Below are positions 1 through 64,000 of a stretch of 64,000 bases of DNA, piece after piece. The notes under the pieces are model-generated. The model made no database searches. It had not been told where the DNA came from and saw only the letters and a list, made by a program, of their open reading frames with translations. Location of the stretch: NCBI GenBank assembly GCA_017464565.1, contig JAFTZH010000035.1:213838-277837 (forward strand). The letters are read 5' to 3'. The position numbers were made by a program, and so were the translations under genes. The stretch comes from Clostridia bacterium. GTDB lineage: Bacteria; Bacillota; Clostridia; Oscillospirales; CAG-272. How positions within the stretch are numbered: position 1 is the stretch's first letter; every line of letters begins with the position of its first letter.

Positions 1-1463
1 TCGTGCGCGTATACCCTACCCATATGATAAGCGGGATTTGACATCCAATGCTCAAGGTCGAGCATCTCACCCGGATGTACCATAAGCTGTCCGCCGCTGT
101 TTACCGCGGGACCGTTGGTCTCGTCAGGGTCGTAAACGAGCAGACAGTTGTGAGCGATAGTCTGCTTATTATAGCTCATATCGTGCGGTGAGCCGTAATG
201 GGCGTATGCGCCCGAATCCGACGCGAGTATTCCTCTGTAATAGAGCTGGAAGGCTCCGAAATCCATATGATGATGGTTTGCCGACCAATACTCGCCTATC
301 TTCATAAACGCCATAACGTCGCGCGACTGCGGACCTATATCCCAGCCCGTTCTCGCGACCGTAAGACCGCAGGGCTCGGGATAATATTTGACCTTCGGAT
401 AATGCGAATAATCCTCCTGCTCGCCTACGCCCGCGTCGTCGAATATCATCATCTGCACGGGAGTGAGCGTAAGCTCGGTGTAGAAGAACCTGTCTCTCTT
501 TCCTATCTTTTTGAACGCCTGCGCCTTATATATAGGGTCTCGGAAGAGGTTACCGGCGTAAAACCACGGGAATCCGTATTGGTCCCATCTTCCGCCAAGC
601 TCGGCGTAATCGTCTCCGTCGCGGAGTCCCTGTCCGTCCGGTCTTCTGAATGTGAGCCACTGCGCGGGAACAGTTTTCATCTTTTCGGAATAAACGAGCT
701 TACCCGTCATTCTCCAAAATAGCCAAGCCGACCAGAGATCCCACGTAAAGCGGTATCCGCTGTACGAGCTTCCCTGTATCGTTCCCTCGCTCTCGTACCA
801 ATAGTTTCTTACGGGAACGTAAAGCGCGAAAAATCTTCCGCCGACGAAATTATAAACGTCGGGATAATCGTCGTAAACGGCTATCGAGAAGGAGAGCCAG
901 TCGCGCAGAAGCTGCGCTTCCGCCTGATGTCCCACGACGACGCCGTATTTGCACGGCGGCATTCCTATTTCCATTCTCGGAGCAATCTTATTTTCAACCG
1001 ACGCTACGATATAATATTTGTCCTCGTCGGTGAGAAGGTCGTTACACCAATCGTAAACCTCCGCCGCCGTGAACATAGTCTGTCCCATCGCTCTGTAATC
1101 ATCCGCAAGTCCGTCGAAAGAAGCTTTATCCATATATTCCTTGATATCGGATATAGCGTCGAGACCGTTTTCGCGGTTGCCGAAAAGCAGATAATCGTAA
1201 GCCTTTGCCTCGATAACTCCGAGAGCCCTTCCGCTCTTCGCCGCGTTCTCGTTCATAACCTCCGAAAAAGGAGTATTCTTTAAGACCTCGAATTCTTTTT
1301 TGGCAGCCTCGTATTCCGCCATACCGAGCTTTTCTCGGAGTCCGCCGAGAATATCGGAGGTAACCATAAGCCTCGGATGACAGCGTGTAGGCAGTATCTG
1401 CGGTATCGGAAACTTATCCGACGGCAGAGCCTCTATTTTTCCTATGCTTCCGTCTCTTATCAT
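1..1463 (-). CDS. heparinase II/III-like polysaccharide/oligosaccharide lyase (N-terminal 487 codons; C-terminus lies beyond the left edge)
   Basis: Absent from the ORF track because the frame is open at nt 1. Manual minus-strand translation from ATG 1463-1461 runs uninterrupted to nt 1 (MIRDGSIGKIEALPSDKFP...). It contains SANHHHMDFGAFQLYYRGILASDSG and QTIAHNCLLVYDP, which match the HxHxDxGxF / HN core of heparinase II/III-like lyases. No signal peptide. The ATG lies 2 nt after the stop of the upstream gene. Confidence 0.7.
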   Translation of the reverse strand, partial: MIRDGSIGKIEALPSDKFPIPQILPTRCHPRLMVTSDILGGLREKLGMAEYEAAKKEFEVLKNTPFSEVMNENAAKSGRALGVIEAKAYDYLLFGNRENGLDAISDIKEYMDKASFDGLADDYRAMGQTMFTAAEVYDWCNDLLTDEDKYYIVASVENKIAPRMEIGMPPCKYGVVVGHQAEAQLLRDWLSFSIAVYDDYPDVYNFVGGRFFALYVPVRNYWYESEGTIQGSSYSGYRFTWDLWSAWLFWRMTGKLVYSEKMKTVPAQWLTFRRPDGQGLRDGDDYAELGGRWDQYGFPWFYAGNLFRDPIYKAQAFKKIGKRDRFFYTELTLTPVQMMIFDDAGVGEQEDYSHYPKVKYYPEPCGLTVARTGWDIGPQSRDVMAFMKIGEYWSANHHHMDFGAFQLYYRGILASDSGAYAHYGSPHDMSYNKQTIAHNCLLVYDPDETNGPAVNSGGQLMVHPGEMLDLEHWMSNPAYHMGRVYAH

Positions 1464-1465
1464 AA

Positions 1466-2554
1466 TTACGCTCTTTTCTTCGCTATGTATTCCTTAACGA
1501 ATTCGTCGTCGGTCAGGTGAGGATACATACGGAGTATTCTGTCTATCTCCTCCATCTGTCCGTCCGAAAGATGCTCGTGCTCGCACAAGCAGTGAATGTG
1601 CTTTATAAGTCCCTGACGGCGAAGTATCTCGTGTATTCCCGAAATACATCCGACGAAATTGTTAGCCGCGTCGAATATAACGCCGTTCGCGTCGGTTATC
1701 TGAGGCGCGAGAACGCGAAGCTCGGGATCGTCGGGATTGCTCTTTATTCTCTCAAAGAGCTTTACTACGTTATTGGTCCATACCGTCCAGTGTCCGAGAA
1801 GTCCGCCCTCGAATTTCTTCGATACCGTCTTTCCGTTCTCGGTAAAGGTATAATTCGTAATAAGGTCGTAAATTATGTTGTCATCGTTACCCGTGTAAAG
1901 AGTTATCTTATCCGCGCGGGACGAGAACGCCGCGGCGCGAACCACGTCTATCGTGGAATAACGGTTGAAGGACGCGCATTTTACCGCAACGACGTTATCA
2001 ATCTCACAGAAGCGCTTCCAATAATCGTAGGAAAGATATCTTCCTCCGACTGCCTTTTGCAGATAGAAGCCTATAACGGGCATTACCGCCGCCACCTTTT
2101 CGGTGCGCTCAAGAAGCTCGTCTTCGGAGAGGTCGTTAAGTCCGCCGGGGCTGAGAAGCACCGCGTCGTAGCCGTACTTCTTCGCTATAAGCGCCTCGCT
2201 CACCGCCTGCTCTGCCTTGCCGCAGACTCCCGCGACGCGGACTATGGTTTTTCCCGTTTTTTTCTCATATTCGTCAATCGTTTCCGAAACCGTTTTGAGA
2301 ATAGGCTCAAAGAGCGAAAACTCGGGTAAACGTATCTCGAACTGCGTGCTGTGTACCGCGGTAGCTATTCCGCCGACACCCGCCTCAAGATAATATTCGG
2401 TAAGAAACTTCTGCCCCTCGGCATCAAACTTTTTATTTTCATCAAGCACGAGAGGAGTTGCGGGAATAACAGTTCCCTTTGAAAGTATCTCTAACGCTTT
2501 TTCGTGTCTGTTCATTATTAACCGTGCCTTTCTGCGAAAAATATCGCTGAACAT
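1466..2554 (-). CDS. DapA/NanA-like (dihydrodipicolinate synthase family) TIM-barrel protein
   Basis: 362-aa ORF with a class-I aldolase-like pattern (GVGGIATAVHSTQFE, VAGVCG, LLSPGG, VIGFYLQ). An alternative start is M14 at 2515. The TAA stop lies 2 nt before the heparinase-like ATG, indicating an operon. Confidence 0.6.
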   Translation of the reverse strand: MFSDIFRRKARLIMNRHEKALEILSKGTVIPATPLVLDENKKFDAEGQKFLTEYYLEAGVGGIATAVHSTQFEIRLPEFSLFEPILKTVSETIDEYEKKTGKTIVRVAGVCGKAEQAVSEALIAKKYGYDAVLLSPGGLNDLSEDELLERTEKVAAVMPVIGFYLQKAVGGRYLSYDYWKRFCEIDNVVAVKCASFNRYSTIDVVRAAAFSSRADKITLYTGNDDNIIYDLITNYTFTENGKTVSKKFEGGLLGHWTVWTNNVVKLFERIKSNPDDPELRVLAPQITDANGVIFDAANNFVGCISGIHEILRRQGLIKHIHCLCEHEHLSDGQMEEIDRILRMYPHLTDDEFVKEYIAKKRA

Positions 2555-2600
2555 TAAAATATCTTAATCATTTTTCTTAAATCTTTATCTATTTAAGCCC

Positions 2601-2629
2601 ATTATAGCACAGCTTGAATAGTTTGTCAA
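2601..2629 (-). promoter_or_regulatory. perfect consensus SigA-type promoter TTGACA-17-TATAAT
   Basis: On the minus strand, TTGACA is the complement of 2624-2629 and TATAAT is the complement of 2601-2606, with an exact 17-nt spacer. It lies about 40 nt upstream of the ORF start at 2554. Confidence 0.65.
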
Positions 2630-2632
2630 CGG

Positions 2633-2668
2633 TTTTTTGTAACTAACCGTTTGGTTAGTTACAAAAAA
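2633..2668. promoter_or_regulatory. 36-bp palindromic operator candidate TTTTTTGTAACTAACC-GTTT-GGTTAGTTACAAAAAA
   Basis: Perfect 16-bp arms, located 3 nt upstream of the -35. The 20-bp core recurs identically at 5771-5790. Confidence 0.6.
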
Positions 2669-2706
2669 TTTTTAGCCTTAAGCTTTCTCTTTTTTATTTT
2701 TTGAAA

Positions 2707-3270
2707 TTATTTAACGATTATCGCGTTTTCGTTATAGTATCTGAGAAGCTTTTTGCTCTCCTCGGTAGCCTCAAAGAGAACCACTCTCTTCTTGCCCTCG
2801 GCGTCGGTAGCGCAGATATAATATATATCGTAAGCGTCCATAGAGGATACGAGGACGACCTTCTCCGCGTCGGTAACCGAGTCTGCCTTTTCCTTATACT
2901 CGCCCGAGTAAGGAGCTATCGTCTCGATATCCTTTATATGATAGGTAAAAAGCTCTTTGCGGCTCGCTCCGCCGTATATTATAGCGAACGATATGTTAGC
3001 CTTTTCAATAGCGTACGAATACTCGGGGGATACGTATCTCCACGTGAAGAATACCACGATACAGGTGGATACGAGAACGAGGCACATCAAAGGCCAGAAG
3101 TTGAGAAGCGAACAGAGTATGCAGAAGCCTATCGAATATACGGCGTAAAGCAATATGAAAAGAAGTCTCTTCATAAGCAGCTTGCCCTGTATCTTCGGTT
3201 TAACGAGGTAGTCGTAGTAATTGGGGTCGTCTTTTTTGGCGTAAGCCGATTTTCTTGATTCTTTGCTCAT
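2707..3270 (-). CDS. hypothetical membrane protein
   Basis: 187-aa ORF with a basic N-terminus, two hydrophobic helices (LLFILLYAVYSIGFCILCSLL, LMCLVLVSTCIVVFF) and a soluble C-terminal part. No family recognised. Confidence 0.55.
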   Translation of the reverse strand: MSKESRKSAYAKKDDPNYYDYLVKPKIQGKLLMKRLLFILLYAVYSIGFCILCSLLNFWPLMCLVLVSTCIVVFFTWRYVSPEYSYAIEKANISFAIIYGGASRKELFTYHIKDIETIAPYSGEYKEKADSVTDAEKVVLVSSMDAYDIYYICATDAEGKKRVVLFEATEESKKLLRYYNENAIIVK

Positions 3271-3339
3271 CGCATTGATTCCTTTCTTATTTGAAAAATT
3301 ATTTATTAATATTTTTATTTAAAATATTACGAGATTAAA

Positions 3340-5691
3340 TCAGCCGTGATCGGCACGTCTGAGTGAAAGCGGAAGAGGGAGCCAATCTCGCACCTCCACG
3401 GGCAGATGATCCCTTGTCTCGCTTATATTTGAAAACAGCAAGGAAGACGCCTCCGCTTCGTTTAATTCAAGCATAGGATATTTTTTCGTGTTCGGATTAA
3501 CCTTAACTCGTCCGTCCTTAACCGAAAGCTCAAAGCGCTCGTCCGAGCGTTCGTGATGCACGAGCAGTACGAGCTCACCGTCGGAAAGCTCCCTTTGCTT
3601 TGCGGCAAGCTTAAGAAACGCTCCTGCGGTTTCCGCAAATCGGGATATCCTGAACATTTCCCAGGTCTCACTGCACGTCTGCTCAGCGACCGCCGAAGCC
3701 AGACGTATCAAATTCCTGTCATACGGCGGGAAATGAATTTTCATAGACGAATGCTCGTCTACGTACGCCGCTATCAAGGGATAAAAATATTTTTCTTCCG
3801 AAAGCGTAAGCTCGTGTACACCGCTTCCGCTTTCGAGATAATATCCGACGAATCGTTCTCCGTCAAGCACGGCAAAAAGCTTTTTTCTCCAAGACAGAAG
3901 AATATCGTAAAGCCGTTCGCGTTCTCTTTCAGCTCTGACCTCAAGAGTGTTAAAGAGAGCGTATATACCGTCAAGTATCCACTCGTCTCTTTCGGATACC
4001 TCTTTTATGGAAAGCGAAGGAACGCGCGCTTGCGCGAGACGATATTTCACGTTCGCTTTGTTGAACGTAAAAATAAGATCGGAGGTGACTTGATAAAATC
4101 CAAATCTTTCGTATCTTTGTCTCTGGCCTCCGAGAACCGCGAAATCCGCCCCCGACGAGTCTATTTCGTCTATCGAACGTTTCATCATTTTAGACATATA
4201 TCCTCTTGAGCGTGCCTCCGGCGCGGACGCCACGTTTCCGAGGCAAACTCCGCGGAGTCTTTCGCCGGCAACGTTATAATAAAAAGGATAAAGTCCTACC
4301 GCTCCCGATATCCCGTTCTCATCGCAAAGAACGATATTGTTAGAGCAAGGCTCGTATTCTTTTTTATAAAGCTTCGGCAGCAGATTTATAAATTTATCCT
4401 CTTCCTTCTCGAAGCCGAAGGCTCTGTCCAAAAAAGTCATAAGCTCATCGTACTCACTCGCTCTCGCCCATCTTATCTCCTCGGTATAATGAGATTTCCC
4501 GAAAAGCTTCGCGAGTCCGCCCTCTGACGTCTCTTTATAGCTTGAGGAAAGGTCCTTACCCGTTTCGTACATAGTTTTTACTATGGTATCAAACGAGACC
4601 TTGTTGGTGTTTCCGAGTACTCCCGCAAGGTCAGCCGCGCTCATAGCCCGAAGCGCCGCCACCGCGTTTCTCTCTATACAAGGTATCTGAACGAGTCCGC
4701 AGACGGGGTCGCAGGTGAGTCCTATATGGTGCTCCATAGCTATCTCGGCGGCGTACTCTATCCTGTCGAGGTCAAGCCCCGCAAGCTCGGAAAGCGCGGC
4801 AGCCGCCATAGAGCAAGCCGTTCCGACCTCCGCCTGACAGCCGCACTCCGCGCCGCTGAGAGACGCGTTGCGCTTGACCACGTTGCCGACTACTCCCGCC
4901 GCCGCGAGTGCCTGAAGTATCTCTCTGTCCGAATATCCCTTTTTATCCTGCATATATTTCAGCACCGCAGGAAGAACTCCGCACGATCCGCAGGTGGGAG
5001 CGGTAACTATAACCCCGTTATCGGCGTTCTGTTCGCTTACGGCGAATGCGTATGCGCTGACCAAACGGTTTTCCGAGGATATTTCGTCCGCCTGCTTGCT
5101 TACGTTATACAATGTTGAAGCCTTTTTTTCAACGTTAAGCCCGCCGGGCAGTATTCCCGTGCTTTTGATTCCCGCCTCAATAGCGTCTGTCATCGTTTTC
5201 CAGACCCGCGCAAGATGCTCGTAAAGCTCCGCTCCCTCGTGCAGCTCGGCGTATTCGTGAAGAGTTATACCCTTATCTCTGCAAAAGCGCACTATCTCTG
5301 TAAAATTTCTTTCATTATATATATCGGGACTTTCCTCGCGTTCAAATCCGTCTATAACTATTTCTCCTCCGCCTATGCTGAGCGCCCTTGCCCGTCCTAT
5401 CTCTTCTCTGCCGAGATACGCGACGAGCTCCATAGTATTGGCGTGAGGAAGCGCGAATCCCGCGTCGTTTACGAACTCTATCGCCACTTCTCTCGGTGCA
5501 AGCGTCTCGGAGATTACCTTATCGGTGCCGTGTCCCTTTCCCGTTTTCGCAAGCGAGCCGTACAAATATACCTTGAACGAGTCAGCATCGGGATATCTCT
5601 CTCGGAACAGCTCGCAGGCTTTTTGCGGCCCCATCGTGTGAGAGCTTGAAGGTCCCTTTCCGATTTTATATATTTCCTTTATGGATTTCAT
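3340..5691 (-). CDS. fusion protein: Fe-S L-serine dehydratase (single chain) + Eis-like GNAT N-acetyltransferase with SCP2-like tail
   Basis: 783-aa continuous ORF with an RBS GGAG upstream of ATG 5691. The N-terminal roughly 400 aa carry IGKGPSSSHTMGP, APTCGSCGV, SGAECGCQAEVG and GLTCDPVCG. The C-terminal roughly 380 aa carry a GNAT core (NVASAPEARSRGYMSKMM, VLGGQRQRYERFGF). Confidence 0.8.
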   Translation of the reverse strand: MKSIKEIYKIGKGPSSSHTMGPQKACELFRERYPDADSFKVYLYGSLAKTGKGHGTDKVISETLAPREVAIEFVNDAGFALPHANTMELVAYLGREEIGRARALSIGGGEIVIDGFEREESPDIYNERNFTEIVRFCRDKGITLHEYAELHEGAELYEHLARVWKTMTDAIEAGIKSTGILPGGLNVEKKASTLYNVSKQADEISSENRLVSAYAFAVSEQNADNGVIVTAPTCGSCGVLPAVLKYMQDKKGYSDREILQALAAAGVVGNVVKRNASLSGAECGCQAEVGTACSMAAAALSELAGLDLDRIEYAAEIAMEHHIGLTCDPVCGLVQIPCIERNAVAALRAMSAADLAGVLGNTNKVSFDTIVKTMYETGKDLSSSYKETSEGGLAKLFGKSHYTEEIRWARASEYDELMTFLDRAFGFEKEEDKFINLLPKLYKKEYEPCSNNIVLCDENGISGAVGLYPFYYNVAGERLRGVCLGNVASAPEARSRGYMSKMMKRSIDEIDSSGADFAVLGGQRQRYERFGFYQVTSDLIFTFNKANVKYRLAQARVPSLSIKEVSERDEWILDGIYALFNTLEVRAERERERLYDILLSWRKKLFAVLDGERFVGYYLESGSGVHELTLSEEKYFYPLIAAYVDEHSSMKIHFPPYDRNLIRLASAVAEQTCSETWEMFRISRFAETAGAFLKLAAKQRELSDGELVLLVHHERSDERFELSVKDGRVKVNPNTKKYPMLELNEAEASSLLFSNISETRDHLPVEVRDWLPLPLSLRRADHG

Positions 5692-5721
5692 AAAATTACT
5701 CTCCTTTCATCGTTTTTTCTC

Positions 5722-5750
5722 TTGACATCAACTGCTTTGTATGATATTAT
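5722..5750 (+). promoter_or_regulatory. SigA-type promoter TTGACA-17-TATTAT
   Basis: TTGACA at 5722-5727, a 17-nt spacer and TATTAT at 5745-5750, upstream of the oxidoreductase gene. Confidence 0.55.
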
Positions 5751-5770
5751 AATGCTGTAATATTCAAATT

Positions 5771-5790
5771 AACTAACCGTTTGGTTAGTT
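5771..5790. promoter_or_regulatory. second copy of the AACTAACC-GTTT-GGTTAGTT operator core
   Basis: Identical 20-mer to 2641-2660. It lies 20 nt downstream of the -10, within the divergent region between 5691 (minus gene) and 5846 (plus gene). Confidence 0.6.
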
Positions 5791-5845
5791 TATATTTAAA
5801 AAAATTATTCCCTGATTTTTCAAATCACAAGGAGGGGTTAAACAA

Positions 5846-6700
5846 ATGAAAAAAATCGCTATCATCGGAACTGAAAATTCTCACGCTTCCGCTTTCGCAA
5901 ATCTGCTTGCGAACAACGAAAAGGTCAAAATCATCGGAGCTTTCGGAACCGAGCCCGAGGCAAATCAGCGCTTCAGTGAGAAATTCGGCATAGACTGCTC
6001 TGCCGCATCCGCGGCGGATTTTGCGGACGAGGTTGACGGAGTTATGATAACCTCACGAAAAGGCTCCACACATTTTGACAGCGCTCTTCCCTACCTTACC
6101 GAAGGAAAGACGGTATTCATCGACAAGCCCATCACGGTAGACGTAGGTCAATCGCTCACGCTCGCGCATATCGCGAAGGAAAACAACGTCAAGCTCTGCG
6201 GAGGCTCCTGCCTCAAATACTCCGAGGTACTCGCGAAGCTGAAACGCGAAATAGCTCGAACCGAGGAGGACGTGTGCGCGGCTAACTTCTGCGCTCCCGT
6301 CGAGCTTGAAAGCCCTCACGACGGATTTTTCTTTTACGCCCAGCACCTCGTCGAGATGTGCCTCTCGGTTTTCGGAAACGGCGTGAAAACGGTTTACGCC
6401 GTAAGATGCGGAGATAAGGTTTGCGCCACGCTGAATTACGGAAGCTTCGCGGCTACGCTTTCATTCGGAAGCAACATATATCATACCACGATAGTTTTCC
6501 GCAATTTTGAGAGACACGCGAATATAAACAACGTCGTAAAGCTTTACGCCAACGAGCTGAATTATTTTCTGTCTCTTCTCGGCGGAAGAAAAATGAGATA
6601 TTCTTACGACGAGGTAATTTTCCCCGTAATAATACTGAACGCGATAAACGATTCGTTCAGAACCGGAAAAGAGATAGCCGTACCCGATATCCGTAGTTAA
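5846..6700 (+). CDS. Gfo/Idh/MocA-family oxidoreductase (short)
   Basis: 284 aa with a Rossmann N-terminus MKKIAIIGTENSHA and an FIDKP motif. RBS GGAGGGG. Confidence 0.65.
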   Translation: MKKIAIIGTENSHASAFANLLANNEKVKIIGAFGTEPEANQRFSEKFGIDCSAASAADFADEVDGVMITSRKGSTHFDSALPYLTEGKTVFIDKPITVDVGQSLTLAHIAKENNVKLCGGSCLKYSEVLAKLKREIARTEEDVCAANFCAPVELESPHDGFFFYAQHLVEMCLSVFGNGVKTVYAVRCGDKVCATLNYGSFAATLSFGSNIYHTTIVFRNFERHANINNVVKLYANELNYFLSLLGGRKMRYSYDEVIFPVIILNAINDSFRTGKEIAVPDIRS

Positions 6701-6784
6701 GTTTACCATACCTCTTCCCTCTTGTCAAGTAGATATTAAAAAGATTAACAAATACCAATAAAAGAATTTTAAGGAGAAAAAGCT

Positions 6785-7834
6785 ATGCTTGAATATTTCA
6801 AGAAAACTCAAAGAGACGCAGAATTTTTTAACGAGTACATATCTCCTCGTCTTCCCGACGAACTTTTCGATATGCACCTTCACGTTACGACCGAAAAGGA
6901 CACCTCGGGTATATCAAAGGAAGCGATAGACAAGGATTGGGCGCTCCAATGCGGTTACGCTATGGACACGGACGACCTCAAAGCCTACTGTTCTACCATA
7001 TGGGACGGCAGAAAGGTATCGGTTACCGCCTTTCCTTTTCCCGTAAGAGGAGTTGACCTCAAATCCGCAAACGTATACCTTGCCAAGCTTCTCAAGGACA
7101 AGGAAAATCTCGAATCCAACGTATCGGTACGCGCCGCCGCTATGGCGATAGCCCCCGCCTTTGATCCCGACGAGTGCGAGCAGCAGCTGCTCGACTGCGG
7201 ATTTATCGGATATAAGCCATACCCCGATCTCGTTTCGGGTGAAAAGGGCGCCGATATCAGCATATTCGATTTTATCCCCGACAGATTTCTCAAAGCGCTT
7301 GACAAGCACAAAAAAGCAGTTATTCTTCACCTTCCGAGAGCGAAAAGAATAGCCGACCCCGACAATATCAAGGAGCTTTTGAGAATGAGACAGGCGTTCC
7401 CCGACGTCAAAATAATCATAGCTCATTACGGAAGAAGCTATAATATAGAAGTCATAGAGAAGGCTTACGCAGAATTCGGAAGCGATATCAACGGATTTTA
7501 TTTTGACAACGCCGCCGTTCTCAATCCCGCGGTACATACCTTTATGCTTGAGCATATTCCGCACGACAGAATATTCTTCGGAACCGATATGCCGATACTT
7601 CTCTGGCACGGAACGCGCACGTGGGAAAACGGAACCTATCACAATTTCTCTCGCGAGACCTTCAAATGGAACTCGGCAAAGACCACCACGCCGGAGGAAG
7701 AGGAGAAGTATACCTTCCTGCTTTACGAGCAGGCAAAGCACCTGCTTGATTCTATCTACTCGATAGGAGGAAGAGAGCTTGCCGAAAAGATATATTGCGG
7801 CAACGCGAAAAAATTCCTCTCGGAAGTACAGTGA
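6785..7834 (+). CDS. amidohydrolase-2-like metal-dependent TIM-barrel hydrolase
   Basis: 349 aa with DMHLH, ILHLPR, IIAHYG and FGTDMP ligand-like motifs. RBS AAGGAGA. Confidence 0.65.
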   Translation: MLEYFKKTQRDAEFFNEYISPRLPDELFDMHLHVTTEKDTSGISKEAIDKDWALQCGYAMDTDDLKAYCSTIWDGRKVSVTAFPFPVRGVDLKSANVYLAKLLKDKENLESNVSVRAAAMAIAPAFDPDECEQQLLDCGFIGYKPYPDLVSGEKGADISIFDFIPDRFLKALDKHKKAVILHLPRAKRIADPDNIKELLRMRQAFPDVKIIIAHYGRSYNIEVIEKAYAEFGSDINGFYFDNAAVLNPAVHTFMLEHIPHDRIFFGTDMPILLWHGTRTWENGTYHNFSRETFKWNSAKTTTPEEEEKYTFLLYEQAKHLLDSIYSIGGRELAEKIYCGNAKKFLSEVQ

Positions 7835-7873
7835 TAATTCTTTTGTAAAAATATATCCTTAAGGAGAAGATTT

Positions 7874-9265
7874 ATGAGAAAAACAATCAAAGCGGGCTTC
7901 CTGCCCTTATACGTAAAAATCTACGACGAAAGCACCCCCGAAATGAGAAAGGTGGTGGACAAATTCGTTTCCGATACCGCAAACAAAATAAAAGCACTCG
8001 GAATAGAGCTTGTCGAAGCTCCCGTTTGCAGAATAAAAAGCGAATTTGAAAGCGCAGTCGCTTCCTTTGAAAAAGAGGACGTAAGCTTTATAATAACGCT
8101 TCACGCGGCTTATTCCCCCTCTCTCGAATCTTACGAGGCGCTCTGCTCCACGTCTCTCCCCATTCTTATGCTTGACACCACGGTAAACTACGAATTCAAG
8201 CCCTATTCCTACGCAGACGGTATGCTCTATAACCACGGTATACACGGAGTTATGGACCTTTGCAATCTCTTGCGCAGAAACAAACGTCAGTACGAGATAG
8301 TTGCGGGATATTTCGGAGAGGAAAATCCAAATTACGAAAATCTCAAAAAGCGCGTTCTTTCTTTCGCGAAAGCCTGCCTTATAAAGCACACTCTTTCTCA
8401 CTCCAGAGTAGGACTCGTCGGAGAGCAGTTTGAGGGTATGGGAGACTTCAGAATATCCTTTGACGACCTCAAAGCCTCGCTCGGAATAGAAGTCGTAAGA
8501 TACGACGAAAGCAATACCGACTATATAAATTCGGTTACCGCAGAGGAAATAGAAGCGGAATATAAGCTCGACTGCGAAAGATTTGACGTAACCGCGGACA
8601 AGGAAACCTACGATTTCTCCGCGAGAGCGTCGCTCGCTGTCCGCAAATGGCTTGATACCGAAAACCTCAACGCCTTTTCAATGAATTTCAAGTCCGCCAA
8701 GAAAGGAACCGGCTTCCCCACTATGCCTTTTGCCGAGGCAAGCATCGCTATGAGCCGAGGAGTAGGCTATGCGGGCGAGGGCGACGTTCTTACCGCCGCC
8801 TTTACCGCCTCTCTTATGAGCGCATTCGACGAGGTATCCTTTACCGAAATATTCTGCCCCGATTGGAAGGACGGCTCACTCTTCCTCAGCCATATGGGCG
8901 AATATAACGTCGCGCTTTCAAGCCCCGAAAAGAAGCCCACGATGGCAGTAAAGGATTTCGTTTTCGGAGACGCCGACAACCCCACCATAGTTCTCGCGCC
9001 CTTCAAGGCGGGACGAATGGTATTCCTCAGCCTCAATCCCGTTGAGGACGGCGGCTTTGAGATATTCTCCGCCTCGGGGGATATGCTCTATACCCCTCAC
9101 GACAATCAGCAAAACTACGTCGTAAACGGTTGGTTCAAGCCCGATATGCCTCTTGAGAGCTTCCTTGAAGCCTACAGCCGCGCGGGCGGAATGCACCACG
9201 CAGTCCTCATTTACGGCGGCAAAGAGGTTGAGGACGTCGTTGAAAATCTCAAAAAGCTTTTCTGA
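7874..9265 (+). CDS. L-arabinose/L-fucose isomerase-superfamily protein
   Basis: 463 aa. The by-eye resemblance rests on GVGYAGEGDVLTAA and a C-terminal beta domain. RBS AAGGAGAAG. A terminator follows the stop. Confidence 0.55.
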   Translation: MRKTIKAGFLPLYVKIYDESTPEMRKVVDKFVSDTANKIKALGIELVEAPVCRIKSEFESAVASFEKEDVSFIITLHAAYSPSLESYEALCSTSLPILMLDTTVNYEFKPYSYADGMLYNHGIHGVMDLCNLLRRNKRQYEIVAGYFGEENPNYENLKKRVLSFAKACLIKHTLSHSRVGLVGEQFEGMGDFRISFDDLKASLGIEVVRYDESNTDYINSVTAEEIEAEYKLDCERFDVTADKETYDFSARASLAVRKWLDTENLNAFSMNFKSAKKGTGFPTMPFAEASIAMSRGVGYAGEGDVLTAAFTASLMSAFDEVSFTEIFCPDWKDGSLFLSHMGEYNVALSSPEKKPTMAVKDFVFGDADNPTIVLAPFKAGRMVFLSLNPVEDGGFEIFSASGDMLYTPHDNQQNYVVNGWFKPDMPLESFLEAYSRAGGMHHAVLIYGGKEVEDVVENLKKLF

Positions 9266-9281
9266 TATGCAATACTATTTA

Positions 9282-9313
9282 CAGCCGAGACTCATATTAA
9301 CGAGTCTCGGCTG
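9282..9313 (+). terminator. hairpin terminator after the isomerase-like gene
   Basis: CAGCCGAGACTC-N8-GAGTCTCGGCTG with perfect 12-bp arms. The T-tail is weak (AATTATT). Confidence 0.6.
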
Positions 9314-9347
9314 AATTATTACCGAATTATAAAATATCGCAAATCTA

Positions 9348-9376
9348 TTGCTTTTTTATCAAAAGTAGTGTATAAT
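9348..9376 (+). promoter_or_regulatory. SigA-type promoter TTGCTT-17-TATAAT
   Basis: TTGCTT at 9348-9353, a 17-nt spacer and TATAAT at 9371-9376. It would produce a leader of about 190 nt before the CNNM gene. Confidence 0.6.
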
Positions 9377-9477
9377 GAATAAAAATAAGCTTTCGGGGAG
9401 GTCGATAAGTCTTTATGGACGCGGACAGTAGCGAGGACGATAACGATAATAAAAACACTTATATCTTTAATATATAG

Positions 9478-9519
9478 AGGTATATCCGGAAAAGGTCTTC
9501 CCTTCGGATATACCTTTTT
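9478..9519 (+). terminator. intrinsic terminator inside the 5' leader of the CNNM/CorC gene (attenuator or riboswitch expression platform candidate)
   Basis: AGGTATATCCG-N16-CGGATATACCT followed by TTTTTG. It lies between the promoter (9348-9376) and the start codon (9573). Confidence 0.6.
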
Positions 9520-9572
9520 GTGCTTAAAAATAAATTTATAAAATATTATAAAGGAGCTATAATTCAACTATT

Positions 9573-10829
9573 ATGAATATCCCCTTATATATCGCCGTAA
9601 TGGCGGTACTCTTACTTATGTCGGCATACTTTTCGGCAACGGAGACGGCGTTTTCATCGCTCAGTAAAACGAGACTCAAGCTTATCAGCGAAAAAAGCAA
9701 AAAGGCGGCTCTCGCACTTAAAATATCCGAAGACTACGACAAACTGATTTCAACAGTTCTCATAGGAAACAACATAGTCAACATCTCTATCGCCTCGCTT
9801 GGAACCGTGCTTTTCGTTCATCTTATGGGAGACATAGGAGCAACGCTTTCTACGATAATCGTTACCATAGTGGTTCTTATATTCGGTGAGGTCTGCCCCA
9901 AAGGAATAGCCAAAGACCGACCTGAATCTTTTGCTGTTTTTTCCGCCCCTATTATAAGAGTTCTTATAGTACTTTTCTCCCCTCTTTCCTTCGTTTTGGC
10001 GCAGATTAAAAAACTGATCTCCAAATTGTTCCGCAGCGATGACAGTTCCTCAATGGTTCAGGAAGAGCTGATGATGATAGTGGACGAGGTCGAGCAGGAA
10101 GGCGGAATAGATTCGGAGGAAAGTGAGCTTCTTCACAACGCCATAGCCTTCTCCGAGCTTCGCGCAGAGGATATACTGACGCACAGAGTTGACCTTGAAG
10201 CCGTTTCTATCGACGCCGACAAAAAAGAGATAGCTCACGTTTTTTCGGAATCGAAATTTTCAAGACTGCTCGTATACGAGGATACGATAGACAACATCGT
10301 GGGCGTTATTCATCAAAAGGACTTTTACTCCGAGACCTCTATCACGCGCCGGTCGGTAAAGGACATTATGACTCCGCCCGTATTCATATTGAAAAACGAA
10401 AAAATAGACGACCTTCTCAAAAAGCTTCAGCAGACAAAATCCCATATTGCCGTTATTCTCGACGAATACGGCGGAACCTACGGTATAGTTACTATGGAGG
10501 ATATACTTGAAGAGCTTGTCGGAGATATCTGGGACGAGCACGACGAGGTGGTTGAGGAATGCCGCGAGGTAGACGAAAGCACCTTCCATATCGACGGTAT
10601 GATGAACTTTGAGGACTTCTGCGAGCAGTTCGACATCGAGGCGGAATCCCAGTCCATTTCTATCGGCGGCTGGGCGGCGGAACAGCTTGAAAAGATACCC
10701 GAAAAGGACGACAGCTTTACCTTCGGAAAGCTGAACGTAAAGATAGCCGACACCGACAACAACCGTGCTTCCCTGCTTGAAATACACATTTTGGAGGAAG
10801 CCCCCGAAGAAGAACCAGTTGCGGAATAA
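9573..10829 (+). CDS. CNNM/CorC-type hemolysin-family transporter (DUF21-CBS-CorC_HlyC)
   Basis: 418 aa with a DUF21 TM N-terminus (SAYFSATETAFSS), a CBS pair and a C-terminal CorC_HlyC-like domain. Confidence 0.85.
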   Translation: MNIPLYIAVMAVLLLMSAYFSATETAFSSLSKTRLKLISEKSKKAALALKISEDYDKLISTVLIGNNIVNISIASLGTVLFVHLMGDIGATLSTIIVTIVVLIFGEVCPKGIAKDRPESFAVFSAPIIRVLIVLFSPLSFVLAQIKKLISKLFRSDDSSSMVQEELMMIVDEVEQEGGIDSEESELLHNAIAFSELRAEDILTHRVDLEAVSIDADKKEIAHVFSESKFSRLLVYEDTIDNIVGVIHQKDFYSETSITRRSVKDIMTPPVFILKNEKIDDLLKKLQQTKSHIAVILDEYGGTYGIVTMEDILEELVGDIWDEHDEVVEECREVDESTFHIDGMMNFEDFCEQFDIEAESQSISIGGWAAEQLEKIPEKDDSFTFGKLNVKIADTDNNRASLLEIHILEEAPEEEPVAE

Positions 10830-10835
10830 ATATTC

Positions 10836-10876
10836 AGCAGCGGCGAACGAAATATTTTCGTTCGCCGCTGCTTTTT
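10836..10876 (+). terminator. rho-independent terminator
   Basis: 17-bp perfect stem AGCAGCGGCGAACGAAA/TTTCGTTCGCCGCTGCT with a 3-nt loop, followed by a T-run. Confidence 0.85.
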
Positions 10877-10889
10877 ATATAAAAACGGA

Positions 10890-10918
10890 TTGACGCGTAT
10901 CTTTTTTAATGATAAAAT
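10890..10918 (+). promoter_or_regulatory. SigA-type promoter TTGACG-17-TAAAAT
   Basis: TTGACG at 10890-10895 and TAAAAT at 10913-10918, upstream of the ABC genes. Confidence 0.5.
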
Positions 10919-10957
10919 ATTAGTAAAATTAAATCTTCATAAAAGGAGAAGGCTTTT

Positions 10958-11899
10958 GTGGATAACATAATCGAAATAAAAAATCTTTCCAAAAGCTTCG
11001 GAGAGATAAGGGCGGTAGATGATATCAGCTTTGACGTGAAGCGAGGCACGCTATTCGCATTTTTAGGTATAAACGGAGCGGGAAAAAGCACCACTATATC
11101 CATAATCTGCGGACAGCTTCAAAAGGATTCGGGAGAAATCAAAATAAACGGTCTTGACCTTGACGAAAGAATTGACGATATAAAATCCGATATCGGAGTC
11201 GTTTTTCAAAGCTCGGTGCTTGACAAGGCGCTCTCGGTGAGAGACAATCTTGAGAGCAGAGCCGCTTTTTACGGAATATACGGCAAAGCGTTTGAAGCGC
11301 GCCTCGACGAGCTTTGCGCGCTTCTCGACCTCTCTCCTCTTCTTAAGCGTACGGTTGGAAAGCTTTCGGGCGGTCAGCGCAGAAGGATAGACATAGCCCG
11401 CGCCCTGCTCCATAAGCCCAAAATCCTTATACTCGACGAACCTACGACAGGTCTTGACCCGCAGACGAGGCGCGCGGTATGGGAAACAGTAAACGCGCTC
11501 CGACGCAACGAAAAGATAACCGTTTTCCTTACTACTCACTATATGGAGGAGGCGGCGGATGCCGACAGAGTAGTTATTCTCGACAGCGGAAGAATTGTCG
11601 CGGAGGGCACGCCGATAGAGCTTAAAAACAGATATACGGGAGATTTCATAACGCTCTACGACGCGGACGAGGAAAAAATACGCGCTCTCGGTCTGCCTTA
11701 CGAGCAAGTACAGAACGCTTTTAAGATATCGGTCGAAAATACGGCGGCGGCGACTGCTCTTATACTTAAATATCCTTCTCTGTTTACCGATTACGAAATA
11801 GTCAAGGGAAAAATGGACGACGTATTTCTTGCGGCAACGGGTAAGGTACTTACTCACGACGCGAAAGAAACGGCGAAAAAAGGAGGGCGCAGAAAATGA
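10958..11899 (+). CDS. ABC transporter ATP-binding protein
   Basis: GTG start after AAAAGGAGAAGG. Walker A GINGAGKST, signature LSGGQRRR and Walker B ILILDEP are present. Confidence 0.9.
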   Translation: MDNIIEIKNLSKSFGEIRAVDDISFDVKRGTLFAFLGINGAGKSTTISIICGQLQKDSGEIKINGLDLDERIDDIKSDIGVVFQSSVLDKALSVRDNLESRAAFYGIYGKAFEARLDELCALLDLSPLLKRTVGKLSGGQRRRIDIARALLHKPKILILDEPTTGLDPQTRRAVWETVNALRRNEKITVFLTTHYMEEAADADRVVILDSGRIVAEGTPIELKNRYTGDFITLYDADEEKIRALGLPYEQVQNAFKISVENTAAATALILKYPSLFTDYEIVKGKMDDVFLAATGKVLTHDAKETAKKGGRRK

Positions 11900-12801
11900 A
11901 AACCTTAAGTATGCTTGTAAAAAGAAACTCAAAGCTTTTCTTCAAGGATAAAGGAATGTTTTTCACCTCGCTTATTACCCCGCTTATCCTTCTTGTACTA
12001 TATTCTACCTTTCTCGCGAAGGTATACAGGGACAGCTTCGCTTCTGCTCTGCCGCAGGGCTTTGAGATAAGCGAACGGCTTATAAACGGCGCCGTAGGCG
12101 GTCAGCTCTTCTCATCTCTGCTCGCGGTTTGCTGCGTTACCGTCTCCTTCTGCTCGAATATGCTTATGGTGCAGGATAAATCAAACGGCACAATAAAGGA
12201 CCTTACCATAACTCCGCTCAAACCCTCGGCGCTCGCTCTCGGATATTATATATCCACCGTCATCACGACCGTCATCATATGTATCGTCGCAACGGGCGCT
12301 TCCTTTATATATCTTGCCGCAATCGGCTGGTATCTTACCATATCGGACGTTTTGCTTATAATTCTGGATATTTTTCTTCTCGTAACGTTCGGAACCGCGC
12401 TTTCATCGGTAATAAATTTCTTTCTGTCAACACAGGGACAAATATCCGCGGTTGGAACGATTGTCAGCGCGGGGTACGGATTTATCTGCGGAGCTTATAT
12501 GCCTATATCCCAATTCGGCGAAGGACTTCAAAAGGTAATATCCTTTCTGCCGGGCACTTACGGGACCTCTCTGCTTCGCAATCACGCTATGCGCGGAGCG
12601 CTTGAAGCTATGAGCGATAGCAATATTCCGCCCGAGGTTATAGATGCCGTACGAGACTCTATCGACTGCAATCTTTATTTCCTTGGAAATAAAGTTTCAA
12701 TTTCCGATATGTATATCGTTCTCGCGGCAAGTACGGCTTTTCTCGTCGCGATGTATATAATTTTGAATATAGTATTTATAAAAAGGAAAAGAACAGCGTA
12801 A
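11896..12801 (+). CDS. ABC-2 type transporter permease
   Basis: ATGA overlap with the ATPase gene. 301 aa with about 6 hydrophobic helices. Confidence 0.8.
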   Translation: MKTLSMLVKRNSKLFFKDKGMFFTSLITPLILLVLYSTFLAKVYRDSFASALPQGFEISERLINGAVGGQLFSSLLAVCCVTVSFCSNMLMVQDKSNGTIKDLTITPLKPSALALGYYISTVITTVIICIVATGASFIYLAAIGWYLTISDVLLIILDIFLLVTFGTALSSVINFFLSTQGQISAVGTIVSAGYGFICGAYMPISQFGEGLQKVISFLPGTYGTSLLRNHAMRGALEAMSDSNIPPEVIDAVRDSIDCNLYFLGNKVSISDMYIVLAASTAFLVAMYIILNIVFIKRKRTA

Positions 12802-12840
12802 AATTCACCGTTTTCTTATTCCGTACGTTAATTTTTACTC

Positions 12841-12869
12841 TTTACATTCGGCGTAATTTGTGCTATAAT
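12841..12869 (+). promoter_or_regulatory. SigA-type promoter TTTACA-17-TATAAT with TGn extension
   Basis: TTTACA at 12841-12846 and TGCTATAAT at 12861-12869. Confidence 0.6.
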
Positions 12870-12933
12870 GTAGAAGAAATTAAAGTTGTTTCGCACTGTT
12901 CCGCTCAATAAAAAGCATAAAGGAAAGGTACTT

Positions 12934-13986
12934 ATGGGTTCGATTTTAGACTTTTGGAATCAAATGACGGCAAATCCGCTGCTATTTATAGCAGTAACTC
13001 TGACACTCGGCGTTATATTGGTAAACGGTTGGACGGACGCGCCAAACGCCATAGCAACCTGCGTGGTAACGCGGTGTATGCCCCCGAAGGCGGCAATACT
13101 TATGGCGGCAGTATTCAATTTTCTCGGCGTTTTCGTAATGACGCTTATCAACGCGACGGTTGCCGAAACGATAACCAAAATGGTTGACTTCGGAGACGAT
13201 CCCGATATAGCTATAATCTCTTTGAGCGCCGCGCTGTTTGCCATAGTTCTTTGGGCAACGCTTGCCTGGGTGTTCGGTATTCCAACGAGCGAGAGCCATG
13301 CGCTTATCGCGGGACTTACGGGAAGCGCGATAGCACTGCATAACAGCCTTGAGGGCGTCAACGGCTCGGAATGGATAAAGGTAATTTACGGCATCGGAAT
13401 ATCCGTCGTTCTCGGCTTTGGATTGGGTTGGCTTGTATGCAAATTTGTTACCAAGCTTTTCTACAAGGCTAACAGACCCAAGACCGAGCCCTTCTTCCGA
13501 GGCGCGCAGATTGTGGGCGCGGCGTCAATGGCGTTTATGCACGGCGCGCAGGACGGTCAGAAATTTATGGGTGTTATCCTGCTTTGCGTTTATATGTCGA
13601 GAGGACAGTCTCTTCCGTCTGATATAAGTATCCCGATATGGCTTATGGTGGTCTGCTCGGTGGTTATGGCGGCGGGAACAGCAATGGGTGGAAAAAAGAT
13701 TATCAAGTCGGTCGGTATGGATATGGTAAAGCTTGAAAAATATCAAGGCTTTTCCGCCGATATCGCGGCGGCTCTCTCGCTTTTGTTCTGCTCGGTATTC
13801 AGTCTTCCCGTTTCTACGACTCACGCAAAAACCACTTCCATTATGGGTGTCGGAGCGGTCAAGAGAGTGTCGGCTATAAATTTCGGCGTGGTCAAGGAAA
13901 TGGTGCTGACTTGGGTACTTACCTTCCCCGGCTGCGGACTCGTAGGCTTCTTAATGACAAAATTATTTATGCTAATATTTACCTGA
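12934..13986 (+). CDS. inorganic phosphate transporter, PiT family
   Basis: PHO4 repeats are present (GWTDAPNAIAT; STTHAKTTSIMG). ATG 12934 follows AAAGGAAAGG, so the TTG 12886 in the ORF track is probably too long. Confidence 0.85.
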   Translation: MGSILDFWNQMTANPLLFIAVTLTLGVILVNGWTDAPNAIATCVVTRCMPPKAAILMAAVFNFLGVFVMTLINATVAETITKMVDFGDDPDIAIISLSAALFAIVLWATLAWVFGIPTSESHALIAGLTGSAIALHNSLEGVNGSEWIKVIYGIGISVVLGFGLGWLVCKFVTKLFYKANRPKTEPFFRGAQIVGAASMAFMHGAQDGQKFMGVILLCVYMSRGQSLPSDISIPIWLMVVCSVVMAAGTAMGGKKIIKSVGMDMVKLEKYQGFSADIAAALSLLFCSVFSLPVSTTHAKTTSIMGVGAVKRVSAINFGVVKEMVLTWVLTFPGCGLVGFLMTKLFMLIFT

Positions 13987-14004
13987 CGGAAAGGAATTAT
14001 AAAA

Positions 14005-14625
14005 ATGGCTAAGGGTGATAAATTTTATTTTGAAAATTTTGCGGAAAGCACCGCACTTTCCAAAAAAGCGGCAAACTATCTCGTAGAGTGTCTTGAAAAC
14101 TACGACGCGAGCAATATCGAGCAGATGCTTACCGAAATGCACCAAATCGAGCACAGTGCCGATATCAAAAAGCACGAAATGGCAGAAGCTCTCGCAAAGG
14201 CATTCGTAACCCCCGTCGACCGCGAGGACTTGGATATGCTGAGCCATCAGCTTGACGACGTAATAGACATAATTGAGGAAATATTGCAAAAGTTCTATAT
14301 TTACGACATAAAGACGATAGACCCTCACTCCGTCGATTTTGCGAAAAACATAGTTATATCCTGTGAGATTCTCTGCGAAATTATGAGTGAGTTTGAAAAT
14401 TTCAAAAAGTCCAAGAATATCCATTCTCTTATTATCAAGCTTAACGACGTAGAGGAGGAGTGTGATAAGCTTTATCTGTCCTCTATGCGTGAGCTTACGA
14501 GGAACTCTACAGACGTTCTTACGACTGTATCCTGGCGTAAGATATACGAAAGCTTTGAGTCCTGCGCCGACGCTTGCGAGCACGTCAGCGAATGCGTTGG
14601 CTCGGTAATTATGAAAAATACCTAA
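14005..14625 (+). CDS. DUF47/PhoU-like PiT accessory protein
   Basis: 206-aa helical protein (TEMHQIEHSADIKKHE, PVDREDL) located 18 nt downstream of the PiT gene. Confidence 0.75.
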   Translation: MAKGDKFYFENFAESTALSKKAANYLVECLENYDASNIEQMLTEMHQIEHSADIKKHEMAEALAKAFVTPVDREDLDMLSHQLDDVIDIIEEILQKFYIYDIKTIDPHSVDFAKNIVISCEILCEIMSEFENFKKSKNIHSLIIKLNDVEEECDKLYLSSMRELTRNSTDVLTTVSWRKIYESFESCADACEHVSECVGSVIMKNT

Positions 14626-14643
14626 AATACGAATTTACGAGAG

Positions 14644-14676
14644 AAACGGCAGAAGCCCAAGAGCTTCTGCCGTTTT
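14644..14676. terminator. hairpin terminator between convergent genes
   Basis: AAACGGCAGAAGC-N6-GCTTCTGCCGTTT followed by a short T-run. Confidence 0.75.
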
Positions 14677-14702
14677 CCGTTATAAATTATTAAATTAAAG
14701 CT

Positions 14703-15446
14703 TTATCTGAATTCCTTCAGCCCCGAATCAAGAGATCGTTTTCTGATTATTGAATACCACTCGCTTGAAAGGTCGCCGGAAAAGATTGCGAAGCGCTCCT
14801 TCAGTGCCGTTATCAGCATTTCGGGATTGAGAAAATTATCGGTTCCCGCACTCAAGACCGCATCCATACGCACCGCATTATCCTCGGCGCAAAAAGCAAC
14901 CTCTATCGATTTTATCAAGGAAGCTATATCTATCTCTTTTTCACCCGACTTCGTCCTTTTAATCATATTCAATGGCGAGGTAGTAAAGAGCGTTTTGATT
15001 TCATCAGCCGCCTTCTCCGACGCGCCTTTGAAAAACAGCTCGTATTCGTATTCGCAAAAAGCAATATCCGAAAATTTTGCGTTCGGTATATAGACGTCGG
15101 TTATATACATTTCGTCGGACATCTCGGCGTTGAGCATTCGCTTGATATCCTCAAGGGGCATTTCCCTGTCAAGCCTTATGTCGAGAAACTCACACTCGCT
15201 CTGCGTTCCTATCGAGAGCGGGGTTGAAAAGACCAGCTTTGCGTGCGGATTGAAGCCCTTGGTGTACCATATCGGAAGTCCCGAACGGACGAGCACCCTG
15301 TTAAACGTCCTTTGCAGGTCAAGATGAGAAATGTACTGTAAGCTTCCGAGCTTGACGAATTTAAGCCTCACGGTTATCGGACTCTCTATTTCGGGAAGAA
15401 TCCTCAAATATTCGGGGCGGGTTATTTTACTGCCTTCGGACAGCAC
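14703..15446 (-). CDS. TIGR03936/DUF2344 radical-SAM-associated protein
   Basis: 247 aa with KFVKLGSLQYISHLDLQRTF and PIWYTKGFNPH. It overlaps the upstream radical-SAM gene by 25 nt, and an internal GTG start is possible. Confidence 0.8.
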   Translation of the reverse strand: MLSEGSKITRPEYLRILPEIESPITVRLKFVKLGSLQYISHLDLQRTFNRVLVRSGLPIWYTKGFNPHAKLVFSTPLSIGTQSECEFLDIRLDREMPLEDIKRMLNAEMSDEMYITDVYIPNAKFSDIAFCEYEYELFFKGASEKAADEIKTLFTTSPLNMIKRTKSGEKEIDIASLIKSIEVAFCAEDNAVRMDAVLSAGTDNFLNPEMLITALKERFAIFSGDLSSEWYSIIRKRSLDSGLKEFR

Positions 15447-17281
15447 GAGCGCTCACCTCCCAGCTTGTTCGCGCCGCAGCCGCTGCACTTTTCACGGCAG
15501 CTCGGCGTCGTTTTTTCATTCTTCGCGTTTTTATATTCTCTTATAAGAAATTCCTTTGTAACTCCGCAGTCTATTATATCCCACGGCAAGACCTCGTCAA
15601 CCGAAAGCTCACGGTTCGCGTAAAATGCGGGATCGATTCCCGTCTTTTCAAAGACCGATATCCACCTGTCGTAATCGAAGCACTCGTCCCACGCGTCAAA
15701 TTTAAAGCCTTCCCTGCAAGCCTCCTCAAGCGCCGCGGAAAGCCTTCTGTCGCCTCTCGCGAGCACCGCCTCGATTCTGCTGACCCTCGCGTCGTGATGC
15801 GTATATACTACCTTCCTGTCGGTTATCTTGCTTCCGAGATATCTCTGCTTTTCTTCAAGCGTCTCTATCGTATCCTGCGCTACCCATTGGAAAGGTGTAA
15901 AGGGCTTCGGGATAAAGCAGGACACGCTTATAGTAACCTGCGGCTGTCTTGCCTTATTGCGCGTCGGACACTTATAATAAGCGTCTACCACCGACGACGC
16001 GAGCCTTGAGATGCCCTCAAGATCCTCGTGAGTTTCTGTGGGAAGTCCCTCCATAAAATACAGCTTGACTTTATTCTTCCCTGCTTCAAAAGCGACGTTC
16101 ACCGCGCGGAGAAGGTCCGCCTCGGTAACGTTTTTATTGATTACGTCGCGCAGTCTCTGCGTTCCCGCCTCGGGCGCAAAGGTAAGCGAGGACGAGCGCA
16201 CCGACGCTATTTTATCCATAAGCTCCTTCGTGAAGCTGTCAACGCGCAGGGACGGAAGCGAAAGGCTCACCATATTGTCGTCCGTCCATTTGAGCAGCAT
16301 ATCCGTCAGCGCTTCAAGCTCGGTATAATCGCTTATGGAAAGCGAGGTCAGTGATATCTCGTCGTATCCCGTAGCCTCAAACAGACATTTTGCCTGCTCG
16401 TTCAGCACCTCGGGAGACTTTTCTCTTACGGGACGGTATATGATTCCCGCCTGACAGAAGCGGCAGCCTCTTATACAGCCTCTGAACACCTCAAGCATTA
16501 CCCTGTCGTGTACCGTTTCGATATACGGCATAACCACCTTCTTCGGAAAATACGAGCTGTCCATATCGGTCATAATGCGCTTGCGCACCGTTTTCGGAAT
16601 ATCGTCGTATTTGGGCTTATACTCCTTTATCGTTCCGTCCTCGTTATAGCTTACCTCGTAAAGCGACGGAACGTATATTCCCTCTATCGTCCTTGCCGCC
16701 TCGTGCAGATAATCCGCCTTCGTATATCTGCCCTCGTCCTTCATTTTTATATAAAGACGGCAAAGCTCGGGAAGCATCTCCTCTCCCTCGCCGATGTTGA
16801 AAAGGTCAAAGAAATCCGCCACAGGCTCGGGATTGTACGCACAGGGACCTCCGCCTATGATTATCGGCGAATCCTCCGCTCTCTCGGAGCTTTTAAGAGG
16901 AAGTCCCGCAAGGTCAAGCATATTCAATACGTTGGTATAGCTCATCTCGTATTGAAGCGTAAAGCCTATCATATCGAAATCGGATATCGGGTCTCCGCTC
17001 TCGCAGGCAGTAAGCGGTATACCGTATTTTTTCATCTGCTCCTGCATATCGCTCCAAGGGTTATACACCCTCTCGCACCAAACGTCGCTCTCCTCGTTGA
17101 GAACTCCGTAAAGGATTCTCATACCGAGGTTTGACATTCCTATCTCGTAGGTGTCGGGAAAGCAAAAGGCAAACCTCGCCTTTACCTTGGTTTTATCCTT
17201 AATTATCTGTCCGTACTCTCCGCCCGAATATCTTCCGGGCTTTGAGACGGCTTTAAGTATCGTGCTTATATTTTTATTCAT
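15422..17281 (-). CDS. TIGR03960-type B12-binding-domain radical SAM protein
   Basis: 619 aa with the CxxxCxxC motif in FRGCIRGCRFCQAG. Its ATG overlaps the TGA of the upstream gene (ATGA at 17278-17281). Confidence 0.85.
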   Translation of the reverse strand: MNKNISTILKAVSKPGRYSGGEYGQIIKDKTKVKARFAFCFPDTYEIGMSNLGMRILYGVLNEESDVWCERVYNPWSDMQEQMKKYGIPLTACESGDPISDFDMIGFTLQYEMSYTNVLNMLDLAGLPLKSSERAEDSPIIIGGGPCAYNPEPVADFFDLFNIGEGEEMLPELCRLYIKMKDEGRYTKADYLHEAARTIEGIYVPSLYEVSYNEDGTIKEYKPKYDDIPKTVRKRIMTDMDSSYFPKKVVMPYIETVHDRVMLEVFRGCIRGCRFCQAGIIYRPVREKSPEVLNEQAKCLFEATGYDEISLTSLSISDYTELEALTDMLLKWTDDNMVSLSLPSLRVDSFTKELMDKIASVRSSSLTFAPEAGTQRLRDVINKNVTEADLLRAVNVAFEAGKNKVKLYFMEGLPTETHEDLEGISRLASSVVDAYYKCPTRNKARQPQVTISVSCFIPKPFTPFQWVAQDTIETLEEKQRYLGSKITDRKVVYTHHDARVSRIEAVLARGDRRLSAALEEACREGFKFDAWDECFDYDRWISVFEKTGIDPAFYANRELSVDEVLPWDIIDCGVTKEFLIREYKNAKNEKTTPSCREKCSGCGANKLGGERSCCPKAVK

Positions 17282-20199
17282 TCGCTTTTCTCTGTTTCTT
17301 TTGTTTTTTCTTTTTTATCGGAATCCAAGCTGCTTTGCATAGCCTCTACCGTAAAATAATCTCTCGGAGGCAGGCACAAGCCCATAGCCGCAAATACGGG
17401 AAGCATAGACAGCATTTGAACGAGCAATACGAAATATTGATTCAAATATCCCGAAAATCCAAGAACAAACGACAGCGTAAGAAGTCCGCATACGAGTCCG
17501 AAAACTACCCATTGGGCAATGTTCATAATCCTTGATATTTTATTTAATCTCTTGCACCATACTACTCCCTCGATAAGCTTGAATCTCGAAGAGGAAACCA
17601 CCATACCCGTCATTTCCGCGGGCGCGCCGTTTTTCTCGGAATAAAGATCCATTACGTTTTTATGTATAACGTTTATCGGCACGTGTCTGTTTTTACGGCA
17701 GCGAGCGGTAAACGCGCTGTTTATTACGGGATCGTAGGTTTCTATCGCGCATTTGATTCCGTTTTCAGCCATTCTCGAAACGAGCATCTCAAACAGAGGC
17801 TCGGATTTATATCTCAGGCAAAGTCTTGCCGAGGGGCGTCCGTCGATAACGAAGCCGAGAATACCGTCGTCGCTTTCGGTCTCTCCCTTGGGAAAGGCTA
17901 TTCCGTATCTTCTCATAAACGACTCGTCTCCGAGAATAATGCTGTGCGCGGAATCTACGAGAGCCTCGACGCCGTTGCGCGCGATTCTGCGTATTCTCAC
18001 CGTATGCTTGCTTGCCGATACGCCGCCGAAAACGTCCTTCATAGGTCCGCCGATAACTCCGTAGAGCGCGTCAAGATATTCGACCACCGTTTTGGTATTT
18101 TTCTCGTCTAAAATAACTATTCCGTTATCCTGCGGCAACGCCTTTTTGAAAAGGTGCATATCGTTGAAAACGATATAATCGCAGTCGGCGTATTTATGAA
18201 CCATAGATTCGCTCGCAACGGCTATCTCGCGCGAATACAGTCTTGAAGACGTTTTGTATAGCGGAAAGCTCCGCGACGCCAGAGAGGCGAGCGGGCATAG
18301 CGCCGTAAGCGTTATTATGAATATCGACAAAGCCGCGTCCGCCGTACTTCCGAGCATAGCGCTCACTATAAGCGCCGCGGTACTCAAAAGCACGATAGGC
18401 GTTATCATATAGCTTATCGAAAATCCCGCGCCCGACGACGAATTTATAGCCGAAAAATAGCCGTTCGGAAATTCTATCTCACAAGGCTCGAATACGTTTT
18501 TATCGTAAGGCAATCCGCCCCGATACATTTTTTCTGCCGACGAGCCGACGCCGCCTTCCGTATTGAAGGTGAATTTTTTCTTATCCGAGGAATATACCGC
18601 AAAGCACTTCATCTCTCTGCAAACCTCAAGGTATTCCGTAACGAGCGCAAAAAGGATATATACCGAAGCGAGCATTCCAAAGGTATACGATACCGTTTCG
18701 GGAGAAATAATAATGAGCGCCAGATCGTACACCAAAACGAACAGTACCGCAAAGGATACCGCAGACCATCCGTCGGCTTTAAGCGAAAATACCTTTTTAA
18801 AACCGCCCCAAAGCTCTCTCCACGCAAGAGCCGCCGAAAGAACGAGCATCTGCATTCCTATAAGTATATACGCCGTGGGATATCTGCTGTAACTCGGAAG
18901 CGTTTCGGTAACTATATCCAATACGGGAAACAGCTCGTAAATAAACAGCAAAAAGGTGAAAAAAGCACATCCGATAAGGCGCAGAAGCGTAAATTTACGC
19001 TCTCGCTTGTAGGATTCGAGAAGCGCGTCGGTCTGTTCGTCGGATTCAAACTCCTCACCTTCAAAAGCAAACGCCTCGGAGGGATCTATCTCTTCCCTTT
19101 CGTCCAACCTTGATGCGTTGACGTATTGCTCAACTCTCTCTGCGGCAACGTGGCTTCTCGCCGCGTTTATATCTCCTACCTCAAGCATAATTCCGAGCAT
19201 AGCGTCGTCTATCTCGTCAATCTCTCCGATACCGTCATCACCGTCGTGAGGATTATCGGTATCTCCGAAATCCATAACTATCTGTTCCTCATCTTCGGTA
19301 TCGGGAAGGCTTTCGTCATCGTAAGCGTATTCCCCGTCCGCAGAGGAAAGATTTTCAAAAAGAGCAAGCTGTCCGTCGTCGCCGCTGAAAAATTCCGCCT
19401 CGTCCTCCTCCGCTTCCTCAAAAGCGTCGGCACCGTCTGTCTTTTCGGTTATAGGCAAATCTTCCTCCGTCAGCTCCTCGCAGACCTCGGCGGCAAGCTC
19501 ATCCACGTCGGCTTCCTCCTCGTCAAAAATATCTTCGAGGTCTTCCTCGTCCGCGCAGTTTTCTTCCGTGCCGCCGTGGGCTTCGGCGTGCAGAAGTACT
19601 ATCTCTCCGTCCTCGTTTTCTATAAATATACCGTCCTCGGAATCGTCCTCCGAGTCCTCCTCAATATCCTCACGTTTGAAAAGAAGCTCACCCTCAAGCT
19701 CCTCCCCGCCCTCAAGCTCGGAAAAGGTCAGCCCGCCGTCATTATCCTCAAGCTCTGAATCCCCCAAGCTCTCATCTGCGTCGTTTTGTATAACTTCATC
19801 CTCCATATCGAACGGAGGAATACCGTCGTCATCGTCATCTATCTGCTCTGCCTCGCTGTCCGCGCCGTCCTCACGCTCCGACATTATCTCGTCGTCAGCC
19901 TCTTGCTCCAATGATATCTCGTCATCAGGGTCCGCGGTCTCCGACTCGGCAGCCGACTCCGACAGAAAATCATCGTCAAGCGTATACGAAAAAGAGTCCG
20001 CCTCGTAATCGGATTTTTTATCCTCGTTTATATCTCCGCTCAAAAAACGGTCCTTCAGCTTTTGCCGAAGCTCCTCGTGAGAAAGCGCTCCGCCGTCGTC
20101 CGTCGAATTCTTATCGTCGGGGGCTTTCTCCGCGGTACCGTCCTCGTACGAGCTTTTGAGTAGCTTCAGAATATCGTCTATATTCTGCTCTTTATTCAT
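17278..20199 (-). CDS. degenerate P-type (P1B-like) ATPase homolog with a long acidic N-terminal region; predicted catalytically inactive
   Basis: 973 aa. Residues 1 to about 390 are extremely D/E-rich. The rest has P1B-like TM and loop architecture, but CPC is replaced by CPL, DKTGT by NDMHL, TGD by YDP, and GDGxND is lost. RBS GGAGGAG. Confidence 0.6.
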   Translation of the reverse strand: MNKEQNIDDILKLLKSSYEDGTAEKAPDDKNSTDDGGALSHEELRQKLKDRFLSGDINEDKKSDYEADSFSYTLDDDFLSESAAESETADPDDEISLEQEADDEIMSEREDGADSEAEQIDDDDDGIPPFDMEDEVIQNDADESLGDSELEDNDGGLTFSELEGGEELEGELLFKREDIEEDSEDDSEDGIFIENEDGEIVLLHAEAHGGTEENCADEEDLEDIFDEEEADVDELAAEVCEELTEEDLPITEKTDGADAFEEAEEDEAEFFSGDDGQLALFENLSSADGEYAYDDESLPDTEDEEQIVMDFGDTDNPHDGDDGIGEIDEIDDAMLGIMLEVGDINAARSHVAAERVEQYVNASRLDEREEIDPSEAFAFEGEEFESDEQTDALLESYKRERKFTLLRLIGCAFFTFLLFIYELFPVLDIVTETLPSYSRYPTAYILIGMQMLVLSAALAWRELWGGFKKVFSLKADGWSAVSFAVLFVLVYDLALIIISPETVSYTFGMLASVYILFALVTEYLEVCREMKCFAVYSSDKKKFTFNTEGGVGSSAEKMYRGGLPYDKNVFEPCEIEFPNGYFSAINSSSGAGFSISYMITPIVLLSTAALIVSAMLGSTADAALSIFIITLTALCPLASLASRSFPLYKTSSRLYSREIAVASESMVHKYADCDYIVFNDMHLFKKALPQDNGIVILDEKNTKTVVEYLDALYGVIGGPMKDVFGGVSASKHTVRIRRIARNGVEALVDSAHSIILGDESFMRRYGIAFPKGETESDDGILGFVIDGRPSARLCLRYKSEPLFEMLVSRMAENGIKCAIETYDPVINSAFTARCRKNRHVPINVIHKNVMDLYSEKNGAPAEMTGMVVSSSRFKLIEGVVWCKRLNKISRIMNIAQWVVFGLVCGLLTLSFVLGFSGYLNQYFVLLVQMLSMLPVFAAMGLCLPPRDYFTVEAMQSSLDSDKKEKTKETEKSE

Positions 20200-20235
20200 A
20201 CTGCTTCTCCTCCTGACCGAGATTCGTTAGGATAA

Positions 20236-21075
20236 TCAATGTCCTCTGTGCTGCTTTGACGCCTCCGCAAGAAGTATCGCGGCAGCGGTGGATACGTTAA
20301 AGGAATTTACCTTTCCGTACATAGGAATAGAAACTATATAATCCGATTTTTCTTTGGCGAGCTTGGAGACTCCGTCTCCCTCGCTTCCGAAAATTATTGC
20401 GCACGGGCATTTGAAATCGGTATCGTAATAAGCTTCTCCGCCTGCCTCGGCTGCAAATATCCAAAGCCCCTTTTCCTTAAGCTCGTCTATACAAGCCGCT
20501 ATATTAGGAACCTTCGCTATGGCTATATGCTCGATAGCTCCCGCCGACGCCTTTGATACGACGGGGGTAAGTCCGACCGCGCGCCTTTTGGGAATTATTA
20601 TACCGTGCGCTCCCACGCCCTCGGCGCATCTTATAAGAGCCCCCAGATTATGAGGGTCGGATATTCCGTCGGATATTGCCAAAAGCGGCTTTTCTCCCCG
20701 CTCTCTCGCAATCTCGAGTATATCGTCAATCGTGGAATATTCCTTCTCCGCCGCCATTGCGACGACTCACTGATGCGGTATACCGTCCGCCATTTTATCA
20801 AGCTTTATCTTGTCAGCCTCGACTATCGGTATCTTCTTTTCGATAGCCTCGGCGACTATTACCACGATAGAGCCCTCCCGCTCGCCTCGCTGAACGAATA
20901 TTTTATCCACCGCTCTGCCCGAACGCAAAAGCTCCCTGACGGCATTGCGCCCCGCGACGATATTTTCAGAGACCTCCTCCGGTACCTCGTCGTATCTGGT
21001 TTTAGCATTGTCGCGCGTACGGTTCACTTTGCCGCCGTAAACACCCTTTCGGTTTCCGTATTTTTTATCGTTCAT
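20236..21075 (-). pseudogene. rlmB: 23S rRNA 2'-O-methyltransferase RlmB interrupted by one in-frame TGA (split into 102-aa and 173-aa ORFs)
   Basis: The N-terminal ORF ends ..DGIPHQ-TGA (20767-20769). The SpoU-domain ORF continues 9 nt later in the same frame (VVA-MAAEKEY..DPHNLGALIRCAEGVGAHGIIIP). Confidence 0.65.
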
Positions 21076-21224
21076 TAGTTCAGAGCCCTCTCAATACAAT
21101 ATTATTATCTAATTGTAACATATTTTCTCGATTTTGTATAGAGCAAGTATAAAAATAATCAAATTTTTCTTCTTTTTTCGATAAAATTCAGCCGAGACTT
21201 GACGAACGTAGCCTCGGCTTGAAA

Positions 21225-21671
21225 TTATTTTCTTTTTTTAAGACTGCTGAGTTCCTTGATAAAGGTATCTATATCCTTAAACTCTCGGTAAACCGACGCA
21301 AAGCGGACGTAAGCCACCTCATCGCGTGCCTTGAGCTTGTCCATAACCATCTCGCCTATCTCCTTGGTTGAAACCTCGGCAGACAGCGAATTCTGAAGCT
21401 CGTTCTCTATCTCGCTTACTATCTCCTCGGCGTTGACGGGTCTTTTCTCGCACGCCTTAAGAATACCCGACAGCAGCTTGTTTCTTTCAAATATCTCTTT
21501 TGTTCCGTTTTTCTTTACTACGAACATCTGAACCGTCTCGATTATCTCGTAGGTAGTAAATCTTTTCTGGCAGGCAAGACACTCTCTGCGCCGTCTGATA
21601 CTGTTTCCCTCGGGCATAGGTCTCGAGTCGATAACCTTACAATCGGCGTTTCCGCAAGCGGGACATTTCAT
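21225..21671 (-). CDS. nrdR: transcriptional repressor NrdR
   Basis: 148 aa with a zinc ribbon [12 protein letters not shown] followed by an ATP-cone. Confidence 0.9.
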
Positions 21672-21930
21672 ATTCGCGTTCCTTTTGCGCCTTACGGCGC
21701 ACCTTTCCTTCCGTTTTACATCTTAATTCATTATATCATAAAATTTCCGCAAAGTAAAGTTTTTTTGAAAATCTATTCCACATTTTCCAAATTATGAAAA
21801 AAATATGAGAATACTATATCTTTCTGCCAGAAGCATTCTTTTCTGCCAAGATTTAATCATAGACAGCGGCTGCTTTTTCAAGATATAATTATATCGTAAA
21901 ATACGCGTTACTATAAATCAGGAGGTAAAA

Positions 21931-22209
21931 ATGAATATTTTCAAAAAAGCTCAATCTTTACATATAAAAGAAGCCCTTTCGACTATTTCAAAATATTCCG
22001 GAAGAATTCTCAATATAGGTCTTCCGACAGTTCTTTTTTATTTCTCGGTAATTCTTAGCGATATGCTGTCGTCGGGTCTGCCCGGATATATTCTCGCAAA
22101 GACCTATTTCAACGCTCTCGAGCATATTCTAATGAGCACCACGCTGATAATTCTCGGAGCGGTTTTGATAGATTTTCTCGACAGAAGAAAAAGAAACGGT
22201 ACGCTTTAA
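21931..22209 (+). CDS. small hypothetical membrane protein
   Basis: 92 aa with two hydrophobic helices. RBS AGGAGG lies 6 nt upstream. Confidence 0.5.
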   Translation: MNIFKKAQSLHIKEALSTISKYSGRILNIGLPTVLFYFSVILSDMLSSGLPGYILAKTYFNALEHILMSTTLIILGAVLIDFLDRRKRNGTL

Positions 22210-22284
22210 GCTTTTTTTCACCAATACCCGTCGGAAACGCATATACTTTCTATCGAAGCAATATATAGAAAGGAAGGTTATCCG

Positions 22285-22722
22285 ATGAATAATAATTCTC
22301 AAATTCCTTCGGCAAACAGCGGTATGGGATATCTCGTCGTAAAGGTATCCACCGCCAGAGGAGCTATCCCGCTTGAGGACGCCTCGGTAAATATCAGAGG
22401 AACGGGAGCGGAAAGCTCCGATATAATTTACTCGCTGACGACCAACCGAGACGGGCTTACCGAAAAGGTCTCTCTTCCCGCCCCGCCGCGCGCATACTCC
22501 GAATCCCCGCAGGACAACGTCCCTTACGCCTTGTACGATATAGAGGTCTTTAAGGACGGATATCAAAACCTATCTTTTACCAACGTGGCAGTATTCGATT
22601 CTATAACGTCTATCCAGCCCGCCGTTATGATACCTCTGCGCGCCAACAGATTTCCCGACGCCTTCTCAACCGAATCTGACAATAACCCGTCGGACGCTGA
22701 ATTTTCGGGTACGGGGAGGTAA
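22285..22722 (+). CDS. carboxypeptidase-regulatory-like (beta-sandwich) domain protein
   Basis: 145 aa with GYLVVKVSTARGAIPLEDASVNIRG and TNRDGLTEKVSLP. RBS GAAAGGAAGG. Confidence 0.55.
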   Translation: MNNNSQIPSANSGMGYLVVKVSTARGAIPLEDASVNIRGTGAESSDIIYSLTTNRDGLTEKVSLPAPPRAYSESPQDNVPYALYDIEVFKDGYQNLSFTNVAVFDSITSIQPAVMIPLRANRFPDAFSTESDNNPSDAEFSGTGR

Positions 22723-22727
22723 TTGAT

Positions 22728-24134
22728 TTGGACGCTTATATACCATTTATTCCCGAAACCATAACGGTGCACCTCGGTCCTCCGAACTCCGATGCCGAAA
22801 ACGTAACCATACCCTTTATCGACTACATAGCCAACGTCGCCTCAAGCGAGATATATCCCACCTGGCCCGAAAATGCCGTAAGAGCGAATATTTACGCGCA
22901 GATATCCTTTGCGCTCAACAGAATATACACCGAATATTACCGCTCGCGCGGTTATAACTTCGATATAACGAACTCTACGGGAATAGATCAATCGTTCGTA
23001 AACGGACGCGATATTTTTGAAAATATATATCAGATAGTAAGTGAGATATTCAATGATTATCTCTCCCGTCAAGGAAGCGTTGAACCTCTGTTCGCACAAT
23101 ACTGCGACGGTATTGAGGTCGTATGCGACGGACTATCTCAATGGGGCTCGGTAGACCTTGCAAATAACGGATATACACCGTACGAGATTCTGACCTACTA
23201 CTACGGAGACGACATAGATATAGTCCGAAACGCCCCCGTGCAGAGTATTACGGCAAGCTTTCCCGAAACGCCTCTGCGTCTCGGAAGCGCGGGAGACTCG
23301 GTACGCGCCCTGCAGATACGTCTCAACAGAATATCCGACAATTATCCGTCTATACCGAAGATAGCCGTTCCCGACGGGGTGTTTTCTTACGACACCGAGG
23401 AGGCGGTAAAAAAATTTCAGGAAATATTCTCTCTCACTCCCGACGGAATCGTGGGAAAGGCGACGTGGTACAGAACGCAGTTTATATACAACGCGGTCAA
23501 ACGCCTGAACGAGCTTGACTCGGAGGGTATTTCTCTGTCCGAGGTAAGCGATCAATACTCCGAATCTCTCGAAGCGGGAGATGAGGGCGTTGAGGTGGCT
23601 AATCTGCAATATTTCATAAATTATCTCTCCGCCTTTTACGATACGATTCCCTCTCTCGATATCGACGGTATATACGGTCCCTCCACCGAAAACGCGGTAA
23701 GAGCCGTACAGCAAGCCTTCGGTCTCCCCGTAACGGGGGTTCTCGACCTTGACACCTGGGAGGCTATATACCGCACCTATCTCGGCTTCGTAGCCACCAT
23801 TCCTCTCAAATACGTTGAAGGAAATATCATTCCCTATCCTGGTATTCCGCTTCGTCTCGGTTCCTCGTCGGACGCCGTAACTCTGCTTCAGGAATATCTC
23901 AATTTCGTCGCCGCGGTATATACCGAAATTCCCACTATACCCGTAACGGGCTATTTCGGAACGCAGACGCAAAACGCCGTTCTCGCGTTCCAGCGCCTGT
24001 CCGGCATTCGTCCGACCGGCACCGTAGCCGCCGCCACCTGGCTGGCGCTGACCACTCTTTACAGCGATCTTTACAACGGCTCGCGTCTCAACGACGGACA
24101 GTTTCCGGGCTTTAACGTAGGCGAAGCTCAATAG
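22728..24134 (+). CDS. SleC-like peptidoglycan-binding protein (putative spore cortex-lytic enzyme family)
   Basis: TTG start 8 nt after GGGGAGG. A conserved N-terminal region is followed by three PG_binding_1-type repeats (LRLGSxGDxV..LQ....DG.FG..T..AV..FQ). Confidence 0.6.
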   Translation: MDAYIPFIPETITVHLGPPNSDAENVTIPFIDYIANVASSEIYPTWPENAVRANIYAQISFALNRIYTEYYRSRGYNFDITNSTGIDQSFVNGRDIFENIYQIVSEIFNDYLSRQGSVEPLFAQYCDGIEVVCDGLSQWGSVDLANNGYTPYEILTYYYGDDIDIVRNAPVQSITASFPETPLRLGSAGDSVRALQIRLNRISDNYPSIPKIAVPDGVFSYDTEEAVKKFQEIFSLTPDGIVGKATWYRTQFIYNAVKRLNELDSEGISLSEVSDQYSESLEAGDEGVEVANLQYFINYLSAFYDTIPSLDIDGIYGPSTENAVRAVQQAFGLPVTGVLDLDTWEAIYRTYLGFVATIPLKYVEGNIIPYPGIPLRLGSSSDAVTLLQEYLNFVAAVYTEIPTIPVTGYFGTQTQNAVLAFQRLSGIRPTGTVAAATWLALTTLYSDLYNGSRLNDGQFPGFNVGEAQ

Positions 24135-24150
24135 CTTGAAAGGAGATATT

Positions 24151-24678
24151 ATGGCTCAAATCAGCGAACGGGACGCGGTAACCAATCTTCAAAGATATCT
24201 GCGTCAGCTTTCATATACGGAAAAATCCATTCCGCCTCTCCCGATAGACGGAATATTCGAAAATGCTACGAGAGAAGCGCTTATAGCCTTTCAGCGTCTT
24301 TATTCTCTCTCTCCGAGCGGTGTTGCCGACAGAGAAACCTGGAACAAGCTATACGAGGAATATTTAAAATCAATATCGAAAAATCAGGCTCCCCGTATGC
24401 TTGACCTCTTTCCGAGAGTTCCAGACGACTACTCTCTGCGCCGAGGGGACGAATATTTTCTCGTAAATACGGTTCAATTTCTTTTGAACGAACTGAGGAT
24501 AATATACGATTCCTTCATTCCGCTAGTAATAAGCGGCATATTTGACGAGGCTACCGAAACGAACGTGATGGATTTTCAGAAGAAGAACAAACTTGACGCA
24601 ACGGGGCGCGTAGATAAAGAGACGTGGAATAAGATAATCGAAGCGTATGAAAATTACGCGGGCGGTTACTTAAAGTAA
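24151..24678 (+). CDS. peptidoglycan-binding domain protein (two PG_binding_1 repeats)
   Basis: ATG 24151 follows AAAGGAG, so the TTG 24136 in the track is probably too long. The repeat pattern is LQRYLRQL..IDGIFENATREALIAFQR. Confidence 0.65.
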   Translation: MAQISERDAVTNLQRYLRQLSYTEKSIPPLPIDGIFENATREALIAFQRLYSLSPSGVADRETWNKLYEEYLKSISKNQAPRMLDLFPRVPDDYSLRRGDEYFLVNTVQFLLNELRIIYDSFIPLVISGIFDEATETNVMDFQKKNKLDATGRVDKETWNKIIEAYENYAGGYLK

Positions 24679-24814
24679 CTTACAGTACTTCGACGGATAT
24701 TTTTAATATTTGGCGTCGTAAAATAAAGTAAAGATAAATAATATTTATCGGATAAGTCAATAATCCTTTTGAATATCTTTATCAAAGAAAAGAAATTAAA
24801 GAAGGTCTTACGTT

Positions 24815-27256
24815 ATGGCTAACAGATTTACGCAAAAAGCTCAAAATTCACTTAAACGGGCGTACTCTCTCGCGGAGGAGCTTGGACATACTTATATAGG
24901 CTCGGAGCATATCCTCCTCTCGCTTGTCTCCGAGAAGGATTCGATATCGGCAAAAATGCTCTCCTCTCACGGAGCTGACTTCGGTATGCTTCGTGATAAG
25001 CTTGCCGAAACGGCGGGAACGGGCGAGCCTTATCCCATACTTTCCTCCGATATGACACCGAAAGCAAAAAAAATAATCGAGGCCTCCGCTGCTGAATCGG
25101 GCAAGGGTTCCTCTTATATAGGCACCGAGCATATTCTGTTAGCTCTTCTGAACGAGCGTGAATGCTCCGCTGTAAAGCTTCTTGAGGTCTGCGGGGTTTC
25201 GGTATGCGACGTGCGTAACGACGTAACCTCGTATATATCCTCATCAGAGCGAAGCAGCGTAAATCTGCGGAACGGAAAAAAAGAGGATACCTCCGCTATT
25301 TCGGGTGCTCCCGCCCTATCGCTTTACGGACGGGATCTGACTGCTCTCGCGTCCTGCGGAAAGCTCGACACAATAGTCGGACGCGAGAGTGAAACCGAGC
25401 ACGTCATACGCGTCCTGTCAAGACGAATAAAAAACAATCCCTGCCTCGTCGGAGAACCGGGTGTCGGAAAAACTGCGGTCGTCGAGGGCTTGGCTCAACG
25501 GATAATATCGGGGCGCGTTCCCGACGACCTGAGACGCAAAAGAATAATTACGCTTGACGTATCGGCTATGATAGCGGGAGCAAAATACAGAGGAGAATTT
25601 GAGGAGCGTATGAAAAACGTTATGGACGACGTTCTGAAAAATCCCGATATAATCCTTTTTATAGACGAATTTCATATGATAGTCGGAGCGGGTGCCGCCG
25701 AGGGCGCGCTTGACGCCGCGAATATATTGAAGCCCGCTCTCGCAAGAGGTGAGCTTCGTATGATAGGAGCGACCACTATATCCGAATACCGTTCCCATAT
25801 CGAAAAGGACGCCGCGCTTGAGAGAAGATTTCAGCCCGTAACGGTAAACGAGCCTACCGAGGAACAGACTCTTGATATACTGCGCGGACTCCGCCCGAAA
25901 TACGAGGAGCACCACAGGCTGAAGATATCCGACGAGGCACTTGACGCCGCCGTAAAGCTTTCGGTGAGATATATCCCCGACAGATTTCTGCCCGACAAGG
26001 CGATAGACCTTATAGACGAGGCTTCTTCAAAGCTTAAAATATCTTACTCGCCGTCAGACATCTCTGCCGAAACCTCCGATATAAAAACAACGGAGCTTTC
26101 AAGAAAAAAAGAAGAAGCTATTCTCGCGCAGGATTTTACTCTTGCCGCAAAGCTGCGGGATAAAGAAAACGAGCTTCGGCGAGATGCTGTGAAAGTCCGT
26201 TCGGAAGAAAACAATGCTATCGTTCCGCAAGCACTTACGGTAAGCGCGTCGGATATCGCGGAGATAGTTACCGCGTGGACCTCTATACCCGTAAACCGTC
26301 TGATACAGGAGGAAAGTGAAAGACTTCTTCGCCTTGAAGATACACTTAAAGCGTCGGTCATAGGACAGGACTCCGCCGCAGAGAAGCTCGCGCGGGCGGT
26401 AAGGCGCGGGCGCACGGGACTTCGGGACCCTCGGCGCCCCATAGGCTCGTTTATCTTTCTCGGAAAGACAGGAGTTGGAAAGACTGAGCTGTCACGGGCG
26501 CTCGCCGAGGCTATGTTCGGAAGTCCCGACGCGCTTATACGCCTCGATATGTCTGAATATATGGAAAAACACAGCGTATCAAAGCTTATCGGCTCTCCTC
26601 CGGGATACGTCGGTTACGGAGAGGGCGGACAGCTTACCGAAAAGATACGCCGCCGACCATATTCGGTATTGCTTCTCGACGAAATAGAAAAAGCGCATTC
26701 CGACGTTTTCAATCTTCTGCTCTCCGTGCTTGAGGACGGAGTTCTTACCGATTCCACGGGACGCCGCATAGATTTCAAAAACACGGTAATTATTATGACC
26801 TCTAACGTAGGAGCTAGCTATCGCAGGGCGGTATCTCTCGGCTTTTCATCCGCATCGGAAGTGAAGAGCCTCGACTACTCGTCTCGTATTACCGATGAGT
26901 TAAAGGAACGCTTCAGCCCCGAATTTCTAAACAGAATAGACGATATCATAGTATTTGAGCCTCTGTCAAAAAAAGATATCGAAAAGATAGCCGCCGCAAT
27001 GCTCTCAAAGCTTGCGGACAGAGGAAAAGCCCTCGGATTTTCCCTTTCGTTCGATGACGATACCGCGTCGTATTTTGCGGAATACGCATACGACGAAACA
27101 TTCGGCGCGCGCTCGGTTCGCCGAGCGATAGTTCACGAAATCGAAGATAAGCTATCCTCTCTGATTCTCGAAGGCAGAATATCGCAGGGCGACGAAATAA
27201 AAATATCTATGGAAACACAAAATCTCGCGTTTTTCAAAAACGGAGTGAAAATATAG
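24815..27256 (+). CDS. clpC: ATP-dependent Clp protease ATP-binding subunit ClpC
   Basis: 813 aa with Clp_N repeats, two AAA modules ([16 protein letters not shown]) and a middle coiled-coil linker. Confidence 0.9.
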
Positions 27257-27275
27257 ATATTTATAGATATTTATA

Positions 27276-27436
27276 GGGGAGAAACTTTTTAAAAAAAGTT
27301 TCTCCCCTAACCCCTCTTCAAAAATTTTTAAAAGTTGGGTTTATTTTTGATTTTTACCTTGCTTCCTACGAAAAGCTTAATATAGATTCACGCTATACTC
27401 GGCAGGGGAGTGGCTTTTTGCAAAAAGCCACTCCCC
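27276..27436 (-). repeat. intergenic repeat element copy A, bounded by the two palindromes GGGGAGAAAC..GTTTCTCCCC and GGGGAGTGGCTTTTTGCAAAAAGCCACTCCCC
   Basis: The palindromes lie at 27276-27307 and 27405-27436. The interior aligns, as reverse complement, with 31125-31221 and 52236-52332. Confidence 0.8.
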
Positions 27437-27457
27437 ATATAAATCCACTATACTAAC

Positions 27458-29155
27458 TCAAGCGATAGTCATATCTATCTTAAATCTCATAATTTTTCTC
27501 AAGGTGTTCTTCGGGAAATCCTCGTTACGAACCTTGAGCACGGCTATCTTCTTATAAGGAACCGCCGTCTTGTTATAATCGTCGATATATTTTTTCAGAT
27601 GTGCTCTGACGTCGGTTATTCCGTTTTTCTCGCAATATTCGTAATCGGGATAAATCTCTGCAACGATGGCGTTATGCTCCATTCCCCTTCTGCTCTGTCC
27701 CTCGTAAACGACTATCTCAAGAACTCCGGGAGCGGCTATAAGCTCGTTTTCTATTTCCTCTGGGTAAACGTTCTTGCCGTTTGAAAGGATAATAAGGTTT
27801 TTCTTTCTTCCCGTAATATAAAGAATATTGTTTTCGTCGAGCTTACCGTAATCTCCCGTTCTGAAATATCCGTCCTTGGTCATAGCATCGGCGGTCGCCT
27901 TCTCATCCTTGTAATATCCGAGCATAACGTTCGGACCCTTTACGAGTATTTCGCCCTCTCCGTCCTCGTTGGGAGAATCTATCTTTACGGTATCAGCGTC
28001 GATAACGTTACCAACGCTTCCGGGAACCACGTTTTTGCTTCTGTTTACCGCAACTATGGGAGCGCATTCGGTAATACCGTATCCGTTAAGCGTCTGGATA
28101 CCGAGAGCCTCGAAGAACTCGAGAATTTCGGGATTTATGGGAGCGCCGCCGGAAATTATAGTCTTTATCTCGCCTCCGAATGCCTTTCTTACCGACGCGA
28201 AGAATTTCTTTCTTTGGTCTATACCGACCTTTCTGAGCGCGTTGCTGACCTTTATAAGCTTTGCGAGAGCCTCTTCCTTGCCCTGCTCCTTTACGTTTGC
28301 GAGAATTCGGCGGTAGAAGGTCTCAAGATAGAGCGGAACGAGAACGAGATGTCCCGGCTTCTGCTCCTTGAGTTCCTTGGTAATATAACGGAGTCCCGCC
28401 GAAATATACACCTCGCTTCCTATGAGCGCGTGTCCAACGAATATTATCGAAGAACCGTAGGTATGGTGAGGGGGCAGTACACCGATAGTTTTATCCGCGT
28501 AATCAATATACGGAAGAACACAGCAAACGTCAGACAGAATAGCGTGCTGGGAAAGCATAACTCCCTTTCCCTTGCCCGTCGTTCCCGAAGTAAATACGAG
28601 AAGCGAGAGCGCCTTGTTGTCGATAGGCGCATTGTAATAAGCGTCGGGATTCTTGTTATACTTCATCGCTCCAAGGGCAACGAGGGTTTTAACGTTTCTT
28701 TCGCGCTCCTTGGCGAGAAGATATACGGGCTCCGCCTCAAGCTTTACCTTTTCGGTAACTACCGCTGCCTTATCCGCGATATCCTCATCGCAGAACAGGA
28801 AGCTTGCGTCTGCCTTCTCCACAGTGTCGGCAAGGTCCTCCGCCTGCCAATCACGGTCAAGAGGAACGAGAACGGCACCTATCGAAAGGCTTGCGAAATA
28901 CATAAGCGCCCATTCGTAAGATAACTTACCTATGACTATACAATGCTTGCCCGCGCAGCCCATTGAAAGAAGCTCGCTCGCAAGAGCGCGAACGTCGGTT
29001 CTGAGCTGATTGAAGCTTATTCTCGTAATATCGTTTGAGGTAGGCTTTGAACGGAAAGAATACGCGCACTTGTCGCCGTGAGCTTCTCCCGCCCACTCGA
29101 TAAGCTGACGGACGTCCGCAAAATCTCTCTTCTCGTGTAACATCTGATTTTTCAT
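27458..29155 (-). CDS. AMP-dependent acyl-CoA synthetase (long-chain fatty acid-CoA ligase-like)
   Basis: 565 aa with the AMP-binding motif LVFTSGTTGKGKGVML and the C-terminal pattern GDYG..ITGRKKN. Confidence 0.85.
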   Translation of the reverse strand: MKNQMLHEKRDFADVRQLIEWAGEAHGDKCAYSFRSKPTSNDITRISFNQLRTDVRALASELLSMGCAGKHCIVIGKLSYEWALMYFASLSIGAVLVPLDRDWQAEDLADTVEKADASFLFCDEDIADKAAVVTEKVKLEAEPVYLLAKERERNVKTLVALGAMKYNKNPDAYYNAPIDNKALSLLVFTSGTTGKGKGVMLSQHAILSDVCCVLPYIDYADKTIGVLPPHHTYGSSIIFVGHALIGSEVYISAGLRYITKELKEQKPGHLVLVPLYLETFYRRILANVKEQGKEEALAKLIKVSNALRKVGIDQRKKFFASVRKAFGGEIKTIISGGAPINPEILEFFEALGIQTLNGYGITECAPIVAVNRSKNVVPGSVGNVIDADTVKIDSPNEDGEGEILVKGPNVMLGYYKDEKATADAMTKDGYFRTGDYGKLDENNILYITGRKKNLIILSNGKNVYPEEIENELIAAPGVLEIVVYEGQSRRGMEHNAIVAEIYPDYEYCEKNGITDVRAHLKKYIDDYNKTAVPYKKIAVLKVRNEDFPKNTLRKIMRFKIDMTIA

Positions 29156-29271
29156 AATAAAATCCTTTCAAAATTCATTTGTATTGTTTTAGTAATATTA
29201 TCTATGTTATTTATAATCATATCCGATTATAATTATAATCTATTCCGCAAGATTTTTCAAGTATAAAAGCG

Positions 29272-29850
29272 TCAGGCTCTCATTCCGTCGAGCAATATAC
29301 CGAAGCTGTACTTAAAATTGCTTACTGCCTCGTCCCTCGGAAGCCGCCTTCCTACCGCGTCAGCGTTATAGCCCCGTATAAAGCACCAGATAGAATAACT
29401 CATAACCTCCGAATCAACGTTTTTAATATATCCGTTTTCCTTGGCGTAATCAATTATTTTTCTGATTTCCGCCTTCCACCATTCGTAATTTCTGTGCGAC
29501 ACCGAATCGTTTTCAAAAACGTATTGATTGAAATTCATCTTGTTTTCATACGACATAACGAGGGTATTTGCGACAATTTCTATGACCTGCTCAAAGAAAT
29601 CCTTATTCGGGTCAAGCTTTTGATATATGCTTTCGCGTATCTTCAATATCGTATTTTCATAAACGATTCCAAGCACCTCTTCGATATTGTGAAAGCGATT
29701 ATAAAAAACTCTGTTGGTGATACCAAGCTCCTGCAATATTTTTCGGACGGTGATATCATCGGTTCCCGACGAGGTGGCTATTTTTTCTGCCGTGTCTATT
29801 ATTTTTTGCGACATATCGTCGAATATCAAATCTTTCTTTACCGTATTCAC
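29272..29850 (-). CDS. TetR/AcrR-family transcriptional regulator
   Basis: GTG start after GGGAGG. HTH sequence ITVRKILQELGITNRVFYNRFHNIEEV. Confidence 0.85.
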   Translation of the reverse strand: MNTVKKDLIFDDMSQKIIDTAEKIATSSGTDDITVRKILQELGITNRVFYNRFHNIEEVLGIVYENTILKIRESIYQKLDPNKDFFEQVIEIVANTLVMSYENKMNFNQYVFENDSVSHRNYEWWKAEIRKIIDYAKENGYIKNVDSEVMSYSIWCFIRGYNADAVGRRLPRDEAVSNFKYSFGILLDGMRA

Positions 29851-29867
29851 GCTATCCTCCCACGCAG

Positions 29868-29919
29868 TTCAGCACACTGTGTGCTGAATTATTATAGCAT
29901 AGTTATTCCCCTTTGTCAA
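29868..29919 (-). promoter_or_regulatory. perfect TTGACA-17-TATAAT promoter with an abutting 21-bp palindrome TTCAGCACAC-T-GTGTGCTGAA (probable TetR operator)
   Basis: The -35 is the complement of 29914-29919 and the -10 is the complement of 29891-29896. The palindrome at 29868-29888 starts 3 nt downstream of the -10. Confidence 0.65.
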
Positions 29920-29974
29920 TAGCTTGATTTATAAACTTTTTATTAATTATCTTTTATGTCTACCATATGAAAAC

Positions 29975-30000
29975 AAGGCTCGGAATTGCTTCCGAGCCTT
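29975..30000 (-). terminator. rho-independent terminator after rubrerythrin
   Basis: AAGGCTCGGA-N6-TCCGAGCCTT, followed on the minus strand by GTTTTC. Confidence 0.7.
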
Positions 30001-30019
30001 TAAAATAAGTATTGTTTTA

Positions 30020-30568
30020 TTATTTGCCGAAATATCTCTCAAGAAGTCCGGCGAACGCGCGGCCGTGTCTTGCCTCATCCTTTGCCATTTCGTGAACGGT
30101 GTCGTGAATAGCGTCAAGATTCAACTGCTTTGCCATCTTCGCAAGCTCAAATTTGCCCGCCGTTGCGCCGTTTTCAGCAGCAACTCTTACGGTGAGGTTC
30201 TCTTTGGTAGAATTGGATACGCACTCTCCGAGAAGCTCCGCAAACTTTGCCGCGTGCTCTGCTTCCTCAAGAGCCGCTTCCTTCCAATAAAGAGCGATTT
30301 CGGGATAGCCCTCTCTTGCCGCCACTCTGGACATAGCAAGATACATACCTACCTCCATACACTCTCCGTTGAAGTTAGCGCGAAGACCTTCCTTTATCTC
30401 CTCGGGAGCGTCCTTGGCGATGCCTACGATATGCTCTGCCGCCCAAGTCATCTCGGTCTCAACGACCTCCTCAAATTTCTCCGAGGGTGCCTTACACAAG
30501 GGACATTTATCGGGCGCTACCTCAGCCTCAACTATTTCTCCGCAAACCTTACATCTCCATTTTTTCAT
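30020..30568 (-). CDS. reverse rubrerythrin (N-terminal rubredoxin-like + ferritin-like domain)
   Basis: 182 aa with CKVCGE..CPLCKA at the N-terminus, followed by di-iron ExxH motifs. Confidence 0.85.
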
Positions 30569-30596
30569 AACCGTTTTCTCCTTTTAATAAATAAAT

Positions 30597-31001
30597 TTAA
30601 TTGATTTTCTTTTCTTCCTCGGCGCAGGCACGGCAAATACCAAAGAATTCCAGCCTGCAATCCTCTACGGCAAAACCCTCGCAGCCTATCGCCTGCTTCG
30701 CAAACAGCTCGTCGTCAAAGTCAACCTCGACGTCAGCCACAGCCCCGCATCTCTTACATATTATATGATAGTGCTTTTTCAGCGTGATATCATATCTGTC
30801 GGATGAGTCGCTGAGCTTCAGCCTTAGTATCTTTCCTTCGTCTGCCGCTTCCGAAAGCAATCGGTAGACCGTCGCTTTGCTAATCCCCGGATAGCTTTCT
30901 CTGACCTTTTCGTAAACCATTCCTGCCGACGGATGATTGTGCATTTGACTCAATGTGTCAAATACGATTTTCTTTTGTAATGTGTTTCTTTTGCTTGTCA
31001 T
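30597..31001 (-). CDS. Fur-family regulator, PerR-like by context
   Basis: 134 aa with a winged helix plus HIICKRCG and GICRAC Cys pairs. It lies directly upstream of rubrerythrin. Confidence 0.75.
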   Translation of the reverse strand: MTSKRNTLQKKIVFDTLSQMHNHPSAGMVYEKVRESYPGISKATVYRLLSEAADEGKILRLKLSDSSDRYDITLKKHYHIICKRCGAVADVEVDFDDELFAKQAIGCEGFAVEDCRLEFFGICRACAEEEKKIN

Positions 31002-31039
31002 TTTAATAACTGTTCCTTATTAAGAATGATTACAAATAA

Positions 31040-31068
31040 ATTATAACATTACTTTTTCGTTTTGTCAA
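31040..31068 (-). promoter_or_regulatory. perfect TTGACA-17-TATAAT promoter for the perR-like/rubrerythrin operon
   Basis: The -35 is the complement of 31063-31068 and the -10 is the complement of 31040-31045. Confidence 0.65.
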
Positions 31069-31093
31069 TAGGTTTTTGAAAAAATATTTTTAT

Positions 31094-31320
31094 GGGGAGA
31101 GTTTTTTTGAAAAAGCCCCTCTCCTACCGAGTATGGTGAAATTTTTTAATATTCTTCACATAGGAATCAATACAAAAATTTTAAACCATAACCAACGTTT
31201 AAGATTTTTGAAGAGGGGTACGGGGAGAAACTTTTTGCAAAAAGTTTATCCCCGATAAAACACACCAATCTTTTGAATAGAGTGTTTTGGGGAGTGCCTT
31301 TTTGCAAAAAGGCACTCCCC
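31094..31320 (+). repeat. intergenic repeat element copy B with three GGGGAG..CTCCCC hairpins
   Basis: Hairpins at 31094-31124 (imperfect), 31222-31253 and 31289-31320 (perfect 32-bp palindrome). It shares the CCGAGTATGGTGAAA and ATTTTTGAAGAGGGG blocks with copies A and C. Confidence 0.8.
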
Positions 31321-31341
31321 CACAAATAAATATATATCTAA

Positions 31342-32991
<1,650 letters not shown>

Positions 32992-33023
32992 TCATTCCTT
33001 TCAATCTGCAATTTTTATAAAAA

Positions 33024-33308
33024 TTATTCAACGATAGCGAGTATATCGCTCTGACGTACGATGTTGTACTCTACTCCGTCCGCCTTTACCTCGGTTCCCG
33101 CGTACTTGGACGTTATTACCTTGTCGCCGACCTTAACTGTCATAACAACCTCCTTACCGTCAACAAGTCCTCCCGGACCTACTGCGATAACCTCCGCAAC
33201 CTGCGGCTTTTCCTGAGCAGAAGCAGTAAGTATGAGTCCGCTTTTGGTTTTTTCCTCCGCCTCAACAAGCTTAACCACAACTCTGTCAGCCAACGGTTTA
33301 ATAGTCAT
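33024..33308 (-). CDS. groS: co-chaperonin GroES
   Basis: 94 aa beginning MTIKPLADRVVVK. Confidence 0.95.
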   Translation of the reverse strand: MTIKPLADRVVVKLVEAEEKTKSGLILTASAQEKPQVAEVIAVGPGGLVDGKEVVMTVKVGDKVITSKYAGTEVKADGVEYNIVRQSDILAIVE

Positions 33309-33356
33309 TTTCTGTTCCTCCTTATAATAATATTTATTATATACAGCATTTTAAGA

Positions 33357-33383
33357 TTGGCACTCAAAATGGTCGAGTGCTAA
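33357..33383. promoter_or_regulatory. CIRCE operator (HrcA binding site)
   Basis: TTGGCACTC-N9-GAGTGCTAA against the consensus TTAGCACTC-N9-GAGTGCTAA. It lies between the groES promoter and the start codon. Confidence 0.85.
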
Positions 33384-33394
33384 TCTATAAACAT

Positions 33395-33422
33395 ATTTTA
33401 CACTTTTTTTTGGAAAAATCAA
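33395..33422 (-). promoter_or_regulatory. groESL promoter TTGATT-16-TAAAAT
   Basis: The -35 is the complement of 33417-33422 and the -10 is the complement of 33395-33400, immediately upstream of CIRCE. Confidence 0.5.
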
Positions 33423-33510
33423 GTACTTTTTTTAGATTTAACATTTAATTAACAATTAAAGCGGAACGATAGAGTGCTAATTGCTTTTCAGCGGAAAACG
33501 AGGTACGGAT

Positions 33511-34887
33511 ATGATAGCGTTTATTAATAAATATATACTCGGAACTGCGGTTCCGATACTCCTCATTACGGCGGGAATATTTTATATTATTATATTGAAG
33601 GCTTTTCATATAAGAAAGCCCGGGCTTATTATTAAGGCTCTGACGAGAAAAAACACCGACGGCGGTATATCTCCCTTCCGCGCCGTTACGCTCGCTCTCG
33701 CCGGAACGCTCGGCGTCGGCAATATCGTCGGGGTAGCGGCAGCCATATCCCTGGGCGGATTCGGCTCGATATTCTGGATGTGGATAAGCGCGCTGTGCGC
33801 TATGCTGCTGAAATACGCCGAGATAGTTCTCGCAATGCGGCACAGAAGGTACGGCAAGGACGGCTCGCCTCACGGAGCGGCGACTTATTATATAAGAGAC
33901 CATTTTGACTCGGTTTCCCTTTCGGGTATAGGCAAGCTTCTCGCGGGGATATTCGCCGCCCTTTGTATAGTAAACGCCGTAAGCATGGGAAGTATGATAC
34001 AGGCAAACGCGATATCGGAGGCATTTGAGGGAGTATTCTCGGTGTCTCCCGCCGTTTGCGGAGTACTGCTTGCCCTTCTCTGCTTTATAATCGTAATACG
34101 CGGAACCGACGCCATGGCAAAATTTACCGAGATACTCGTACCCGTTATGACGCTTGGATATATAGTAATATCAATAGCCGTACTCGCGGTGCGCGGCGAT
34201 ATGCTCGGAGAAGCGTTCCGCCGTATTTTTTCCGACGCATTTTCTCCGTCGTCTGCGGCGGGAGGCATTATGGGCTTTCTCCTATCCCGCGCTCTCCGAT
34301 ACGGTACTATGCGCGGACTTATTTCAAACGAGGCGGGCTGCGGAACGGCACCTGCCGCTCACGCTTCCTCAAACTCAAAAAGCGCGGCAGAGCAAGGTCT
34401 TTGGGGGATATTCGAGGTGTTCACAGACACCATAATCCTATGTACTATGACCGCGCTCGTCATAATCGTGAGTTTTGACGAGTTGAAATACAGAGGAAGC
34501 TGGATCCTGCTGACTATCGACGCCTACTCAAGCGTTCTGGGGAACGCCGCTTCGGTCTTTCTCGGCGCGGCGGTGCTTTGCTTCGGTTTTGCCACGATAG
34601 TATGCTGGGGGCATTATGGAATAGAATCGGTGAGATATTTCAGCGATAAAAAGGCGATTAAGAATATTTTTATCGCCGTTTATTCCGCGTCGGTGCTCGT
34701 CGGCGCGGTATCGGCATCCGAGGCGATATGGGAGATTGCAGATTTTGCGATAGGAATTATGACGGTGATTAACGTAAGCGTGCTGTGCATTATGAGCAAG
34801 GAGGTAAAAAAAGAGACCGAAATATATCTCTCCTCTCAAAAGAAAAAGCGAGCCAAAGTATATTCAAAGAGAGGCGAGACAAAATAA
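33511..34887 (+). CDS. alanine/glycine:cation symporter (AGCS family)
   Basis: About 458 aa from ATG 33511, so the TTG 33481 in the track is probably too long. It has the typical multi-TM AGCS pattern (GVGNIVGVAAAI, SNEAGCGTAP). Confidence 0.8.
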   Translation: MIAFINKYILGTAVPILLITAGIFYIIILKAFHIRKPGLIIKALTRKNTDGGISPFRAVTLALAGTLGVGNIVGVAAAISLGGFGSIFWMWISALCAMLLKYAEIVLAMRHRRYGKDGSPHGAATYYIRDHFDSVSLSGIGKLLAGIFAALCIVNAVSMGSMIQANAISEAFEGVFSVSPAVCGVLLALLCFIIVIRGTDAMAKFTEILVPVMTLGYIVISIAVLAVRGDMLGEAFRRIFSDAFSPSSAAGGIMGFLLSRALRYGTMRGLISNEAGCGTAPAAHASSNSKSAAEQGLWGIFEVFTDTIILCTMTALVIIVSFDELKYRGSWILLTIDAYSSVLGNAASVFLGAAVLCFGFATIVCWGHYGIESVRYFSDKKAIKNIFIAVYSASVLVGAVSASEAIWEIADFAIGIMTVINVSVLCIMSKEVKKETEIYLSSQKKKRAKVYSKRGETK

Positions 34888-34916
34888 AGTAAAGCGAAAA
34901 ATATTTTAAAAAAGTG

Positions 34917-34945
34917 TTGACAAAGCGAGATAGTTATGATATAAT
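34917..34945 (+). promoter_or_regulatory. perfect TTGACA-17-TATAAT promoter for the tRNA-Met/Glu pair
   Basis: TTGACA at 34917-34922 and TATAAT at 34940-34945, about 32 nt before the tRNA 5' end. Confidence 0.7.
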
Positions 34946-34977
34946 AGTCAAGCGTTCGGCAAAAGCCGAGCGAAAAC

Positions 34978-35054
34978 GGCGGAATAGCTCAGTTGGCTAG
35001 AGCAACCGGTTCATACCCGGTAGGTCATGGGTTCAAGTCCAATTTCCGCCACCA
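34978..35054 (+). tRNA. tRNA-Met (anticodon CAT, elongator-like), CCA encoded
   Basis: The cloverleaf folds by hand with acceptor GGCGGAA/TTCCGCC and anticodon loop TTCATAC. There is one G-A mismatch in the T-stem (ATGGG/CCAAT). Confidence 0.8.
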
Positions 35055-35129
35055 GGCCCGTTGGTCAAGCGGCTAAGACACCGCCCTTTCACGGCGGTAA
35101 CGGGAGTTCGATTCTCCCACGGGTCACCA
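35055..35129 (+). tRNA. tRNA-Glu (anticodon TTC), CCA encoded
   Basis: It starts immediately after the tRNA-Met CCA. Acceptor GGCCCGT/ACGGGTC, anticodon loop CTTTCAC and T-arm GGGAG-TTCGATT-CTCCC. Confidence 0.9.
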
Positions 35130-35398
35130 AAAATAAGGACACCACTTTTTGTGGTGTCCTTATTTTTGGTGACCCTATAAGAAAAGCGAACCCGCGATGT
35201 TTTGCATATGCAAAACTCGGCGTTTCGGCGAGCATTGCGAACCGAAACAGATTCTCCCACGGGCTCCAAATCAAACGCACCACAAAAAGTGGTGTCCTTG
35301 TTTTTTGGTGACCCTATAAGAAAAGCGAACCCGCGATGTTTTGCATATGCAAAACTCGGCGTTTCGGCGAGCATAGCGAGCCGAAACAGATTCTCCCA
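35110..35398 (+). repeat. tandem direct repeat of about 139-140 bp, 2.1 copies, beginning in the tRNA-Glu T-loop
   Basis: GATTCTCCCACGGG occurs at 35110 and 35250, and GATTCTCCCA at 35389. The 96-bp blocks 35164-35259 and 35303-35398 differ at 2 positions. Each block contains GTTTTGCATATGCAAAAC. Confidence 0.85.
35121..35175. terminator. 55-bp perfect palindrome (25-bp arms) acting as a terminator and incorporating the tRNA-Glu 3' end
   Basis: GGGTCACCAAAAATAAGGACACCAC-TTTTT-GTGGTGTCCTTATTTTTGGTGACCC. Confidence 0.7.
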
Positions 35399-35478
35399 TT
35401 TCAAAATTAATTGCTCTAAATGAAGATGAATTTGCTGATAATGTAAACCGTTTTGTTCCCACTAAAGATAGTTATATT

Positions 35479-35517
35479 TAAAAAACCGCCAACACCGATA
35501 TAACGGTGTTGGCGGTT
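35479..35517 (-). terminator. rho-independent terminator after tRNA-Lys
   Basis: AACCGCCAACACCG-N6-CGGTGTTGGCGGTT, followed by a T-run on the minus strand. Confidence 0.8.
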
Positions 35518-35518
35518 T

Positions 35519-35594
35519 TGGTGACCCACCGGAGACTCGAACTCCGGACCCCTTGATTAAAAGTCAAGTGCTCTACCGTCTGAGCTAGTGGGTC
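35519..35594 (-). tRNA. tRNA-Lys (anticodon TTT), CCA encoded
   Basis: The reverse complement GACCCACTAGCTCAGACGGTAGAGCACTTGACTTTTAATCAAGGGGTCCGGAGTTCGAGTCTCCGGTGGGTCACCA folds as a cloverleaf. Confidence 0.9.
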
Positions 35595-35719
35595 GCTATC
35601 GGTGTTACCAATATATGATATCACAAATAGGTATTTTTGTCAAGAATTTATTTGGTGTTATTTTGAACAAAACTGTGCGAGTTTATACGCTGACAAATTG
35701 TGTCAATTTACGAACTCTC

Positions 35720-36232
35720 TCACCTGTTAAGTATCTTATCCGCAAGTATGGAAATATGCTCGGGCAGTATCTCGGGCAGCATTCCCTTGTAATTTCCGTC
35801 CTCAAAGTCGTGCTCCGTTATCGAGTTTCTTATCATCTTTACGAGCAAGCGTTCAACGCCCTTTACTTTTTCGGGCTTAAGCTCGCCGCCGAAGCAATAT
35901 ACGTCAAATGAGGGTACAAAGCCTTTGGGAAGCTCGGTTCTTATATATTCATCGAATTCGTCGGGAAATCCGCAGCACAAAAAAACGGCGCACGGCATAG
36001 ATTTAAGAGAGTCGATATTGGCTTTTATATATTTCTTTATTTTTTTAGAAATGCGCCCCATTCTCACAGAGCTTCCGAGAACTACCATATCGTACTCCGA
36101 CGGCGCGCCCGCCTCCCCCGCGTTCATATCCAAAACGGTAACCTCGCAGGCTCCGCGCAGCTTGTCAGAGAGCATTTCGGCGCATCTTTTCGTCGTCCCG
36201 TGCTTTGACGTATAAGCTATAAGTATCTTCAT
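35720..36232 (-). CDS. flavodoxin-domain protein
   Basis: 170 aa beginning MKILIAYTSKHGTTKRCAE, a flavodoxin-like FMN loop. Confidence 0.75.
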   Translation of the reverse strand: MKILIAYTSKHGTTKRCAEMLSDKLRGACEVTVLDMNAGEAGAPSEYDMVVLGSSVRMGRISKKIKKYIKANIDSLKSMPCAVFLCCGFPDEFDEYIRTELPKGFVPSFDVYCFGGELKPEKVKGVERLLVKMIRNSITEHDFEDGNYKGMLPEILPEHISILADKILNR

Positions 36233-36489
36233 TGCCCTTCCCTCTTGATTTTATAATTACACAATATTATATACCAAATCCAAACGTATGTCAATAAGCC
36301 GTCAAATCTTTTGAAAAATGCTTTACAAATATAAATCGTTGTGATAAGCAACACAGCCACAGCGGCAAGTTTATTGTGCGAAAAGTATTATATCAGCGAA
36401 AGCACTATTTGCGGATATGATTGGACAAAAGAAGTTTAATCCGTTTTATGCCGCAGCTTCTTTTGTAAAAATACTCAATTCATAAATTA

Positions 36490-36521
36490 TTAGGGTGTCT
36501 CAAAATTTTGAGACACCCTAA
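36490..36521 (-). terminator. 32-bp perfect palindrome terminator after hpf
   Basis: TTAGGGTGTCTCAAAA/TTTTGAGACACCCTAA, located 4 nt after the hpf stop. Confidence 0.6.
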
Positions 36522-36524
36522 TTT

Positions 36525-37052
36525 TTATCCCTCGGTATTTATAAGCCCGTAGGCTCCGTCCCGTCTCTTGTAAACCACGCAAACGTCTCCGCTCTTATCG
36601 TTCTTGAAAACGAAAAACTCGTGCTCAAGCAGATTCATCTGCATTATAGCCTCCTCGGTGGACATAGGCTTGAGCGGAAAGGTCTTTTCTCTTATGATAA
36701 ATTCCCCTTCCTCGTCGAACTCCTCGTTGGTATCGACTATTCCGTTGTCAAACGCGCCCTTGCGAAGCTTTCTCTGAAGCCTCGTTTTATTCTTTCTTAT
36801 CTGTCTTTCTATCGAATATATCGCTCTGTCAAGAGCGTTTCTGAACGTTTCGTCCTCAACCTCGCTGCGGAAGATGATTCCCGAAGCCGTTATCGTAATT
36901 TCAAGGCATTTCTGATTGTGCTTGGAGCTGAGAGTTACCGTTGCCGAGCACTCGTCGCTGAAATATTTATCGAGCTTTTTGAGCTTGATATCTATCGTTT
37001 CCTTCATTTCATTCCAAACGTTCATTTGTCTGCCGATAATGTTGACCTTCAT
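36525..37052 (-). CDS. hpf: ribosome hibernation promoting factor, long form
   Basis: 175 aa with an N-terminal sigma54-modulation/RaiA fold (MKVNIIGRQMNV..) and a C-terminal dimerisation domain (FFVFKNDKSGDVCVVYKRRDG.YGLI). Confidence 0.9.
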   Translation of the reverse strand: MKVNIIGRQMNVWNEMKETIDIKLKKLDKYFSDECSATVTLSSKHNQKCLEITITASGIIFRSEVEDETFRNALDRAIYSIERQIRKNKTRLQRKLRKGAFDNGIVDTNEEFDEEGEFIIREKTFPLKPMSTEEAIMQMNLLEHEFFVFKNDKSGDVCVVYKRRDGAYGLINTEG

Positions 37053-37072
37053 TTGATTTCCTCCTTGAAACT

Positions 37073-37110
37073 AATATGGATAGAGATACGAAAATATCTC
37101 TATCCATATT
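37073..37110. promoter_or_regulatory. 38-bp inverted repeat (16-bp perfect arms) overlapping the hpf -10/TSS
   Basis: AATATGGATAGAGATA-CGAAAA-TATCTCTATCCATATT. Confidence 0.55.
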
Positions 37111-37135
37111 GTAACACACTTTTATATATTTGTAA
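37108..37135 (-). promoter_or_regulatory. hpf promoter TTACAA-16-TGTTACAAT (extended -10)
   Basis: The -35 is the complement of 37130-37135 and the -10 is the complement of 37108-37113, preceded by TGT. Confidence 0.5.
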
Positions 37136-37249
37136 ATAGTATCTTATAATTTTTAATTAAATTGATTAATTTTGTATATATGCAACAAAGATTCGGCGCA
37201 TTTTATGCAAAAATTACAAGTCAGATTTTGTAAAACGAACTAATCGAAA

Positions 37250-38131
37250 TCAAGCGTCCGCCTCATCAACGCTTATTATATTACTCCACGCGTATCTTCC
37301 CTCCCCGTCAATGACGAAGGCTCTCACGAATCTATCGGTGGAAATGGGCTTATATTCGGCAAAGGTGAGTTTTTCTCCGTGGAACGACCTGCGGCACCAC
37401 GCGCTTCCCGACGCGAAATATATATGGCTGACGGGCGAGCATCTGACGGTAAATTTTCCGTCCTCCCGCGTCAAATGTATCTCGGGGCCTTGCGTGGCGT
37501 AAAAGCGTTTTTCAAGTATCGCCTTTTTTATCTCCTTGCCGTCGGGGGTATCGCACTCCGCCATAATATACGCCACGCAGTTATCCTTGCCGTTATAAAA
37601 ATGAGTATCGTCGGTAGCAAGAAGCGGATATATAACGCCTCTTACGGCAAGCATATCGACTATGATTGAAGAATCGGCTCTGAACGACTCTCCCACCGCC
37701 GACACCGCGTTGTATATTTCGGTCGCGTCGATGCCATCAAGCTTCATTATCATATCGGGAGTATTCAGCGACCACGCGGGATGCGCCAGAACGGCTATTC
37801 CGCCCGCCGCGTGTATCTTGTTTATTATAGTCTGCGCGCCGTCGCTCTTTAATACCTCGGGATCCCTCTCCACGAGAAGTCCGAGTATATGATACACTCC
37901 TCCGAGGGTATCGTTACCTCCAATATTATATTCCGCGCCGGATAATATTCCAAGCCCGTCAGCCTCTCCTGCGTCGTTATGCAGCCAGTGGTCTGTAAGA
38001 GCTACGGCGTCGTAGCCCGCCTCCTTATATATTTTAAGCGCCTCGTCGGGAGACGCCGCGCCGTCCGAACGCGTGGTATGTATATGCAAGCCTATCTTCT
38101 GTCTCTTTTTTCCGAAAATATCAACGTACAT
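37250..38131 (-). CDS. PHP-domain metallohydrolase (CehA/McbA-like)
   Basis: 293 aa with LHIHTTRSDGA and ALTDHW motifs. Confidence 0.7.
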   Translation of the reverse strand: MYVDIFGKKRQKIGLHIHTTRSDGAASPDEALKIYKEAGYDAVALTDHWLHNDAGEADGLGILSGAEYNIGGNDTLGGVYHILGLLVERDPEVLKSDGAQTIINKIHAAGGIAVLAHPAWSLNTPDMIMKLDGIDATEIYNAVSAVGESFRADSSIIVDMLAVRGVIYPLLATDDTHFYNGKDNCVAYIMAECDTPDGKEIKKAILEKRFYATQGPEIHLTREDGKFTVRCSPVSHIYFASGSAWCRRSFHGEKLTFAEYKPISTDRFVRAFVIDGEGRYAWSNIISVDEADA

Positions 38132-38285
38132 AATATGCTCCTCAACAGATTATTTTGATATAATTTTAACATAAATCGACCGATTTTTCAATATACTTAT
38201 TGAAATTATATTTTATAATACGCGCATTTTCATATACTCCTTCAAAGCCTCATATATTTTTATAAGAAACACTTTGGAGGGGGCT

Positions 38286-39611
38286 ATGCGAAAATCCGTT
38301 TTAATTACCATAATAGCTTTTTCGGTTTTGCTCTCGCTCCTCGTCGGCGGACTTCGCGTATTTTTTCCGAACGGTCTTTCTTCCGAAAGCTCGTCGAAGG
38401 AAAGCTCCCGAACACCGCAAACAGACGCGAAAAGCCAAGAAAACGAAAGTTCTCCGTACGAGGCGCTGAATTATGAAACGGTGAAAGCCGTATGGATATC
38501 TCAATTCGACGCGTCGCAAATCTATACCGAAAACGGAGCGCAGCGTTCAAAAGCAGACTATACCGAAAAAATCAAAACCGTTATAAAAAATCTTTCCTTT
38601 CTCGGCATAAATACCGTGTTTTTTCAGCTTCGCCCCAACGGAGACAGCATATACCCCTCAAAACTGTTCCCCACCTCAAAATACGTAAGCGGAGCTTACG
38701 GCAAAGATACCGAATACGACGCTTTTCAAATATTTCTCGAATACGCTCACCAAGCCTCGATATCGGTTCACGCCTGGATAAACCCTCTGAGGTGTATGAA
38801 AAATTCCGAGATATCCTTGATTTCCAACGAATATCAAATAAAAAAATGGTATACCGAAGCCTCCCCGAATATCGTAACGGTAGACGGATACTGCTATCTT
38901 AATCCCGCTTACGACGAGGTAACAGAGCTTATTTGCGGAGGTGTTGAGGAGATAATGGAGAAATACGACGTTGACGGAATACATATAGACGATTATTTTT
39001 ATCCAACTACAGCAGAAAGCTTTGATGCGGAGGCGTACTCCGAATATAAAAAAAGCGGAGGTATTCTCTCGCTTGCCGATTTTCGCCGTGAGCGGATAAA
39101 CCGTCTCGTGCGTGAAATATACGCGGCTGTCAAAAACTCCAATCCGTCGGTTCTGTTCGGAGTAAGCCCTGCGGGAAACGTTGAACGGAATTACAACGAG
39201 CTTTACGCCGACGTTGCGGAATGGTGTTCGGTAGGCTGCTATATAGACTATATATGCCCTCAGGTGTATTTCGGCTTTGAACACCAAACACACGCCTTTA
39301 ACGAGGTATGCGACACTTTTTCAAATATGATAAAGACTGACGGAATAAAGCTTATTATCGGTATGACTCTCGGAAAGGCGTACGACGCCTGCAACGGAAG
39401 CGTTGACGTGTGGGCAGGCGCGGGAGAGCGCGAATGGATAGAAAACCGCGACGTGCTGAAACGGTCTCTCGAATACATTAAAACTATCCAAAACTGCGAG
39501 GGCGCGGCGTTCTTCTCGTATAGGTTCTTCTTTGACGCCTCAACGGGCGCCCCCGTAACGGAGACAAAAGACGAGATTGCGGCTTTTCTGCCGATATTGA
39601 ACGGAATGTAA
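38286..39611 (+). CDS. membrane-anchored glycoside-hydrolase-like family 10 (GHL10/YngK-like) protein
   Basis: ATG 38286 follows GGAGGGGG. It has an N-terminal anchor MRKSVLITIIAFSVLLSLLVGG and a TIM-barrel-like body (VWISQFD, GIHIDDYFYP). Confidence 0.6.
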   Translation: MRKSVLITIIAFSVLLSLLVGGLRVFFPNGLSSESSSKESSRTPQTDAKSQENESSPYEALNYETVKAVWISQFDASQIYTENGAQRSKADYTEKIKTVIKNLSFLGINTVFFQLRPNGDSIYPSKLFPTSKYVSGAYGKDTEYDAFQIFLEYAHQASISVHAWINPLRCMKNSEISLISNEYQIKKWYTEASPNIVTVDGYCYLNPAYDEVTELICGGVEEIMEKYDVDGIHIDDYFYPTTAESFDAEAYSEYKKSGGILSLADFRRERINRLVREIYAAVKNSNPSVLFGVSPAGNVERNYNELYADVAEWCSVGCYIDYICPQVYFGFEHQTHAFNEVCDTFSNMIKTDGIKLIIGMTLGKAYDACNGSVDVWAGAGEREWIENRDVLKRSLEYIKTIQNCEGAAFFSYRFFFDASTGAPVTETKDEIAAFLPILNGM

Positions 39612-39630
39612 AATCACGATATAAAAAAGC

Positions 39631-39661
39631 AAAAGGAGCCTTGTTAAACAAAGCTCCTTTT
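39631..39661. terminator. bidirectional hairpin terminator between convergent genes
   Basis: AAAAGGAGC-N13-GCTCCTTTT. Confidence 0.6.
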
Positions 39662-39674
39662 AATCTCCTCAAAA

Positions 39675-40490
39675 TCAAATCTTTATCTCATCGAATTTAC
39701 CGTTTTTCATAACGGTAAGCTTGCGTATTCCGCAAGCCTTCGCGTATTCCACAGCGTCCGCAAATCCAAAAAACAGTGTTTCTATCGAATGAGAATCGCT
39801 GTTGAGCATAACTCTTCCTCTCTTCTCCGCGATATATTTCAATATAAAGTCGGCGGGATACGGATTTTTCCGATATCCTCTTGAAACCGCTCCCGTATTT
39901 ATCTCAAGCACAAGCTCTTTTTCAAGCAGGAAGCCGAGTGCGGCGTAAGCGCGGGAACGATATCTTTCATCAGTCTCGTCAAAATAGCGTCCACCCTCGT
40001 TGAATTTGGTAACGAGGTCGAAATGACCTATAATATCGCATTTTGTATGCTCGGGTATATAATACATATTATCATAATAATCCCTCGCAAGCGCGTAAAA
40101 ATCTCCGCCGTAGAACTCGTTAACCCCCGCTTCAAGAATCGAAGCCTCGTCATCAATAGATATCTTATTCCCCTTAAAGTCAACGTAATGCGACGAACCG
40201 ATTATATAATCAAACGGAGACGTATCGCAGTCTGAAAAAAGGTCGTATTCGAGACCGAGCAATATTTCTATCCTTCCACGGTATTTCTCACGCAGGCGGG
40301 ATATCTCGCGGATATAGTCTCCCATTCCCTCCTCGGTCATACACCACCAATTGTCAAAAGGTATAGGTGAATGACCCGAAAAGCCAAGCGTCTCACAGCC
40401 CGCGTCTATCGCTCCGAGCACCATCTCCTCCGCGGTGTTCTTACCGTCACAGAAGGTGGTATGGGTGTGAAGATTGCACCGCGGCGTCAT
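39675..40490 (-). CDS. hisK: histidinol-phosphatase, PHP family
   Basis: 271 aa with [11 protein letters not shown]. It shares an ATGA overlap with hisIE and is the last gene of the his operon. Confidence 0.8.
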
Positions 40491-41137
40491 TTCGTCATCT
40501 TCTCCTGCTTTATCTTGTGGTCTATGACGTGTCTTGACGCAAGCTCCTTGTTTATATCGTCAAGAGATATACCCATCTCTATCATAAGCACCATAACGTG
40601 ATATACGAGGTCGGATATCTCGTATATCGTCTCCGCTTTATCGTTTGCCTTGCCCGCGATTATTACCTCGGTACACTCCTCGCCTACCTTTTTGAGTATC
40701 TTGTCTATTCCCTTCTCAAAAAGATACGTGGTGTACGAGCCTTCCTTTTTCTCGATTTTTCTTCCTCTGATAAGCTCCATAAGAGACTCAAGCGAAAAAT
40801 CCGCGATAGTATCACTCTCAAAAACGTAATCGTTAAAGCAGGAGTCCGCCCCCGTATGACAAGCGGGACCGTCCTTGCGGACGAGCACCGTAAGCGCGTC
40901 CTTATCGCAGTCGGTCATTATATTGACTATGTGCTGTCTGTTGCCAGAGGTCGCTCCCTTACGCCAAAGCTCGTTTCTTGAACGCGACCAAAAGCAGGTC
41001 GTCTCTTCTTTTATGCTTATCTCAAGGCTCTCTCGGTTCATATACGCAACGGTAAGCACCTTCCTTGAATCAGCATCGACCACTACCGCGGGAATAAGTC
41101 CCTTTTCATCAAATTTCAGTTCATTAACGTTTATCAT
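40487..41137 (-). CDS. hisIE: bifunctional phosphoribosyl-AMP cyclohydrolase / phosphoribosyl-ATP pyrophosphatase
   Basis: 216 aa with a HisI half ([18 protein letters not shown]) and a HisE half. RBS AAGGAG. Confidence 0.9.
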
Positions 41138-41160
41138 AAATTTACTCCTTTTAGGATTTC

Positions 41161-41411
41161 GTTACTTTTCTTTTGCAAAAGAAAAGTAACCAAAAGAAAA
41201 CACTGACAAATTAAATAAAAACCAATTTCTTATAGCGTTATTCTAAATTTTATTTGCTAAAACTCTTTCTTCTTTTAAAAAAGATAGAGTAACCAAAAGA
41301 AAACACTGACAAATTAAATACTATCTTTATTATCCCCAAACTTTTAAAGTTTCTTGGACGGGTGGGGGTATGGGGGAGGGAGACCTTCTTGCAAGAAGGT
41401 CTCCCTCCCCC
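41161..41411 (+). repeat. intergenic repeat element copy D inside the his operon (two perfect palindromes plus a 32-bp direct repeat)
   Basis: A 30-bp palindrome lies at 41161-41190 (GTTACTTTTCTTTTGCAAAAGAAAAGTAAC). A 32-bp direct repeat lies at 41186-41217 and 41289-41320. A 40-bp palindrome lies at 41372-41411 (GGGGGAGGGAGACCTTCTTG/CAAGAAGGTCTCCCTCCCCC). Confidence 0.85.
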
Positions 41412-41434
41412 ACATAAAAATCTCACATAAAAAA

Positions 41435-42193
41435 TCAAACTCTGACGTTTATTCCGTTGCTGCGCAGGGTTTGTTTAAGGTCTTTAATTTCAACCTCTCC
41501 GAAATGGAATATAGAAGCGGCAAGCCCCGCGTCAACCTTTGGAATGGAATTAAAGAGGGTAACGAAATCCTCCTTACGTCCAGCTCCGCCCGACGCGATA
41601 ACCGGAACGTTCACGGCGCTGCAAACGGCGTCGAGCATTTCGAGGTCAAAGCCCTGCTTTACACCGTCGGTATCTATGCTGTTAAGTACTATTTCGCCCG
41701 CGCCCGAAGCGACGCCGTTCTTTATCCATTCGATAGCGTCAAGCCCCGTGTCCTCACGGCCGCCCTTGGCGAATACTCTAAAGGAGCCGTCAACGCGCTT
41801 TGCGTCCACCGAGAGAACTACGCACTGGTCGCCGTATCTCCTCGCCGCCTCGTATATAAGGGAGGGATTTCTCAAAGCTCCCGAATTTACGCTGACCTTG
41901 TCCGCTCCGCATTTAAGCACTCGGTCAAAATCGTCAAGCGTATTTATACCTCCGCCTACCGTAAGCGGAATAAATATCGTCCTTGCTACCTCGCAAAGAA
42001 TATCGGTAAAAAGCGCTCTTTCCTCAAATGACGCCGTTATATCGTAAAATACCAGTTCGTCGGCTCCGCTGTCGCTGTAATATTTTGCGAGACTTATAGG
42101 TGAGGATACGTCTGAAAGTCCGAGAAAATTAACACCCTTTACTACCCGTCCGTTACGGACGTCAAGGCAAGGAATAATTCTTTTGGTTATCAT
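41435..42193 (-). CDS. hisF: imidazole glycerol phosphate synthase cyclase subunit
   Basis: 252 aa beginning [12 protein letters not shown]. Confidence 0.95.
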
Positions 42194-42915
42194 ATCTCTC
42201 CCTCTCCCGCGGCTGCCAGAGCTTCGCGCAGGTCTATATTGCCCGCGTATATCGCCTTGCCGAGTATCGCGCCGTACATTCCCATTTCAGACAGCTTTTT
42301 TACGTCGTCAAGCGAAGATACGCCTCCCGACGCGGTAATATCCATACTGAATCTATCCGACAGCTCGGCGTAAAGCTCCATATTCGTTCCCGAAAGCAGA
42401 CCGTCCTTTGATATATCGGTGCAAATCACCGTCTTTACTCCAAGAGACGCAAGACGTTCGCAAAAATCAAAGCAGGTCAGCTCCGATTTTTCGGTCCAGC
42501 CCTTGATTGCCACCGCTCCGTCTTTTATATCCACTCCGACGGCTATTTTCTCGCCGTACCGTGATACCGCCTCCTCAAGAAAAGCGGGATCGGTTACTGC
42601 GGCGGTTCCGATTATAACTCGGTCGGCTCCCGCTCCAACGTAGGTTTCAACCATATCGAGCGAGCGTATTCCGCCTCCGACCTCGACGAAAAGCTCGGTT
42701 TTATCTATAATTTCTTTTATCGTGGCAAGATTTACGGGCAAACCGTCGCGCGCGCCTTCAAGGTCAACGAGGTGCAGATATTTCGCTCCGCAGTCCTCAA
42801 AATATTTAGCAACCTTCAGGGGACTGTCGCTGTATACAGTCATTTTTGCGTAATCGCCCTTGACGAGACGCACCGCCTTGCCGTCTATAATATCTATCGC
42901 AGGAAATAGCTTCAT
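42190..42915 (-). CDS. hisA: ProFAR isomerase
   Basis: 241 aa beginning [17 protein letters not shown]. Overlaps hisF by 4 nt. Confidence 0.95.
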
Positions 42916-43535
42916 TCGCGTCCTCCTATCTCACAAAACGCGCGGAGAATGGAAAGTCCGACCTCTCCGCTCTTTTCGGGGTGAAACTGCGTGCCGTACA
43001 CGTTGCCCGAGGCAACCGCCGCCGTTATATCGGCTCCGTATTCGGCAGTCGCGATAAGCGAGTCTTCGCAGTCCGCGCCGTAATACGAGTGAACGAAATA
43101 TACGAAATCCCCCTCGTTTATATACTTAAAAAGCGGACTCTTTTCTCCGTGAAATTTAAGCGCGTTCCAGCCTATCTGCGGTATTTTCAGCTCCGCGGGA
43201 ATAACGTCCCGCATAGGTTTTACCGAGCCTTTTATAAGACCGAGCCCCTTGTGCTCACCGTATTCGCAGCTGCGCTCAAAAAGCATCTGCATACCAAGAC
43301 ATATTCCAAGTAAAGGCTTCCCCGCCCTTGCCTCGCTGCATACGACGGCGGCGAGACCGCTCTCTTCCAGCTTTTTCGCCGCGTCGGCAAACGCTCCGAC
43401 ACCGGGGAGTATTATCCTGTCTGAAGCTCTTATCTCCTCCGCGTCGGAGGTCAGCTTTGCCTGCTCACCGATATAGCCGAAGGAGCTTGCAAGTGAAAAG
43501 AGATTTCCAACGCCGTAATCTACGATAGCCGTCAT
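42912..43535 (-). CDS. hisH: imidazole glycerol phosphate synthase glutaminase subunit
   Basis: 207 aa with GICLGMQ and the FHPEKS triad. Confidence 0.95.
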   Translation of the reverse strand: MTAIVDYGVGNLFSLASSFGYIGEQAKLTSDAEEIRASDRIILPGVGAFADAAKKLEESGLAAVVCSEARAGKPLLGICLGMQMLFERSCEYGEHKGLGLIKGSVKPMRDVIPAELKIPQIGWNALKFHGEKSPLFKYINEGDFVYFVHSYYGADCEDSLIATAEYGADITAAVASGNVYGTQFHPEKSGEVGLSILRAFCEIGGRE

Positions 43536-44122
43536 ACTATCACACCCTTCGTCGAGGGTATCTCGCCCGCTCTCGCGCTGTCAACGGCAACCGCGCCGCC
43601 GAGCGTTCTTCCGAGTGCCTTGAATACGCATTCTATTATATGATGAGTATTTTTACCTTCAAGCTGTCTTATATGTAAGCTTATCTTCGCGTTACGGACG
43701 AATGCCGCGAGAAATTCCTCAACCAGCTCGGTATCAAAATCTCCCACTCTCCGTGACGGTATATCGAGACGGCAGACGAGAGTATCGCGTCCGCAGATAT
43801 CGACCGCGCACATAACGAGAGCCTCGTCCATAGGAAGCACGACGTCCCCGTATCTCGCGATACCTCCGCAATCCCCAAGCGCCTCCGAAAAGACCTTTCC
43901 GAGACATATTCCTATATCCTCCGCGCTGTGGTGAAAATCAACGCGGACATCCCCCGCGCACTCAACCGAAAGATCGAATCTTCCGTGCTTTGCGAAGAGA
44001 GTCAGCATATGGTCCATAAATCCGCAGCCGCTGTTTATCTCGCTTTTGCCCGTACCGTCAAGCTCAAGAGAGAGCTTTATATCGGTCTCGCCCGTTTTTC
44101 TGACTATTTCACTCTTTCTCAT
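43532..44122 (-). CDS. hisB: imidazoleglycerol-phosphate dehydratase
   Basis: 196 aa with DFHHSAEDIG and NTHHIIE motifs. Confidence 0.95.
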   Translation of the reverse strand: MRKSEIVRKTGETDIKLSLELDGTGKSEINSGCGFMDHMLTLFAKHGRFDLSVECAGDVRVDFHHSAEDIGICLGKVFSEALGDCGGIARYGDVVLPMDEALVMCAVDICGRDTLVCRLDIPSRRVGDFDTELVEEFLAAFVRNAKISLHIRQLEGKNTHHIIECVFKALGRTLGGAVAVDSARAGEIPSTKGVIV

Positions 44123-44128
44123 AATTTC

Positions 44129-45196
44129 TTATATCCTTCCGAGAATTTCTTTAACGGAACGAAGAAAAACGTTCATCTCGTCGTCCGTTCCGATAGTTAT
44201 TCTGTTAAAGTCCTTTATTCTTTCGGTCTTGAAATGTCGTATGAGGACTCCTCTTTTTTTAAGCTCCGAATAAAGCTCCTCTCCCGATATATCGGGCGTT
44301 CTTGCAAAGATAAAGTTAGCGCGGGAATCAAGCACCTCAAAGCCGAGCGCCCGAAGCTCCTCGGTTACGTTTCTGCGTGTACGCGCGATTATCTTGCAAT
44401 TATTCATATAATACGCGTTGTCCTCTATGGCGCGGCAGCCCGCAATCATAGAAAGACGGTTTATATTATAAGGATTGGTTGAAAACTTTATCTTGTTGAG
44501 GTCGGAGATAAGCGACTCGGATGCGATAGCGAAGCCAAGCCTTGCCCCTGCCAGAGAATAAGACTTTGAAAAGGTTCTTACCACCATAAGATTGTCGTAT
44601 TTATTCACGAGTCCAACGGCGCTCTCCGCTCCGAAATCAACGTAAGCCTCGTCTATAAGCACTAAATTATCGGGGTTTGAAGCCACTATCCGCTCTATCG
44701 CCGCGCGGGACAGCGCAAGTCCCGTGGGCGCGTTTGGATTTGCGATGACTATATTCTTACCTATTCCAACGTAATCCTCGGGGTCTATCGAAAAATCTTC
44801 TCTGAGCGGTATCTGCGTATACTCGGCGCCGTGAAGCTCGGCGTAAACCTTGTAAAAACCGTAGCTTATATCGGGAAATACCACCGAGTGTTCTCCGCGT
44901 CCGCAAAAAGCCATAAAGGAAAAATTAAGTATATCGTCAGACCCGTTTGAAACGAAAACGTTCTCTTTTTCGTAACCGAAAAGCCCCGCGATTTTTTCTC
45001 TCAATTCCGAGGCATCGGGATCGGAATAAAGCTTTAACTGCTTTACAGCCTCGGAGTCTATCGCCTCGACCACCCTCTCGGACGGCGGAAACGGCGACTC
45101 GTTGGTGTTGAGCTTGACGTATCTCATATCCTTCGGCTGTTCCCCGGGAACGTATTCCTCAAGAGAGACGTATTTATTATTAAGATATCGGCTCAT
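44129..45196 (-). CDS. hisC: histidinol-phosphate aminotransferase
   Basis: 355 aa with the PLP-Lys motif TFSKSYSLAGARLG. Confidence 0.9.
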   Translation of the reverse strand: MSRYLNNKYVSLEEYVPGEQPKDMRYVKLNTNESPFPPSERVVEAIDSEAVKQLKLYSDPDASELREKIAGLFGYEKENVFVSNGSDDILNFSFMAFCGRGEHSVVFPDISYGFYKVYAELHGAEYTQIPLREDFSIDPEDYVGIGKNIVIANPNAPTGLALSRAAIERIVASNPDNLVLIDEAYVDFGAESAVGLVNKYDNLMVVRTFSKSYSLAGARLGFAIASESLISDLNKIKFSTNPYNINRLSMIAGCRAIEDNAYYMNNCKIIARTRRNVTEELRALGFEVLDSRANFIFARTPDISGEELYSELKKRGVLIRHFKTERIKDFNRITIGTDDEMNVFLRSVKEILGRI

Positions 45197-45218
45197 TTTA
45201 TTTGCTCCTGCCTGCTCT

Positions 45219-46505
45219 CTATTTATTATTTTCCTTTTTCGAACGCACGACCGCGCTTGCGGCGTGAGCCGTCAATCCTTCTTTTTTGGCAAAATACTCA
45301 ACGTCCTTGCAAACCTTCGCGAGAGCTTCCGCGCTGTAATAAGTAAACTGCGTTTTCTTTACGAAATCGTCTACCGACAAGGGACTTGAAAATCTCGCCG
45401 TACCGCTCGTGGGGAGCGTGTGATTAGGACCCGCGAAATAATCTCCGAGCGCCTCGGGGCAGTTCTTTCCAAGGAATACGGATCCCGCGTTCTCTATCTT
45501 ACTTAAATAATCAAACGGATTGTCAACGCATATTTCAAGGTGCTCGGGAGCTATCCTGTTCGCCACCTCAACCGCGAGATCAAGATTCTCGGAAATTATT
45601 ATCTTGCCGTTGTTGTCTATCGACGCTCTCGCTATATCGCTCCTCGAAAGCGTGGGAATTATCCTCTCCAAAGCCTCGCTCACGTCTTTCGCCAGCCTCT
45701 CGCTGTCGGTAACGAGAACCGCGCTCGCGAGCCTGTCGTGTTCTGCCTGTGAGAGCAAATCAGTAGCCACCACATCGGCATCACAGCTTCCGTCGGCAAC
45801 TATCATTATCTCGCTCGGACCCGCTATCATATCTATCGCGACCGCTCCGAATACCTGCTTCTTTGCCTCCGCGACGAAAGCGTTGCCGGGACCCACTATC
45901 TTATCTACCTTCGGTATCGACTCTGTTCCGTACGCGAGAGCCGCGACTGCCTGCGCGCCTCCGGCCTTGAACACCCTGTCCACTCCCGCTATCTTCGCCG
46001 CCGCCAAAATGACGGGATTTACGCGTCCGTCGGCAGAGGGAGGAGTTACCATAATTATCTCGCGGCAGCCCGCAATTTTGGCGGGGATACAGTTCATAAG
46101 CACCGACGAGGGATACGCCGCGGTACCACCCGGAACGTAAAGTCCCACGCGCTCGATAGGCATAACCTTCTGTCCCATAACCACGCCGTCGTTATCGTTG
46201 ATCACGAAGCTGTTTCTTTTCTGCTTTTCGTGGAAGGCGTATATATTGGCAGACGCCTTTTTCATTATTTTCCTAAACTCGTCCTCAACCGACGCGTAAG
46301 CCTCGTTCATCTCGTCCTCGCTTACCTCAAGGCTCGAAAGCTTTGCCTTGTCGAACCTCTCACAGTATTCCAAAACCGCTCCGTCGCCTCTCTCCCTGAC
46401 GTTCTTTATAATATCCGACACTATCGAAGCAACGTCCACCTCGGGTACTACTCTTCCGAATATCTCGCTGTCCTCTACTTCTCCGTATTTATATACCTTT
46501 ATCAT
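45219..46505 (-). CDS. hisD: histidinol dehydrogenase
   Basis: The start is set at ATG 46505 (MIKVYKYGE) after AAAGAGGAAAG. The track's upstream ATG 46565 would overlap hisG. Confidence 0.9.
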   Translation of the reverse strand: MIKVYKYGEVEDSEIFGRVVPEVDVASIVSDIIKNVRERGDGAVLEYCERFDKAKLSSLEVSEDEMNEAYASVEDEFRKIMKKASANIYAFHEKQKRNSFVINDNDGVVMGQKVMPIERVGLYVPGGTAAYPSSVLMNCIPAKIAGCREIIMVTPPSADGRVNPVILAAAKIAGVDRVFKAGGAQAVAALAYGTESIPKVDKIVGPGNAFVAEAKKQVFGAVAIDMIAGPSEIMIVADGSCDADVVATDLLSQAEHDRLASAVLVTDSERLAKDVSEALERIIPTLSRSDIARASIDNNGKIIISENLDLAVEVANRIAPEHLEICVDNPFDYLSKIENAGSVFLGKNCPEALGDYFAGPNHTLPTSGTARFSSPLSVDDFVKKTQFTYYSAEALAKVCKDVEYFAKKEGLTAHAASAVVRSKKENNK

Positions 46506-46528
46506 AATCTTTCCTCTTTTCAGCGCGC

Positions 46529-47164
46529 TTACAGAGCCTTGACCAGCTCCGCTATCTTCTCGCACATCTGCGATATCTCCGCGTTTTTGAATTTGTAGCT
46601 TGCTTTGTTTGAGATAAGCCGAGCGCTTATATCAACTATCGTCTCTCTCGGCTCGAGATCGTTCTCGTAAAGAGTCTTTCCCGTCTCCACAATATCAACT
46701 ATAACGTCCGAAAGTCCGAGAATCGGAGCTATTTCGATAGAACCGTTAAGCTTGATTATATCTATCTCCCTGCTTTGTGAAGCGTAATATCTCTTTGCGA
46801 TATTCGGAAATTTCGTTGCGACGCGGAGCGTTCTGTCTCTGTCGTCGCAGAAATCCTTTTTGCAGGCAACTGCCATTCGGCACTTGCCCATTCCGAGATC
46901 CGCCAGCTCGTAGATATCGGGCGAGTATTCAAGAATTATATCCTTTCCCGCGATACCGATATCCGCCGCTCCCCTCTCGACGTATATTACTACGTCCGAG
47001 GGCTTTACCCAGAAATATCTGATTCCCTTTTCCTCGTTTGCGAAGATGAGCTTGCGGTTCTCCTCTTTTATCGAGGGACATTCGTATCCCGCCTCTTCAA
47101 AGACCCGATACGCCTTTTCTCCGAGCCTTCCCTTCGGAAGAGCTATATTAATCATTTGCTTCAA
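46529..47164 (-). CDS. hisG: ATP phosphoribosyltransferase, short form
   Basis: 211 aa beginning MINIALPKGRL. Confidence 0.9.
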   Translation of the reverse strand: MKQMINIALPKGRLGEKAYRVFEEAGYECPSIKEENRKLIFANEEKGIRYFWVKPSDVVIYVERGAADIGIAGKDIILEYSPDIYELADLGMGKCRMAVACKKDFCDDRDRTLRVATKFPNIAKRYYASQSREIDIIKLNGSIEIAPILGLSDVIVDIVETGKTLYENDLEPRETIVDISARLISNKASYKFKNAEISQMCEKIAELVKAL

Positions 47165-48272
47165 GAGTCTTCACTCCTTCCTTCGTTACCGAAACGAGCT
47201 CTCCGTATCTTACCTTGGTGCTCTTGTATTCCGTTCTAACCGTTTTTCCTTCCGAGCGAAGCTTATCCGCAAGCTCCGCCACGAGCCTTATGTCGCTCTC
47301 GTCGTCGTAAAGAAGCACCGTATCAACGTCGTAACGGCTCTTGCCCGTTTCAAGTCGGTCGAGCAGGTCAAGATAGACCGCAAAGCCGATAGCCCCCGTA
47401 TGCTTTCCCATCTTTTGCATAAGGCTGTCGTAACGTCCGCCCGAAAGTATTCCGTCGGGAATACCATTCACGAAGCCCTTGAAAATTATACCGTTGTAAT
47501 AATTCATATCGTTTACGGTAGAAAAGTCAAGGCGTATGCTCTCAGTCTCTCCGAAATTTTCTATCAACGAGGCGACCGCACAAAGCTCGTCGTAAGCCGC
47601 CCGCATCTTCTCTCCCTTTACGATATCGCGTATCGAAGCAAGCGCCTCGGAAAGCGGAGCGTAAAGCGCGGTCACAGCGCACATATCCTCTGTATCGCTC
47701 TCCGACACGCCTCTCTCGGCGCAGAACGCCTTTATCGCGGGAATATTTTTGTGTCCTATGCAGTCAAGGAGAAAATCGGCGTCCTTTCCCTCGATTCCCA
47801 CGTTTTCCATAAGCCCCATCAAAAAGCCCATATGCGATATATCGAGTATGTTATTCTCGCTTATAACCCCGAGACTTTTACGCGCGAGCATTATGACCTC
47901 GCACACCGCGTAAATATCAAGCTCTCCGATACATTCAAGCCCCGTCTGCATTATCTCCCTGAATCCGTCGGACGCCGCCGAGGTCCTGTATACGTTCTCG
48001 TTATAGTAGAGCTTGTGAGTTCCCTTTGCCGAGTCTCCGAGATTTTTTATTATAGAAAGCGTTACGTCTGGCTTCAGCGCCATAAGCTTTCCGTCGGTAT
48101 CGGTGAAAGTAAGAATATTCTCGCTTATAAGAAAGCTTTTGTTTCCGGCGTACAGGTCGTACTCCTCGAACTTGCTGACCTTATATCTCGAATATCCGTA
48201 TTTGCTGTAAAGCTCCCTGAGCTTGAATATAGCCTTTTCGTCGTTTTTCAAAACCTTGTCTGAAATACTCAT
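47148..48272 (-). CDS. hisZ: ATP phosphoribosyltransferase regulatory subunit
   Basis: 374 aa with a HisRS-like catalytic core and no anticodon-binding domain. Overlaps both hisG and the upstream gene. Confidence 0.85.
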   Translation of the reverse strand: MSISDKVLKNDEKAIFKLRELYSKYGYSRYKVSKFEEYDLYAGNKSFLISENILTFTDTDGKLMALKPDVTLSIIKNLGDSAKGTHKLYYNENVYRTSAASDGFREIMQTGLECIGELDIYAVCEVIMLARKSLGVISENNILDISHMGFLMGLMENVGIEGKDADFLLDCIGHKNIPAIKAFCAERGVSESDTEDMCAVTALYAPLSEALASIRDIVKGEKMRAAYDELCAVASLIENFGETESIRLDFSTVNDMNYYNGIIFKGFVNGIPDGILSGGRYDSLMQKMGKHTGAIGFAVYLDLLDRLETGKSRYDVDTVLLYDDESDIRLVAELADKLRSEGKTVRTEYKSTKVRYGELVSVTKEGVKTLEAND

Positions 48273-48562
48273 TTCCGTTCCTCTTTTATCTTTTCAAGGA
48301 TTCTGGCGTATCCGCCCGCGCCGTAATTATACGCTCTGTTTACCCGGCTTATCGTGGCCGTACTCGCGCCCGTTTCCTCAACTATTTTATTATAGACGGC
48401 TTGCTCGGACAGCATCTTGGCGACTATTATTCTCTGTGCCACGTCCTCTATCTCTTTTCTCGTCATAACGTCTTCCAAAAAATTTACGCATTCCTGCTCG
48501 TCCTCGATAGCGAGCAATGCCTTGACAAGCAGCTCCAAGCCTTCGTTTCCGTGAAAATCCAT
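48269..48562 (-). CDS. YerC/YecD-family TrpR-like DNA-binding protein (candidate his operon regulator)
   Basis: 97 aa with TRKEIEDVAQRIIVAKML and ETGASTATISRVNRAYNYG. It shares a 4-nt overlap with hisZ and is the first gene of the operon. Confidence 0.75.
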   Translation of the reverse strand: MDFHGNEGLELLVKALLAIEDEQECVNFLEDVMTRKEIEDVAQRIIVAKMLSEQAVYNKIVEETGASTATISRVNRAYNYGAGGYARILEKIKEERK

Positions 48563-48608
48563 ATCAGAATATCTCCTTGAATATCCATATTCGCTTTAAC
48601 ACTTTAGT

Positions 48609-48637
48609 ATGATAACACAATAAAGCGTTTTAGTCAA
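48609..48637 (-). promoter_or_regulatory. his operon promoter TTGACT-17-TGTTATCAT (extended -10)
   Basis: The -35 is the complement of 48632-48637 and the -10 is the complement of 48609-48614. It is flanked by the inverted repeat CGCTTTA..TAAAGCG (48592-48627). Confidence 0.6.
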
Positions 48638-48733
48638 TCCATTTCGTAAAACTTTTTCATTTTCCGCAAAATGCACTTAACGGGGGATTATTGCGCCTCG
48701 GTTGTGTTCACCTTATACAAAAAACGATAGCAA

Positions 48734-48760
48734 GGGGTCGCCGCGCGTCGCGGCAACCCC
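48734..48760 (-). terminator. GC-rich hairpin terminator
   Basis: GGGGTCGCCGCG-CGT-CGCGGCAACCCC. The T-run lies about 10 nt downstream on the minus strand. Confidence 0.5.
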
Positions 48761-48774
48761 TATACTCAGCCGAT

Positions 48775-49062
48775 TTACATCAACGCTCTATCCAGCCATA
48801 CAAGTCCGATTCCCAAAGCATCGTAAAATCCCTTTTTTGAACCCTGATTCTTGATATCACCCGAATTCTGCGGATTTATTATCTGAATAAAGATATCATC
48901 GGGAACGCTCGTACCGTCAACCTCTTTATATGACATAATTTCAAGGATAAGAACGTATTTATCCGTCATATCGCCGTAGCATATAGTATCTCCCTCGCGG
49001 ACCAGCGGCTTGCCGCGGTACTCAAGATACTTGCCGCCGACGACGGCTCTTTCTTCTGCCAT
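48775..49062 (-). CDS. small hypothetical protein
   Basis: The likely start is ATG 49062 (MAEERAVVGGKYLEY..) after GGAGGG. The 135-aa version in the track adds an AT-rich N-terminus. Confidence 0.5.
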   Translation of the reverse strand: MAEERAVVGGKYLEYRGKPLVREGDTICYGDMTDKYVLILEIMSYKEVDGTSVPDDIFIQIINPQNSGDIKNQGSKKGFYDALGIGLVWLDRALM

Positions 49063-49278
49063 TATTATCCCTCCCTGTAAAATCGTTATATTTATATTGA
49101 TTATATCACAAAACCAACTCAAAGTCAACGATATTTTCTCGTCAGACGCCTTTTTTATGATTTTATTTAATATATTTTCCAAAAAAACCGCTTTGTTTAC
49201 AATGCGTTCAAAAATTGAGTATATAATTTATATTATATATACGTTTTATATATCGTTATTTACGAGGTATTTATAATT

Positions 49279-50265
49279 ATGGAAATAGCCAACGAAAAAA
49301 AAGCCTTGCGGGGGCTGCGCATCCTGCTTATCGGAACGGGAGCCGCAACTGCCGCGGGAATCGCTCTGCGTATAATATCACTCTTGCTTTTCTACGACCG
49401 TAATATCGGATATTATTCGGCGGGAGCGGTGCTTCCGACCGTTATGAATATACTTTTAGTATGCGCCGTCGTCCTTATATTAGCGGGTGTTCTTCTGCTC
49501 GCAAAAAATTCGGATATACCGAAGGGAGATGATAAAGGCATCGCGGTAAAAATATCAAGTACGCTATGCGCCCTCGCATTTGCCGCGCTCGCTCTGATGA
49601 CACTCTATTCTTTCGTATCTCTCTTTTACGCGCCCTCTTGGAAGAGCCTTCTCTTCCTCGCCGCCTCACTTCTTTCCGCCGCGTATTTCGTTATGAATTT
49701 TCTGAAAAAAGGCTCTGACGTTCAGTCGCTTTTATCCATAGCCGTAATAATTTTCGCCGTATACGTTCTCGCGATTTCTTATTTCGACGTATACACGCAG
49801 ATGAACTCACCAAATAAGCTCATTCTTCATATGGCTTGCCTTTCTTCTATGATATTTTTCCTGTCGGAAGCGCGCTGTCTTATCGGAACGCAGAAAAAGA
49901 AAACGTATATCTTTTCTCTCTGCGTCTCCGTGCTTCTTCTCGGAACCTCCTCTGTCCCCTCTATAATCGCTTTTCATCTCGGTATTCTTGAAAATTACGA
50001 GTACGTTCTTTTTGATTACGCTTTCCTCTTCCTTTGGATATATATTCTCGTAAGATTCGTTTTCTGCTTTATTAAGCCGAAGAACGAGTCCGCCTCCGAA
50101 ATTTCGGATACGCCGAACACCGAGCTTGACTCTGCCGAAGCCGCAGACTATGAATCTCCAGAGGACACGGTATCCGAGAATATCGCCTCTGACGGCTCCG
50201 TACCGTCCGGCACCGATAACAGCGATGACGTTACGAAAGGCAACGACCGAATAAATAACGAATAA
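49279..50265 (+). CDS. hypothetical polytopic membrane protein with acidic C-terminal tail
   Basis: 328 aa with about 7 hydrophobic helices and a D/E/S-rich C-terminus. Confidence 0.55.
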   Translation: MEIANEKKALRGLRILLIGTGAATAAGIALRIISLLLFYDRNIGYYSAGAVLPTVMNILLVCAVVLILAGVLLLAKNSDIPKGDDKGIAVKISSTLCALAFAALALMTLYSFVSLFYAPSWKSLLFLAASLLSAAYFVMNFLKKGSDVQSLLSIAVIIFAVYVLAISYFDVYTQMNSPNKLILHMACLSSMIFFLSEARCLIGTQKKKTYIFSLCVSVLLLGTSSVPSIIAFHLGILENYEYVLFDYAFLFLWIYILVRFVFCFIKPKNESASEISDTPNTELDSAEAADYESPEDTVSENIASDGSVPSGTDNSDDVTKGNDRINNE

Positions 50266-50284
50266 ATATTGAAAGGACGCTCTA

Positions 50285-50827
50285 ATGAACGCCGACCTCC
50301 GAATACAGTGGCTCCACAAAAAGCTGTGCGAGAACCGATATCCGAACGCTATGCGCCTATCCGAAAAATTCAATATATCTCACAGGCAGGCGCAAAGAGA
50401 CATAGAGCATTTGCGCCGTAAGCTTGGCGCGCCCCTGAAATACAGCAATTCAAAAAGAGGATTTTACTATACCTCCGAGTTCTCGCTCCCTACCTTCATC
50501 GCCACGGAAAACGATTCGGAGTACTCTGACCTCGTAAACGGTATAGACCCGTTCTACTCCAATCTTGCCGACCGCGCCATAATACAGCTTCAGATTCCGT
50601 ACACCGCCACGCTCGAGATAAAGGATAAGCTGACCGTTATGAATATGCAGTCCTTTATTATAGCTCAAAAGCCGAAGCACTTATACGAATGTGAATTTCA
50701 AAGCATAGAGACTTTTCTCGGAGCAATTATGGCTATGGAATCTGACATAACGATAGTTGCGCCCGACTGGCTCAGAGAAAAGCTCGTATCTGCCGCCGAA
50801 CGTATACTGAAAAACAATAAAAATTAA
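50285..50827 (+). CDS. HTH transcriptional regulator of YafY/WYL-regulator type, lacking an evident WYL domain (HTH + WCX-like C-terminus)
   Basis: 180 aa with an HTH (MRLSEKFNISHRQAQRDIEHLRR) and a C-terminal ITIVAPDWLREKLVSAAERIL pattern. Confidence 0.55.
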   Translation: MNADLRIQWLHKKLCENRYPNAMRLSEKFNISHRQAQRDIEHLRRKLGAPLKYSNSKRGFYYTSEFSLPTFIATENDSEYSDLVNGIDPFYSNLADRAIIQLQIPYTATLEIKDKLTVMNMQSFIIAQKPKHLYECEFQSIETFLGAIMAMESDITIVAPDWLREKLVSAAERILKNNKN

Positions 50828-50850
50828 TTTTATAATTTTTGCAAAAACTA

Positions 50851-50879
50851 TTGACAAACCGTTTCGTTTGTGTTATCAT
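50851..50879 (+). promoter_or_regulatory. rplJL promoter TTGACA-17-TGTTATCAT
   Basis: TTGACA at 50851-50856 and TATCAT at 50874-50879, preceded by TGT. TTTTTGCAAAAA lies directly upstream at 50836-50847. Confidence 0.6.
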
Positions 50880-51046
50880 ATCTAATGTTATCCAAAGACA
50901 GCAGGTTTCCGTAAAAGCTATGCTTCCCTGCCGAGGAGAGATTTTAAATCATTTTGCTTTATATCTTTCTTCGCGCAAAGCTGTGCCTTTCGGAAGAAAG
51001 ATTTTTTATTTTCCTGCTCATTTCACATTTGGGAGGTGAAAAACAA
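50880..51046 (+). ncRNA. ribosomal protein L10 leader (autoregulatory attenuator) candidate
   Basis: A leader of about 165 nt lies between the promoter and rplJ. It contains the terminator hairpin TCTTTCTTCG..CGGAAGAAAGA (50964-51001) plus TTTTTTATTTT. The position and architecture match the Firmicute L10 leader, but the sequence was not checked against a model. Confidence 0.55.
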
Positions 51047-51571
51047 ATGCCAAGCAAATCAATTCTTGAACAGAAACAGGCTGTCGTTGCAGACCTTGCC
51101 GAAATGCTGAGAAATTCTCCCGCGGGCGTTCTCGTAAACTACCAGGGAATCACCGTTGACGCTGACACGAAGCTCCGTAAGGCTCTCCGTGAATCGGGCG
51201 TTAAGTATATGGTCATTAAGAATTCTCTCACGGGCAGAGCGTGCGACGAGGTTGGTCTGGGCGATATGAAGCAGTACCTCACGGGTATGACCGCTATCGC
51301 TATCAGCGAATCCGACCCTATTGCTCCCGCAAAGGTAATCAAGGAATACGCTGAAAAAATCGAATCGTTTGAGATCCTTGCAGGTTATCTCGACGGCGCG
51401 GTAGTTTCAAAAGACACCGTAAACGCTCTCGCTGATATTCCTTCAAAGGAAGTTCTTATCGCAAAGCTCCTTGGAAGCATCAAGTCCCCGCTTTACGGCT
51501 TCGCTTATGCTCTTCAGGCTATCATCGACAAGGACGGAGAGGCTGCTCCCGCAGCAGAGGCAGAAGCGTAA
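51047..51571 (+). CDS. rplJ: 50S ribosomal protein L10
   Basis: ATG 51047 follows GGGAGGTG (MPSKSILEQKQAVV..). The longer ORF in the track reads through the leader. Confidence 0.9.
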   Translation: MPSKSILEQKQAVVADLAEMLRNSPAGVLVNYQGITVDADTKLRKALRESGVKYMVIKNSLTGRACDEVGLGDMKQYLTGMTAIAISESDPIAPAKVIKEYAEKIESFEILAGYLDGAVVSKDTVNALADIPSKEVLIAKLLGSIKSPLYGFAYALQAIIDKDGEAAPAAEAEA

Positions 51572-51669
51572 TTCTGCCAAACAATTTTTCATCGGCATAC
51601 CTTGCCGAAAAATGCGTATAACGCAAATCTAAATTTAATTAAAATCCATTTTATAGGAGGAAATTTAAA

Positions 51670-52047
51670 ATGGCATCTGAGAAAATCACAAACATTCTTG
51701 AAGAGATTAAGTCTCTTACGATACTTGAGCTTGCTGACCTTGTAAAGGCAGTTGAGGAGGAGTTCGGCGTATCCGCTGCTGCTCCCGTTGGAGTTGCCGT
51801 TGCGGCAGGCGCTGCTGCTCCCGCAGCTGAAGAGAAGACCGAATTTGACGTTGTTCTTAAAAGCTTCGGCGCTAAGAAGCTTGACGTTATTAAGGCTGTT
51901 CGCGAGATCACCGGTCTCGGTCTTAAGGAAGCTAAAGAGATGGTTGAAGGCGCTCCCAAGAACGTTAAGGAAGGCGTTTCCAAGGACGAGGCTGAGAGCA
52001 TTAAGAAGGCTCTCGAAGAGGCTGGCGCTGAGGTTGAGGTTAAGTAA
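51670..52047 (+). CDS. rplL: 50S ribosomal protein L7/L12
   Basis: 125 aa with an Ala-rich hinge and the C-terminal pattern [22 protein letters not shown]. Confidence 0.95.
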
Positions 52048-52056
52048 TTTAGCCTT

Positions 52057-52109
52057 ATACAACATAGAAAAAGCACGGGATATAATCCCGTGCTTGTTCT
52101 ATGTTGTAT
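52057..52109. terminator. long palindromic terminator after rplL (24-bp arms, 1 mismatch)
   Basis: ATACAACATAGAAAAAGCACGGGA-TATAA-TCCCGTGCTTGTTCTATGTTGTAT. Confidence 0.7.
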
Positions 52110-52122
52110 TGTTGGTTTTTGC

Positions 52123-52364
52123 GGGGGAGGAGCTTCTTTCAAAAAGCTTTAAACGGTTTTGGTTTAATTTTAGGTTTTCGTTTTTCTTTCTACAGAGGGA
52201 TTAATTCCGGTTTCACCATACCCGCCCCTACCCTGCCGAGTATGGTGAAAATTTTAAATAAGCTCTCGGTAGGAAGCAAGACAAAAAAATAAAGCCATAC
52301 CCAAGTTTTAAAATTTTTGAAGAGGGGGTTAAGGGGGAGGGACTTTTGCAAAAGTCCCTCCCCC
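52123..52364 (+). repeat. intergenic repeat element copy C
   Basis: It has a degenerate left hairpin at 52123-52149 and an 11-bp inverted repeat TTTCACCATAC/GTATGGTGAAA (52211-52221 and 52240-52250). The shared interior block follows, then the perfect 32-bp palindrome GGGGGAGGGACTTTTG/CAAAAGTCCCTCCCCC at 52333-52364. Confidence 0.8.
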
Positions 52365-52386
52365 TTATTATAAAAGCTTCTCACTT

Positions 52387-53781
52387 TCAAGCGTTGTGAA
52401 CGCCTATTGAAGCATCGGATTCCGAATCTATGCCGTACTTCTTTGCTTTTCTGTACTCAAAGAATTTAAGGGCGACCTGCTCGAAGAGCGCATAGGAGAG
52501 AACGTCCTCGTCCTGCTCCATATACTGCGGAATCTTCGCGCGCAGCTCATCAAGCTCCGCTCCGAGCTTATCCGCGGGACGGCAGGTAATTCTCTCTGCG
52601 TCTCCGATTATCTTCTTCGCGAACTCGGGGTCTATCTCAACGGGCGTCTTACCGTACTGACCCTGAATAAGTCCCTTGAATTCCTTCGTTACCATTTTGT
52701 ATCTTTCTCCGCCGATAACGTTGAACACCGCCTGCGTTCCGACTATCTGCGAGGAAGGAGTTACGAGCGGAGGATATCCCGCGTCGGCTCTTACTCTCGG
52801 AACCTCCTCAAGGACCTCGGTAAGCTTATCCGACTTTCCTGCCTGCTTAAGCTGGGAAACGAGGTTGGAAAGCATTCCGCCGGGAACCTGATATATAAGC
52901 GCGTTTACGTCTACCTTGAGCATCTTGGGGTCGAGCAAGCCCGACTTCAGATATCTCTCGCGGATAGGCTCGAAGTATTTGGTTATCTCGTCAAGCTGTG
53001 CGAGGTCGATTCCCGTATCGTACTCGGTTCCCGCGAGGGTAGCGACGATAGACTCCGTGGGAGGCTGAGACGTTCCCATAGCCATAGGAGATATAGCGGT
53101 ATCAACGACGTCAACTCCCGCCTCGATAGCCTTAAGAAGAGTCATTGAAGCAAGACCCGAGGTATAGTGCGTGTGCATCTGTATCGGTATCTTTACGGTC
53201 TCCTTAAGCGCCTTAACGAGATCGTAAGCGTCGTAAGGCTTGAGCAAACCTGCCATATCCTTGATACAGATGGAATCCGCTCCCATCTCCTCAAGAGTTT
53301 TGGCGTAATTTGTATAATATTCGGTTGTGTATACCTCACCCGTAGTGTAGCTTATAGCCGCCTGAACGTGTCCGCCCTCTTTCTTGGTTGCGTTTATAGC
53401 GGTCTTGAGATTTCTCGGATCGTTGAGAGCGTCGAAAATTCTCAAAATATCTATTCCGTTAGCGATAGATTTCTGAACGAAATATTCAACCACGTCGTCA
53501 GAATAATGACGGTAGCCGAGGATATTCTGTCCTCTGAAAAGCATCTGGAGCTTGGTATTCTTTACGTTTGCGCGTATCTTGCGAAGTCTTTCCCACGGGT
53601 CCTCGTTGAGAAAGCGCAAGCAAGAGTCAAAGGTAGCGCCGCCCCACGCCTCAAGCGAGTGGTAGCCTATCTTGTCAAGCTTTTCAAGTATCGGAAGCAT
53701 CTCTTCCGTTGTCATTCTCGTAGCGACGAGCGATTGGTGCGAGTCGCGGAGAACGGTTTCTGTTATCTTTACCTGTGCCAT
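52387..53781 (-). CDS. oxaloacetate decarboxylase alpha / transcarboxylase 5S-type carboxyltransferase, without biotinyl domain
   Basis: 464 aa beginning MAQVKITETVLRDSHQSL, followed by an HMGL-like TIM barrel. It ends before any AMKM biotin motif. Confidence 0.8.
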   Translation of the reverse strand: MAQVKITETVLRDSHQSLVATRMTTEEMLPILEKLDKIGYHSLEAWGGATFDSCLRFLNEDPWERLRKIRANVKNTKLQMLFRGQNILGYRHYSDDVVEYFVQKSIANGIDILRIFDALNDPRNLKTAINATKKEGGHVQAAISYTTGEVYTTEYYTNYAKTLEEMGADSICIKDMAGLLKPYDAYDLVKALKETVKIPIQMHTHYTSGLASMTLLKAIEAGVDVVDTAISPMAMGTSQPPTESIVATLAGTEYDTGIDLAQLDEITKYFEPIRERYLKSGLLDPKMLKVDVNALIYQVPGGMLSNLVSQLKQAGKSDKLTEVLEEVPRVRADAGYPPLVTPSSQIVGTQAVFNVIGGERYKMVTKEFKGLIQGQYGKTPVEIDPEFAKKIIGDAERITCRPADKLGAELDELRAKIPQYMEQDEDVLSYALFEQVALKFFEYRKAKKYGIDSESDASIGVHNA

Positions 53782-53800
53782 ATTTACCTCCGTTTAACCT

Positions 53801-55156
53801 TTAAAACCACGACAGGAACACACCTGCCGCTACCGCCGAGCCTATAACTCCGGCAACGTTGGGTCCCATCGCGTGCATAAGAAGGAAGTTTGAGGGATCC
53901 TCACTCTGCCCTACCTTCTGTGAAACTCTTGCCGCCATAGGAACTGCGGATACTCCCGCAGAACCGATAAGGGGATTTATCTTTCCGCCCGTCAGCCAAT
54001 TCATTATCTTTGCGGTGATAAGTCCGCCGCAGGTCGATATACAGAACGCTACGAGACCGCACGCGATAATAATAAGCGTTTCGACCTTAAGGAAGTTTGC
54101 GGCGCTTGCCGTAGCTCCTACCGATATACCGAGGAATATCGTAACGATATTCATAAGCTCGTTCTGCGCGGTCTTTGAAAGCCTGTCGGTTACTCCGCAG
54201 ACGTTGAGCAGGTTACCGAACATAAGACAGCCTACGAGCGGTACCGCGTCGGGAACGATAAGTCCTACGATAAAAGTAACGACTATCGGGAAAATTACCT
54301 TTTCTACCTTTGAAACGGTACGAAGCGAGGTCATTTTTATCTGACGTTCCTTCTTGGTAGTAAGCAGCTTCATAAAGGGAGGCTGTATCAGCGGTATGAG
54401 AGCCATATAGCTGTAAGCCGCGATAGCGATAGCTCCGAGAAGCGCCGGCGCGAGCGTCTTTGTAACGAGAATTGCCGTAGGTCCGTCAGCTCCTCCGATA
54501 ATACCGATGGAAGCCGCCTCCTGCGGAGTGAAAAATCCCGAAAGCAGAGCCGCCGCGAAAGCGACGAAAACTCCAAGCTGTGCGCCCGCTCCGATAAGCA
54601 GACTCTTCGGATTGGATATCAGCGGTGAGAAATCGGTCATAGCTCCTATACCCACGAATATAAGACACGGGTAGATACCGAGCTTTACACCGAGGTAAAG
54701 AAGGTCGAGAAGTCCTCCGTCGTGAAGAACCTCGCCGTAATTTACAGACGTCAGGCTTTCCATAAGGGCTTCGTACGTGCTCTCTTGGAATCCGCCCATC
54801 GCAAATTCGGTAAGCGCCTCCATCTCGATTCCGTTATCGAGCAGGATATTTACCGCGTTGGGAACGGAGTCGGGTGTCAGGCTCTGCGCCCCGAAGATAG
54901 CTTCAAGCGCCTCGACCGCTTCTTCGGCAGGTATGAACATATCCAGATGGAACATATTCGCCCCCGGAAGATTCGTCAGAAGCATACCTATCGCGATAGG
55001 AAGCAGGAGCAGAGGCTCGAACTTCTTCACGATAGCGAGGTATACGAGAACGAAAGCAATAACGAACATAATAGCCGTCTGCCACCAATTCTCATCTCCG
55101 AACAGTCGGGCAATGCCTGTCGTACTTAAGAAATTTTTAATACTATCAATAAGCAT
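53801..55156 (-). CDS. Na+-translocating decarboxylase beta subunit (OadB/MmdB/GcdB family)
   Basis: 451-aa polytopic protein with the typical pattern EPLLLLPIAIGMLLTNLP and the C-terminal pattern GAADGPTAI. Confidence 0.85.
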   Translation of the reverse strand: MLIDSIKNFLSTTGIARLFGDENWWQTAIMFVIAFVLVYLAIVKKFEPLLLLPIAIGMLLTNLPGANMFHLDMFIPAEEAVEALEAIFGAQSLTPDSVPNAVNILLDNGIEMEALTEFAMGGFQESTYEALMESLTSVNYGEVLHDGGLLDLLYLGVKLGIYPCLIFVGIGAMTDFSPLISNPKSLLIGAGAQLGVFVAFAAALLSGFFTPQEAASIGIIGGADGPTAILVTKTLAPALLGAIAIAAYSYMALIPLIQPPFMKLLTTKKERQIKMTSLRTVSKVEKVIFPIVVTFIVGLIVPDAVPLVGCLMFGNLLNVCGVTDRLSKTAQNELMNIVTIFLGISVGATASAANFLKVETLIIIACGLVAFCISTCGGLITAKIMNWLTGGKINPLIGSAGVSAVPMAARVSQKVGQSEDPSNFLLMHAMGPNVAGVIGSAVAAGVFLSWF

Positions 55157-55206
55157 TTCCTACTGTTTCCTTTCAATAAAATAATTTAACTTTCTTTGAA
55201 AGAAAA

Positions 55207-55623
55207 TCAGTTGAGAGTTACGAGAACGGCGTCGGTCTCAACGGTTGCGCCCTGCGCGACCTCAACGCTCGCCACTACTCCGTCGGAAGGAGCGCAAACG
55301 TCGTTCTCCATCTTCATAGCCTCAAGAACTACGAGGACGTCTCCCCTCTTGACAGCTGCTCCTGCCTTTACGTTAACCTTGATTATATTGCCGGGCATAG
55401 GAGCCTTAACGGTAACGCTGCCTGCCGCAGCCTTGGGAGCGGCGGGTGCCGCTTTGGGTGCTGCTGTGGGAGCGGGTGCTGCTGTGGGAGCGGGTGCCGC
55501 CGCAGGTGCGGGTGCGGGCGCTGCTGCGGGAGCAGAAACGGGTGCGGAAGCGGCGGATGCGCCTACCTCCTCAACGTCAACAGTATAGGTAACGCCGTTT
55601 ACGGTTATATTATAAGTTTTCAT
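55207..55623 (-). CDS. biotin carboxyl carrier subunit with Ala/Pro linker
   Basis: 138 aa with the EAMKMEN biotinylation motif and an (AAPAPT)n linker. Confidence 0.85.
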
Positions 55624-55655
55624 TTTTTATACCTTAACCTTTCAATTTTATCTGT

Positions 55656-56063
55656 CTATTTCTTATTCCAGGAGCGAGCCGCGCCTGCTCTGCGGAAGGA
55701 TACCACTCTGAAGCTTCCGTCGGGAACGCTGTTTCCCGTCTCCTCCGCCATATAAGCGGCAACTGCGGCGGTGATAACGGCGATAAGCTCGTCGTCCGAC
55801 GTATTGACCGCGGGAGTTACAACCGTCTGCGGAACGGTATTTACAACGGGAGCGGGGGATTCGGTCTTTACCTTTTTAGGCTCTTTACCCGCGAATATTA
55901 CTTTGAATATCGCAAGCACAGCCCAAAGTATCGCGAGGACCGCAAAGACCATCAACATTCCGATAAGCGTCATCTGACCCGCGTATATCCATCTCTCGGC
56001 GGAAAACGCTCCGCCGAGAGAGTCAGTGCTCGAGCTCACAGCCAACGCATAATTGTTTACCAT
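55656..56063 (-). CDS. OadG-family small membrane subunit of Na+ decarboxylase
   Basis: ATG 56063 follows GGAGG, so the TTG 56081 in the track is probably too long. It has a single TM helix (MTLIGMLMVFAVLAILWAVLAIF). Confidence 0.7.
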   Translation of the reverse strand: MVNNYALAVSSSTDSLGGAFSAERWIYAGQMTLIGMLMVFAVLAILWAVLAIFKVIFAGKEPKKVKTESPAPVVNTVPQTVVTPAVNTSDDELIAVITAAVAAYMAEETGNSVPDGSFRVVSFRRAGAARSWNKK

Positions 56064-56077
56064 ATCAGACCTCCGAA

Positions 56078-57448
56078 TCAAAGAGGCATTACGGGGTGTT
56101 TGCGCGAGGGCTTATCCTCAGCCTTAAACGCAAGCATTGAGAGAGACGCGCATATTCTCTTGCGAAGCTCGGACGCCTCTATAACGTCGTCTATTTCTCC
56201 GCAGTCCGCCGCGTCTGCCGCGGAGGCGCACTTTTCTTTCCACTCCGCCTCTACTTCTTCTCTGCTCTTTTCCCCTACTTTATCGTTCCATACGAAAGCT
56301 ACCGACGCTTCGGGAGAGAGCACGCTTATGCAGGCGTCATCAAGAGCGTAAGATATATCCGCTCCGAGAGCCTTTGAGCCAAGCAGGGTAAACGCCGCTC
56401 CGTAAGCCTTGCCTACGACCGCCGTTACCTTTGCGTTGCTTGAGGATGCGTAAGATGCCGCGAGTCTTGAAAGCTCGGACGCGTAAGACGCGCTTTCGGC
56501 TTCAAGAGATACGTCAAGTCCCTCGCTGTCAACGAGCGTTACGAGCGGAATGCCGAAGCTGTCGCAGAAGGAAACCGTCTTTGCGGCAACTCTTGCCTCT
56601 TTTATACCAAGCTTTCCGCAAAGCGCAATAACTCCCGCCTTTATTCCTCCGAAGGAGGCAAATCCGACACATATATCGGAGGCGTATTTTTCATAGGCTC
56701 TTACGAACTCTCCGTTGTCAGAAAGCTCACTTACAAGCTCGCTTACCTTATAATTTTTCGGGTCGAACGAGACCTTTCTGTTTATATTATCGGTAATTTC
56801 CTCCGAAACCGCGCCTTCGGCGTTATTCTGAGGAATAAGCTTCAAAAGCTTCTTTATATACGATACCGCGTCTGCCTCGCTCTCACACTCCGCAGCCGAC
56901 GCTCCGACCGATGCCGCAAATTCGCTCTTGCCCGCGTCTCCACCGACAACAAAGGGCGAGTTAACGTACAGCTTGGACTTGTCTTTTACGGTAACGGTAA
57001 GATCGAACATAGACGCTATAACGGCAGAGGAACCGCCGCAAACTCCGTCTATCAAAGCTATCTGCGGAATTATTCCCGACGCCTCGGAAACGCATTTCAT
57101 AACCCTTCCGTACGCCGCAAGTGCCGCCGCACCGTCGTAAACGACTGCTCCCGCGCTGTCAAAAACGCCTATAATCGGCGCTCCGTTCTTTACTGCCAAC
57201 GAATACGTATCGGCAATTTTTTTCGCGTGGCGTTCACCGAACGCGCCCTTCGTTCTTCCGCTGTCCTGCGCAAACGCAAACACGAGACGTCCGTCGACGG
57301 CTCCGTAGCCGCAGACAACGCTCTCAAAGTCCTCGGAAGACGCAGAACGTCTGGTATACGCGCCAAGCTCGACAAAAGTTCCGACATCAAAAAGAGACTC
57401 TATTCTCTCCTTTGACACTCCGTACACTTTTTCGTCAATCTGTACCAT
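56078..57448 (-). CDS. acyl-CoA carboxyltransferase (MmdA/PccB/GcdA-like alpha subunit), divergent
   Basis: 456 aa with a carboxyl-transferase fold pattern (GYGAVDGRLVFAFAQD, GVFDSAGA, IALIDGVCGGSSA). Confidence 0.75.
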   Translation of the reverse strand: MVQIDEKVYGVSKERIESLFDVGTFVELGAYTRRSASSEDFESVVCGYGAVDGRLVFAFAQDSGRTKGAFGERHAKKIADTYSLAVKNGAPIIGVFDSAGAVVYDGAAALAAYGRVMKCVSEASGIIPQIALIDGVCGGSSAVIASMFDLTVTVKDKSKLYVNSPFVVGGDAGKSEFAASVGASAAECESEADAVSYIKKLLKLIPQNNAEGAVSEEITDNINRKVSFDPKNYKVSELVSELSDNGEFVRAYEKYASDICVGFASFGGIKAGVIALCGKLGIKEARVAAKTVSFCDSFGIPLVTLVDSEGLDVSLEAESASYASELSRLAASYASSSNAKVTAVVGKAYGAAFTLLGSKALGADISYALDDACISVLSPEASVAFVWNDKVGEKSREEVEAEWKEKCASAADAADCGEIDDVIEASELRKRICASLSMLAFKAEDKPSRKHPVMPL

Positions 57449-57614
57449 AAGTGTGCCTCCATTTTGTACAATAGTGGGTAAAAATTATTTTAAATCAAAA
57501 AACAACCCTTCTACCCCAATTTTACTAAATTTTATCATAAATATTAATTTTTTTCAAGCAAATACAATTATTTATATTTGTTAATTTTATGTGAACCTAT
57601 TTTTTGTAAAAAAG

Positions 57615-57640
57615 CAATCCGCAAAAGCTTTTGCGGATTG
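57615..57640. terminator. 26-bp perfect palindrome terminator
   Basis: CAATCCGCAAAAG/CTTTTGCGGATTG, flanked by an A-run and a T-run. Confidence 0.7.
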
Positions 57641-57716
57641 ATTTTATATAATTATTCTACCGAAATGCGATTTATAATCATAACGCTTCAAAATCGCGTC
57701 TGTTTTTATTTGAAAG

Positions 57717-59081
57717 TCAGTTTTTAAGCGAATGTATCGGCGCGGGTATGCGTCCGCCTCTCGCGATAAAATCGGCGCAGGAATAATCGCTAAGCTTCAT
57801 AATCGGAGCGTAACCGAGAAGTCCGCCGAACACCACGCTGTCTCCCGCCTTCTTACCGTAAGCGGGGATAAGTCTGACGGCGGTAGTTTTGGTATTGGCA
57901 ACGCCTATTGATATCTCGTCGGCGATTATACCGCATATAACCTCCTCGGGCGTATCTCCCGGAATGGCTATCATATCAAGTCCCACCGAGCAAACGGCGG
58001 TCATCGCCTCAAGCTTTTCAAGAGAGAGCGCTCCGCATTCTACCGCGTCTATCATTCCAGCGTCCTCAGAAACGGGTATAAAGGCTCCCGAAAGTCCGCC
58101 GACGTGCGAGGACGCCATAACTCCGCCCTTCTTCACCGCGTCGTTGAGGAGCGCGAGCGCGGCGGTTGTTCCGTGTCCCCCGCACCGCTCTATTCCCATA
58201 GCCTCAAGGATATGCGCCACCGAGTCTCCTACGGCAGGCGTGGGAGCGAGCGAGAGGTCAACGATACCGAAAGGAACACCGAGTCTCTTTGACGCCTCGG
58301 CAGCAACGAGCTGTCCCATTCTGGTTATCTTGAAGGCTGTCTTTTTGATTATCTCGGCGAGCGTCGAGAAGTCGCACTGCCCCGCTCTTCGTATAGCCGA
58401 ATTTACAACGCCGGGACCCGAAACTCCAACGCTTACAACGCTCTCCGCCTCGCCTACCCCGTGGAATGCTCCCGCCATAAAGGGATTATCCTCGGGAACG
58501 TTCGCGAACACGACGAGCTTCGCGCAGCCGATAGATTCCTTGTCTCGCGTCAGATACGCCGTTTTTTTGATAACGCTTCCCATTTTCGCGACGGCGTCCA
58601 TATTTATTCCCGCCTTCGTGGAGGCTACGTTTACCGACGAGCATACAAGCTCGGTCTCTGAAAGCGCGTAAGGAATGGATTCGATAAGATTTGCGGCGTT
58701 CACCGTAAAGCCCTTCTGAACGAGCGCGCCGTATCCTCCGATAAAGTTTATACCGAGAGTATGCGCCGCTCTGTCAAGCGTTTTGGCTATGCGGACGTAA
58801 TCCTCGGGCGAATATTTTCCGCCTACGAGAGATATCGGAGTTACCGACACTCTCTTATTGATTATCGGAATCCCCAGCTCCTTTTCGATATCACAGCCCA
58901 CGCTGACGAGGTTCTCCGCCGTCCGCGTTATCTTATCGTATATTCTGTCGCAAACGACGCTTACGTCGTCGGAAGCGCAGTCGTAAAGAGAAATTCCCAT
59001 CGTTATCGTTCTGATATCAAGGTTTTCCTCTTTTATCATATTTATAGTTTCAAGAATATCGTTTACGTTAACGTTTATCAT
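57717..59081 (-). CDS. PFL-like UPF0210/DUF711 family protein
   Basis: 454 aa with [14 protein letters not shown]. Confidence 0.75.
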
Positions 59082-59091
59082 TTCGCCGCCC

Positions 59092-59361
59092 TCAGATTCT
59101 GTGCATAGAATTGAAGATATCCTCGTGCATAGTGCGTATGTCGAGGCTGTTTTCTTCGCCGAGCTTTCTCATAGCGTCGACGAAATCGGTAAACTGCATA
59201 GTGATATCGTCTATATCTATGACCATTATCATAGCGAAATATTCCTTAAGCACGCTCTGGGATATCTCGGTAATATTCGCTCCAACCTCGGCGCACTTCG
59301 CGCTGACCTTGGCAATTATTCCTTTATTGTCGTGTCCGACTACTGTTACAACAGCTTTCAT
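59092..59361 (-). CDS. ACT-domain protein (UPF0237 type)
   Basis: 89 aa beginning [20 protein letters not shown]. Confidence 0.8.
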
Positions 59362-59411
59362 AATTAATAGGTCCTCTCATAAAATTTTCTTTTAATTGAA
59401 ATATATTCAAT

Positions 59412-59440
59412 ATTATAACAGCTTTCGGGAAAAATTTCAA
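59412..59440 (-). promoter_or_regulatory. promoter TTGAAA-17-TATAAT for the ACT/DUF711 operon
   Basis: The -35 is the complement of 59435-59440 and the -10 is the complement of 59412-59417. Confidence 0.55.
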
Positions 59441-59457
59441 TAGAAAAAAAGCGAAGA

Positions 59458-59481
59458 GCGGCAAGAATTTTTTCCTGCCGC
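59458..59481 (-). terminator. hairpin terminator after the giant ORF
   Basis: GCGGCAAG-N8-CCTGCCGC, with a T7 run a few nt downstream on the minus strand. Confidence 0.45.
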
Positions 59482-59490
59482 CCAAGCTTT

Positions 59491-62400
59491 TTATTTATTT
59501 TTGTTCTCCACGTATTCGGCGTTTCCTTCAATCACCGCCGTACCGCCCGTCAGGGATATCATTTTGACGGCGTTCGCGCTGAAGCTCTGCGCCTTTACAA
59601 CGAGAGGCTTGTTTATCTCTCCGCGCGCAAGCACCTTAAGGAAGCAAGCGCTTTGCGGAACGAGCTTCTTTTCTTTAAGCTCGGCGAGCGATACCGTATC
59701 TCCCGACTCAAAATTATCCGATATGGTATCTACGTTTATAAAGGTCTTTTTACAGCCGCGGCATATCTCGGGTCCTTCCTCGGAATGAACTATCATTTCC
59801 GCAATCTCACTGTCAGAGATAAGGGTATCAGCCTCCTCCGCGCTCACAGAGTCGAGTATTACGGGAAGATGCGCAGCGGTATCCTGCGTATCCTCCTCGG
59901 AAGCAACGTCCTCCGAAAACGCCTCCTCACCGAATTCTTCGGCAGTCTCCTCGTTTGTCTCTTTAGCCGCGTCAAGCAAACGCTTCGCCGCGAATACTAT
60001 ATAAACCGCGAGCAGTACGTCCGCCGCCGCAAGAACGCACACGAGTGCGATTCCCGCCTTGGGAACTATCACCTTAAGCGCCGCCGAGGGCAAGAGCATA
60101 ACCGAAAGAAGCGTTCCGCGCTTTTTATTGGCAGCTATCGTCAGCACTACGGCTGCCGCCGCTTCTATCAGCGCCGCTATTCCGAGAATTATTATGACGG
60201 GGGTAAGATTTAGCGTTTTCTCACCTACTATGACGAATTCCGAGAAATGCTCGGTTTCGAATACGAGGAACGCCCCCTCGATACTCGCGTCGTAATATTC
60301 CGCTCTTCCGTCAGCCGCAAAGTATATAGCGGCGGGGCGGCTTATGTCTCTCATATCCGAGGGCAAAAGCACCTTGACGGTATATTTTCCCGAAAACTCG
60401 TCGTACAGAACGCTCTGTCTGATAAGCTTTATATCGATAACGCCCCTGATAACCGAATCCTCAAGTATATCGGCAAGCTCCTTGTCGTTCAAGGCGTTCT
60501 CTCCGAAATAAGCTATACTTGAATTTTTAATCGCGTACTTAAGAGCTTCCGAATGTGCGGAGGAAGCATCCTTGACGGAAACTCCGAGCTTTACGTCCGA
60601 GCTTATTCCGTTGCTTCCCGAGACGACCGCCCAAAGACCGTCGTCGTAATCAAAGCCCGCGGGATAATCGGTATATCCGCTGTTATTCGGAGTCAGATTT
60701 CCGCTGCTCACCCAATCGACCTTTACGCTCTGCATAAGAGCTATTCTTTCGTCCGCAAGCTTTTGTATATATTCCTTGCCCTTGGATTTATCAGACAGCT
60801 CTATCTCGCTGACGGTGCGCTCGTATATCTCCTTGACACTCGTGAAATTCTTCTCCGAATACCTGTCGGATATTTTTTCAAGAGCCTCGTAAGCGTCCTT
60901 CAAGCGCTGTATAACGTCGCTCTTTACATCCTCAAAATCGGTGCTTACCGCAGACATATCGGCAAAAGCCGTCTCCATTATCTCTCCAAAGGTCTTTATG
61001 TCGCTTCCCTCGTCAAGAAGCTTCATCGCCTTTTCGTAAGCTCCCTTTATTATATCGTACTTTTCCTTGGTATAGTCGGCGGAGTTGAATTCGTTGAACT
61101 TACTCTCTACCTTATTCTTTATATCTTCTCTCGCGTTCTCGAGATTCTGTGAAACCGTGGTTTCCGCGCTGTTCTCAAGAAGTCCGAGAGCCGTATCTCT
61201 CTTGGTTTCAGCGGCAGAGACGTCGGCTGACGAATCTATATCGCTCAACGCGGCGGAGAGAATATTCTGCACGGCGGCTTTAGCCGCTTCGGTCTCCGCG
61301 TCTAAAAGATATTCCAGCGCGTCGATAACCGACGTGATTTCGTCGGCTTTAGCCTGAACCTTTTCCTTTGCGGCAAGCTTTGCGTTTTCAAAATTACGGC
61401 TTTCAGCCTCGTACTCTATCTCGGCTGCCGCCAATCTGAAATTAATCCACGCGGTTTCCGCGTCCGCTACGGTATTTGCCGAAGCCAGCTCGCTCTTGGC
61501 GTCAAGCACCAGCGCGTCAAGCTCGGACTTCGCTTGGGCTTTATAGGCGGAGTCAAGATAGCCAAGCCACTTATTCATTCCGCCCAGCGTTTCACCCGCC
61601 GAATTATCAATGGTTTCGGCGTAATGCTTCTTCGCGGCTGAAACGTTTGCGGTATCCGAAGCCGTATCGAGAGCGGCCGACTCGGCGGAATAAGTCTCAA
61701 GCGCACCGAGAACGCCGTCTACACTGTCGGCACTGTCAACCGACGTATTAAGCTTGCTTATAATCTCCTGCGCGTCCTCCAAAAAAGCGGAACGGACAGT
61801 ATCGTCGATATATTCGAGAGCATTTATTTTTGATTTGAGAGCGGTATCGGCTTTCTGTGCCTCTGACTTTGCCGACGCCTTGGCGTTGGTAAGATTTTTA
61901 CTCTCCGCCTCGCCGTATATAACGTCTGCCTGCGAAGCGTAACTCTCTGCCATATCCTCTATCTCACTCACGTCGGTCATAGAGGCAATACTCTGCTTCG
62001 CGCTGTCGGCTGCGTTCGATATTCTTTCCTCGTAAGCCGTTTTATCGGCGGCTTCAATATAATCCATATCCTTAACGCCGTCGATAAGTTCTTTCTTCTT
62101 ATCGTCTATCGATTGAGAATGATATTCTTTCGCGCGGGCAACGTTCTGCGCGTTCGCGTCGTCGTACGCGTTCTTCGCGCTTGTCCCGAACGCAAGCACC
62201 GCTGAATCCACGCCGGCAGTTCCCGAAGCGGTCTTCATTGAATTGATCGCCGACGCCAAAGCGTTATCAAGCGCCGTCTCCGCGCCCGTAATATCGGCGG
62301 GCTTAAGATATTCAAGAAGAGCTATGTCCTTCTTGTAGCCGTCTATTACCGCAGACATCTCCTCGGTCTTTCTCTGACGGTAAACGTCAAGCTCGGTGTC

Positions 62401-64000
62401 GGATACTATCTCCTCGAGAGCCTCTACCGAATCGGCGTAGTTGAGCGAGGTTACGGCGTTGTCTATCATAGCTTTAACCGCGTCGCTGTCGGAATCGCTT
62501 CTGATAAGATTCAAAAGCGCTTCCGATTCACACCTGCAAAGCTCAAGCTTTGCGGACGCGAGTATCGAATCAAGCTTCGTTTTAATATCGCTTGAGGTAT
62601 GATCCGCCGCGCAGGCTCTGCCAATGTAGGTATCGAGCTTTTGCGAAAGAGCGGTTTTCTCTGCTTCGGAAAAGCTCGGATAATCGCCTGACGAAACTAT
62701 ATCCTCGTACTCGTCTCGTATAAGGAAAGCGGTTTTAGCTTTTTCAACTATATTTTCCGCTTGTAAGATAAACGCGTCTGCCGTATCGAGCGTAAGTCCG
62801 TCTATAAGGTCGGTATACTCTTTTGCCAGCGCTTTCCTTTCGGTTTCAAACTGCGTATCTCCGACAAGAGCCTCTATTTCAAGCGACTTTGCCTTTTTGT
62901 ATTTGGATACAAGATCAGCCGCCTCGTCCGATACCTCGGTCTTAGCCTTGACGCTCAATGCTCCGAAATCGGATATCGCGCTTTTCAGCTCCTGCGCGTC
63001 GGAAGCCGTAACGCCGTCCGCGCTCTTGGCTATTATATCGGCGTGATTTTTCAAAAAGACCTCTACCTCGAAATCGACCTTCAAATCGTCAACCGACGTC
63101 TTCGCGTCTCCGAGAGCGTCTCTTGCCGCCTCAAGCGTTACCGCCGAGCTTATCGCCTCGTCGGTGGGAGCGTAAAGCGCCTCAAGCTGAGATATCGCCT
63201 CGCTTGAATCGAGCGTACCGAATATTTCGGAAACCGCGTCCTTGGAATCCGAAATATAATCCAGCCAATCCACGCGAAGCTTGGCGCGTCCAAGCTCAAA
63301 TTCTATCTCCCGCGCGTCAGAGGCTTCGTCAAATATACCTCCGTCAGAGTTATATTCATTAAGAAGAGAGGTAAGCTTCTCTCCTCTGTCTCCGTCGGGA
63401 AACGCCTCGTCGGCGTATGCCGCGAGCGCGTCCTTCGCTCCCGCCTTGGAAAGCTCCGCTTCAAATCCGTCGAACATAGTACCCGACGTAAATATCTTTC
63501 CATCGGCGTCGGCGGTATTCACCGCGTACTCAAGTGCTCCCACGAGCTTCGTGTGAAGGCTTGCTGTATAGCTTCCTTTAGTATCGTCAATAACCGCGTT
63601 CAGAACGCTCTTCACGGCGGTTTCTATATCCGAGTTAAATCCGCTCACGCTTGAGGACTCCGATATCGACTCCAAAAAGCTTTTTATAGTGTCGTCGCTT
63701 TCGGACTTGGCGGCAAACGAGCCCGCTCCGTATATCTCGTCGTATATCTCTTCAAAGCTTGTCCTTGCCGCCTCTCTCAAAAGCTGCGTCGCCACGTCGT
63801 TTTCAGCCTTTTCGTACACCTCGGAGTAAGACTCCTCCGAAAAGGTTCCCGACGACAGCGCTTCAACCGCGCTTACCGCGTTTTGGGCTATATCCTTTAC
63901 GTCGGCAGAGCTTGCGGAGGAATAAAGTGTTTCTATTTTTTCGGTATATACCGCTCTGCACAGCTCGTGCTTCAAAGCGTTCTCTGCCGCTTCAAGCGAA
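59491..64000 (-). CDS. giant (>1500 aa) alpha-helical repeat membrane protein with a C-terminal cytoplasmic uL15-like domain; N-terminus lies beyond the right edge
   Basis: The frame stays open from 63975 to nt 64000 (..SLEAAENALKHELCR..), so the TTG in the track is not the start. It has a long A/E/D/S/K-rich helical repeat region, a beta-rich module and 2-3 TM helices (nt about 59980-60230). An acidic linker follows, then a C-terminal 75 aa resembling the ribosomal L15 C-terminal domain. Confidence 0.7.
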   Translation of the reverse strand, partial: SLEAAENALKHELCRAVYTEKIETLYSSASSADVKDIAQNAVSAVEALSSGTFSEESYSEVYEKAENDVATQLLREAARTSFEEIYDEIYGAGSFAAKSESDDTIKSFLESISESSSVSGFNSDIETAVKSVLNAVIDDTKGSYTASLHTKLVGALEYAVNTADADGKIFTSGTMFDGFEAELSKAGAKDALAAYADEAFPDGDRGEKLTSLLNEYNSDGGIFDEASDAREIEFELGRAKLRVDWLDYISDSKDAVSEIFGTLDSSEAISQLEALYAPTDEAISSAVTLEAARDALGDAKTSVDDLKVDFEVEVFLKNHADIIAKSADGVTASDAQELKSAISDFGALSVKAKTEVSDEAADLVSKYKKAKSLEIEALVGDTQFETERKALAKEYTDLIDGLTLDTADAFILQAENIVEKAKTAFLIRDEYEDIVSSGDYPSFSEAEKTALSQKLDTYIGRACAADHTSSDIKTKLDSILASAKLELCRCESEALLNLIRSDSDSDAVKAMIDNAVTSLNYADSVEALEEIVSDTELDVYRQRKTEEMSAVIDGYKKDIALLEYLKPADITGAETALDNALASAINSMKTASGTAGVDSAVLAFGTSAKNAYDDANAQNVARAKEYHSQSIDDKKKELIDGVKDMDYIEAADKTAYEERISNAADSAKQSIASMTDVSEIEDMAESYASQADVIYGEAESKNLTNAKASAKSEAQKADTALKSKINALEYIDDTVRSAFLEDAQEIISKLNTSVDSADSVDGVLGALETYSAESAALDTASDTANVSAAKKHYAETIDNSAGETLGGMNKWLGYLDSAYKAQAKSELDALVLDAKSELASANTVADAETAWINFRLAAAEIEYEAESRNFENAKLAAKEKVQAKADEITSVIDALEYLLDAETEAAKAAVQNILSAALSDIDSSADVSAAETKRDTALGLLENSAETTVSQNLENAREDIKNKVESKFNEFNSADYTKEKYDIIKGAYEKAMKLLDEGSDIKTFGEIMETAFADMSAVSTDFEDVKSDVIQRLKDAYEALEKISDRYSEKNFTSVKEIYERTVSEIELSDKSKGKEYIQKLADERIALMQSVKVDWVSSGNLTPNNSGYTDYPAGFDYDDGLWAVVSGSNGISSDVKLGVSVKDASSAHSEALKYAIKNSSIAYFGENALNDKELADILEDSVIRGVIDIKLIRQSVLYDEFSGKYTVKVLLPSDMRDISRPAAIYFAADGRAEYYDASIEGAFLVFETEHFSEFVIVGEKTLNLTPVIIILGIAALIEAAAAVVLTIAANKKRGTLLSVMLLPSAALKVIVPKAGIALVCVLAAADVLLAVYIVFAAKRLLDAAKETNEETAEEFGEEAFSEDVASEEDTQDTAAHLPVILDSVSAEEADTLISDSEIAEMIVHSEEGPEICRGCKKTFINVDTISDNFESGDTVSLAELKEKKLVPQSACFLKVLARGEINKPLVVKAQSFSANAVKMISLTGGTAVIEGNAEYVENKNK

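Follow-up and report, generated by a model that had tools for sequence, protein, structure and literature searches.

Genetic organization of the locus

The window, a 64,000-nucleotide stretch of DNA from a Clostridia bacterium, carries on its reverse strand a compact gene set in which an open reading frame of 973 residues, hereafter X, lies between rlmB and two radical-SAM-related genes, TIGR03960 (rSAM) and TIGR03936 (DUF2344) (Table 1). X begins 36 nt after rlmB, and its stop codon overlaps the start codon of the rSAM gene (ATGA at 17278-17281); both features had been pointed out in an earlier sequence-only reading of this DNA and are present as described. RlmB belongs to the 23S rRNA Gm2251 2'-O-methyltransferase family. 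In the window its two domains are in frame but split by a TGA at 20767-20769, while rlmB is intact in all 33 related loci examined; this TGA could be either a mutation or an assembly error. A consensus scan for promoters and terminators recovered the latter at chance level; the two ends of the operon were instead defined by inspecting the sequence itself. The strong hairpin behind the DUF2344 stop codon is probably, as judged from its sequence, the operon terminator; an Rfam match at this hairpin was discarded as spurious. Neither the window nor any of the first 35 loci compared codes for a canonical P-type ATPase.

Table 1. Features of the X operon, in window coordinates and in order of transcription
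Feature	Position	Strand	Residues of X	Basis and remarks
Promoter-like site TATACA-17-TACAAT with TG	21112..21140	(-)		5' of rlmB, after hairpin behind nrdR stop; consensus match only
rlmB, N-terminal part: K/R/N-rich extension and SpoU_sub_bind	20767..21075	(-)		PF08032, E=1.9e-13; ends at in-frame TGA
rlmB, SpoU methylase domain	20236..20757	(-)		TIGR00186, E=7e-53, profile positions 74-239 of 240; PF00588
Ribosome-binding site of X, AGGAGGAG	20207..20214	(-)		7 nt 5' of X ATG; read from sequence
X, predicted pseudo-P1B-ATPase, whole ORF	17278..20199	(-)	1-973	973 aa, ATG start
Conserved N-terminal amphipathic helix motif, QNIDDILKLLKSSYE	20143..20187	(-)	5-19	Homolog alignment; helix 5-19 in model
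Acidic intrinsically disordered region with short conserved islands	19225..20142	(-)	20-325	Composition; pLDDT <50
QLALF motif	19357..19371	(-)	277-281	Within acidic disordered region
Ordered juxtamembrane cytoplasmic helices	19042..19212	(-)	330-386	Model; conserved islands DDxxLxLMxxxGD, EYxxxEQ
TM helices MA, MB, M1, M2	18592..19041	(-)	387-536	Model, hhalign, conservation
Shrunken actuator-domain remnant	18427..18591	(-)	537-591	Model and hhalign
M3 and M4	18232..18426	(-)	592-656	Profiles, hhalign, conservation; M4 broken at invariant Pro636
Vestigial P and N domains	17581..18231	(-)	657-873	HMMER, hhalign, conservation
M5, M6 and charged C-terminal helix	17281..17580	(-)	874-973	Structure model
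TIGR03960 B12-binding-type radical SAM gene	15422..17281	(-)		E=6e-286, 949.7 bits (cut-off 462); ATG overlaps X TGA
TIGR03936 / DUF2344 radical-SAM-associated gene	14703..15446	(-)		E=3e-48, 164.1 bits (cut-off 71.9); 25-nt overlap with rSAM gene
Strong hairpin AAACGGCAGAAGC ... GCTTCTGCCGTTT	14640..14680	(-)		Behind DUF2344 stop; read from sequence

Homology of X to P1B-type ATPases

Used as a single sequence, X retrieved no match from Pfam or the PDB, and from NCBIfam only TIGR01525, at 13.6 bits and E=0.023 for a cut-off of 346. PF00122 (E1-E2_ATPase) was touched by 3 of 40 family members, at E values of at least 0.038, and the thresholds of the curated P-type ATPase models (E1-E2_ATPase and Hydrolase of Pfam, and TIGR01525) are not reached by X. 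Its homology to P-type ATPases becomes significant only with profiles and structure. The X family profile matched P-type ATPases of the PDB with E=2e-7, and that of a sister subfamily matched LpCopA with E=2.3e-9 across 257 positions. Alignment by hhalign of the X family with canonical Cu-ATPases gave a probability of 96.5% and E=7.9e-10 over 394 columns, beginning at the MB platform and stopping before the GDGxND position; these Cu-ATPases came from a word-indexed search in which the full-length alignment of the sister group, A3, served as query; low-complexity words swamped that search, and it returned 11 proteins only.

Residues 391-973 were modeled by AlphaFold with a pLDDT of 89.2 and a pTM of 0.86, and the top Foldseek matches of X in the PDB were all P1B pumps, among them LpCopA (4bbj, E=4e-13), ATP7B and 7r0g, with TMq values up to 0.59 for the last one. 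Foldseek and profile searches, which the sequence-only reading had proposed as a check on the P1B layout that it saw after residue 390, thus both detect this homology. Considering profiles and predicted structure together, X is a homolog of P1B-type ATPases, in which the membrane domain of eight helices and the headpiece formed by the cytoplasmic P and N domains are predicted to be kept. Helix MB displays the conserved kink at Gly466 and the platform, and Gln450 is also conserved; these two residues and Pro636 of M4 are shared across subfamilies. The actuator domain, of about 55 residues, compares with a much longer canonical one.

Catalytic motifs lost and residues retained

Both HMMER and hhalign place NDMHL (18151-18165) at the position of DKTGT, the same pairing originally proposed, with the catalytic Asp corresponding to N679 in a column that is variable across the family (N/S/A/K/R/G/E/H/Q). 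The adjacent and invariant D680 is aligned by both methods to the Lys of DKTGT and not to its Asp. The GDGxND position reads (V)SSSRFK (VSSSRFK being residues 868-874), with a family consensus SSR(L/F)KL that lacks acidic residues, and the SEHPL of the N-domain has turned into IGGPM, its His having become Gly and the Pro alone being kept. The CPC of M4 reads CPL, found at 18289-18297 as had been noted, where only Pro636 is invariant and its flanks vary between C/S/A/L/M and I/L/V/C across the family; the Cys of CPL is accordingly not conserved. At the TGE position, hhalign aligns a conserved EKMYRGG loop to the canonical DES(M/L)TGE (DESMITGE), with a gap at the Glu. The original statement that a TGES-type actuator loop is missing therefore holds as regards the loss of this Glu, but a shrunken actuator domain with an aligned loop does exist.

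A similar correction applies to the claim that every P-type hallmark had been replaced, which stands for most of them but not for the TGD hinge. In X the hinge is T821-Y-D823-P824, with the Gly replaced by an aromatic residue and T821 and D823 retained; its T, D and P do not vary within subfamily A, are 90-98% conserved in subfamily B, and appear as S-x-D-P in subfamily C. The corresponding IETYDP segment is indeed present, at 17728-17745, but not at the 17737-17751 first assigned to it, which reads CAIET and is thus displaced by two residues.

X has lost the catalytic Asp, the TGT, the GDGxND aspartates, the TGE Glu, the HP His and the cysteines of CPC, and therefore qualifies as a pseudo-pump, in line with the pseudo-ATPase of the earlier reading. 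Judged from its sequence, it is a catalytically dead descendant of P1B (heavy-metal) ATPases, predicted to be neither phosphorylatable nor able to pump, and also predicted to lack the canonical nucleotide- and Mg-binding residues and any conserved Cys metal site in M4. Other residues are retained at the positions of the old HAD motifs I-IV: in subfamily A, D680 reaches 100%, H682 95% and H846 99%, and T821, D823, P824, S871 and R872 are conserved as well, as is K847. Subfamily B has 88% Asp at position 680, leaves H682 and H846 unconserved, and presents an acidic D/E-D-K-D/E cluster at the old phosphorylation pocket. Subfamily C, which reads EA(A/G)(N/D)LF, conserves none of D680, H682 and H846, the first being replaced by Ala.

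The acidic tail and the N-terminal helix

Residues 1-390 contain 20.3% Glu and 17.9% Asp, with 149 D/E versus 19 K/R and a net charge of -130, so the composition count (38% Asp/Glu) bears out the Asp/Glu-rich N-terminus previously described to about residue 390. The tail is acidic in every subfamily, with lengths of 200-700 residues across the family, and among the conserved polyanionic disordered regions of bacteria it is an extreme one. It is preceded by a helix motif that occurs as NIDDILKLLK, S(A/V)(D/E)ELLxxLK and SIDEIIKKAE in the three subfamilies, and that is kept even where the core of X is only 20-25% identical. A QLxLF motif resembling those that bind sliding clamps was found in 31 of 116 members, all in the closest subclade, and in 0 of 37 members of subfamily B; owing to this confinement, it was rejected as a functional clue for the family.

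Extent of the family and conservation of gene order

A profile search with X collected 1024 clusters (at 50% identity) with E<=1e-30, none of them matched by Pfam or NCBIfam, and the whole family is estimated at about 1,000-2,400 members, with 150 among the matches listed. Members whose source could be traced all come from uncultured Clostridia, Oscillospiraceae or 'Eubacteriales' of gut and rumen. Identity to the nearest homolog is 60% within the conserved core and 52% for the complete protein, with synonymous sites saturated. Intact ORFs of the same architecture are present in about 50 loci, with dozens of invariant residues. These comparative data (clusters, intact loci and invariant residue set) show X to be a real gene under selection. 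They effectively refute the alternatives that X is a pseudogene in decay or that its annotation is wrong, for instance with two genes (one for an acidic and one for a membrane protein) read as one, to which its extreme low complexity and its absence from Pfam and NCBIfam families might point: the reading frame is unbroken and has its own ribosome-binding site, the N-terminal motif, tail and core always occur together, and the fold is predicted with high confidence.

rlmB lies directly 5' of X, at 8-49 nt, in 47 of 47 loci. The cassette rlmB-X-rSAM-DUF2344 is kept in subfamilies A and B, the closest to the window, wherever contigs extend far enough, while its flanks vary: nrdR, a sigma factor/zf_Tbcl, capsule genes, ECF-S and ABC/MarR replace each other upstream or beyond, and pit, DegV, beta-lactamase, YgjP-like and acetyltransferase genes do so downstream. 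Linkage of X with rSAM and DUF2344 was found in 29 loci plus 5 of the 6 distant loci whose contig extends downstream of X (34 in total); among the distant loci, L035 has the rSAM gene only and the contig of L033 ends too early. Stop and start codons of X and rSAM overlap in 12 of 33 loci. An apparent fusion of the two genes in L002 and L004 (gap -1860) was rejected, as the tblastn alignment ran through stops and both loci have stop codons. The order, spacing and overlaps seen across loci support the operon linkage that had been deduced from the window.

Subfamily C behaves differently. Here rlmB is directly upstream of X in the 14 of 14 loci that cover that side, and DegV and a pseudouridine synthase gene follow downstream; no rSAM gene was found within up to 8 kb downstream of X in the approximately 9 of 16 loci extending far enough. 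Since this subfamily keeps only the rlmB-X adjacency, the universal neighbor of X is rlmB and not the radical-SAM pair, to which X is not tied family-wide. Obligate co-occurrence of X with the pair consequently fails, and the suggestion that X is its dedicated membrane partner retains the linkage in subfamilies A and B but not in C.

Identities across loci amount to 22-57% for X, compared with 67-90% for rSAM and 62-86% for RlmB; in the rSAM homolog search, relatives among the matches listed were all at least 82% identical. The basic N-terminal extension of RlmB is long (35-50 residues) in groups with a very acidic X tail and short (17-22) in those with a mildly acidic one, a correlation that comprises three non-independent groups and is considered a lead.

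Proposed role of X and alternative explanations

The fold, the tail and the gene linkage make a scaffold the most likely role for X: we propose, with a probability of roughly 0.4, a membrane-anchored scaffold or tether for RlmB and, where present, for the rSAM pair or their substrate. X would be produced from an operon shared with RlmB and, in most lineages, also with the TIGR03960 enzyme and its TIGR03936 partner, and its disordered polyanionic cytoplasmic arm of about 325 residues would take the place of the metal-binding domains. The N-terminal helix and this arm might capture RlmB, whose N-terminal tail is rich in K/R in these genomes, and/or further basic clients that bind RNA or belong to the ribosome. 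The locked P/N headpiece could be where other proteins dock, for instance the rSAM pair, whose translation is often coupled to that of X. The outcome would be an rRNA or ribosome modification step placed at the inner face of the membrane. Several aspects speak against such a scaffold. X evolves far faster than its neighbors, an uncommon pattern for a protein in stoichiometric association with enzymes so well conserved, and gene adjacency inside one bacterial class could partly be inheritance. In addition, the TIGR03960 rSAM pair is widespread in bacteria without X, and therefore X would not be required for the chemistry of the pair.

A rival explanation is a membrane function of X unrelated to its neighbors (for example in envelope, sporulation or stress physiology), with a gene order inherited in one clostridial lineage and kept by tight spacing. 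The restricted taxonomic range of the traceable members, the great difference in evolutionary rates and the loss of the rSAM linkage in subfamily C are all in its favor. Neutral synteny is, however, normally lost over divergence to about 20% identity, and the rlmB-X adjacency persists in every one of the 47 loci while X falls to about that value and the flanks have been replaced several times, so we regard this explanation as unlikely.

Quite unlikely too is that X acts as a ligand or metal sensor or as a passive ion path, its remodeled pocket binding a divalent cation or a phosphorylated ligand. In subfamily A this pocket would consist of two Asp and two His together with Thr, Lys and Arg, and in B of the acidic cluster; the poly-Asp/Glu tail would be a low-affinity cation sink, and the conserved Pro of M4, along with polar residues in the membrane, would preserve a site for conduction or binding. 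For an Fe-S/B12-type rSAM enzyme, for instance, X might gate or report the supply of metal or cofactor. The clustering of D680, H682, T821, D823, H846, K847, S871 and R872 at the old active site does suggest retained ligand binding or sensing instead of a passive scaffold: all but K847, together with P824, fall exactly on HAD motif I-IV positions. Pro636, Gln450 and Gly466 being common to the subfamilies, the descent of X from a metal pump, and acidic tails being plausible cation binders point in the same direction. Against this, the substitutions in subfamilies B and C mean that no binding site is common to the whole family; nor did the conservation table bring out any counterpart, shared by all subfamilies, of the canonical M5/M6 metal ligands, and the cysteines of CPC have disappeared. 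Moreover, metal riboswitches often precede P-type pumps, and an Rfam search found neither a riboswitch nor a leader RNA; nor was any metal-related gene found in its neighborhood.

An energy-coupled enzyme of non-canonical chemistry, with D680 as phosphoryl acceptor, H682 as acid/base and Arg/Lys for Mg2+, is very improbable. D680 adjoins the canonical Asp column, is invariant in subfamily A and prevalent in B, and is followed two residues later by a conserved His or acid (DxH/DxD-like), T821, D823 and K847 also being retained; nonetheless, it pairs with the Lys of DKTGT in both alignments and is Ala in subfamily C, the HP His, GDGxND aspartates and TGE Glu are missing, and the actuator domain is halved.

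Returning to the scaffold, a broader version of it, in which a pseudo-P-type ATPase family has been repurposed from metal pumps into platforms that, through the acidic arm and the N-terminal helix, recruit RlmB, and in most lineages also the TIGR03960/TIGR03936 pair, tying ribosome or RNA modification to the membrane, is put forward tentatively and looks rather doubtful at present. If true, it would be the first scaffold of the 'dead pump' type in bacteria and would give a first clue to the function of the pair, for which neither functional literature nor a solved structure was found. The constancy of rlmB-X offers in any case a testable hypothesis on the site of action and the partners of an rRNA methyltransferase, and the frequent translational coupling of X to TIGR03960 offers one of the same kind for a widespread rSAM pair.

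Comparison with known systems

P-type ATPases are among the best-understood membrane enzymes, and the X family, with about 1,000 clusters, a pump fold predicted with high confidence, no catalytic residues and an invariant residue set of its own, would be a clear-cut case from nature of a transporter that has become a pseudoenzyme. Full-text literature searches found no description of a catalytically dead bacterial P-type ATPase, and a 2023 review of the field does not mention catalytically dead members.

The P1B pumps (CopA, ZntA, ATP7A/B; TIGR01525), which are the best structural and profile matches of X, share with it the eight helices, the Gly kink and platform of MB, an M4 unwound at a conserved Pro, and the P and N domains in the same order. 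X also keeps the Thr and Asp of TGD, the Pro of SEHPL (with His replaced by Gly) and the N-domain glycines. Unlike them, it has no phosphorylatable Asp, TGT, GDGxND or TGE Glu, its HP has become GP, the CPC cysteines are unconserved, the actuator is reduced to some 55 residues, and the N-terminal metal-binding domains are replaced by the acidic disordered tail of 200-700 residues.

The C-terminal half of RNase E and RNase Y are membrane-tethered disordered scaffolds of bacterial RNA metabolism and resemble X in combining a membrane anchor with a long disordered region that bears short conserved binding motifs, in a setting of RNA-processing or modification genes. In them, an active nuclease is attached and anchoring is achieved by an amphipathic helix or a single TM helix, whereas in X, whose partners are putative, an entire pseudo-pump is the anchor and a catalytic domain is absent.

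A P-type ATPase body kept under selection after catalytic loss has a parallel in the P4-ATPase-guanylate cyclase chimeras (alveolate P4GC beta; Cryptosporidium), whose degenerate flippase module is selected after loss of the DKTGT Asp and/or the actuator Glu and is thought to be supporting or regulatory and not to serve transport (PMC13466520). These modules are eukaryotic P4 lipid flippases fused to a cyclase, and their loss is partial and lineage-specific. X, on the contrary, is bacterial, P1B-derived and unfused, has lost all catalytic motifs family-wide and carries an acidic disordered tail.

Operon Organization and Gene Neighborhood

The reading frame of X, the 973-residue protein under study, begins 36 nt after rlmB, is preceded by the ribosome-binding site AGGAGGAG, and ends in a TGA overlapping the ATG of the next gene as ATGA, the spacing and overlap of the sequence-only reading being borne out in the window sequence. 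Family models identify the upstream product as an RlmB-type SpoU methylase and, downstream of X, a TIGR03936/DUF2344 protein besides a radical-SAM protein (rSAM) matching TIGR03960 (949.7 bits). Considering this spacing, a promoter-like site upstream of rlmB (consensus scan and sequence) and a strong hairpin 3' of DUF2344, the four genes look like a single operon, in whose region no riboswitch was found. Its match to the Rfam mir-55 model (31 bits, E=0.003) falls under that model's gathering score, and the hairpin is almost certainly only the operon terminator stem-loop. The motifs first quoted for X are all present, although the coordinates earlier assigned to IETYDP read CAIET.

Features of the window, with strand and basis
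Feature	Position	Strand	Basis
X ORF, 973 residues	17278-20199	-	ORF translation
CPL motif of X	18289-18297	-	sequence
NDMHL motif of X	18151-18165	-	sequence
VSSSRFK motif of X	residues 868-874	-	sequence
IETYDP motif of X	17728-17745	-	sequence
GQLALFE island of X	residues 277-281; 19357-19371	-	
rlmB	20236-21075	-	
In-frame TGA of rlmB	20767-20769	-	
RlmB residues 1-38	20962-21075	-	
Hairpin 3' of DUF2344	14640-14680	-	
783-aa fusion ORF	3340-5691	-	
Two adjoining ORFs	22728-24678	+	

Relatives of X form three subfamilies, A (including X of the window), B and C. The order rlmB-X-rSAM-DUF2344 was found in 29/29 species-representative genomes of subfamily A, as far as the contig reaches, and recurs complete in five subfamily B loci (L030, L031, L032, L034 and L036) and partially visible in two more (L033, L035), there flanked on both sides by genes unrelated from locus to locus. 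In 12 of 33 loci the X and rSAM genes share 4 or 8 nt, and in the others 5-66 nt separate them. Among 16 human-gut metagenome loci of subfamily C, rlmB lies 8-18 nt upstream of X wherever that side is covered, and DegV, a pseudouridine synthase of the RluA type and LuxS are encoded downstream, where up to 8 kb was read and contained neither rSAM nor DUF2344. The gene linkage behind the proposal that X is a dedicated partner of the radical-SAM pair thus holds for subfamilies A and B but not for C; with rlmB ending 8-49 nt ahead of X in 47/47 loci overall, rlmB is the universal partner and the pair a frequent, not obligatory one. The subfamily C order (ECF-S component, rlmB, X, DegV, pseudouridine synthase, LuxS; L038 7192-12806, and L039-L053) is again an RNA-modification neighborhood, without the radical-SAM pair.

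X evolves much faster than its neighbors: identity in subfamily A is 30-57% for X, 81-90% for rSAM and 73-86% for RlmB, and in subfamily B it is only 22-28% for X, compared with X of the window, and 67-76% for rSAM. With rlmB adjacent at every locus even as X itself diverges, a function of X unrelated to its neighbor genes is judged unlikely.

The window rlmB is broken by an in-frame TGA (...GIPHQ, stop, VVAMAAEKEY) that separates the SpoU_sub_bind domain from the methylase domain, while the gene is intact (about 277 aa) in 33/33 related loci compared. It is probably a GGA-to-TGA change in a conserved HQG motif, arising either from a real nonsense mutation or from a MAG consensus error. Elsewhere in the window, serine dehydratase beta and alpha chains and a GNAT acetyltransferase domain share one polypeptide, an unusual-looking fusion, and two adjoining ORFs carry SleB-like, peptidoglycan-binding and SpoIID-like segments. 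These ORFs, and the SpoIIP and GPR (Peptidase_A25) genes found close to X in sister loci, indicate by gene content that the host lineage forms spores.

Kinship with P1B ATPases

Searched as a single sequence, X matched nothing in Pfam or among PDB sequences and reached only 13.6 bits against TIGR01525. On the contrary, a profile of 40 family members matched P-type ATPases in the PDB (E=2e-7) across M3-M4, ending one residue ahead of DKTGT; a distant sister-subfamily profile matched LpCopA (E=2.3e-9) from M3 via the P and N domains to TGD; and hhalign aligned the family with four canonical Cu-ATPases over 394 columns from the MB platform helix (96.5% probability, E=7.9e-10). The AlphaFold model of residues 391-973 (pLDDT 89.2, pTM 0.86) has as top PDB structure matches only P1B pumps (LpCopA 4bbj, E=4e-13; ATP7B; 7r0g, TMq 0.59), after which come KdpB, ZntA and P2 pumps. 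Its membrane topology follows the P1B pattern in helix count and order: MA, a kinked MB, M1, M2, a small domain, M3, an M4 interrupted at a proline, the P/N domains, M5 and M6. Profiles and predicted structure together make the P-type ATPase kinship unambiguous, in agreement with the likeness first noted for residues ~390-973, and X is very probably a dead P1B descendant.

The family is widespread, unannotated and experimentally tractable. A word-indexed search gave 46 clusters, every one of them a hypothetical protein from uncultured Clostridia or Oscillospiraceae, and an exhaustive profile search gave 3,528, 2,423 and 1,024 representatives of 50% clusters at E<=1e-3, 1e-10 and 1e-30, respectively. 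Among the best 150 of the matches listed, all except obvious fragments carry a long N-terminal extension. Ten distant members looked up are named only 'hypothetical protein', and no description of the family was found in Pfam, NCBIfam or the literature.

Lost and Retained Catalytic Motifs

HMMER and hhalign both run ungapped through the phosphorylation motif, reproducing the earlier alignment of NDMHL with DKTGT. The loss of the phosphorylated Asp, GDGxND and CPC is confirmed. The catalytic column holds Asn679 in X and N/S/A/K/R/G/E/H/Q in relatives, and the family-invariant Asp680 faces the Lys of DKTGT. Further, IGGPM stands opposite SEHPL (His to Gly), the GDGxND position reads SSR(L/F)KL with no acidic residue, and the CPC cysteines are unconserved, Pro636 being the sole invariant. 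The hinge LTGD, formerly taken as replaced, has lost its Gly and reads TYD, but T821 and D823 are kept, plus P824. Similarly, the supposed absence of a TGES-type actuator loop is right as to the missing Glu, but an actuator domain of ~55 residues does exist, with a conserved EKMYRGG loop opposite DES(M)ITGE in hhalign. With this dead catalytic site, X, as judged from its sequence, cannot run the P-type cycle.

Also kept are the N-domain glycines, Gly466 (MB kink) and Gln450, and in subfamily A the old active site has an invariant set (D680, H682, H846, K847, S871, R872 and K874); by these residues X is not drifting freely. Such a remodelled pocket might serve a ligand or metal sensor, a reading slightly less likely than a neighbor-independent function; non-canonical catalysis at the altered site is improbable, and a pseudogene can be dismissed for so conserved a family.

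In subfamily B (e.g. L031 8001-10988), residues corresponding to 679-685 of X read F(D/E)DK(D/E)VFP, with the catalytic column often acidic (D 37%, E 26%) and 'DK' shifted one position out of register relative to DKTGT, which looks like an intermediate stage in its decay.

Acidic Tail and N-Terminal Helix

Residues 1-390 of X contain 149 Asp/Glu and 19 Lys/Arg (38% D+E, net charge -130). In the full-length model this polyanionic arm is disordered at 20-325 (pLDDT below 50) and order begins near residue 330; short helices lie at 5-19, 41-53 and 76-84. Every relative examined has an acidic tail: D/E makes up 26-41% of it in subfamily A, 21-52% in B and 26% in C, and its net charge is -27 to -150 in A and -25 in C. 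The P1B topology and positive-inside residues ahead of MA suggest that it is cytoplasmic. The N-terminal helix is the most conserved linear element in all of X, reading MNxEQNIDDILKLLK, S(A/V)(D/E)ELLxxLK and SIDEIIKKAE in subfamilies A, B and C.

The tail also bears a conserved island, GQLALFE, with consensus (F/Y)SxxxGQL(A/S/T)(L/M/I)F(E/D) fixed 103-112 residues ahead of the membrane domain. It fits the sliding-clamp-binding consensus, QL[SDA]LF, and is confined to the closest subclade (31/116 subfamily A and 0/37 subfamily B members).

RlmB itself opens with a low-complexity K/R/N-rich extension ahead of its L30e-like domain. Across the homologous loci L001-L053, genomes with a strongly acidic X tail have an extension of 35-50 aa with 8-13 K/R; in subfamily C, whose X tail is only net -25, it spans 17-22 aa. 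It may be an electrostatic partner of the tail, the correlation being one across kin groups with phylogeny uncontrolled.

Proposed Role and Comparison with Known Systems

Considering that (i) apart from the fold, only the helix, the tail and the adjacency to rlmB are shared across the whole family, (ii) translational coupling of X and rSAM is common, and (iii) the RlmB extension is longer where the tail is more acidic, which is only a lead, the favored reading is that X, a dead P1B-derived protein, would act as a membrane-anchored scaffold. To this whole statement a tentative probability of about 0.4 is assigned.

X shares its structure with P1B ATPases but fails six of their defining sequence features, and thus ought not to be classed among the P-type ATPase enzymes. 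The C-terminal half of RNase E is a membrane-tethered disordered scaffold, a functional analogy with no claimed kinship. The closest conceptual precedent found is the degenerate flippase module carried by some P4-ATPase-guanylate cyclase chimeras (PMC13466520).

What the first reader, a model, noticed from the sequence alone, without database searches (positions are those of the whole stretch)
27257..27457. New-looking family of intergenic repeat elements bounded by perfect GGGGAG-N4-(C)TTTTTGCAAAAA(G)-N4-CTCCCC palindromes (copy A; 4 copies in 64 kb)
Copy A lies between convergent clpC and the acyl-CoA ligase gene. It consists of the palindrome GGGGAGAAAC..GTTTCTCCCC (27276-27307), a 97-bp interior, and the perfect 32-bp palindrome GGGGAGTGGCTTTTTGCAAAAAGCCACTCCCC (27405-27436). 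Its reverse complement aligns block by block with 31094-31253 and 52236-52364. Shared blocks are CTCCCC-TGCCGAGTATGG/AGCGTGAA, AAGCTYTYCGGTAGGAAGCAAG and CCCAASTTTTAAAAATTTTTGAAGAGGGGTTA-GGGGAG. A partial copy lies at 41330-41411. Across copies the 4-nt inner stem differs but remains self-complementary (TGGC/GCCA, AAAC/GTTT, TGCC/GGCA, GGAC/GTCC). Palindromy is therefore maintained while sequence drifts. No conserved ORF exists across copies, and no transposase is nearby. All copies sit in intergenic DNA at gene ends. They could be REP/MITE-like mobile hairpin elements, RNA-stabilising or processing structures, or binding sites for a dimeric protein recognising TTTTTGCAAAAA. That 12-mer also occurs alone at 50836-50847, next to the rplJ -35.
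Basis: seen in the sequence. Interest (0 to 1): 0.6.

Follow-up and report, generated by a model that had tools for sequence, protein, structure and literature searches.

The report
Triplex-type hairpin repeats behind genes
This small bacterial genome carries about 200 copies of a hairpin-forming DNA repeat built like the known 'triplex-motif' (BoxC) repeats of E. coli, but here every copy sits in one fixed orientation just behind a gene's stop codon, in the slot where relatives have ordinary transcription terminators, which points to a role at the ends of messenger RNAs.

Summary
The window's copies belong to a family of at least 202 hairpins at 121 intergenic sites in a 1.67-Mb genome. The elements are mosaics of hairpins joined by lineage-specific linker modules, with no ORF. 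I found no Y1/RAYT, TnpB, reverse transcriptase or DUF559 gene.

The conserved core also occurs in scattered genomes of other phyla. It is a perfect 30-32-nt hairpin plus a one-sided block that mirrors the adjacent arm. This is the design of the known intrastrand-triplex repeats (BoxC/PIT/TMECO), but in a different block order. Both the stem and the mirror block covary.

What is new is the placement:
- 124 hairpins lie 5-60 nt after a stop codon and 6 lie near a gene start.
- 68 of 69 orientable copies carry the C-rich third block on the sense strand.
- Canonical terminators are almost absent where the element is present (3/121 against 120/672).
- Behind groEL, congeners have either a canonical terminator or a family member with species-specific stems.
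- No Rho domain was found.

The elements are gained DNA: the his operon junction is an empty site in 12 congeners.

Most likely these are non-autonomous repeats that occupy the terminator slot and act as mRNA 3'-end structures.

The parts
27276..27307 (.). Hairpin H (AAAC type, 32 nt), 19 nt after the clpC stop codon
27311..27325 (+). Third (mirror) block CCCCTCTTCAAAAAT on the sense strand of clpC. It mirrors the 3' arm of the hairpin at 27276-27307.
27311..27402 (-). Linker modules L3, L2 and L1. The unit reads L1>L2>L3>H on the minus strand.
27405..27436 (.). Hairpin H (TGGC type, perfect 32-mer), 21 nt after the stop of the convergent acyl-CoA ligase gene. No third block.
31094..31124 (.). 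Degenerate hairpin at the L1 end of copy B
31127..31218 (+). L1-L2-L3 of copy B, including the G-strand third block at 31203-31218
31222..31253 (.). Hairpin H (AAAC type, one mismatch)
31289..31320 (.). Hairpin H (TGCC type), 21 nt after the groEL stop
41334..41410 (+). L3-like block plus a 38-nt hairpin variant (41373-41410), 23 nt after the stop of the upstream his gene. Part of about 270 nt inserted into the his operon.
52133..52225 (-). Inverted partner unit (L3<, L2<, L1<) of copy C. Its outer hairpin is degenerate.
52236..52327 (+). L1-L2-L3 of copy C, with the third block at 52313-52327
52333..52363 (.). Hairpin H (GGAC type, 30/31 nt), 23 nt after the stop of the convergent carboxyltransferase gene

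Best explanation
What it is (shown). The locus is one of at least 121 sites that carry a mosaic, non-coding repeat.

The conserved core has two parts. The first is a perfect hairpin, GGGGAG-N4-T4-5-NN-A4-5-N4'-CTCCCC. The second lies on one side only. It is a third block, CCCCTCYYCAAAAAC on the C-rich strand and GTTTTTGRRGAGGGG on the G-rich strand. This block is the mirror image (reversed, not complemented) of the adjacent hairpin arm.

This is the build of an intrastrand-triplex motif of the BoxC/PIT/TMECO kind. Here the block order is third block, purine, pyrimidine. That makes it class I on the G strand and class III on the C strand. An A/T helix takes the place of the first loop.

Lineage-specific linkers (L1-L3, T, S, H0, Hx) join hairpins into single units, inverted pairs of about 190 bp, and longer ladders, much as in BIMEs.

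The DNA was gained. It has no coding capacity, and this genome has no recognisable mobilising enzyme.

How it works (inferred). The elements persist only in the terminator slot, 5-35 nt behind stop codons. The hairpin lies next to the gene and the C-rich block is on the sense strand. There they serve as the 3'-end structure of the upstream mRNA. That could mean a barrier to 3' exonucleases, a non-canonical termination signal, or both. It may fold as a hairpin with the 3' block laid into its groove.

New subfamilies arise, amplify and replace older copies, or canonical terminators, in the same slots. The route is unknown. Candidates are gene conversion or recombination between copies, replication slippage at non-B DNA, or a trans-acting enzyme that was not assembled.

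Confidence by part: about 0.85 for the identity, about 0.45 for the mRNA 3'-end role, and low for the mode of spread.
For: Copy number and mosaic build:
- The genome holds 161 exact hairpins and 202 with up to 3 substitutions, in 121 clusters.
- The modules and their arrangements were mapped.

Mirror block:
- It is conserved from Clostridia-like MAGs to Desulfomonilaceae MAGs.
- It follows the arm when the arm differs, for example in G003, G004, G008, L042 and L081.
- Over 186 distinct arms the mirror score is 0.488 against 0.411 for mismatched pairs, p = 7.5e-13.

Stem:
- 93% of pairs are Watson-Crick against 50% in shuffles, with 20 complementary N4 types.
- Pairing is kept about six times better than the neighbouring L sequence. 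33 of 44 hairpins are perfect, and 2.9% of pairs are mismatched against 19% expected.

Position and polarity:
- 124 hairpins lie 5-60 nt after a stop codon, with a mode of 15-30 nt. Only 6 lie near a gene start.
- 68 of 69 orientable copies have the third block distal to the gene and on the sense strand.
- In tandem intergenic regions the hairpin abuts the upstream gene although hundreds of nt are free.
- The loci from other phyla show the same polarity.

Terminator slot:
- Canonical hairpin-plus-T-run terminators start a median of 13 nt after the stop.
- They are found at 120 of 672 gene ends without the element, but at 3 of 121 with it.
- Behind groEL, 13 congeners have a canonical terminator. 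Six genomes (G000 and five congeners) have a hairpin-plus-mirror-block element with species-specific stems.
- No Rho RNA-binding domain was found in a genome that is 97% complete.

Gain of DNA:
- The junction between the two his genes is 44-89 nt in 12 congeners and about 297 nt here.

Known-family design:
- It is described in PMC4666352. That paper also states that only pyrimidine-type triplexes (classes III and IV) occur in RNA. Class III is the type found on the sense strand here.
Against: - No U-tract follows the hairpin. A C-rich segment would strengthen the RNA:DNA hybrid, so canonical intrinsic termination is unlikely.
- The E. coli relatives (PIT/TMECO) showed no terminator or promoter activity and no positional bias. 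No triplex was detectable in vivo (PMC4666352).
- Four consecutive C+.G-C triplets need protonated cytosines and are weak at neutral pH.
- Stem mismatches show no G.U-over-A.C bias on the sense strand: AC 27, GT 25.
- The linker part has no conserved RNA fold.
- About half of the gene-proximal hairpins have no third block.
- A few copies follow an intact canonical terminator, for example G000 C3:9521. The element is therefore not always the only 3' signal.
- Gene calls are crude longest-ORF calls.
Confidence: 0.5

Rival explanations
1. The elements are purely selfish or structural DNA repeats with no RNA function. They would be triplex- and cruciform-prone sequences that spread through replication slippage or recombination at non-B DNA. 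Polarity and position would then reflect only what selection tolerates. Insertions in promoters or coding DNA are lost. The orientation that puts the G-rich, neutral-pH triplex- or G4-forming strand on the displaced non-template strand is also lost, because it would stabilise R-loops.
For: - TMECO repeats are linked with local genomic instability and have no demonstrated expression role (PMC4666352).
- The family's distribution is patchy: 0 of 400 sampled genomes of the phylum, and very different copy numbers among carriers.
- Stem mismatches show no G.U bias on the sense strand.
- The linker part has no conserved fold.
Against: - Hairpin starts fall in a narrow window of 15-30 nt after the stop, even in long tandem intergenic regions.
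- The element and canonical terminators are near-complete alternatives, both genome-wide and at the orthologous groEL slot across congeners.
- Hairpin pairing is conserved far better than the neighbouring sequence.
- No Rho was found, so these 121 gene ends would have no termination or 3'-end signal at all.
Confidence: 0.25
2. This is a classical REP/RAYT or MITE system. The hairpins would be the ends recognised by a transposase (Y1/RAYT, IS200/IS605-like or a DDE enzyme) that targets terminator hairpins. The enzyme's gene would have been lost or left out of the assembly bin. The repeat at the ends of about 28 contigs could be the missing larger partner.
For: - Discrete subfamilies, inverted-pair forms with long inverted repeats, and internal-deletion-like derivatives.
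- A longer repeat of 12-17 copies at about 28 contig ends.
- An empty site in congeners.
- Occurrence in distant phyla and in 5 viral contigs.
Against: - No Y1_Tnp, TnpB, reverse transcriptase or DUF559 in this genome, which is 97% complete.
- Y1 and DUF559 genes in other carrier genomes are not flanked by the hairpins. Two carriers lack Y1 altogether.
- No ORF lies between inverted units.
- No target-site duplication or split-terminator remnant is visible.
- The visible part of the long repeat is a ladder of hairpins with no ORF.
- No REP-type GTAG or CGTC head is present.
Confidence: 0.15
3. The hairpins are ordinary (bidirectional) intrinsic terminators that merely look repetitive.
For: They lie in the terminator slot and exclude canonical terminators.
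Against: - No T-run follows on either strand.
- About 100-nt linker modules are repeated along with the hairpins.
- The same sequences recur at more than 100 sites. An insertion lies inside the his operon, where no terminator is expected.
Confidence: 0.05
4. The palindromes are operators for a dimeric DNA-binding protein that recognises TTTTTGCAAAAA, or they are independent small-RNA genes.
For: The T-run/A-run centre is conserved across genomes, even where the stems differ.
Against: - The central dinucleotide is variable.
- The stems covary instead of being conserved.
- The mirror block cannot be explained by two-fold protein symmetry.
- The sites lie at 3' ends, not at promoters: 124 against 6.
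- No promoter accompanies the unit, no conserved fold was found, and no Rfam family matches.
Confidence: 0.04

Closest known systems
BoxC / PIT elements / TMECO G/C-rich intrastrand triplex motif repeats (Hoyne, Maher et al. 2000; Holder et al. 2015, PMC4666352)
   Same: - Three consecutive blocks on one strand: pyrimidine, complementary purine, and a third block that mirrors the purine block.
- G/C-rich GGGNGAGGG-like blocks.
- A 3-nt second loop that is often TTA, with a TCC/GGA variant here against CCG in TMECO type B.
- Intergenic and multi-copy.
- Often found as inverted pairs.
- Very patchy among close relatives.
- No associated transposase.
   Different: - The block order is reversed: class I/III here, class II/IV in TMECO.
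- The TMECO pattern itself has 0 matches in this genome.
- The first loop is replaced by a conserved T4-5-NN-A4-5 helix that the third block also mirrors.
- The core is embedded in linker modules of about 100 nt.
- The density is about 120 per Mb, against about 5 per Mb in E. coli K-12.
- The carriers are Clostridia-like and Desulfobacterota MAGs rather than Proteobacteria and cyanobacteria.
- Polarity and distance to stop codons are strict, whereas TMECO shows no trend.
REP / BIME elements of Enterobacteria and Pseudomonas, with their RAYT transposases
   Same: - Short high-copy extragenic palindromes.
- Mosaic clusters with defined linker motifs.
- Enrichment at gene 3' ends and between convergent genes.
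- REPs stabilise upstream mRNA and can affect translation when close to the stop codon (own knowledge).
   Different: - No RAYT or Y1 gene.
- No GTAG or CGTC head.
- The palindromes are perfect rather than imperfect.
- A mirror third block is present.
- The core sequence is shared between phyla.
Bacterial MITEs (Correia/NEMIS, RUP, ERIC and similar)
   Same: - Non-coding.
- 150-200-bp forms with long inverted repeats.
- Insertion polymorphism relative to relatives.
- Co-transcribed with neighbouring genes (own knowledge, for Correia elements).
   Different: - No target-site duplication seen.
- No related autonomous IS found.
- The ends are self-palindromic hairpins.
- The position relative to stop codons is fixed.
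Intrinsic (Rho-independent) terminators
   Same: - A GC-rich stem-loop starting 10-30 nt after the stop codon.
- It occupies the same slot and excludes canonical terminators.
   Different: - No U-tract. Instead there is a C-rich block, then an A-run, then a short UUU.
- It is a repeated sequence that comes with linker modules.
ENE-type RNA triple helices that protect RNA 3' ends (PAN, MALAT1; own knowledge)
   Same: Functional analogy only. A 3'-proximal strand laid into the major groove of a stem could shield the RNA 3' end from exonucleases.
   Different: ENEs clamp an A-rich tail with U.A-U triples. The element here would need C+.G-C and U.A-U triples. Nothing of this kind has been shown in bacteria, and nothing was tested here.

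Membership tests
Intrastrand triplex motif repeats (BoxC/PIT/TM) | Pyrimidine block, complementary purine block and a third block that mirrors the purine (or pyrimidine) block, all on one strand, with stems of at least 6-8 nt and at most one mismatch | tested here: met
   GAAGAGGGG-TTA-GGGGAGAAA(C)...(G)TTTCTCCCC and its variants. The mirror relation exceeds mismatched pairings over 186 distinct arms.
Intrastrand triplex motif repeats (BoxC/PIT/TM) | The TMECO pattern itself: CCCTCNCCC-N3-6-GGGNGAGGG-N3-GGGNGAGGG (class II order, loops of 1-6 nt) | tested here: not met
   0 matches in the genome, against 70 for the class I pattern of this family. The first 'loop' is a 10-12-nt A/T palindrome.
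Intrastrand triplex motif repeats (BoxC/PIT/TM) | Intergenic, multi-copy, with large differences between close relatives and no link to transposons | tested here: met
Intrastrand triplex motif repeats (BoxC/PIT/TM) | The single strand actually folds into a triplex (CD or NMR) | not testable with these tools
   Needs oligonucleotide biophysics. ViennaRNA does not model base triples.
REP/BIME with RAYT | High-copy extragenic palindromes of 20-40 bp arranged in mosaics with linker motifs | tested here: met
REP/BIME with RAYT | A RAYT (Y1 transposase) gene in the genome, flanked by the repeats | tested here: not met
   No PF01797 hit in G000, G087 or G088. Y1 genes in G085, G086 and G089 are not flanked by the hairpins.
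REP/BIME with RAYT | A conserved GTAG or CGTC tetranucleotide head on the palindrome | tested here: not met
   The arms start with GGGGAG or species-specific purine runs.
MITE | Terminal inverted repeats plus a target-site duplication | tested here: inconclusive
   Inverted-pair forms have long inverted arms. No duplication could be recognised in the A/T-rich flanks. No same-species empty site was available.
MITE | A related autonomous IS with the same ends | tested here: not met
   There is no ORF between inverted units and no transposase family was found. The MAG is 97% complete but has 54 contigs.
Intrinsic terminator | A GC-rich hairpin directly followed by a U-tract | tested here: not met
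   The hairpin is present, but it is followed by (N1-8)CCCCTCYYCAAAAAC. Only 3 of 121 element-bearing gene ends have any canonical terminator.
Any Rfam family | A match at the curated gathering score | tested here: not met

The most novel reading that the evidence does not exclude
The hairpin and its 3' C/U-rich, A-run block fold on the sense transcript into a class III (pyrimidine-type) RNA triple helix. This fold would act as a non-canonical terminator or 3'-end cap that needs no U-tract: a mobile, ENE-like mRNA-end module. It would replace intrinsic terminators in Rho-less Clostridia-like bacteria and also occur in other phyla. The fixed polarity would then exist because only this strand can form a triplex as RNA.
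Probability: 0.12. Interest if true: 0.9.

Novelty: new variant of a known kind. Interest (0 to 1): 0.6.

Why it matters
BoxC/PIT/TMECO triplex motifs have been known for decades without an assigned function. In E. coli they show no positional or strand bias, and no terminator activity was found.

This relative of that design behaves differently:
- It has a strict transcription-related polarity.
- It keeps a fixed distance from stop codons.
- It alternates with canonical terminators at orthologous gene ends, in a genome where no Rho was found.
- Covariation supports both the stem and the mirror block.

That turns the old question of what these motifs do into a directly testable one, through orientation-swap and third-block mutants behind a reporter gene.

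It also matters for annotation. About 120 gene ends in this genome, and many in rumen and soil MAGs, would be scored as having no terminator. In addition, the repeats are a main cause of assembly breaks in this MAG.

Tried and rejected
- RAYT/Y1 transposase: absent here, and not adjacent to the hairpins elsewhere.
- DUF559 nuclease link, suggested by earlier scan notes for other BoxC-like repeats: absent in G000, and not adjacent to this family in five carrier genomes.
- TnpB and reverse transcriptase: absent.
- Rho-dependent terminator (rut-like C-rich tail): no Rho domain in G000 or in three other carriers, but present in the two delta MAGs, so there is no consistent link.
- Rfam: nothing above threshold, and only generic hairpin noise at a permissive E-value.
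- Structured RNA in the L modules: the consensus fold energy is about 0, and the strand difference in MFE is only 1.9 kcal/mol, p = 0.02.
- G.U against A.C asymmetry in the hairpins: none.
- Covariation between the third block and N4 within the GGGGAG-clamped set alone: weak in G000, where it can be explained by subfamilies, and absent across phyla. It became significant only with diverse arms.
- Composite transposon with inverted units around genes: only ordinary gene blocks lie between them.
- Same-species empty sites: exact-protein look-ups for GroEL and RplL found nothing on record. Two metagenome scans found nothing.
- Phage and plasmid BLAST: no match.
- Literature search by the 12-mer sequence: irrelevant hits only.
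Full report
**1. Observation**

GGGGAGAAACTTTTTAAAAAAAGTTTCTCCCC lies at 27276-27307. The perfect palindrome GGGGAGTGGCTTTTTGCAAAAAGCCACTCCCC lies at 27405-27436. A 97-nt interior separates them.

Hairpins of this build occur 4-5 times in the window, against 0-0.06 expected from shuffles. The copies at 31094-31320, 41334-41410 and 52133-52363 share the named blocks.

**2. Scale**

The window lies in a genome of 1.67 Mb, 47% G+C and 54 contigs, estimated 97% complete.

- The hairpin occurs 161 times exactly. With up to three substitutions it occurs 202 times, in 121 clusters: 53 single, 55 double and 13 triple.
- The interior blocks are also present in about 100 copies.
- Many contig ends stop inside the repeats.
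- Within this genome the stems fall into a few subfamilies. The AAAC type has a 30-nt hairpin. The TGCC, GAGC and GGAC types have 32-nt hairpins.

**3. Anatomy**

I oriented the copies by their one-sided flank. This gives the unit L1 (CCGAGTATGGT), L2 (a near-palindrome around GTAG, then AAGACAAAAA), L3 (ACCCAACGTTTAAAGTTTTTGAAGAGGGG) and then the hairpin H. A short T or S linker and a second hairpin may follow.

Common arrangements:
- the single unit, often closed by another hairpin at the L1 end (copy A is of this type);
- a symmetric inverted pair of about 190 bp, H-L3<-[L2]-L3>-H;
- H32-S-H30-T.

Beyond L1 many copies continue into a small hairpin H0 (GGGAGGAGCAAGCCCCTCCCC) and a hairpin Hx. 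In about 28 contig ends they continue further into a ladder of other hairpins around an A/T-rich centre, present in 12-17 copies. This explains why the assembly breaks there.

No ORF or transposase lies between inverted units. The L part has no conserved RNA fold. L copies are 77-92% identical to each other, with a median of 84%.

**4. The conserved core is a triplex-type motif**

I scanned one genome per species for the hairpin. They come from MAGs labelled Desulfomonilaceae or 'delta proteobacterium', rumen and gut Clostridia, Eubacteriales and Oscillospiraceae. A few are from bins labelled Planctomycetaceae, Chloroflexia and Actinomycetes.

The pattern did not ask for it, yet nearly all these loci carry the same one-sided flank. 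In the delta-type loci it is (A)GGAGTTTTTGGGGAGGGGTCC next to the hairpin. In the Clostridia-type loci it is AAAGTTTTTTGAAGAGGGGTTC.

On the C-rich strand the flank reads CCCCTCYYCAAAAAC. This is the reverse, not the complement, of the 3' arm CAAAA(A)GNNNCTCCCC. Put another way, the purine arm GGGGAGRRR and the flank GRRGAGGGG form a mirror repeat, separated by about 3 nt (TTA, TCC).

A mirror repeat next to its Watson-Crick partner defines an intrastrand triplex motif. I noticed the mirror relation and thought of a triplex before any look-up. Notes from this scan on other genomes then named the known family, BoxC/PIT/TMECO. I read the primary paper (Holder et al. 2015, PMC4666352).

TMECO has the form CCCTCNCCC-N3-6-GGGNGAGGG-N3(TTA or CCG)-GGGNGAGGG. 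Its block order is pyrimidine, purine, third block, which is class II. The family here runs third block, TTA, purine, [T4-5NNA4-5], pyrimidine. That is class I on the G strand and class III on the C strand. The third block also mirrors the T-run.

The TMECO pattern itself has no match in this genome. The class I pattern has 70 matches.

**5. Covariation**

Stem:
- Across genomes, stem positions 7-10 are Watson-Crick in 93% of cells, against 50% (maximum 57%) in shuffles. There are 20 different fully complementary N4 types.
- In G000 the figures are 96% against 56%.
- I also anchored on L copies, so that the sample does not depend on detecting the hairpin. In this set 33 of 44 adjacent hairpins are perfect, and 2.9% of pairs are mismatched. 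If the arms had drifted like L, which is 90% identical to its consensus, 19% would be expected.

Mirror block:
- Within the GGGGAG-clamped set, the third block does not follow N4 beyond subfamily effects.
- Congeners carry the same design with quite different arms. G004 has TGAGGGGTAC and CGAGAAC. G003 has GGGGGAGAGAGGGA and GGGGGAGAGGAGAG. G008 has GGGGGAAGAAAAC. In these the flank changes with the arm.
- Over 186 distinct arms, the local mirror-alignment score is 0.488 for true pairs and 0.411 for mismatched pairs, p = 7.5e-13.

**6. Position and polarity**

These counts rest on crude longest-ORF gene calls.

- Hairpin-bearing intergenic regions are convergent in 40 of 189 cases, tandem in 37 of 924 and divergent in 8 of 201.
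- Of the hairpins within 60 nt of a gene boundary, 124 follow a stop codon and 6 precede a start.
- The gap between stop codon and hairpin is 15-30 nt in 86 cases and never under 5 nt.
- 68 of 69 orientable copies have the hairpin next to the gene and the third block and L modules pointing away. The C-rich block is thus on the gene's sense strand.
- In tandem intergenic regions the hairpin abuts the upstream gene, with one or two exceptions, although 100-400 nt are free downstream.
- All four window copies obey this rule. So do about 36 of about 40 informative loci from other phyla.
- Where the T module is present, it starts 0-6 nt after the stop or supplies the TAG.

**7. The terminator slot**

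- Canonical hairpin-plus-T-run terminators in this genome start a median of 13 nt after the stop, with an interquartile range of 8-23 nt.
- They occur at 120 of 672 gene ends without the element, but at only 3 of 121 with it.
- No Rho RNA-binding domain was found.

The most telling comparison is the flank downstream of the groEL stop in congeners:
- 13 congeners have a textbook terminator.
- Six genomes (G000, G015, G019, G008, G007, G006) have a hairpin-plus-mirror-block element. Their stems are species-specific: GGGGAGTGCC, GAGGGAAC, GGGGGAAGAAAAC, GGGGAGC and GGGGGAAAC.
- Three have a similar hairpin without a clear flank.

The two kinds of structure are therefore alternatives in one slot. 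More distant MAGs show the same occupancy:
- An Oscillospiraceae MAG, 76% identical in groEL, has the hairpin 18 nt after the groEL stop.
- An 'Eubacteriales' MAG is syntenic over 5.5 kb at 68.5% identity. At the same gene end as G000 C3:9521 it has a canonical terminator followed by the GGAC-type hairpin.

**8. Gain and distribution**

- In 12 congeners the junction between the two his genes that flank the insert in the window measures 44-89 nt. In G000 it holds about 297 nt of repeats, between an intact stop codon and an intact ribosome-binding site.
- The GGGGAG-clamped subfamily is abundant only in G000. G016 has 9 copies, three other congeners have 1 each, and 32 have none. None was found in 24 other families of the order. 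None was found in 400 sampled genomes of the phylum.
- The wider design, with other stems, occurs in several congeners.
- Other carriers have 8-55 copies. G000 has about 100 per Mb, which is extreme.
- BLAST against phage and plasmid records found nothing. Five IMG/VR contigs carry single delta-type copies.
- Each genome's copies share its own stem types. This implies amplification, or concerted replacement of copies, within lineages.

**9. What could move it**

- Y1/RAYT, TnpB, reverse transcriptase and DUF559 are all absent from G000.
- Where Y1 or DUF559 genes exist in other carriers, they are not next to the hairpins.
- I could not recognise target-site duplications or remnants of split terminators.

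The mode of spread remains open. Three routes are compatible with the data: conversion between copies, slippage or recombination at non-B DNA as proposed for TMECO, and an enzyme encoded on unassembled DNA.

**10. Interpretation**

Shown:
- a high-copy mosaic repeat with a core of the triplex-motif design;
- selection, or a templated mechanism, that maintains both the stem and the mirror block;
- DNA gained relative to relatives;
- strict placement in the terminator slot, with transcription-related polarity;
- alternation with canonical terminators.

Inferred: the elements act on the sense transcript as its 3'-end structure.

The paper cited above states that purine-type triplexes do not form in RNA, whereas pyrimidine-type ones do. 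The observed polarity always puts the pyrimidine-type (class III) arrangement on the mRNA. That fits an RNA-level role, and possibly a hairpin-plus-third-strand fold followed by the conserved AAAAAC-UUU.

Evidence against this reading:
- There is no U-tract.
- Runs of C+.G-C triplets are weak at neutral pH.
- The E. coli relatives have no terminator activity.
- Stem mismatches show no G.U bias.
- Half of the gene-proximal hairpins lack a third block.
- Some copies follow an intact terminator.

The main rival is that the repeats are selfish non-B DNA and that their polarity is only the tolerated orientation.

**11. Verdict**

The family is a new variant of a known kind, the BoxC/PIT/TMECO-type intrastrand-triplex repeats organised like BIMEs. 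What is new is its polarity and its position in the terminator slot. I score interest at 0.6.

Noticed in passing
window 41161-41216 and 41291-41319: A second, A/T-rich repeat family: GTTACTTTTCTTTTGCAAAAGAAAAGTAAC followed by CAAAAGAAAACACTGACAAATTAAAT. It has the same TTTTGCAAAA centre. It can also be read as pyrimidine block, purine block and mirror purine block (CTTTTCTTTT / AAAAGAAAAG / AAAAGAAAA), which is the class II order. Unlike the GGGGAG family it is present in many copies, at 92-100% identity, in most congeners (G003, G015, G042, G049, G050, G062 and others).
   Followed up: partly
G000 contig ends, e.g. C49:1-440, C20:1-320, C42:26700-27112, C7:1-250 (loci L121-L127): About 28 contig ends stop in a ladder of distinct hairpins, present in 12-17 copies. 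Examples are GCCCTCGGAGC..GCTCCGAGGGC, CGCGGCGCG..CGCGCCGCG, CCAAGGG..CCCTTGG and GCAGAAAGGTC..GACCTTTCTGC. They surround an A/T-rich centre and are flanked by L-H units. The two arm types overlap, which suggests a non-coding composite of roughly 1 kb. No Rfam match was found.
   Followed up: partly
whole genome G000: No Rho RNA-binding domain was found in a genome that is 97% complete. By strict criteria, only about 18% of gene ends with a downstream gap of at least 40 nt have a canonical hairpin-plus-T-run terminator.
   Followed up: partly
window 50836-50876: The lone TTTTTGCAAAAA lies 9 nt after the stop of the preceding ORF and 5 nt before a TTGACA-17-TATCAT promoter in front of the L10 leader. 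It is an A/T-rich near-palindrome (ATAATTTTTGCAAAAACTAT), not a family member.
   Followed up: yes
L003:6040-6150 against G000 C3:9450-9570; L027:6272-6303 against window 31289-31320: Distant MAGs, 68-76% identical in the flanking genes, carry the same hairpin type at the orthologous gene end. The 56-nt core is 89-93% identical to G000 copies, which is higher than the identity of the neighbouring coding DNA.
   Followed up: partly
loci L158, L161, L162, L165 (G004) and the groEL flanks of G005, G015 and G019: In some congeners the hairpin is preceded by short tandem repeats of GGACGCG(A/G)G-like heptamers or octamers. This is a lineage-specific module that is not seen in G000.
   Followed up: no
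L153-L157 (IMG/VR contigs): Five viral or proviral contigs (56-61% G+C) each carry one delta-type copy with its flank.
   Followed up: no
window 31030-31075, minus strand: A perfect TTGACA-17-TATAAT promoter for the gene at 30597-31001 lies directly after the repeat cluster that follows groEL.
   Followed up: no

Follow-up and report, generated by a model that had tools for sequence, protein, structure and literature searches.

What is a gene product that seems to carry a long surface rod at one end and a piece of a ribosomal protein at the other, and what would such a piece do at the membrane? The question is raised by a 64,000-nt stretch of DNA from an uncultured gut Clostridia bacterium (the whole stretch analysed, hereafter the window), whose right end was described in an initial annotation as encoding a giant helical-repeat membrane protein with a C-terminal segment resembling ribosomal protein uL15.

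Results

The gene and its N-terminus

The open frame of more than 1500 codons that had been seen to run off the right edge of the window is real: on the minus strand nothing interrupts it between nt 63999 and the TAA stop, and it holds the 1502 3' codons of a 1650-codon gene (Table 1). All the peptides quoted earlier are present in the translation (VKVDWVSSG..., ...FSEFVIVGEK, both transmembrane strings, NAK..AK..EAQ.KAD....I.ALEY and INVDT...VIEG). A public MAG encodes a 100% identical full-length protein, P0001 (1650 aa), and its contig, a second independent assembly (L001, gene at 3272-8224), supplied the N-terminus that the initial annotation had advised retrieving, that is, 148 codons absent from the window, including the start codon and a Sec signal peptide (MKNRKIIVVALFALILMTLCGFLGVYARA/AS) that lie beyond its right edge. 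On L001 a promoter-like site stands 42 nt upstream of the start codon, and in the window a terminator-like hairpin (12-bp stem with 7 G-C pairs, then a T-run) begins 8 nt past the stop; together they suggest that the rod gene is monocistronic. The downstream ACT gene has a separate promoter-like site.

Table 1. Positions of the features in the window; residue numbers refer to P0001.
Feature	Position (nt)	Strand	Residues (aa)	Basis or remark
Partial CDS	59491..63999	minus	149-1650	codons 149-1650 plus TAA stop (59491-59493)
Helical-repeat rod, extracellular	60727..63999	minus	149-1239 (part in window)	composition, AF2
Internal repeat copy 1	61678..62145	minus	767-922	self-BLAST
Internal repeat copy 2	61159..61647	minus	933-1095	self-BLAST
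Membrane-proximal beta-rich module, ~170 aa	60214..60726	minus	1240-1410	AF2 strands, model residues 523-659
TM1	60130..60201	minus	1415-1438	hydropathy score 2.81
Basic cluster NKKRG	60115-60129	minus		after TM1
Middle membrane segment	60061..60114	minus	1444-1461	class-A alignments
Last TM helix	59986..60051	minus	1465-1486	hydropathy score 2.73; conserved Asp
Basic cluster KRLLDAAK	59962-59985	minus		after last TM helix
Acidic linker, cytoplasmic (predicted)	59851..59958	minus	1496-1531	
Conserved C-terminal module, 119 aa	59494..59850	minus	1532-1650	Pfam, PDB profile search, AF2, Foldseek
Terminator-like hairpin	59456..59483	minus		
Promoter-like site of ACT gene	59412-59440			

The extracellular rod and the beta-rich module

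The rod begins at about residue 31 of P0001, extends over approximately 1200 aa and is rich in A/S/E/D/L/K. Its repeats, from which a giant helical ectodomain had been proposed, are genuine: self-BLAST aligned the two internal copies at 30-38% identity (E down to 2.7e-7), with a period of 166 aa corresponding to two units of ~83 aa, and AF2 modelling, which had been recommended at the outset, gave helices alternating between ~50 and ~23 residues (pLDDT >90 over the repeats), followed by a beta module and three membrane helices. No repeat was detectable at the DNA level in the rod-coding region, and a Pfam search of the rod returned no family at E<=1; with Foldseek, weak matches were obtained to S. 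aureus EbhA (2dgj; E 3.4e-3, prob 0.99) and GBS BibA (6poo; E 1.5e-2, prob 1.00). Homology over the full-length ectodomain was found in 47 other family representatives. The beta-rich module noted earlier behind the repeats is present as AF2 strands; it ends, just ahead of the membrane, in an HFS motif (H114, F115 and S116 invariant in alignment A2), and Foldseek returned for it weak matches only, to ZU5 and GH30 beta-sandwiches.

The protein resembles Ebh (EbhA 2DGJ) and the N-terminal helical domain of BibA (6POO) in that it carries a signal peptide, in that its extracellular part is a long rod of repeated antiparallel helices, and in that it is attached not by sortase but through transmembrane segments near the C-terminus and a tail in the cytoplasm (PMC6548404). 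It differs from them in that the rod has no FIVAR, GA or DUF1542 Pfam match and the structural similarity is weak, in its conserved anchor, which has three segments and a buried Glu, and in its tail, a folded domain derived from uL15. Ebh is, moreover, far larger than this 1650-aa protein.

The membrane anchor and the linker

Where two or three transmembrane helices had been proposed, hydropathy, alignments and AF2 define a three-segment anchor. TM1 holds a conserved membrane-embedded Glu, invariant in alignment A2, and an acidic residue lies within this helix in 96% of 50 class-A representatives. The middle segment (TLLSVMLLPSAALKVIVP) is short and hydrophobic (mean best 13-residue hydropathy of 1.78 in class-A relatives) and contains, in the class-A alignments, two invariant Pro; after it comes a PxGG-type turn, which reads P-KAG in P0001. 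Across the 50 class-A relatives the 15 aa past TM1 hold a mean of 3.88 K+R and those past the last TM 3.82, and few K/R are found in the turn between the middle segment and the last TM; in every architecture class, K+R in the 15 aa past the last TM amounts to 3.8-4.3 versus 0.6-2.4 before it, and a count over the architecture classes of the classified representatives gave 3.1-4.3 past the last TM. The linker is acidic, as first described, with 13 D/E and no K/R among its 36 residues. In relatives the spacers between anchor and module look tether-like, being composed of acidic PVEE repeats or ER/K helices, and linkers of up to ~600 aa of PVEE/PAEE repeats occur.

The C-terminal module resembles part of uL15

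The initial annotation had aligned by eye a final segment of about 75 aa with the C-terminal domain of uL15. The likeness is far above chance; the extent had to be revised, as the conserved module spans about 119 aa, in which two short helices (VSAEEADxLISD motif) and a strand precede a core similar to the uL15 C-terminal domain. The profile check that had been suggested gave a significant match to Pfam PF00828 (E=1.3e-13, 51.6 bits against a cut-off of 21.5) at aa 1421-1489 of the window translation (nt 59533-59739). In a PDB profile search the matches were uL15 chains, save one depositor-unnamed 151-aa chain, and the top ones were residues 74-142 of Enterococcus, Listeria, Staphylococcus and Bacillus uL15. 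The AF2 model of the module (pLDDT 84.8) shows the additional two-helix-plus-strand element packed against the core; all its Foldseek matches at E<=0.001 are uL15 chains, with local superpositions down to 1.8 Å over 72-79 columns, and the weaker matches include one pre-60S chain and one eL18-type archaeal chain.

The last ~70 aa correspond to uL15 residues 74-142, with 37-40% identity to genuine Firmicutes C-terminal domains and a maximum of 48% (37-48% for Enterococcus and Listeria uL15), and they keep the motifs LK, KVLA.G, K.LTV.A, FS..A and GG. Family-specific invariants set them apart from genuine uL15: an Arg in KVLARG, a Pro in DKPL, and KMI.LTGG where uL15 has EAIEAAGG. The core has a mean net charge of +2.9, compared with 0 in the two genuine C-terminal domains analysed; the flanks, formed by the linker and the SAEEAD helices, are strongly acidic. 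Judging from sequence and models, the core most probably arose by duplication of the globular C-terminal part of a Firmicutes uL15, with loss of residues 1-73. These residues form the Gly-rich extension threading into 23S rRNA and, by the list in PMC4881015, bear the contacts with uL4, bL21 and bL35. The archaeal and eukaryotic eL18 (L18e), which is the second ribosomal protein with the L15/L18e fold, weakly matches the same core (NF003079 against the 119-aa module: E 2.9e-5, 23.7 bits, far below the 85-bit family cut-off); the module is clearly nearer bacterial uL15. The fold can, as eL18 illustrates, occupy a ribosomal site other than that of uL15.

The rod protein belongs to a large family

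A survey of C-terminal fusions, proposed with the original description, shows that the rod protein is one of a large family and not a one-off: an exhaustive search with clustering at 50% identity found at least 1400 clusters carrying the module in gut Firmicutes (2986, 1408 and 230 at E<1e-3, 1e-10 and 1e-30, respectively), and in all of the best 150 matches listed the module is at the C-terminus. We classified 159 representatives, of which 50 have a signal peptide, an ectodomain and at least two TM segments, 33 a signal peptide, an ectodomain and a single TM, 24 only an N-terminal TM, with an uncharged N-tail and K/R following the TM, 21 one or more inner TM segments without an N-terminal hydrophobic region, and 31 no TM at all, the full-length soluble ones among these lacking a signal peptide. 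Small soluble relatives without a signal peptide occur in reduced RF39-type genomes. Across 158 representatives of unrelated architectures the mean identity of the core is 58%. In this family the module is always C-terminal, at the cytoplasmic end of a flexible tether, on very different anchors. A few representatives (P0079, P0097) look chimeric.

No gene neighbour or operon partner conserved beside family members was found, ribosome-related genes included, and a literature search found no paper on the rod protein or its family. The earlier statement that the protein fits no known system holds in this respect; its architecture is not unique, the protein being one member of a family of at least 1400 clusters.

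Location and nature of the module

The three-pass topology relies on the positive-inside rule and homology; AF2 models the membrane region with low confidence (46-67). If the middle segment did not cross the membrane, a two-pass topology would leave the module outside, where it might bind cell wall or matrix, for example; only two segments are strongly hydrophobic, and AF2 gives the middle one a helix of just 13 residues at low confidence. We regard this arrangement as unlikely: basic clusters follow both TM1 and the last TM, with a K/R-poor turn in between, the module is placed in the cytoplasm both in the single-TM relatives with a signal peptide and in those with an N-terminal TM only, and a signal peptide is missing from the full-length soluble relatives. 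The positive-inside rule, the single-TM relatives and the soluble relatives therefore support a module that faces the cytoplasm, as the initial annotation had assumed.

Less probable still is that the database name be taken literally. NCBI calls P0001 'uL15 family ribosomal protein', and the PF00828 score exceeds the gathering score; however, a uL15-family ribosomal protein, or a paralogue replacing uL15 in ribosomes, is very hard to reconcile with a TIGR01071 score of 37-42 bits (cut-off 77.95) over positions 74-142 only, with 1650 aa, a signal peptide and membrane helices, and with a gene that has an ABC transporter gene on one side and an ACT/DUF711 pair on the other, outside any spc-type ribosomal operon. 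Since the rRNA-threading N-terminal half is absent, the rod protein is not a ribosomal protein; the family-membership tests effectively refute that identity, and the label is domain-derived and misleading. The possibility, named at the outset, that a frameshift or assembly error had joined a surface-protein gene to an rplO fragment is practically nil. Apart from a hint from the chimeric-looking representatives elsewhere in the family nothing spoke for it, and it is excluded by the recurrence of the architecture in independent assemblies: the identical protein lies on L001, orthologues from many assemblies have the same full-length architecture (in the 24-member P0012 cluster, 11 of the 15 members listed are full-length, at 1654 aa, with up to 5 contigs each), and family members occur at 19 genome loci. 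Moreover, a module only ~40% identical to genuine uL15 is no misjoined rplO.

Discussion

We are confident that the protein is a Sec-exported, envelope-spanning surface protein with the rod and beta module outside, a three-segment anchor, an acidic linker and the 119-aa module in the cytoplasm; its sequence-level features are read directly, and its structural ones come from AF2 models and homology. The anchor that holds it in the membrane is marked by the buried Glu of TM1, the two Pro and the PxGG-type turn of the middle segment, and the Asp of the last helix.

As to the ligand, we tentatively propose, at somewhat less than an even chance, that the module keeps the ligand class of the retained part of uL15 and docks structured large-subunit rRNA or (pre-)50S particles, so that the rod protein would be a membrane tether. 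The support is all indirect. Conservation of the core across unrelated architectures and the kept uL15 motifs suggest that the ligand is uL15-like and itself strongly conserved. For the bacterial 50S, the listed contacts of uL15 with other proteins (uL4, bL21, bL35) cite residues 8-63, which lie in the lost part, so by that list rRNA is the sole known ligand of the part retained (PMC4881015). The positive charge of the core and the tether-like spacers of relatives fall on the same side. A precedent for membrane-anchored 50S binders exists in the E. coli hibernation factors YqjD/ElaB/YgaM (bioRxiv 10.1101/2024.08.16.608256). The likeness is one of proposed mechanism only, a membrane anchor with a cytoplasmic 50S-binding element; these factors are unrelated in sequence and fold, small, C-tail-anchored, devoid of an ectodomain and mainly proteobacterial, and their 50S binding is reported, whereas that of the rod module is a proposal.

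Several observations count against such a tether and make it quite possible, though again short of probable, that the fold was reused, the module being a cytoplasmic docking or oligomerisation domain for a non-ribosomal partner (e.g. cytoskeletal, divisome, secretion or signalling) and the whole an Ebh-like surface rod with a tail for anchoring, localisation or signalling. This is the main rival. In mature ribosomes genuine uL15 already fills the ancestral site, and the acidic surroundings of the module would disfavour RNA binding. The N-terminal extension of uL15 is generally held to supply much of its rRNA contact, and its loss counts against an rRNA tether. The family-specific invariants are compatible with a new ligand, the added two-helix-plus-strand element packs on the core, ribosome-related genes are not conserved beside family members, and S. 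aureus Ebh also anchors through transmembrane and cytoplasmic domains (PMC6548404). However, the gene neighbourhood offers no conserved candidate for a partner either, the core is unusually near genuine uL15, and it is highly conserved over unrelated architectures, the small soluble RF39-type proteins included; this closeness and conservation argue for a universal rather than a lineage-specific ligand. If the module does dock rRNA or (pre-)50S particles at the membrane, the rod protein may physically link the rod on the cell surface with the translation machinery, or keep ribosomes or RNA sequestered at the membrane.

Gene structure and genomic context

The giant reading frame that the initial annotation saw running off the right edge of the window is real, and all the peptides quoted from it were found in the translation. 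Its full-length counterpart, P0001 (1650 aa, to which the amino acid numbers below refer), comes from a public 'Clostridia bacterium' MAG, is 100% identical to the window translation and carries the NCBI product name 'uL15 family ribosomal protein'. The missing N-terminus was fetched from L001, the public contig that holds the whole gene: 148 codons are absent from the window, and they open with a typical Sec signal peptide whose sequence and cleavage site, MKNRKIIVVALFALILMTLCGFLGVYARA followed by AS, contain an A-R-A motif. A lipoprotein was ruled out, as inspection showed a signal peptide without a lipobox.

On L001 the gene is flanked by a divergent ABC-transporter gene on one side and an ACT/DUF711 gene pair on the other. 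The gene has its own promoter-like site, a terminator-like hairpin follows it, and the ACT gene is served by a separate promoter-like site, which together suggest that it is monocistronic (see the table of features). At L005, a locus with a related gene, a DUF711 homologue likewise lies downstream; this shared neighbour probably reflects synteny among relatives and not a functional link. The window also holds a complete gene set of the Na+-translocating decarboxylase type and an Rfam L10_leader (53.2 bits); the TTG codon at 50954, mechanically assigned as the start of the rplJ ORF, lies within the latter, so that the true rplJ start probably lies further downstream.

Features of the giant gene, its product and its surroundings
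Feature	Residues (P0001)	Window nt	Strand	Remarks
Giant gene	1-1650 (149-1650 in the window)	59491-63999	minus	frame open from nt 63999 to the TAA stop at 59491-59493
Promoter-like site				42 nt upstream of the start codon (L001)
Ectodomain rod	~31-1239	60727-63999	minus	rich in A/S/E/D/L/K
Beta module	1240-1410		minus	AF2-predicted strands; invariant HFS motif at end
Membrane region	1415-1486		minus	two strongly hydrophobic helices with a short hydrophobic segment between
Conserved anchor motifs		60061-60201
Acidic linker	1496-1531		minus	36 aa, 13 D/E, zero K/R
uL15-like module	1532-1650		minus	119-aa C-terminal end
Terminator-like hairpin		59456-59483		12-bp, with T-run; begins 8 nt past the stop
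Separate promoter-like site				serves the ACT gene
ACT-domain and DUF711 genes		57717-59361	minus	immediately downstream of the giant gene
Decarboxylase-type gene set		52387-57448	minus	carboxyltransferase, OAD gamma, biotin carrier, OAD beta, HMGL-like/PYC_OADA alpha subunit
L10_leader		50874-51017	plus
125-aa ORF		51670-52047	plus	position expected for rplL

The extracellular rod and beta module

The helical rod, beta module, membrane segments, linker and uL15-like end described in the initial annotation were all located in the translation or in AF2 models. Self-comparison of the rod revealed diverged internal repeats, with aa 767-922 matching aa 933-1095 at 30-38% identity (E down to 2.7e-7) and a period of 166 aa made of two ~83-aa units. 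No tandem repeat is left at the DNA level within the gene, which indicates that the protein repeats are old and diverged. In the AF2 model of aa 750-1500, regular helices of ~50 and ~23 residues alternate with pLDDT >90. The best PDB matches of the rod in Foldseek were S. aureus EbhA (2dgj, E 3.4e-3, prob 0.99) and, second, BibA, a streptococcal adhesin, in its helical domain (6poo, E 1.5e-2, prob 1.00); these are weak matches with low TM-scores, and none reached E<=0.001. Pfam gave no FIVAR, GA or DUF1542 match; as far out as E<=1, PF00828 was the sole family matched by the 1502 translated residues of the window. By these comparisons the rod looks like the Gram-positive helical-rod surface proteins, of which it is not a member by sequence.

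The ectodomain is homologous over its length to that of 47 other family representatives of 282-1654 aa, many of which differ in the number of middle repeats. For the beta module, Foldseek returned only weak matches, to ZU5 and GH30 beta-sandwiches.

Membrane anchor and topology

The anchor was compared across 50 relatives of the window protein's class, those with a signal peptide, an ectodomain and at least two TM segments. An acidic residue lies inside TM1 in 96% of them and is an invariant Glu in A2, an alignment of proteins of this class. The middle segment has two invariant Pro and, near its end, a P..G-type motif in 66% of the 50, with a PxGG-type turn as the A2 consensus, while the last helix holds an acidic residue in 70%. 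Lys and Arg number 3.88 in the 10 aa after TM1 and 3.82 in the 15 aa after the last helix, and are few in the turn. The hydrophobic segments and the pattern of basic clusters fit an intracellular C-terminus and an anchor that crosses the membrane three times (or has a single TM and a hairpin). When the family is divided by architecture, the K+R count is 3.1-4.3 after the last TM versus 0.6-2.4 before it, an enrichment seen in every class.

A motif, a TM and a basic cluster in this arrangement are reminiscent of protein-sorting signals, yet ~160 more residues follow. Sortase anchoring was ruled out, the LPXTG motif being absent. In Ebh, a secretion signal is combined with a C-terminal transmembrane and cytoplasmic anchor (PMC6548404); the window protein is like it in its signal peptide, its TM region and its lack of LPXTG, the overall layout being that of a membrane-anchored surface rod, but unlike Ebh it fails FIVAR/GA-module/DUF1542 membership by sequence.

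The uL15-like C-terminal module

The resemblance of the C-terminus to ribosomal protein uL15, first noted by eye, was borne out by Pfam (PF00828, E=1.3e-13, 51.6 bits against a cut-off of 21.5). With TIGR01071, the profile of bacterial rplO, positions 74-142 alone aligned. The whole protein scored 37.2 bits and the 119-aa module 42.1 bits, both below the curated equivalog cut-off of 77.95 bits. A profile of the module run against all PDB sequences returned uL15 chains, save one depositor-unnamed 151-aa chain; the best matches were residues 74-142 of Enterococcus, Listeria, Staphylococcus, Mycobacterium and Bacillus uL15. The predicted structure agrees: for the AF2 model of the module (pLDDT 84.8), every Foldseek match at E<=0.001 was a uL15 chain from ribosome structures, and local superposition on uL15 went down to 1.8 A over 72-79 columns. 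Weaker matches include one pre-60S and one eL18-type archaeal chain. The tail of the window protein is homologous to uL15.

The module exceeds the Pfam core, since two short helices (VSAEEADxLISD motif) and a strand lie upstream of it and are conserved alongside it. The window protein fits the family signature, KK..IN.DTIS...LKEK...KVLARG.IDKPL...FS..AVKMI.LTGG, and scores 228.8 bits against the family profile. Mean core identity is 58% among 158 representatives of unrelated architecture; against genuine Firmicutes uL15 it is 37-48%, with the LK, KVLA.G, K.LTV.A, FS..A and GG motifs kept. The net charge of the core is +2.9, versus 0 in the two genuine uL15 C-terminal domains examined. A zinc site was considered and rejected, as the CRGC motif ahead of the core is not conserved across the family.

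The N-terminal half of uL15 (~residues 1-73, a Gly/Arg/Lys-rich extension) is absent, and what lies upstream of the module is the acidic linker and the membrane helices. In uL15 this half threads into 23S rRNA and is held to supply much of the protein's rRNA contact. Genuine uL15 is a soluble protein of ~145 aa encoded in the spc operon beside secY, whereas the window protein has 1650 aa, a signal peptide, TM segments and other gene neighbours. Three of the four features that define a uL15 protein are thus lacking, and the L15/L18e-fold C-terminal domain is present.

A large family with varied architectures

When a profile of the module was searched exhaustively against 1.84 billion representative proteins, it matched 2986 clusters at E<1e-3, of which 1408 remained at E<1e-10 and 230 at E<1e-30; genuine uL15 is expected at about E~1e-6 on this scale, a value obtained by scaling the PDB E-values to the larger library. 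The best 150 matches listed, proteins of 94-1817 aa, all have the module as their C-terminus. Family size is at least 1400 clusters at 50% identity, from gut Firmicutes. Word-indexed homologue searches returned 3, 6 and 7 proteins, so that the family becomes visible by exhaustive profile search; two of these searches scored just the 8000 top word-sharing candidates, a list that low-complexity words probably filled. The cluster records give no product name other than 'ribosomal protein L18E'.

Among 159 representatives, 50 belong to the class of the window protein. Another 33 combine a signal peptide and an ectodomain with one TM, and the members scanned carry Flg_new or MBG-type beta repeats; 24 have an N-terminal TM only, preceded by an uncharged tail. 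TM-less proteins (31) include full-length soluble proteins from RF39-type genomes, and the remaining 21 have inner TM segment(s) and no N-terminal hydrophobic region, several of them lacking an initial Met and looking like fragments. The family is carried by Clostridia of gut and rumen (Eubacteriales, Oscillospiraceae, Lachnospiraceae) and by RF39/CAG-type Bacilli. One member (L020) comes from a contig whose label is that of a Gammaproteobacteria MAG; every other carrier is a Firmicute, and the contig is probably mis-binned.

The spacer between N-terminal anchor and module is extreme at three loci (L007, L008 and L009) and in the relatives P0038, P0083 and P0123; at L009 it consists of ~600 aa of acidic PAEE/PVEE repeats. 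Small soluble relatives of RF39 type begin with a conserved basic motif (MAKIVLKRKKSDKDTY...), followed by ER/K-type charged helices as spacer. One relative, P0027, has two tandem uL15-like domains (two Pfam stretches, 85.9 bits). Two others, P0079 and P0097, bear an identical module, the same as that of L007, on unrelated N-termini resembling parts of metabolic enzymes, and probably entered the public collection as chimeras of assembly or gene calling. Many other module carriers (P0025, P0027, P0028 and P0089; loci L009, L012 and L015) contain a basic domain of ~130 aa, absent from the window protein, with the consensus Y.RSF.AKLIQ...SYK.VKSR.SW...RGKTL.LYLALDP...KY. Searches of Pfam, NCBIfam and the PDB sequences gave no match to this domain, but with PADLOC it matched a candidate defence protein, PDC-S18, in the C-terminal part of the latter (E 1.6e-6 to 3.2e-6).

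Neighbourhood clustering of 19 loci and the window revealed no conserved partner genes beyond close relatives. For the window protein, neither PHROGs nor the defence-system search with PADLOC gave a match. Phage and plasmid collections yielded only partial matches, covering 55-58% of the query at ~40% identity, which look like genuine rplO in host DNA (one is annotated rplO). Judged by these sequence comparisons, no link to mobile elements is visible.

A possible docking module at the membrane

As seen directly or by prediction, the protein starts with a Sec signal peptide; a helical rod and a beta module follow outside the cell, a conserved polytopic anchor in which acidic residues are buried spans the membrane, and a flexible acidic linker leads to a folded uL15-like module. 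In such a protein the module would serve as a cytoplasmic docking domain on a tether, a design also found in relatives, where spacers of hundreds of PVEE/PAEE residues or ER/K-type helices take the place of the linker.

Our tentative choice of candidate ligand is structured rRNA of the large subunit, or (pre-)50S particles. In a survey of the 50S protein network, all listed uL15 residues in contacts with uL4, bL21 and bL35 fall within 8-63 (PMC4881015), so that by this contact list rRNA is the sole known ligand of the part of uL15 that was retained. The high conservation of the core across unrelated architectures, together with its identity to uL15, suggests a universal, uL15-like ligand, and the net charge of the core exceeds that of the two genuine domains. 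A precedent is provided by YqjD, ElaB and YgaM, membrane-anchored proteins that bind the 50S subunit (bioRxiv 10.1101/2024.08.16.608256); they are anchored by their C-tail, whereas in the window protein the order is the opposite, the anchor preceding the cytoplasmic module, and Pfam gives no DUF883-type match. Against such a ligand speak the uL15 site, already filled in mature ribosomes, the loss of the rRNA-contacting arm and the acidic flanks of the module; moreover, the family-specific invariants (Arg in KVLARG, Pro in DKPL, KMI.LTGG) could belong to a new interface.

These objections lend weight to the main rival, reuse of the fold, already raised in the initial annotation, in which the module would be a protein-protein adaptor that anchors or localises surface proteins. 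We regard it as possible; the transmembrane and cytoplasmic domains of Ebh, which serve anchoring (PMC6548404), offer an analogy. An extracellular module is improbable, because the enrichment of K+R after the last TM and the existence of single-TM and soluble family members place it in the cytoplasm. Still harder to credit is a literal ribosomal role: its Pfam match and product name are those of uL15, but with the N-terminal half of uL15 missing the window protein is not ribosomal, and its database name is a domain-derived misnomer. Least probable of all is an assembly artefact, since the identical protein is encoded on another contig, assembled independently, and orthologues of like architecture come from many assemblies.

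Returning to rRNA or (pre-)50S docking, the broader proposal that the module is a dedicated ribosome-, pre-50S- or rRNA-docking domain, forming a family-wide system at the Gram-positive membrane, seems to us rather doubtful. In that system, gut Firmicutes would hang the docking module by flexible acidic tethers on many membrane anchors, surface rods included, and would thereby position or sequester ribosomes at the membrane, possibly coupling them to the cell surface.

No publication on uL15-domain fusions or on these family proteins was found in the literature searched; the combination of rod and uL15 tail is undescribed in searchable literature, and databases already hold many members under misleading names. 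The anatomy is solid, the function is what we infer from it, and the family is large and untouched. At 119 aa the module itself is small; it folds well in silico and is biochemically tractable. The globular domain of a ribosomal protein has been duplicated, has lost its rRNA-threading arm and is now a fixed cytoplasmic terminus of proteins that are membrane-bound, surface-exposed or soluble, and under either reading the current 'ribosomal' annotation is misleading. If the ligand is another one, the family would be a clean case of exaptation of a ribosomal-protein fold; if the module still binds large-subunit RNA or particles, Gram-positive bacteria would have a new way to localise, sequester or hibernate ribosomes at their membrane, and surface rods would for the first time be seen physically joined to the translation machinery.
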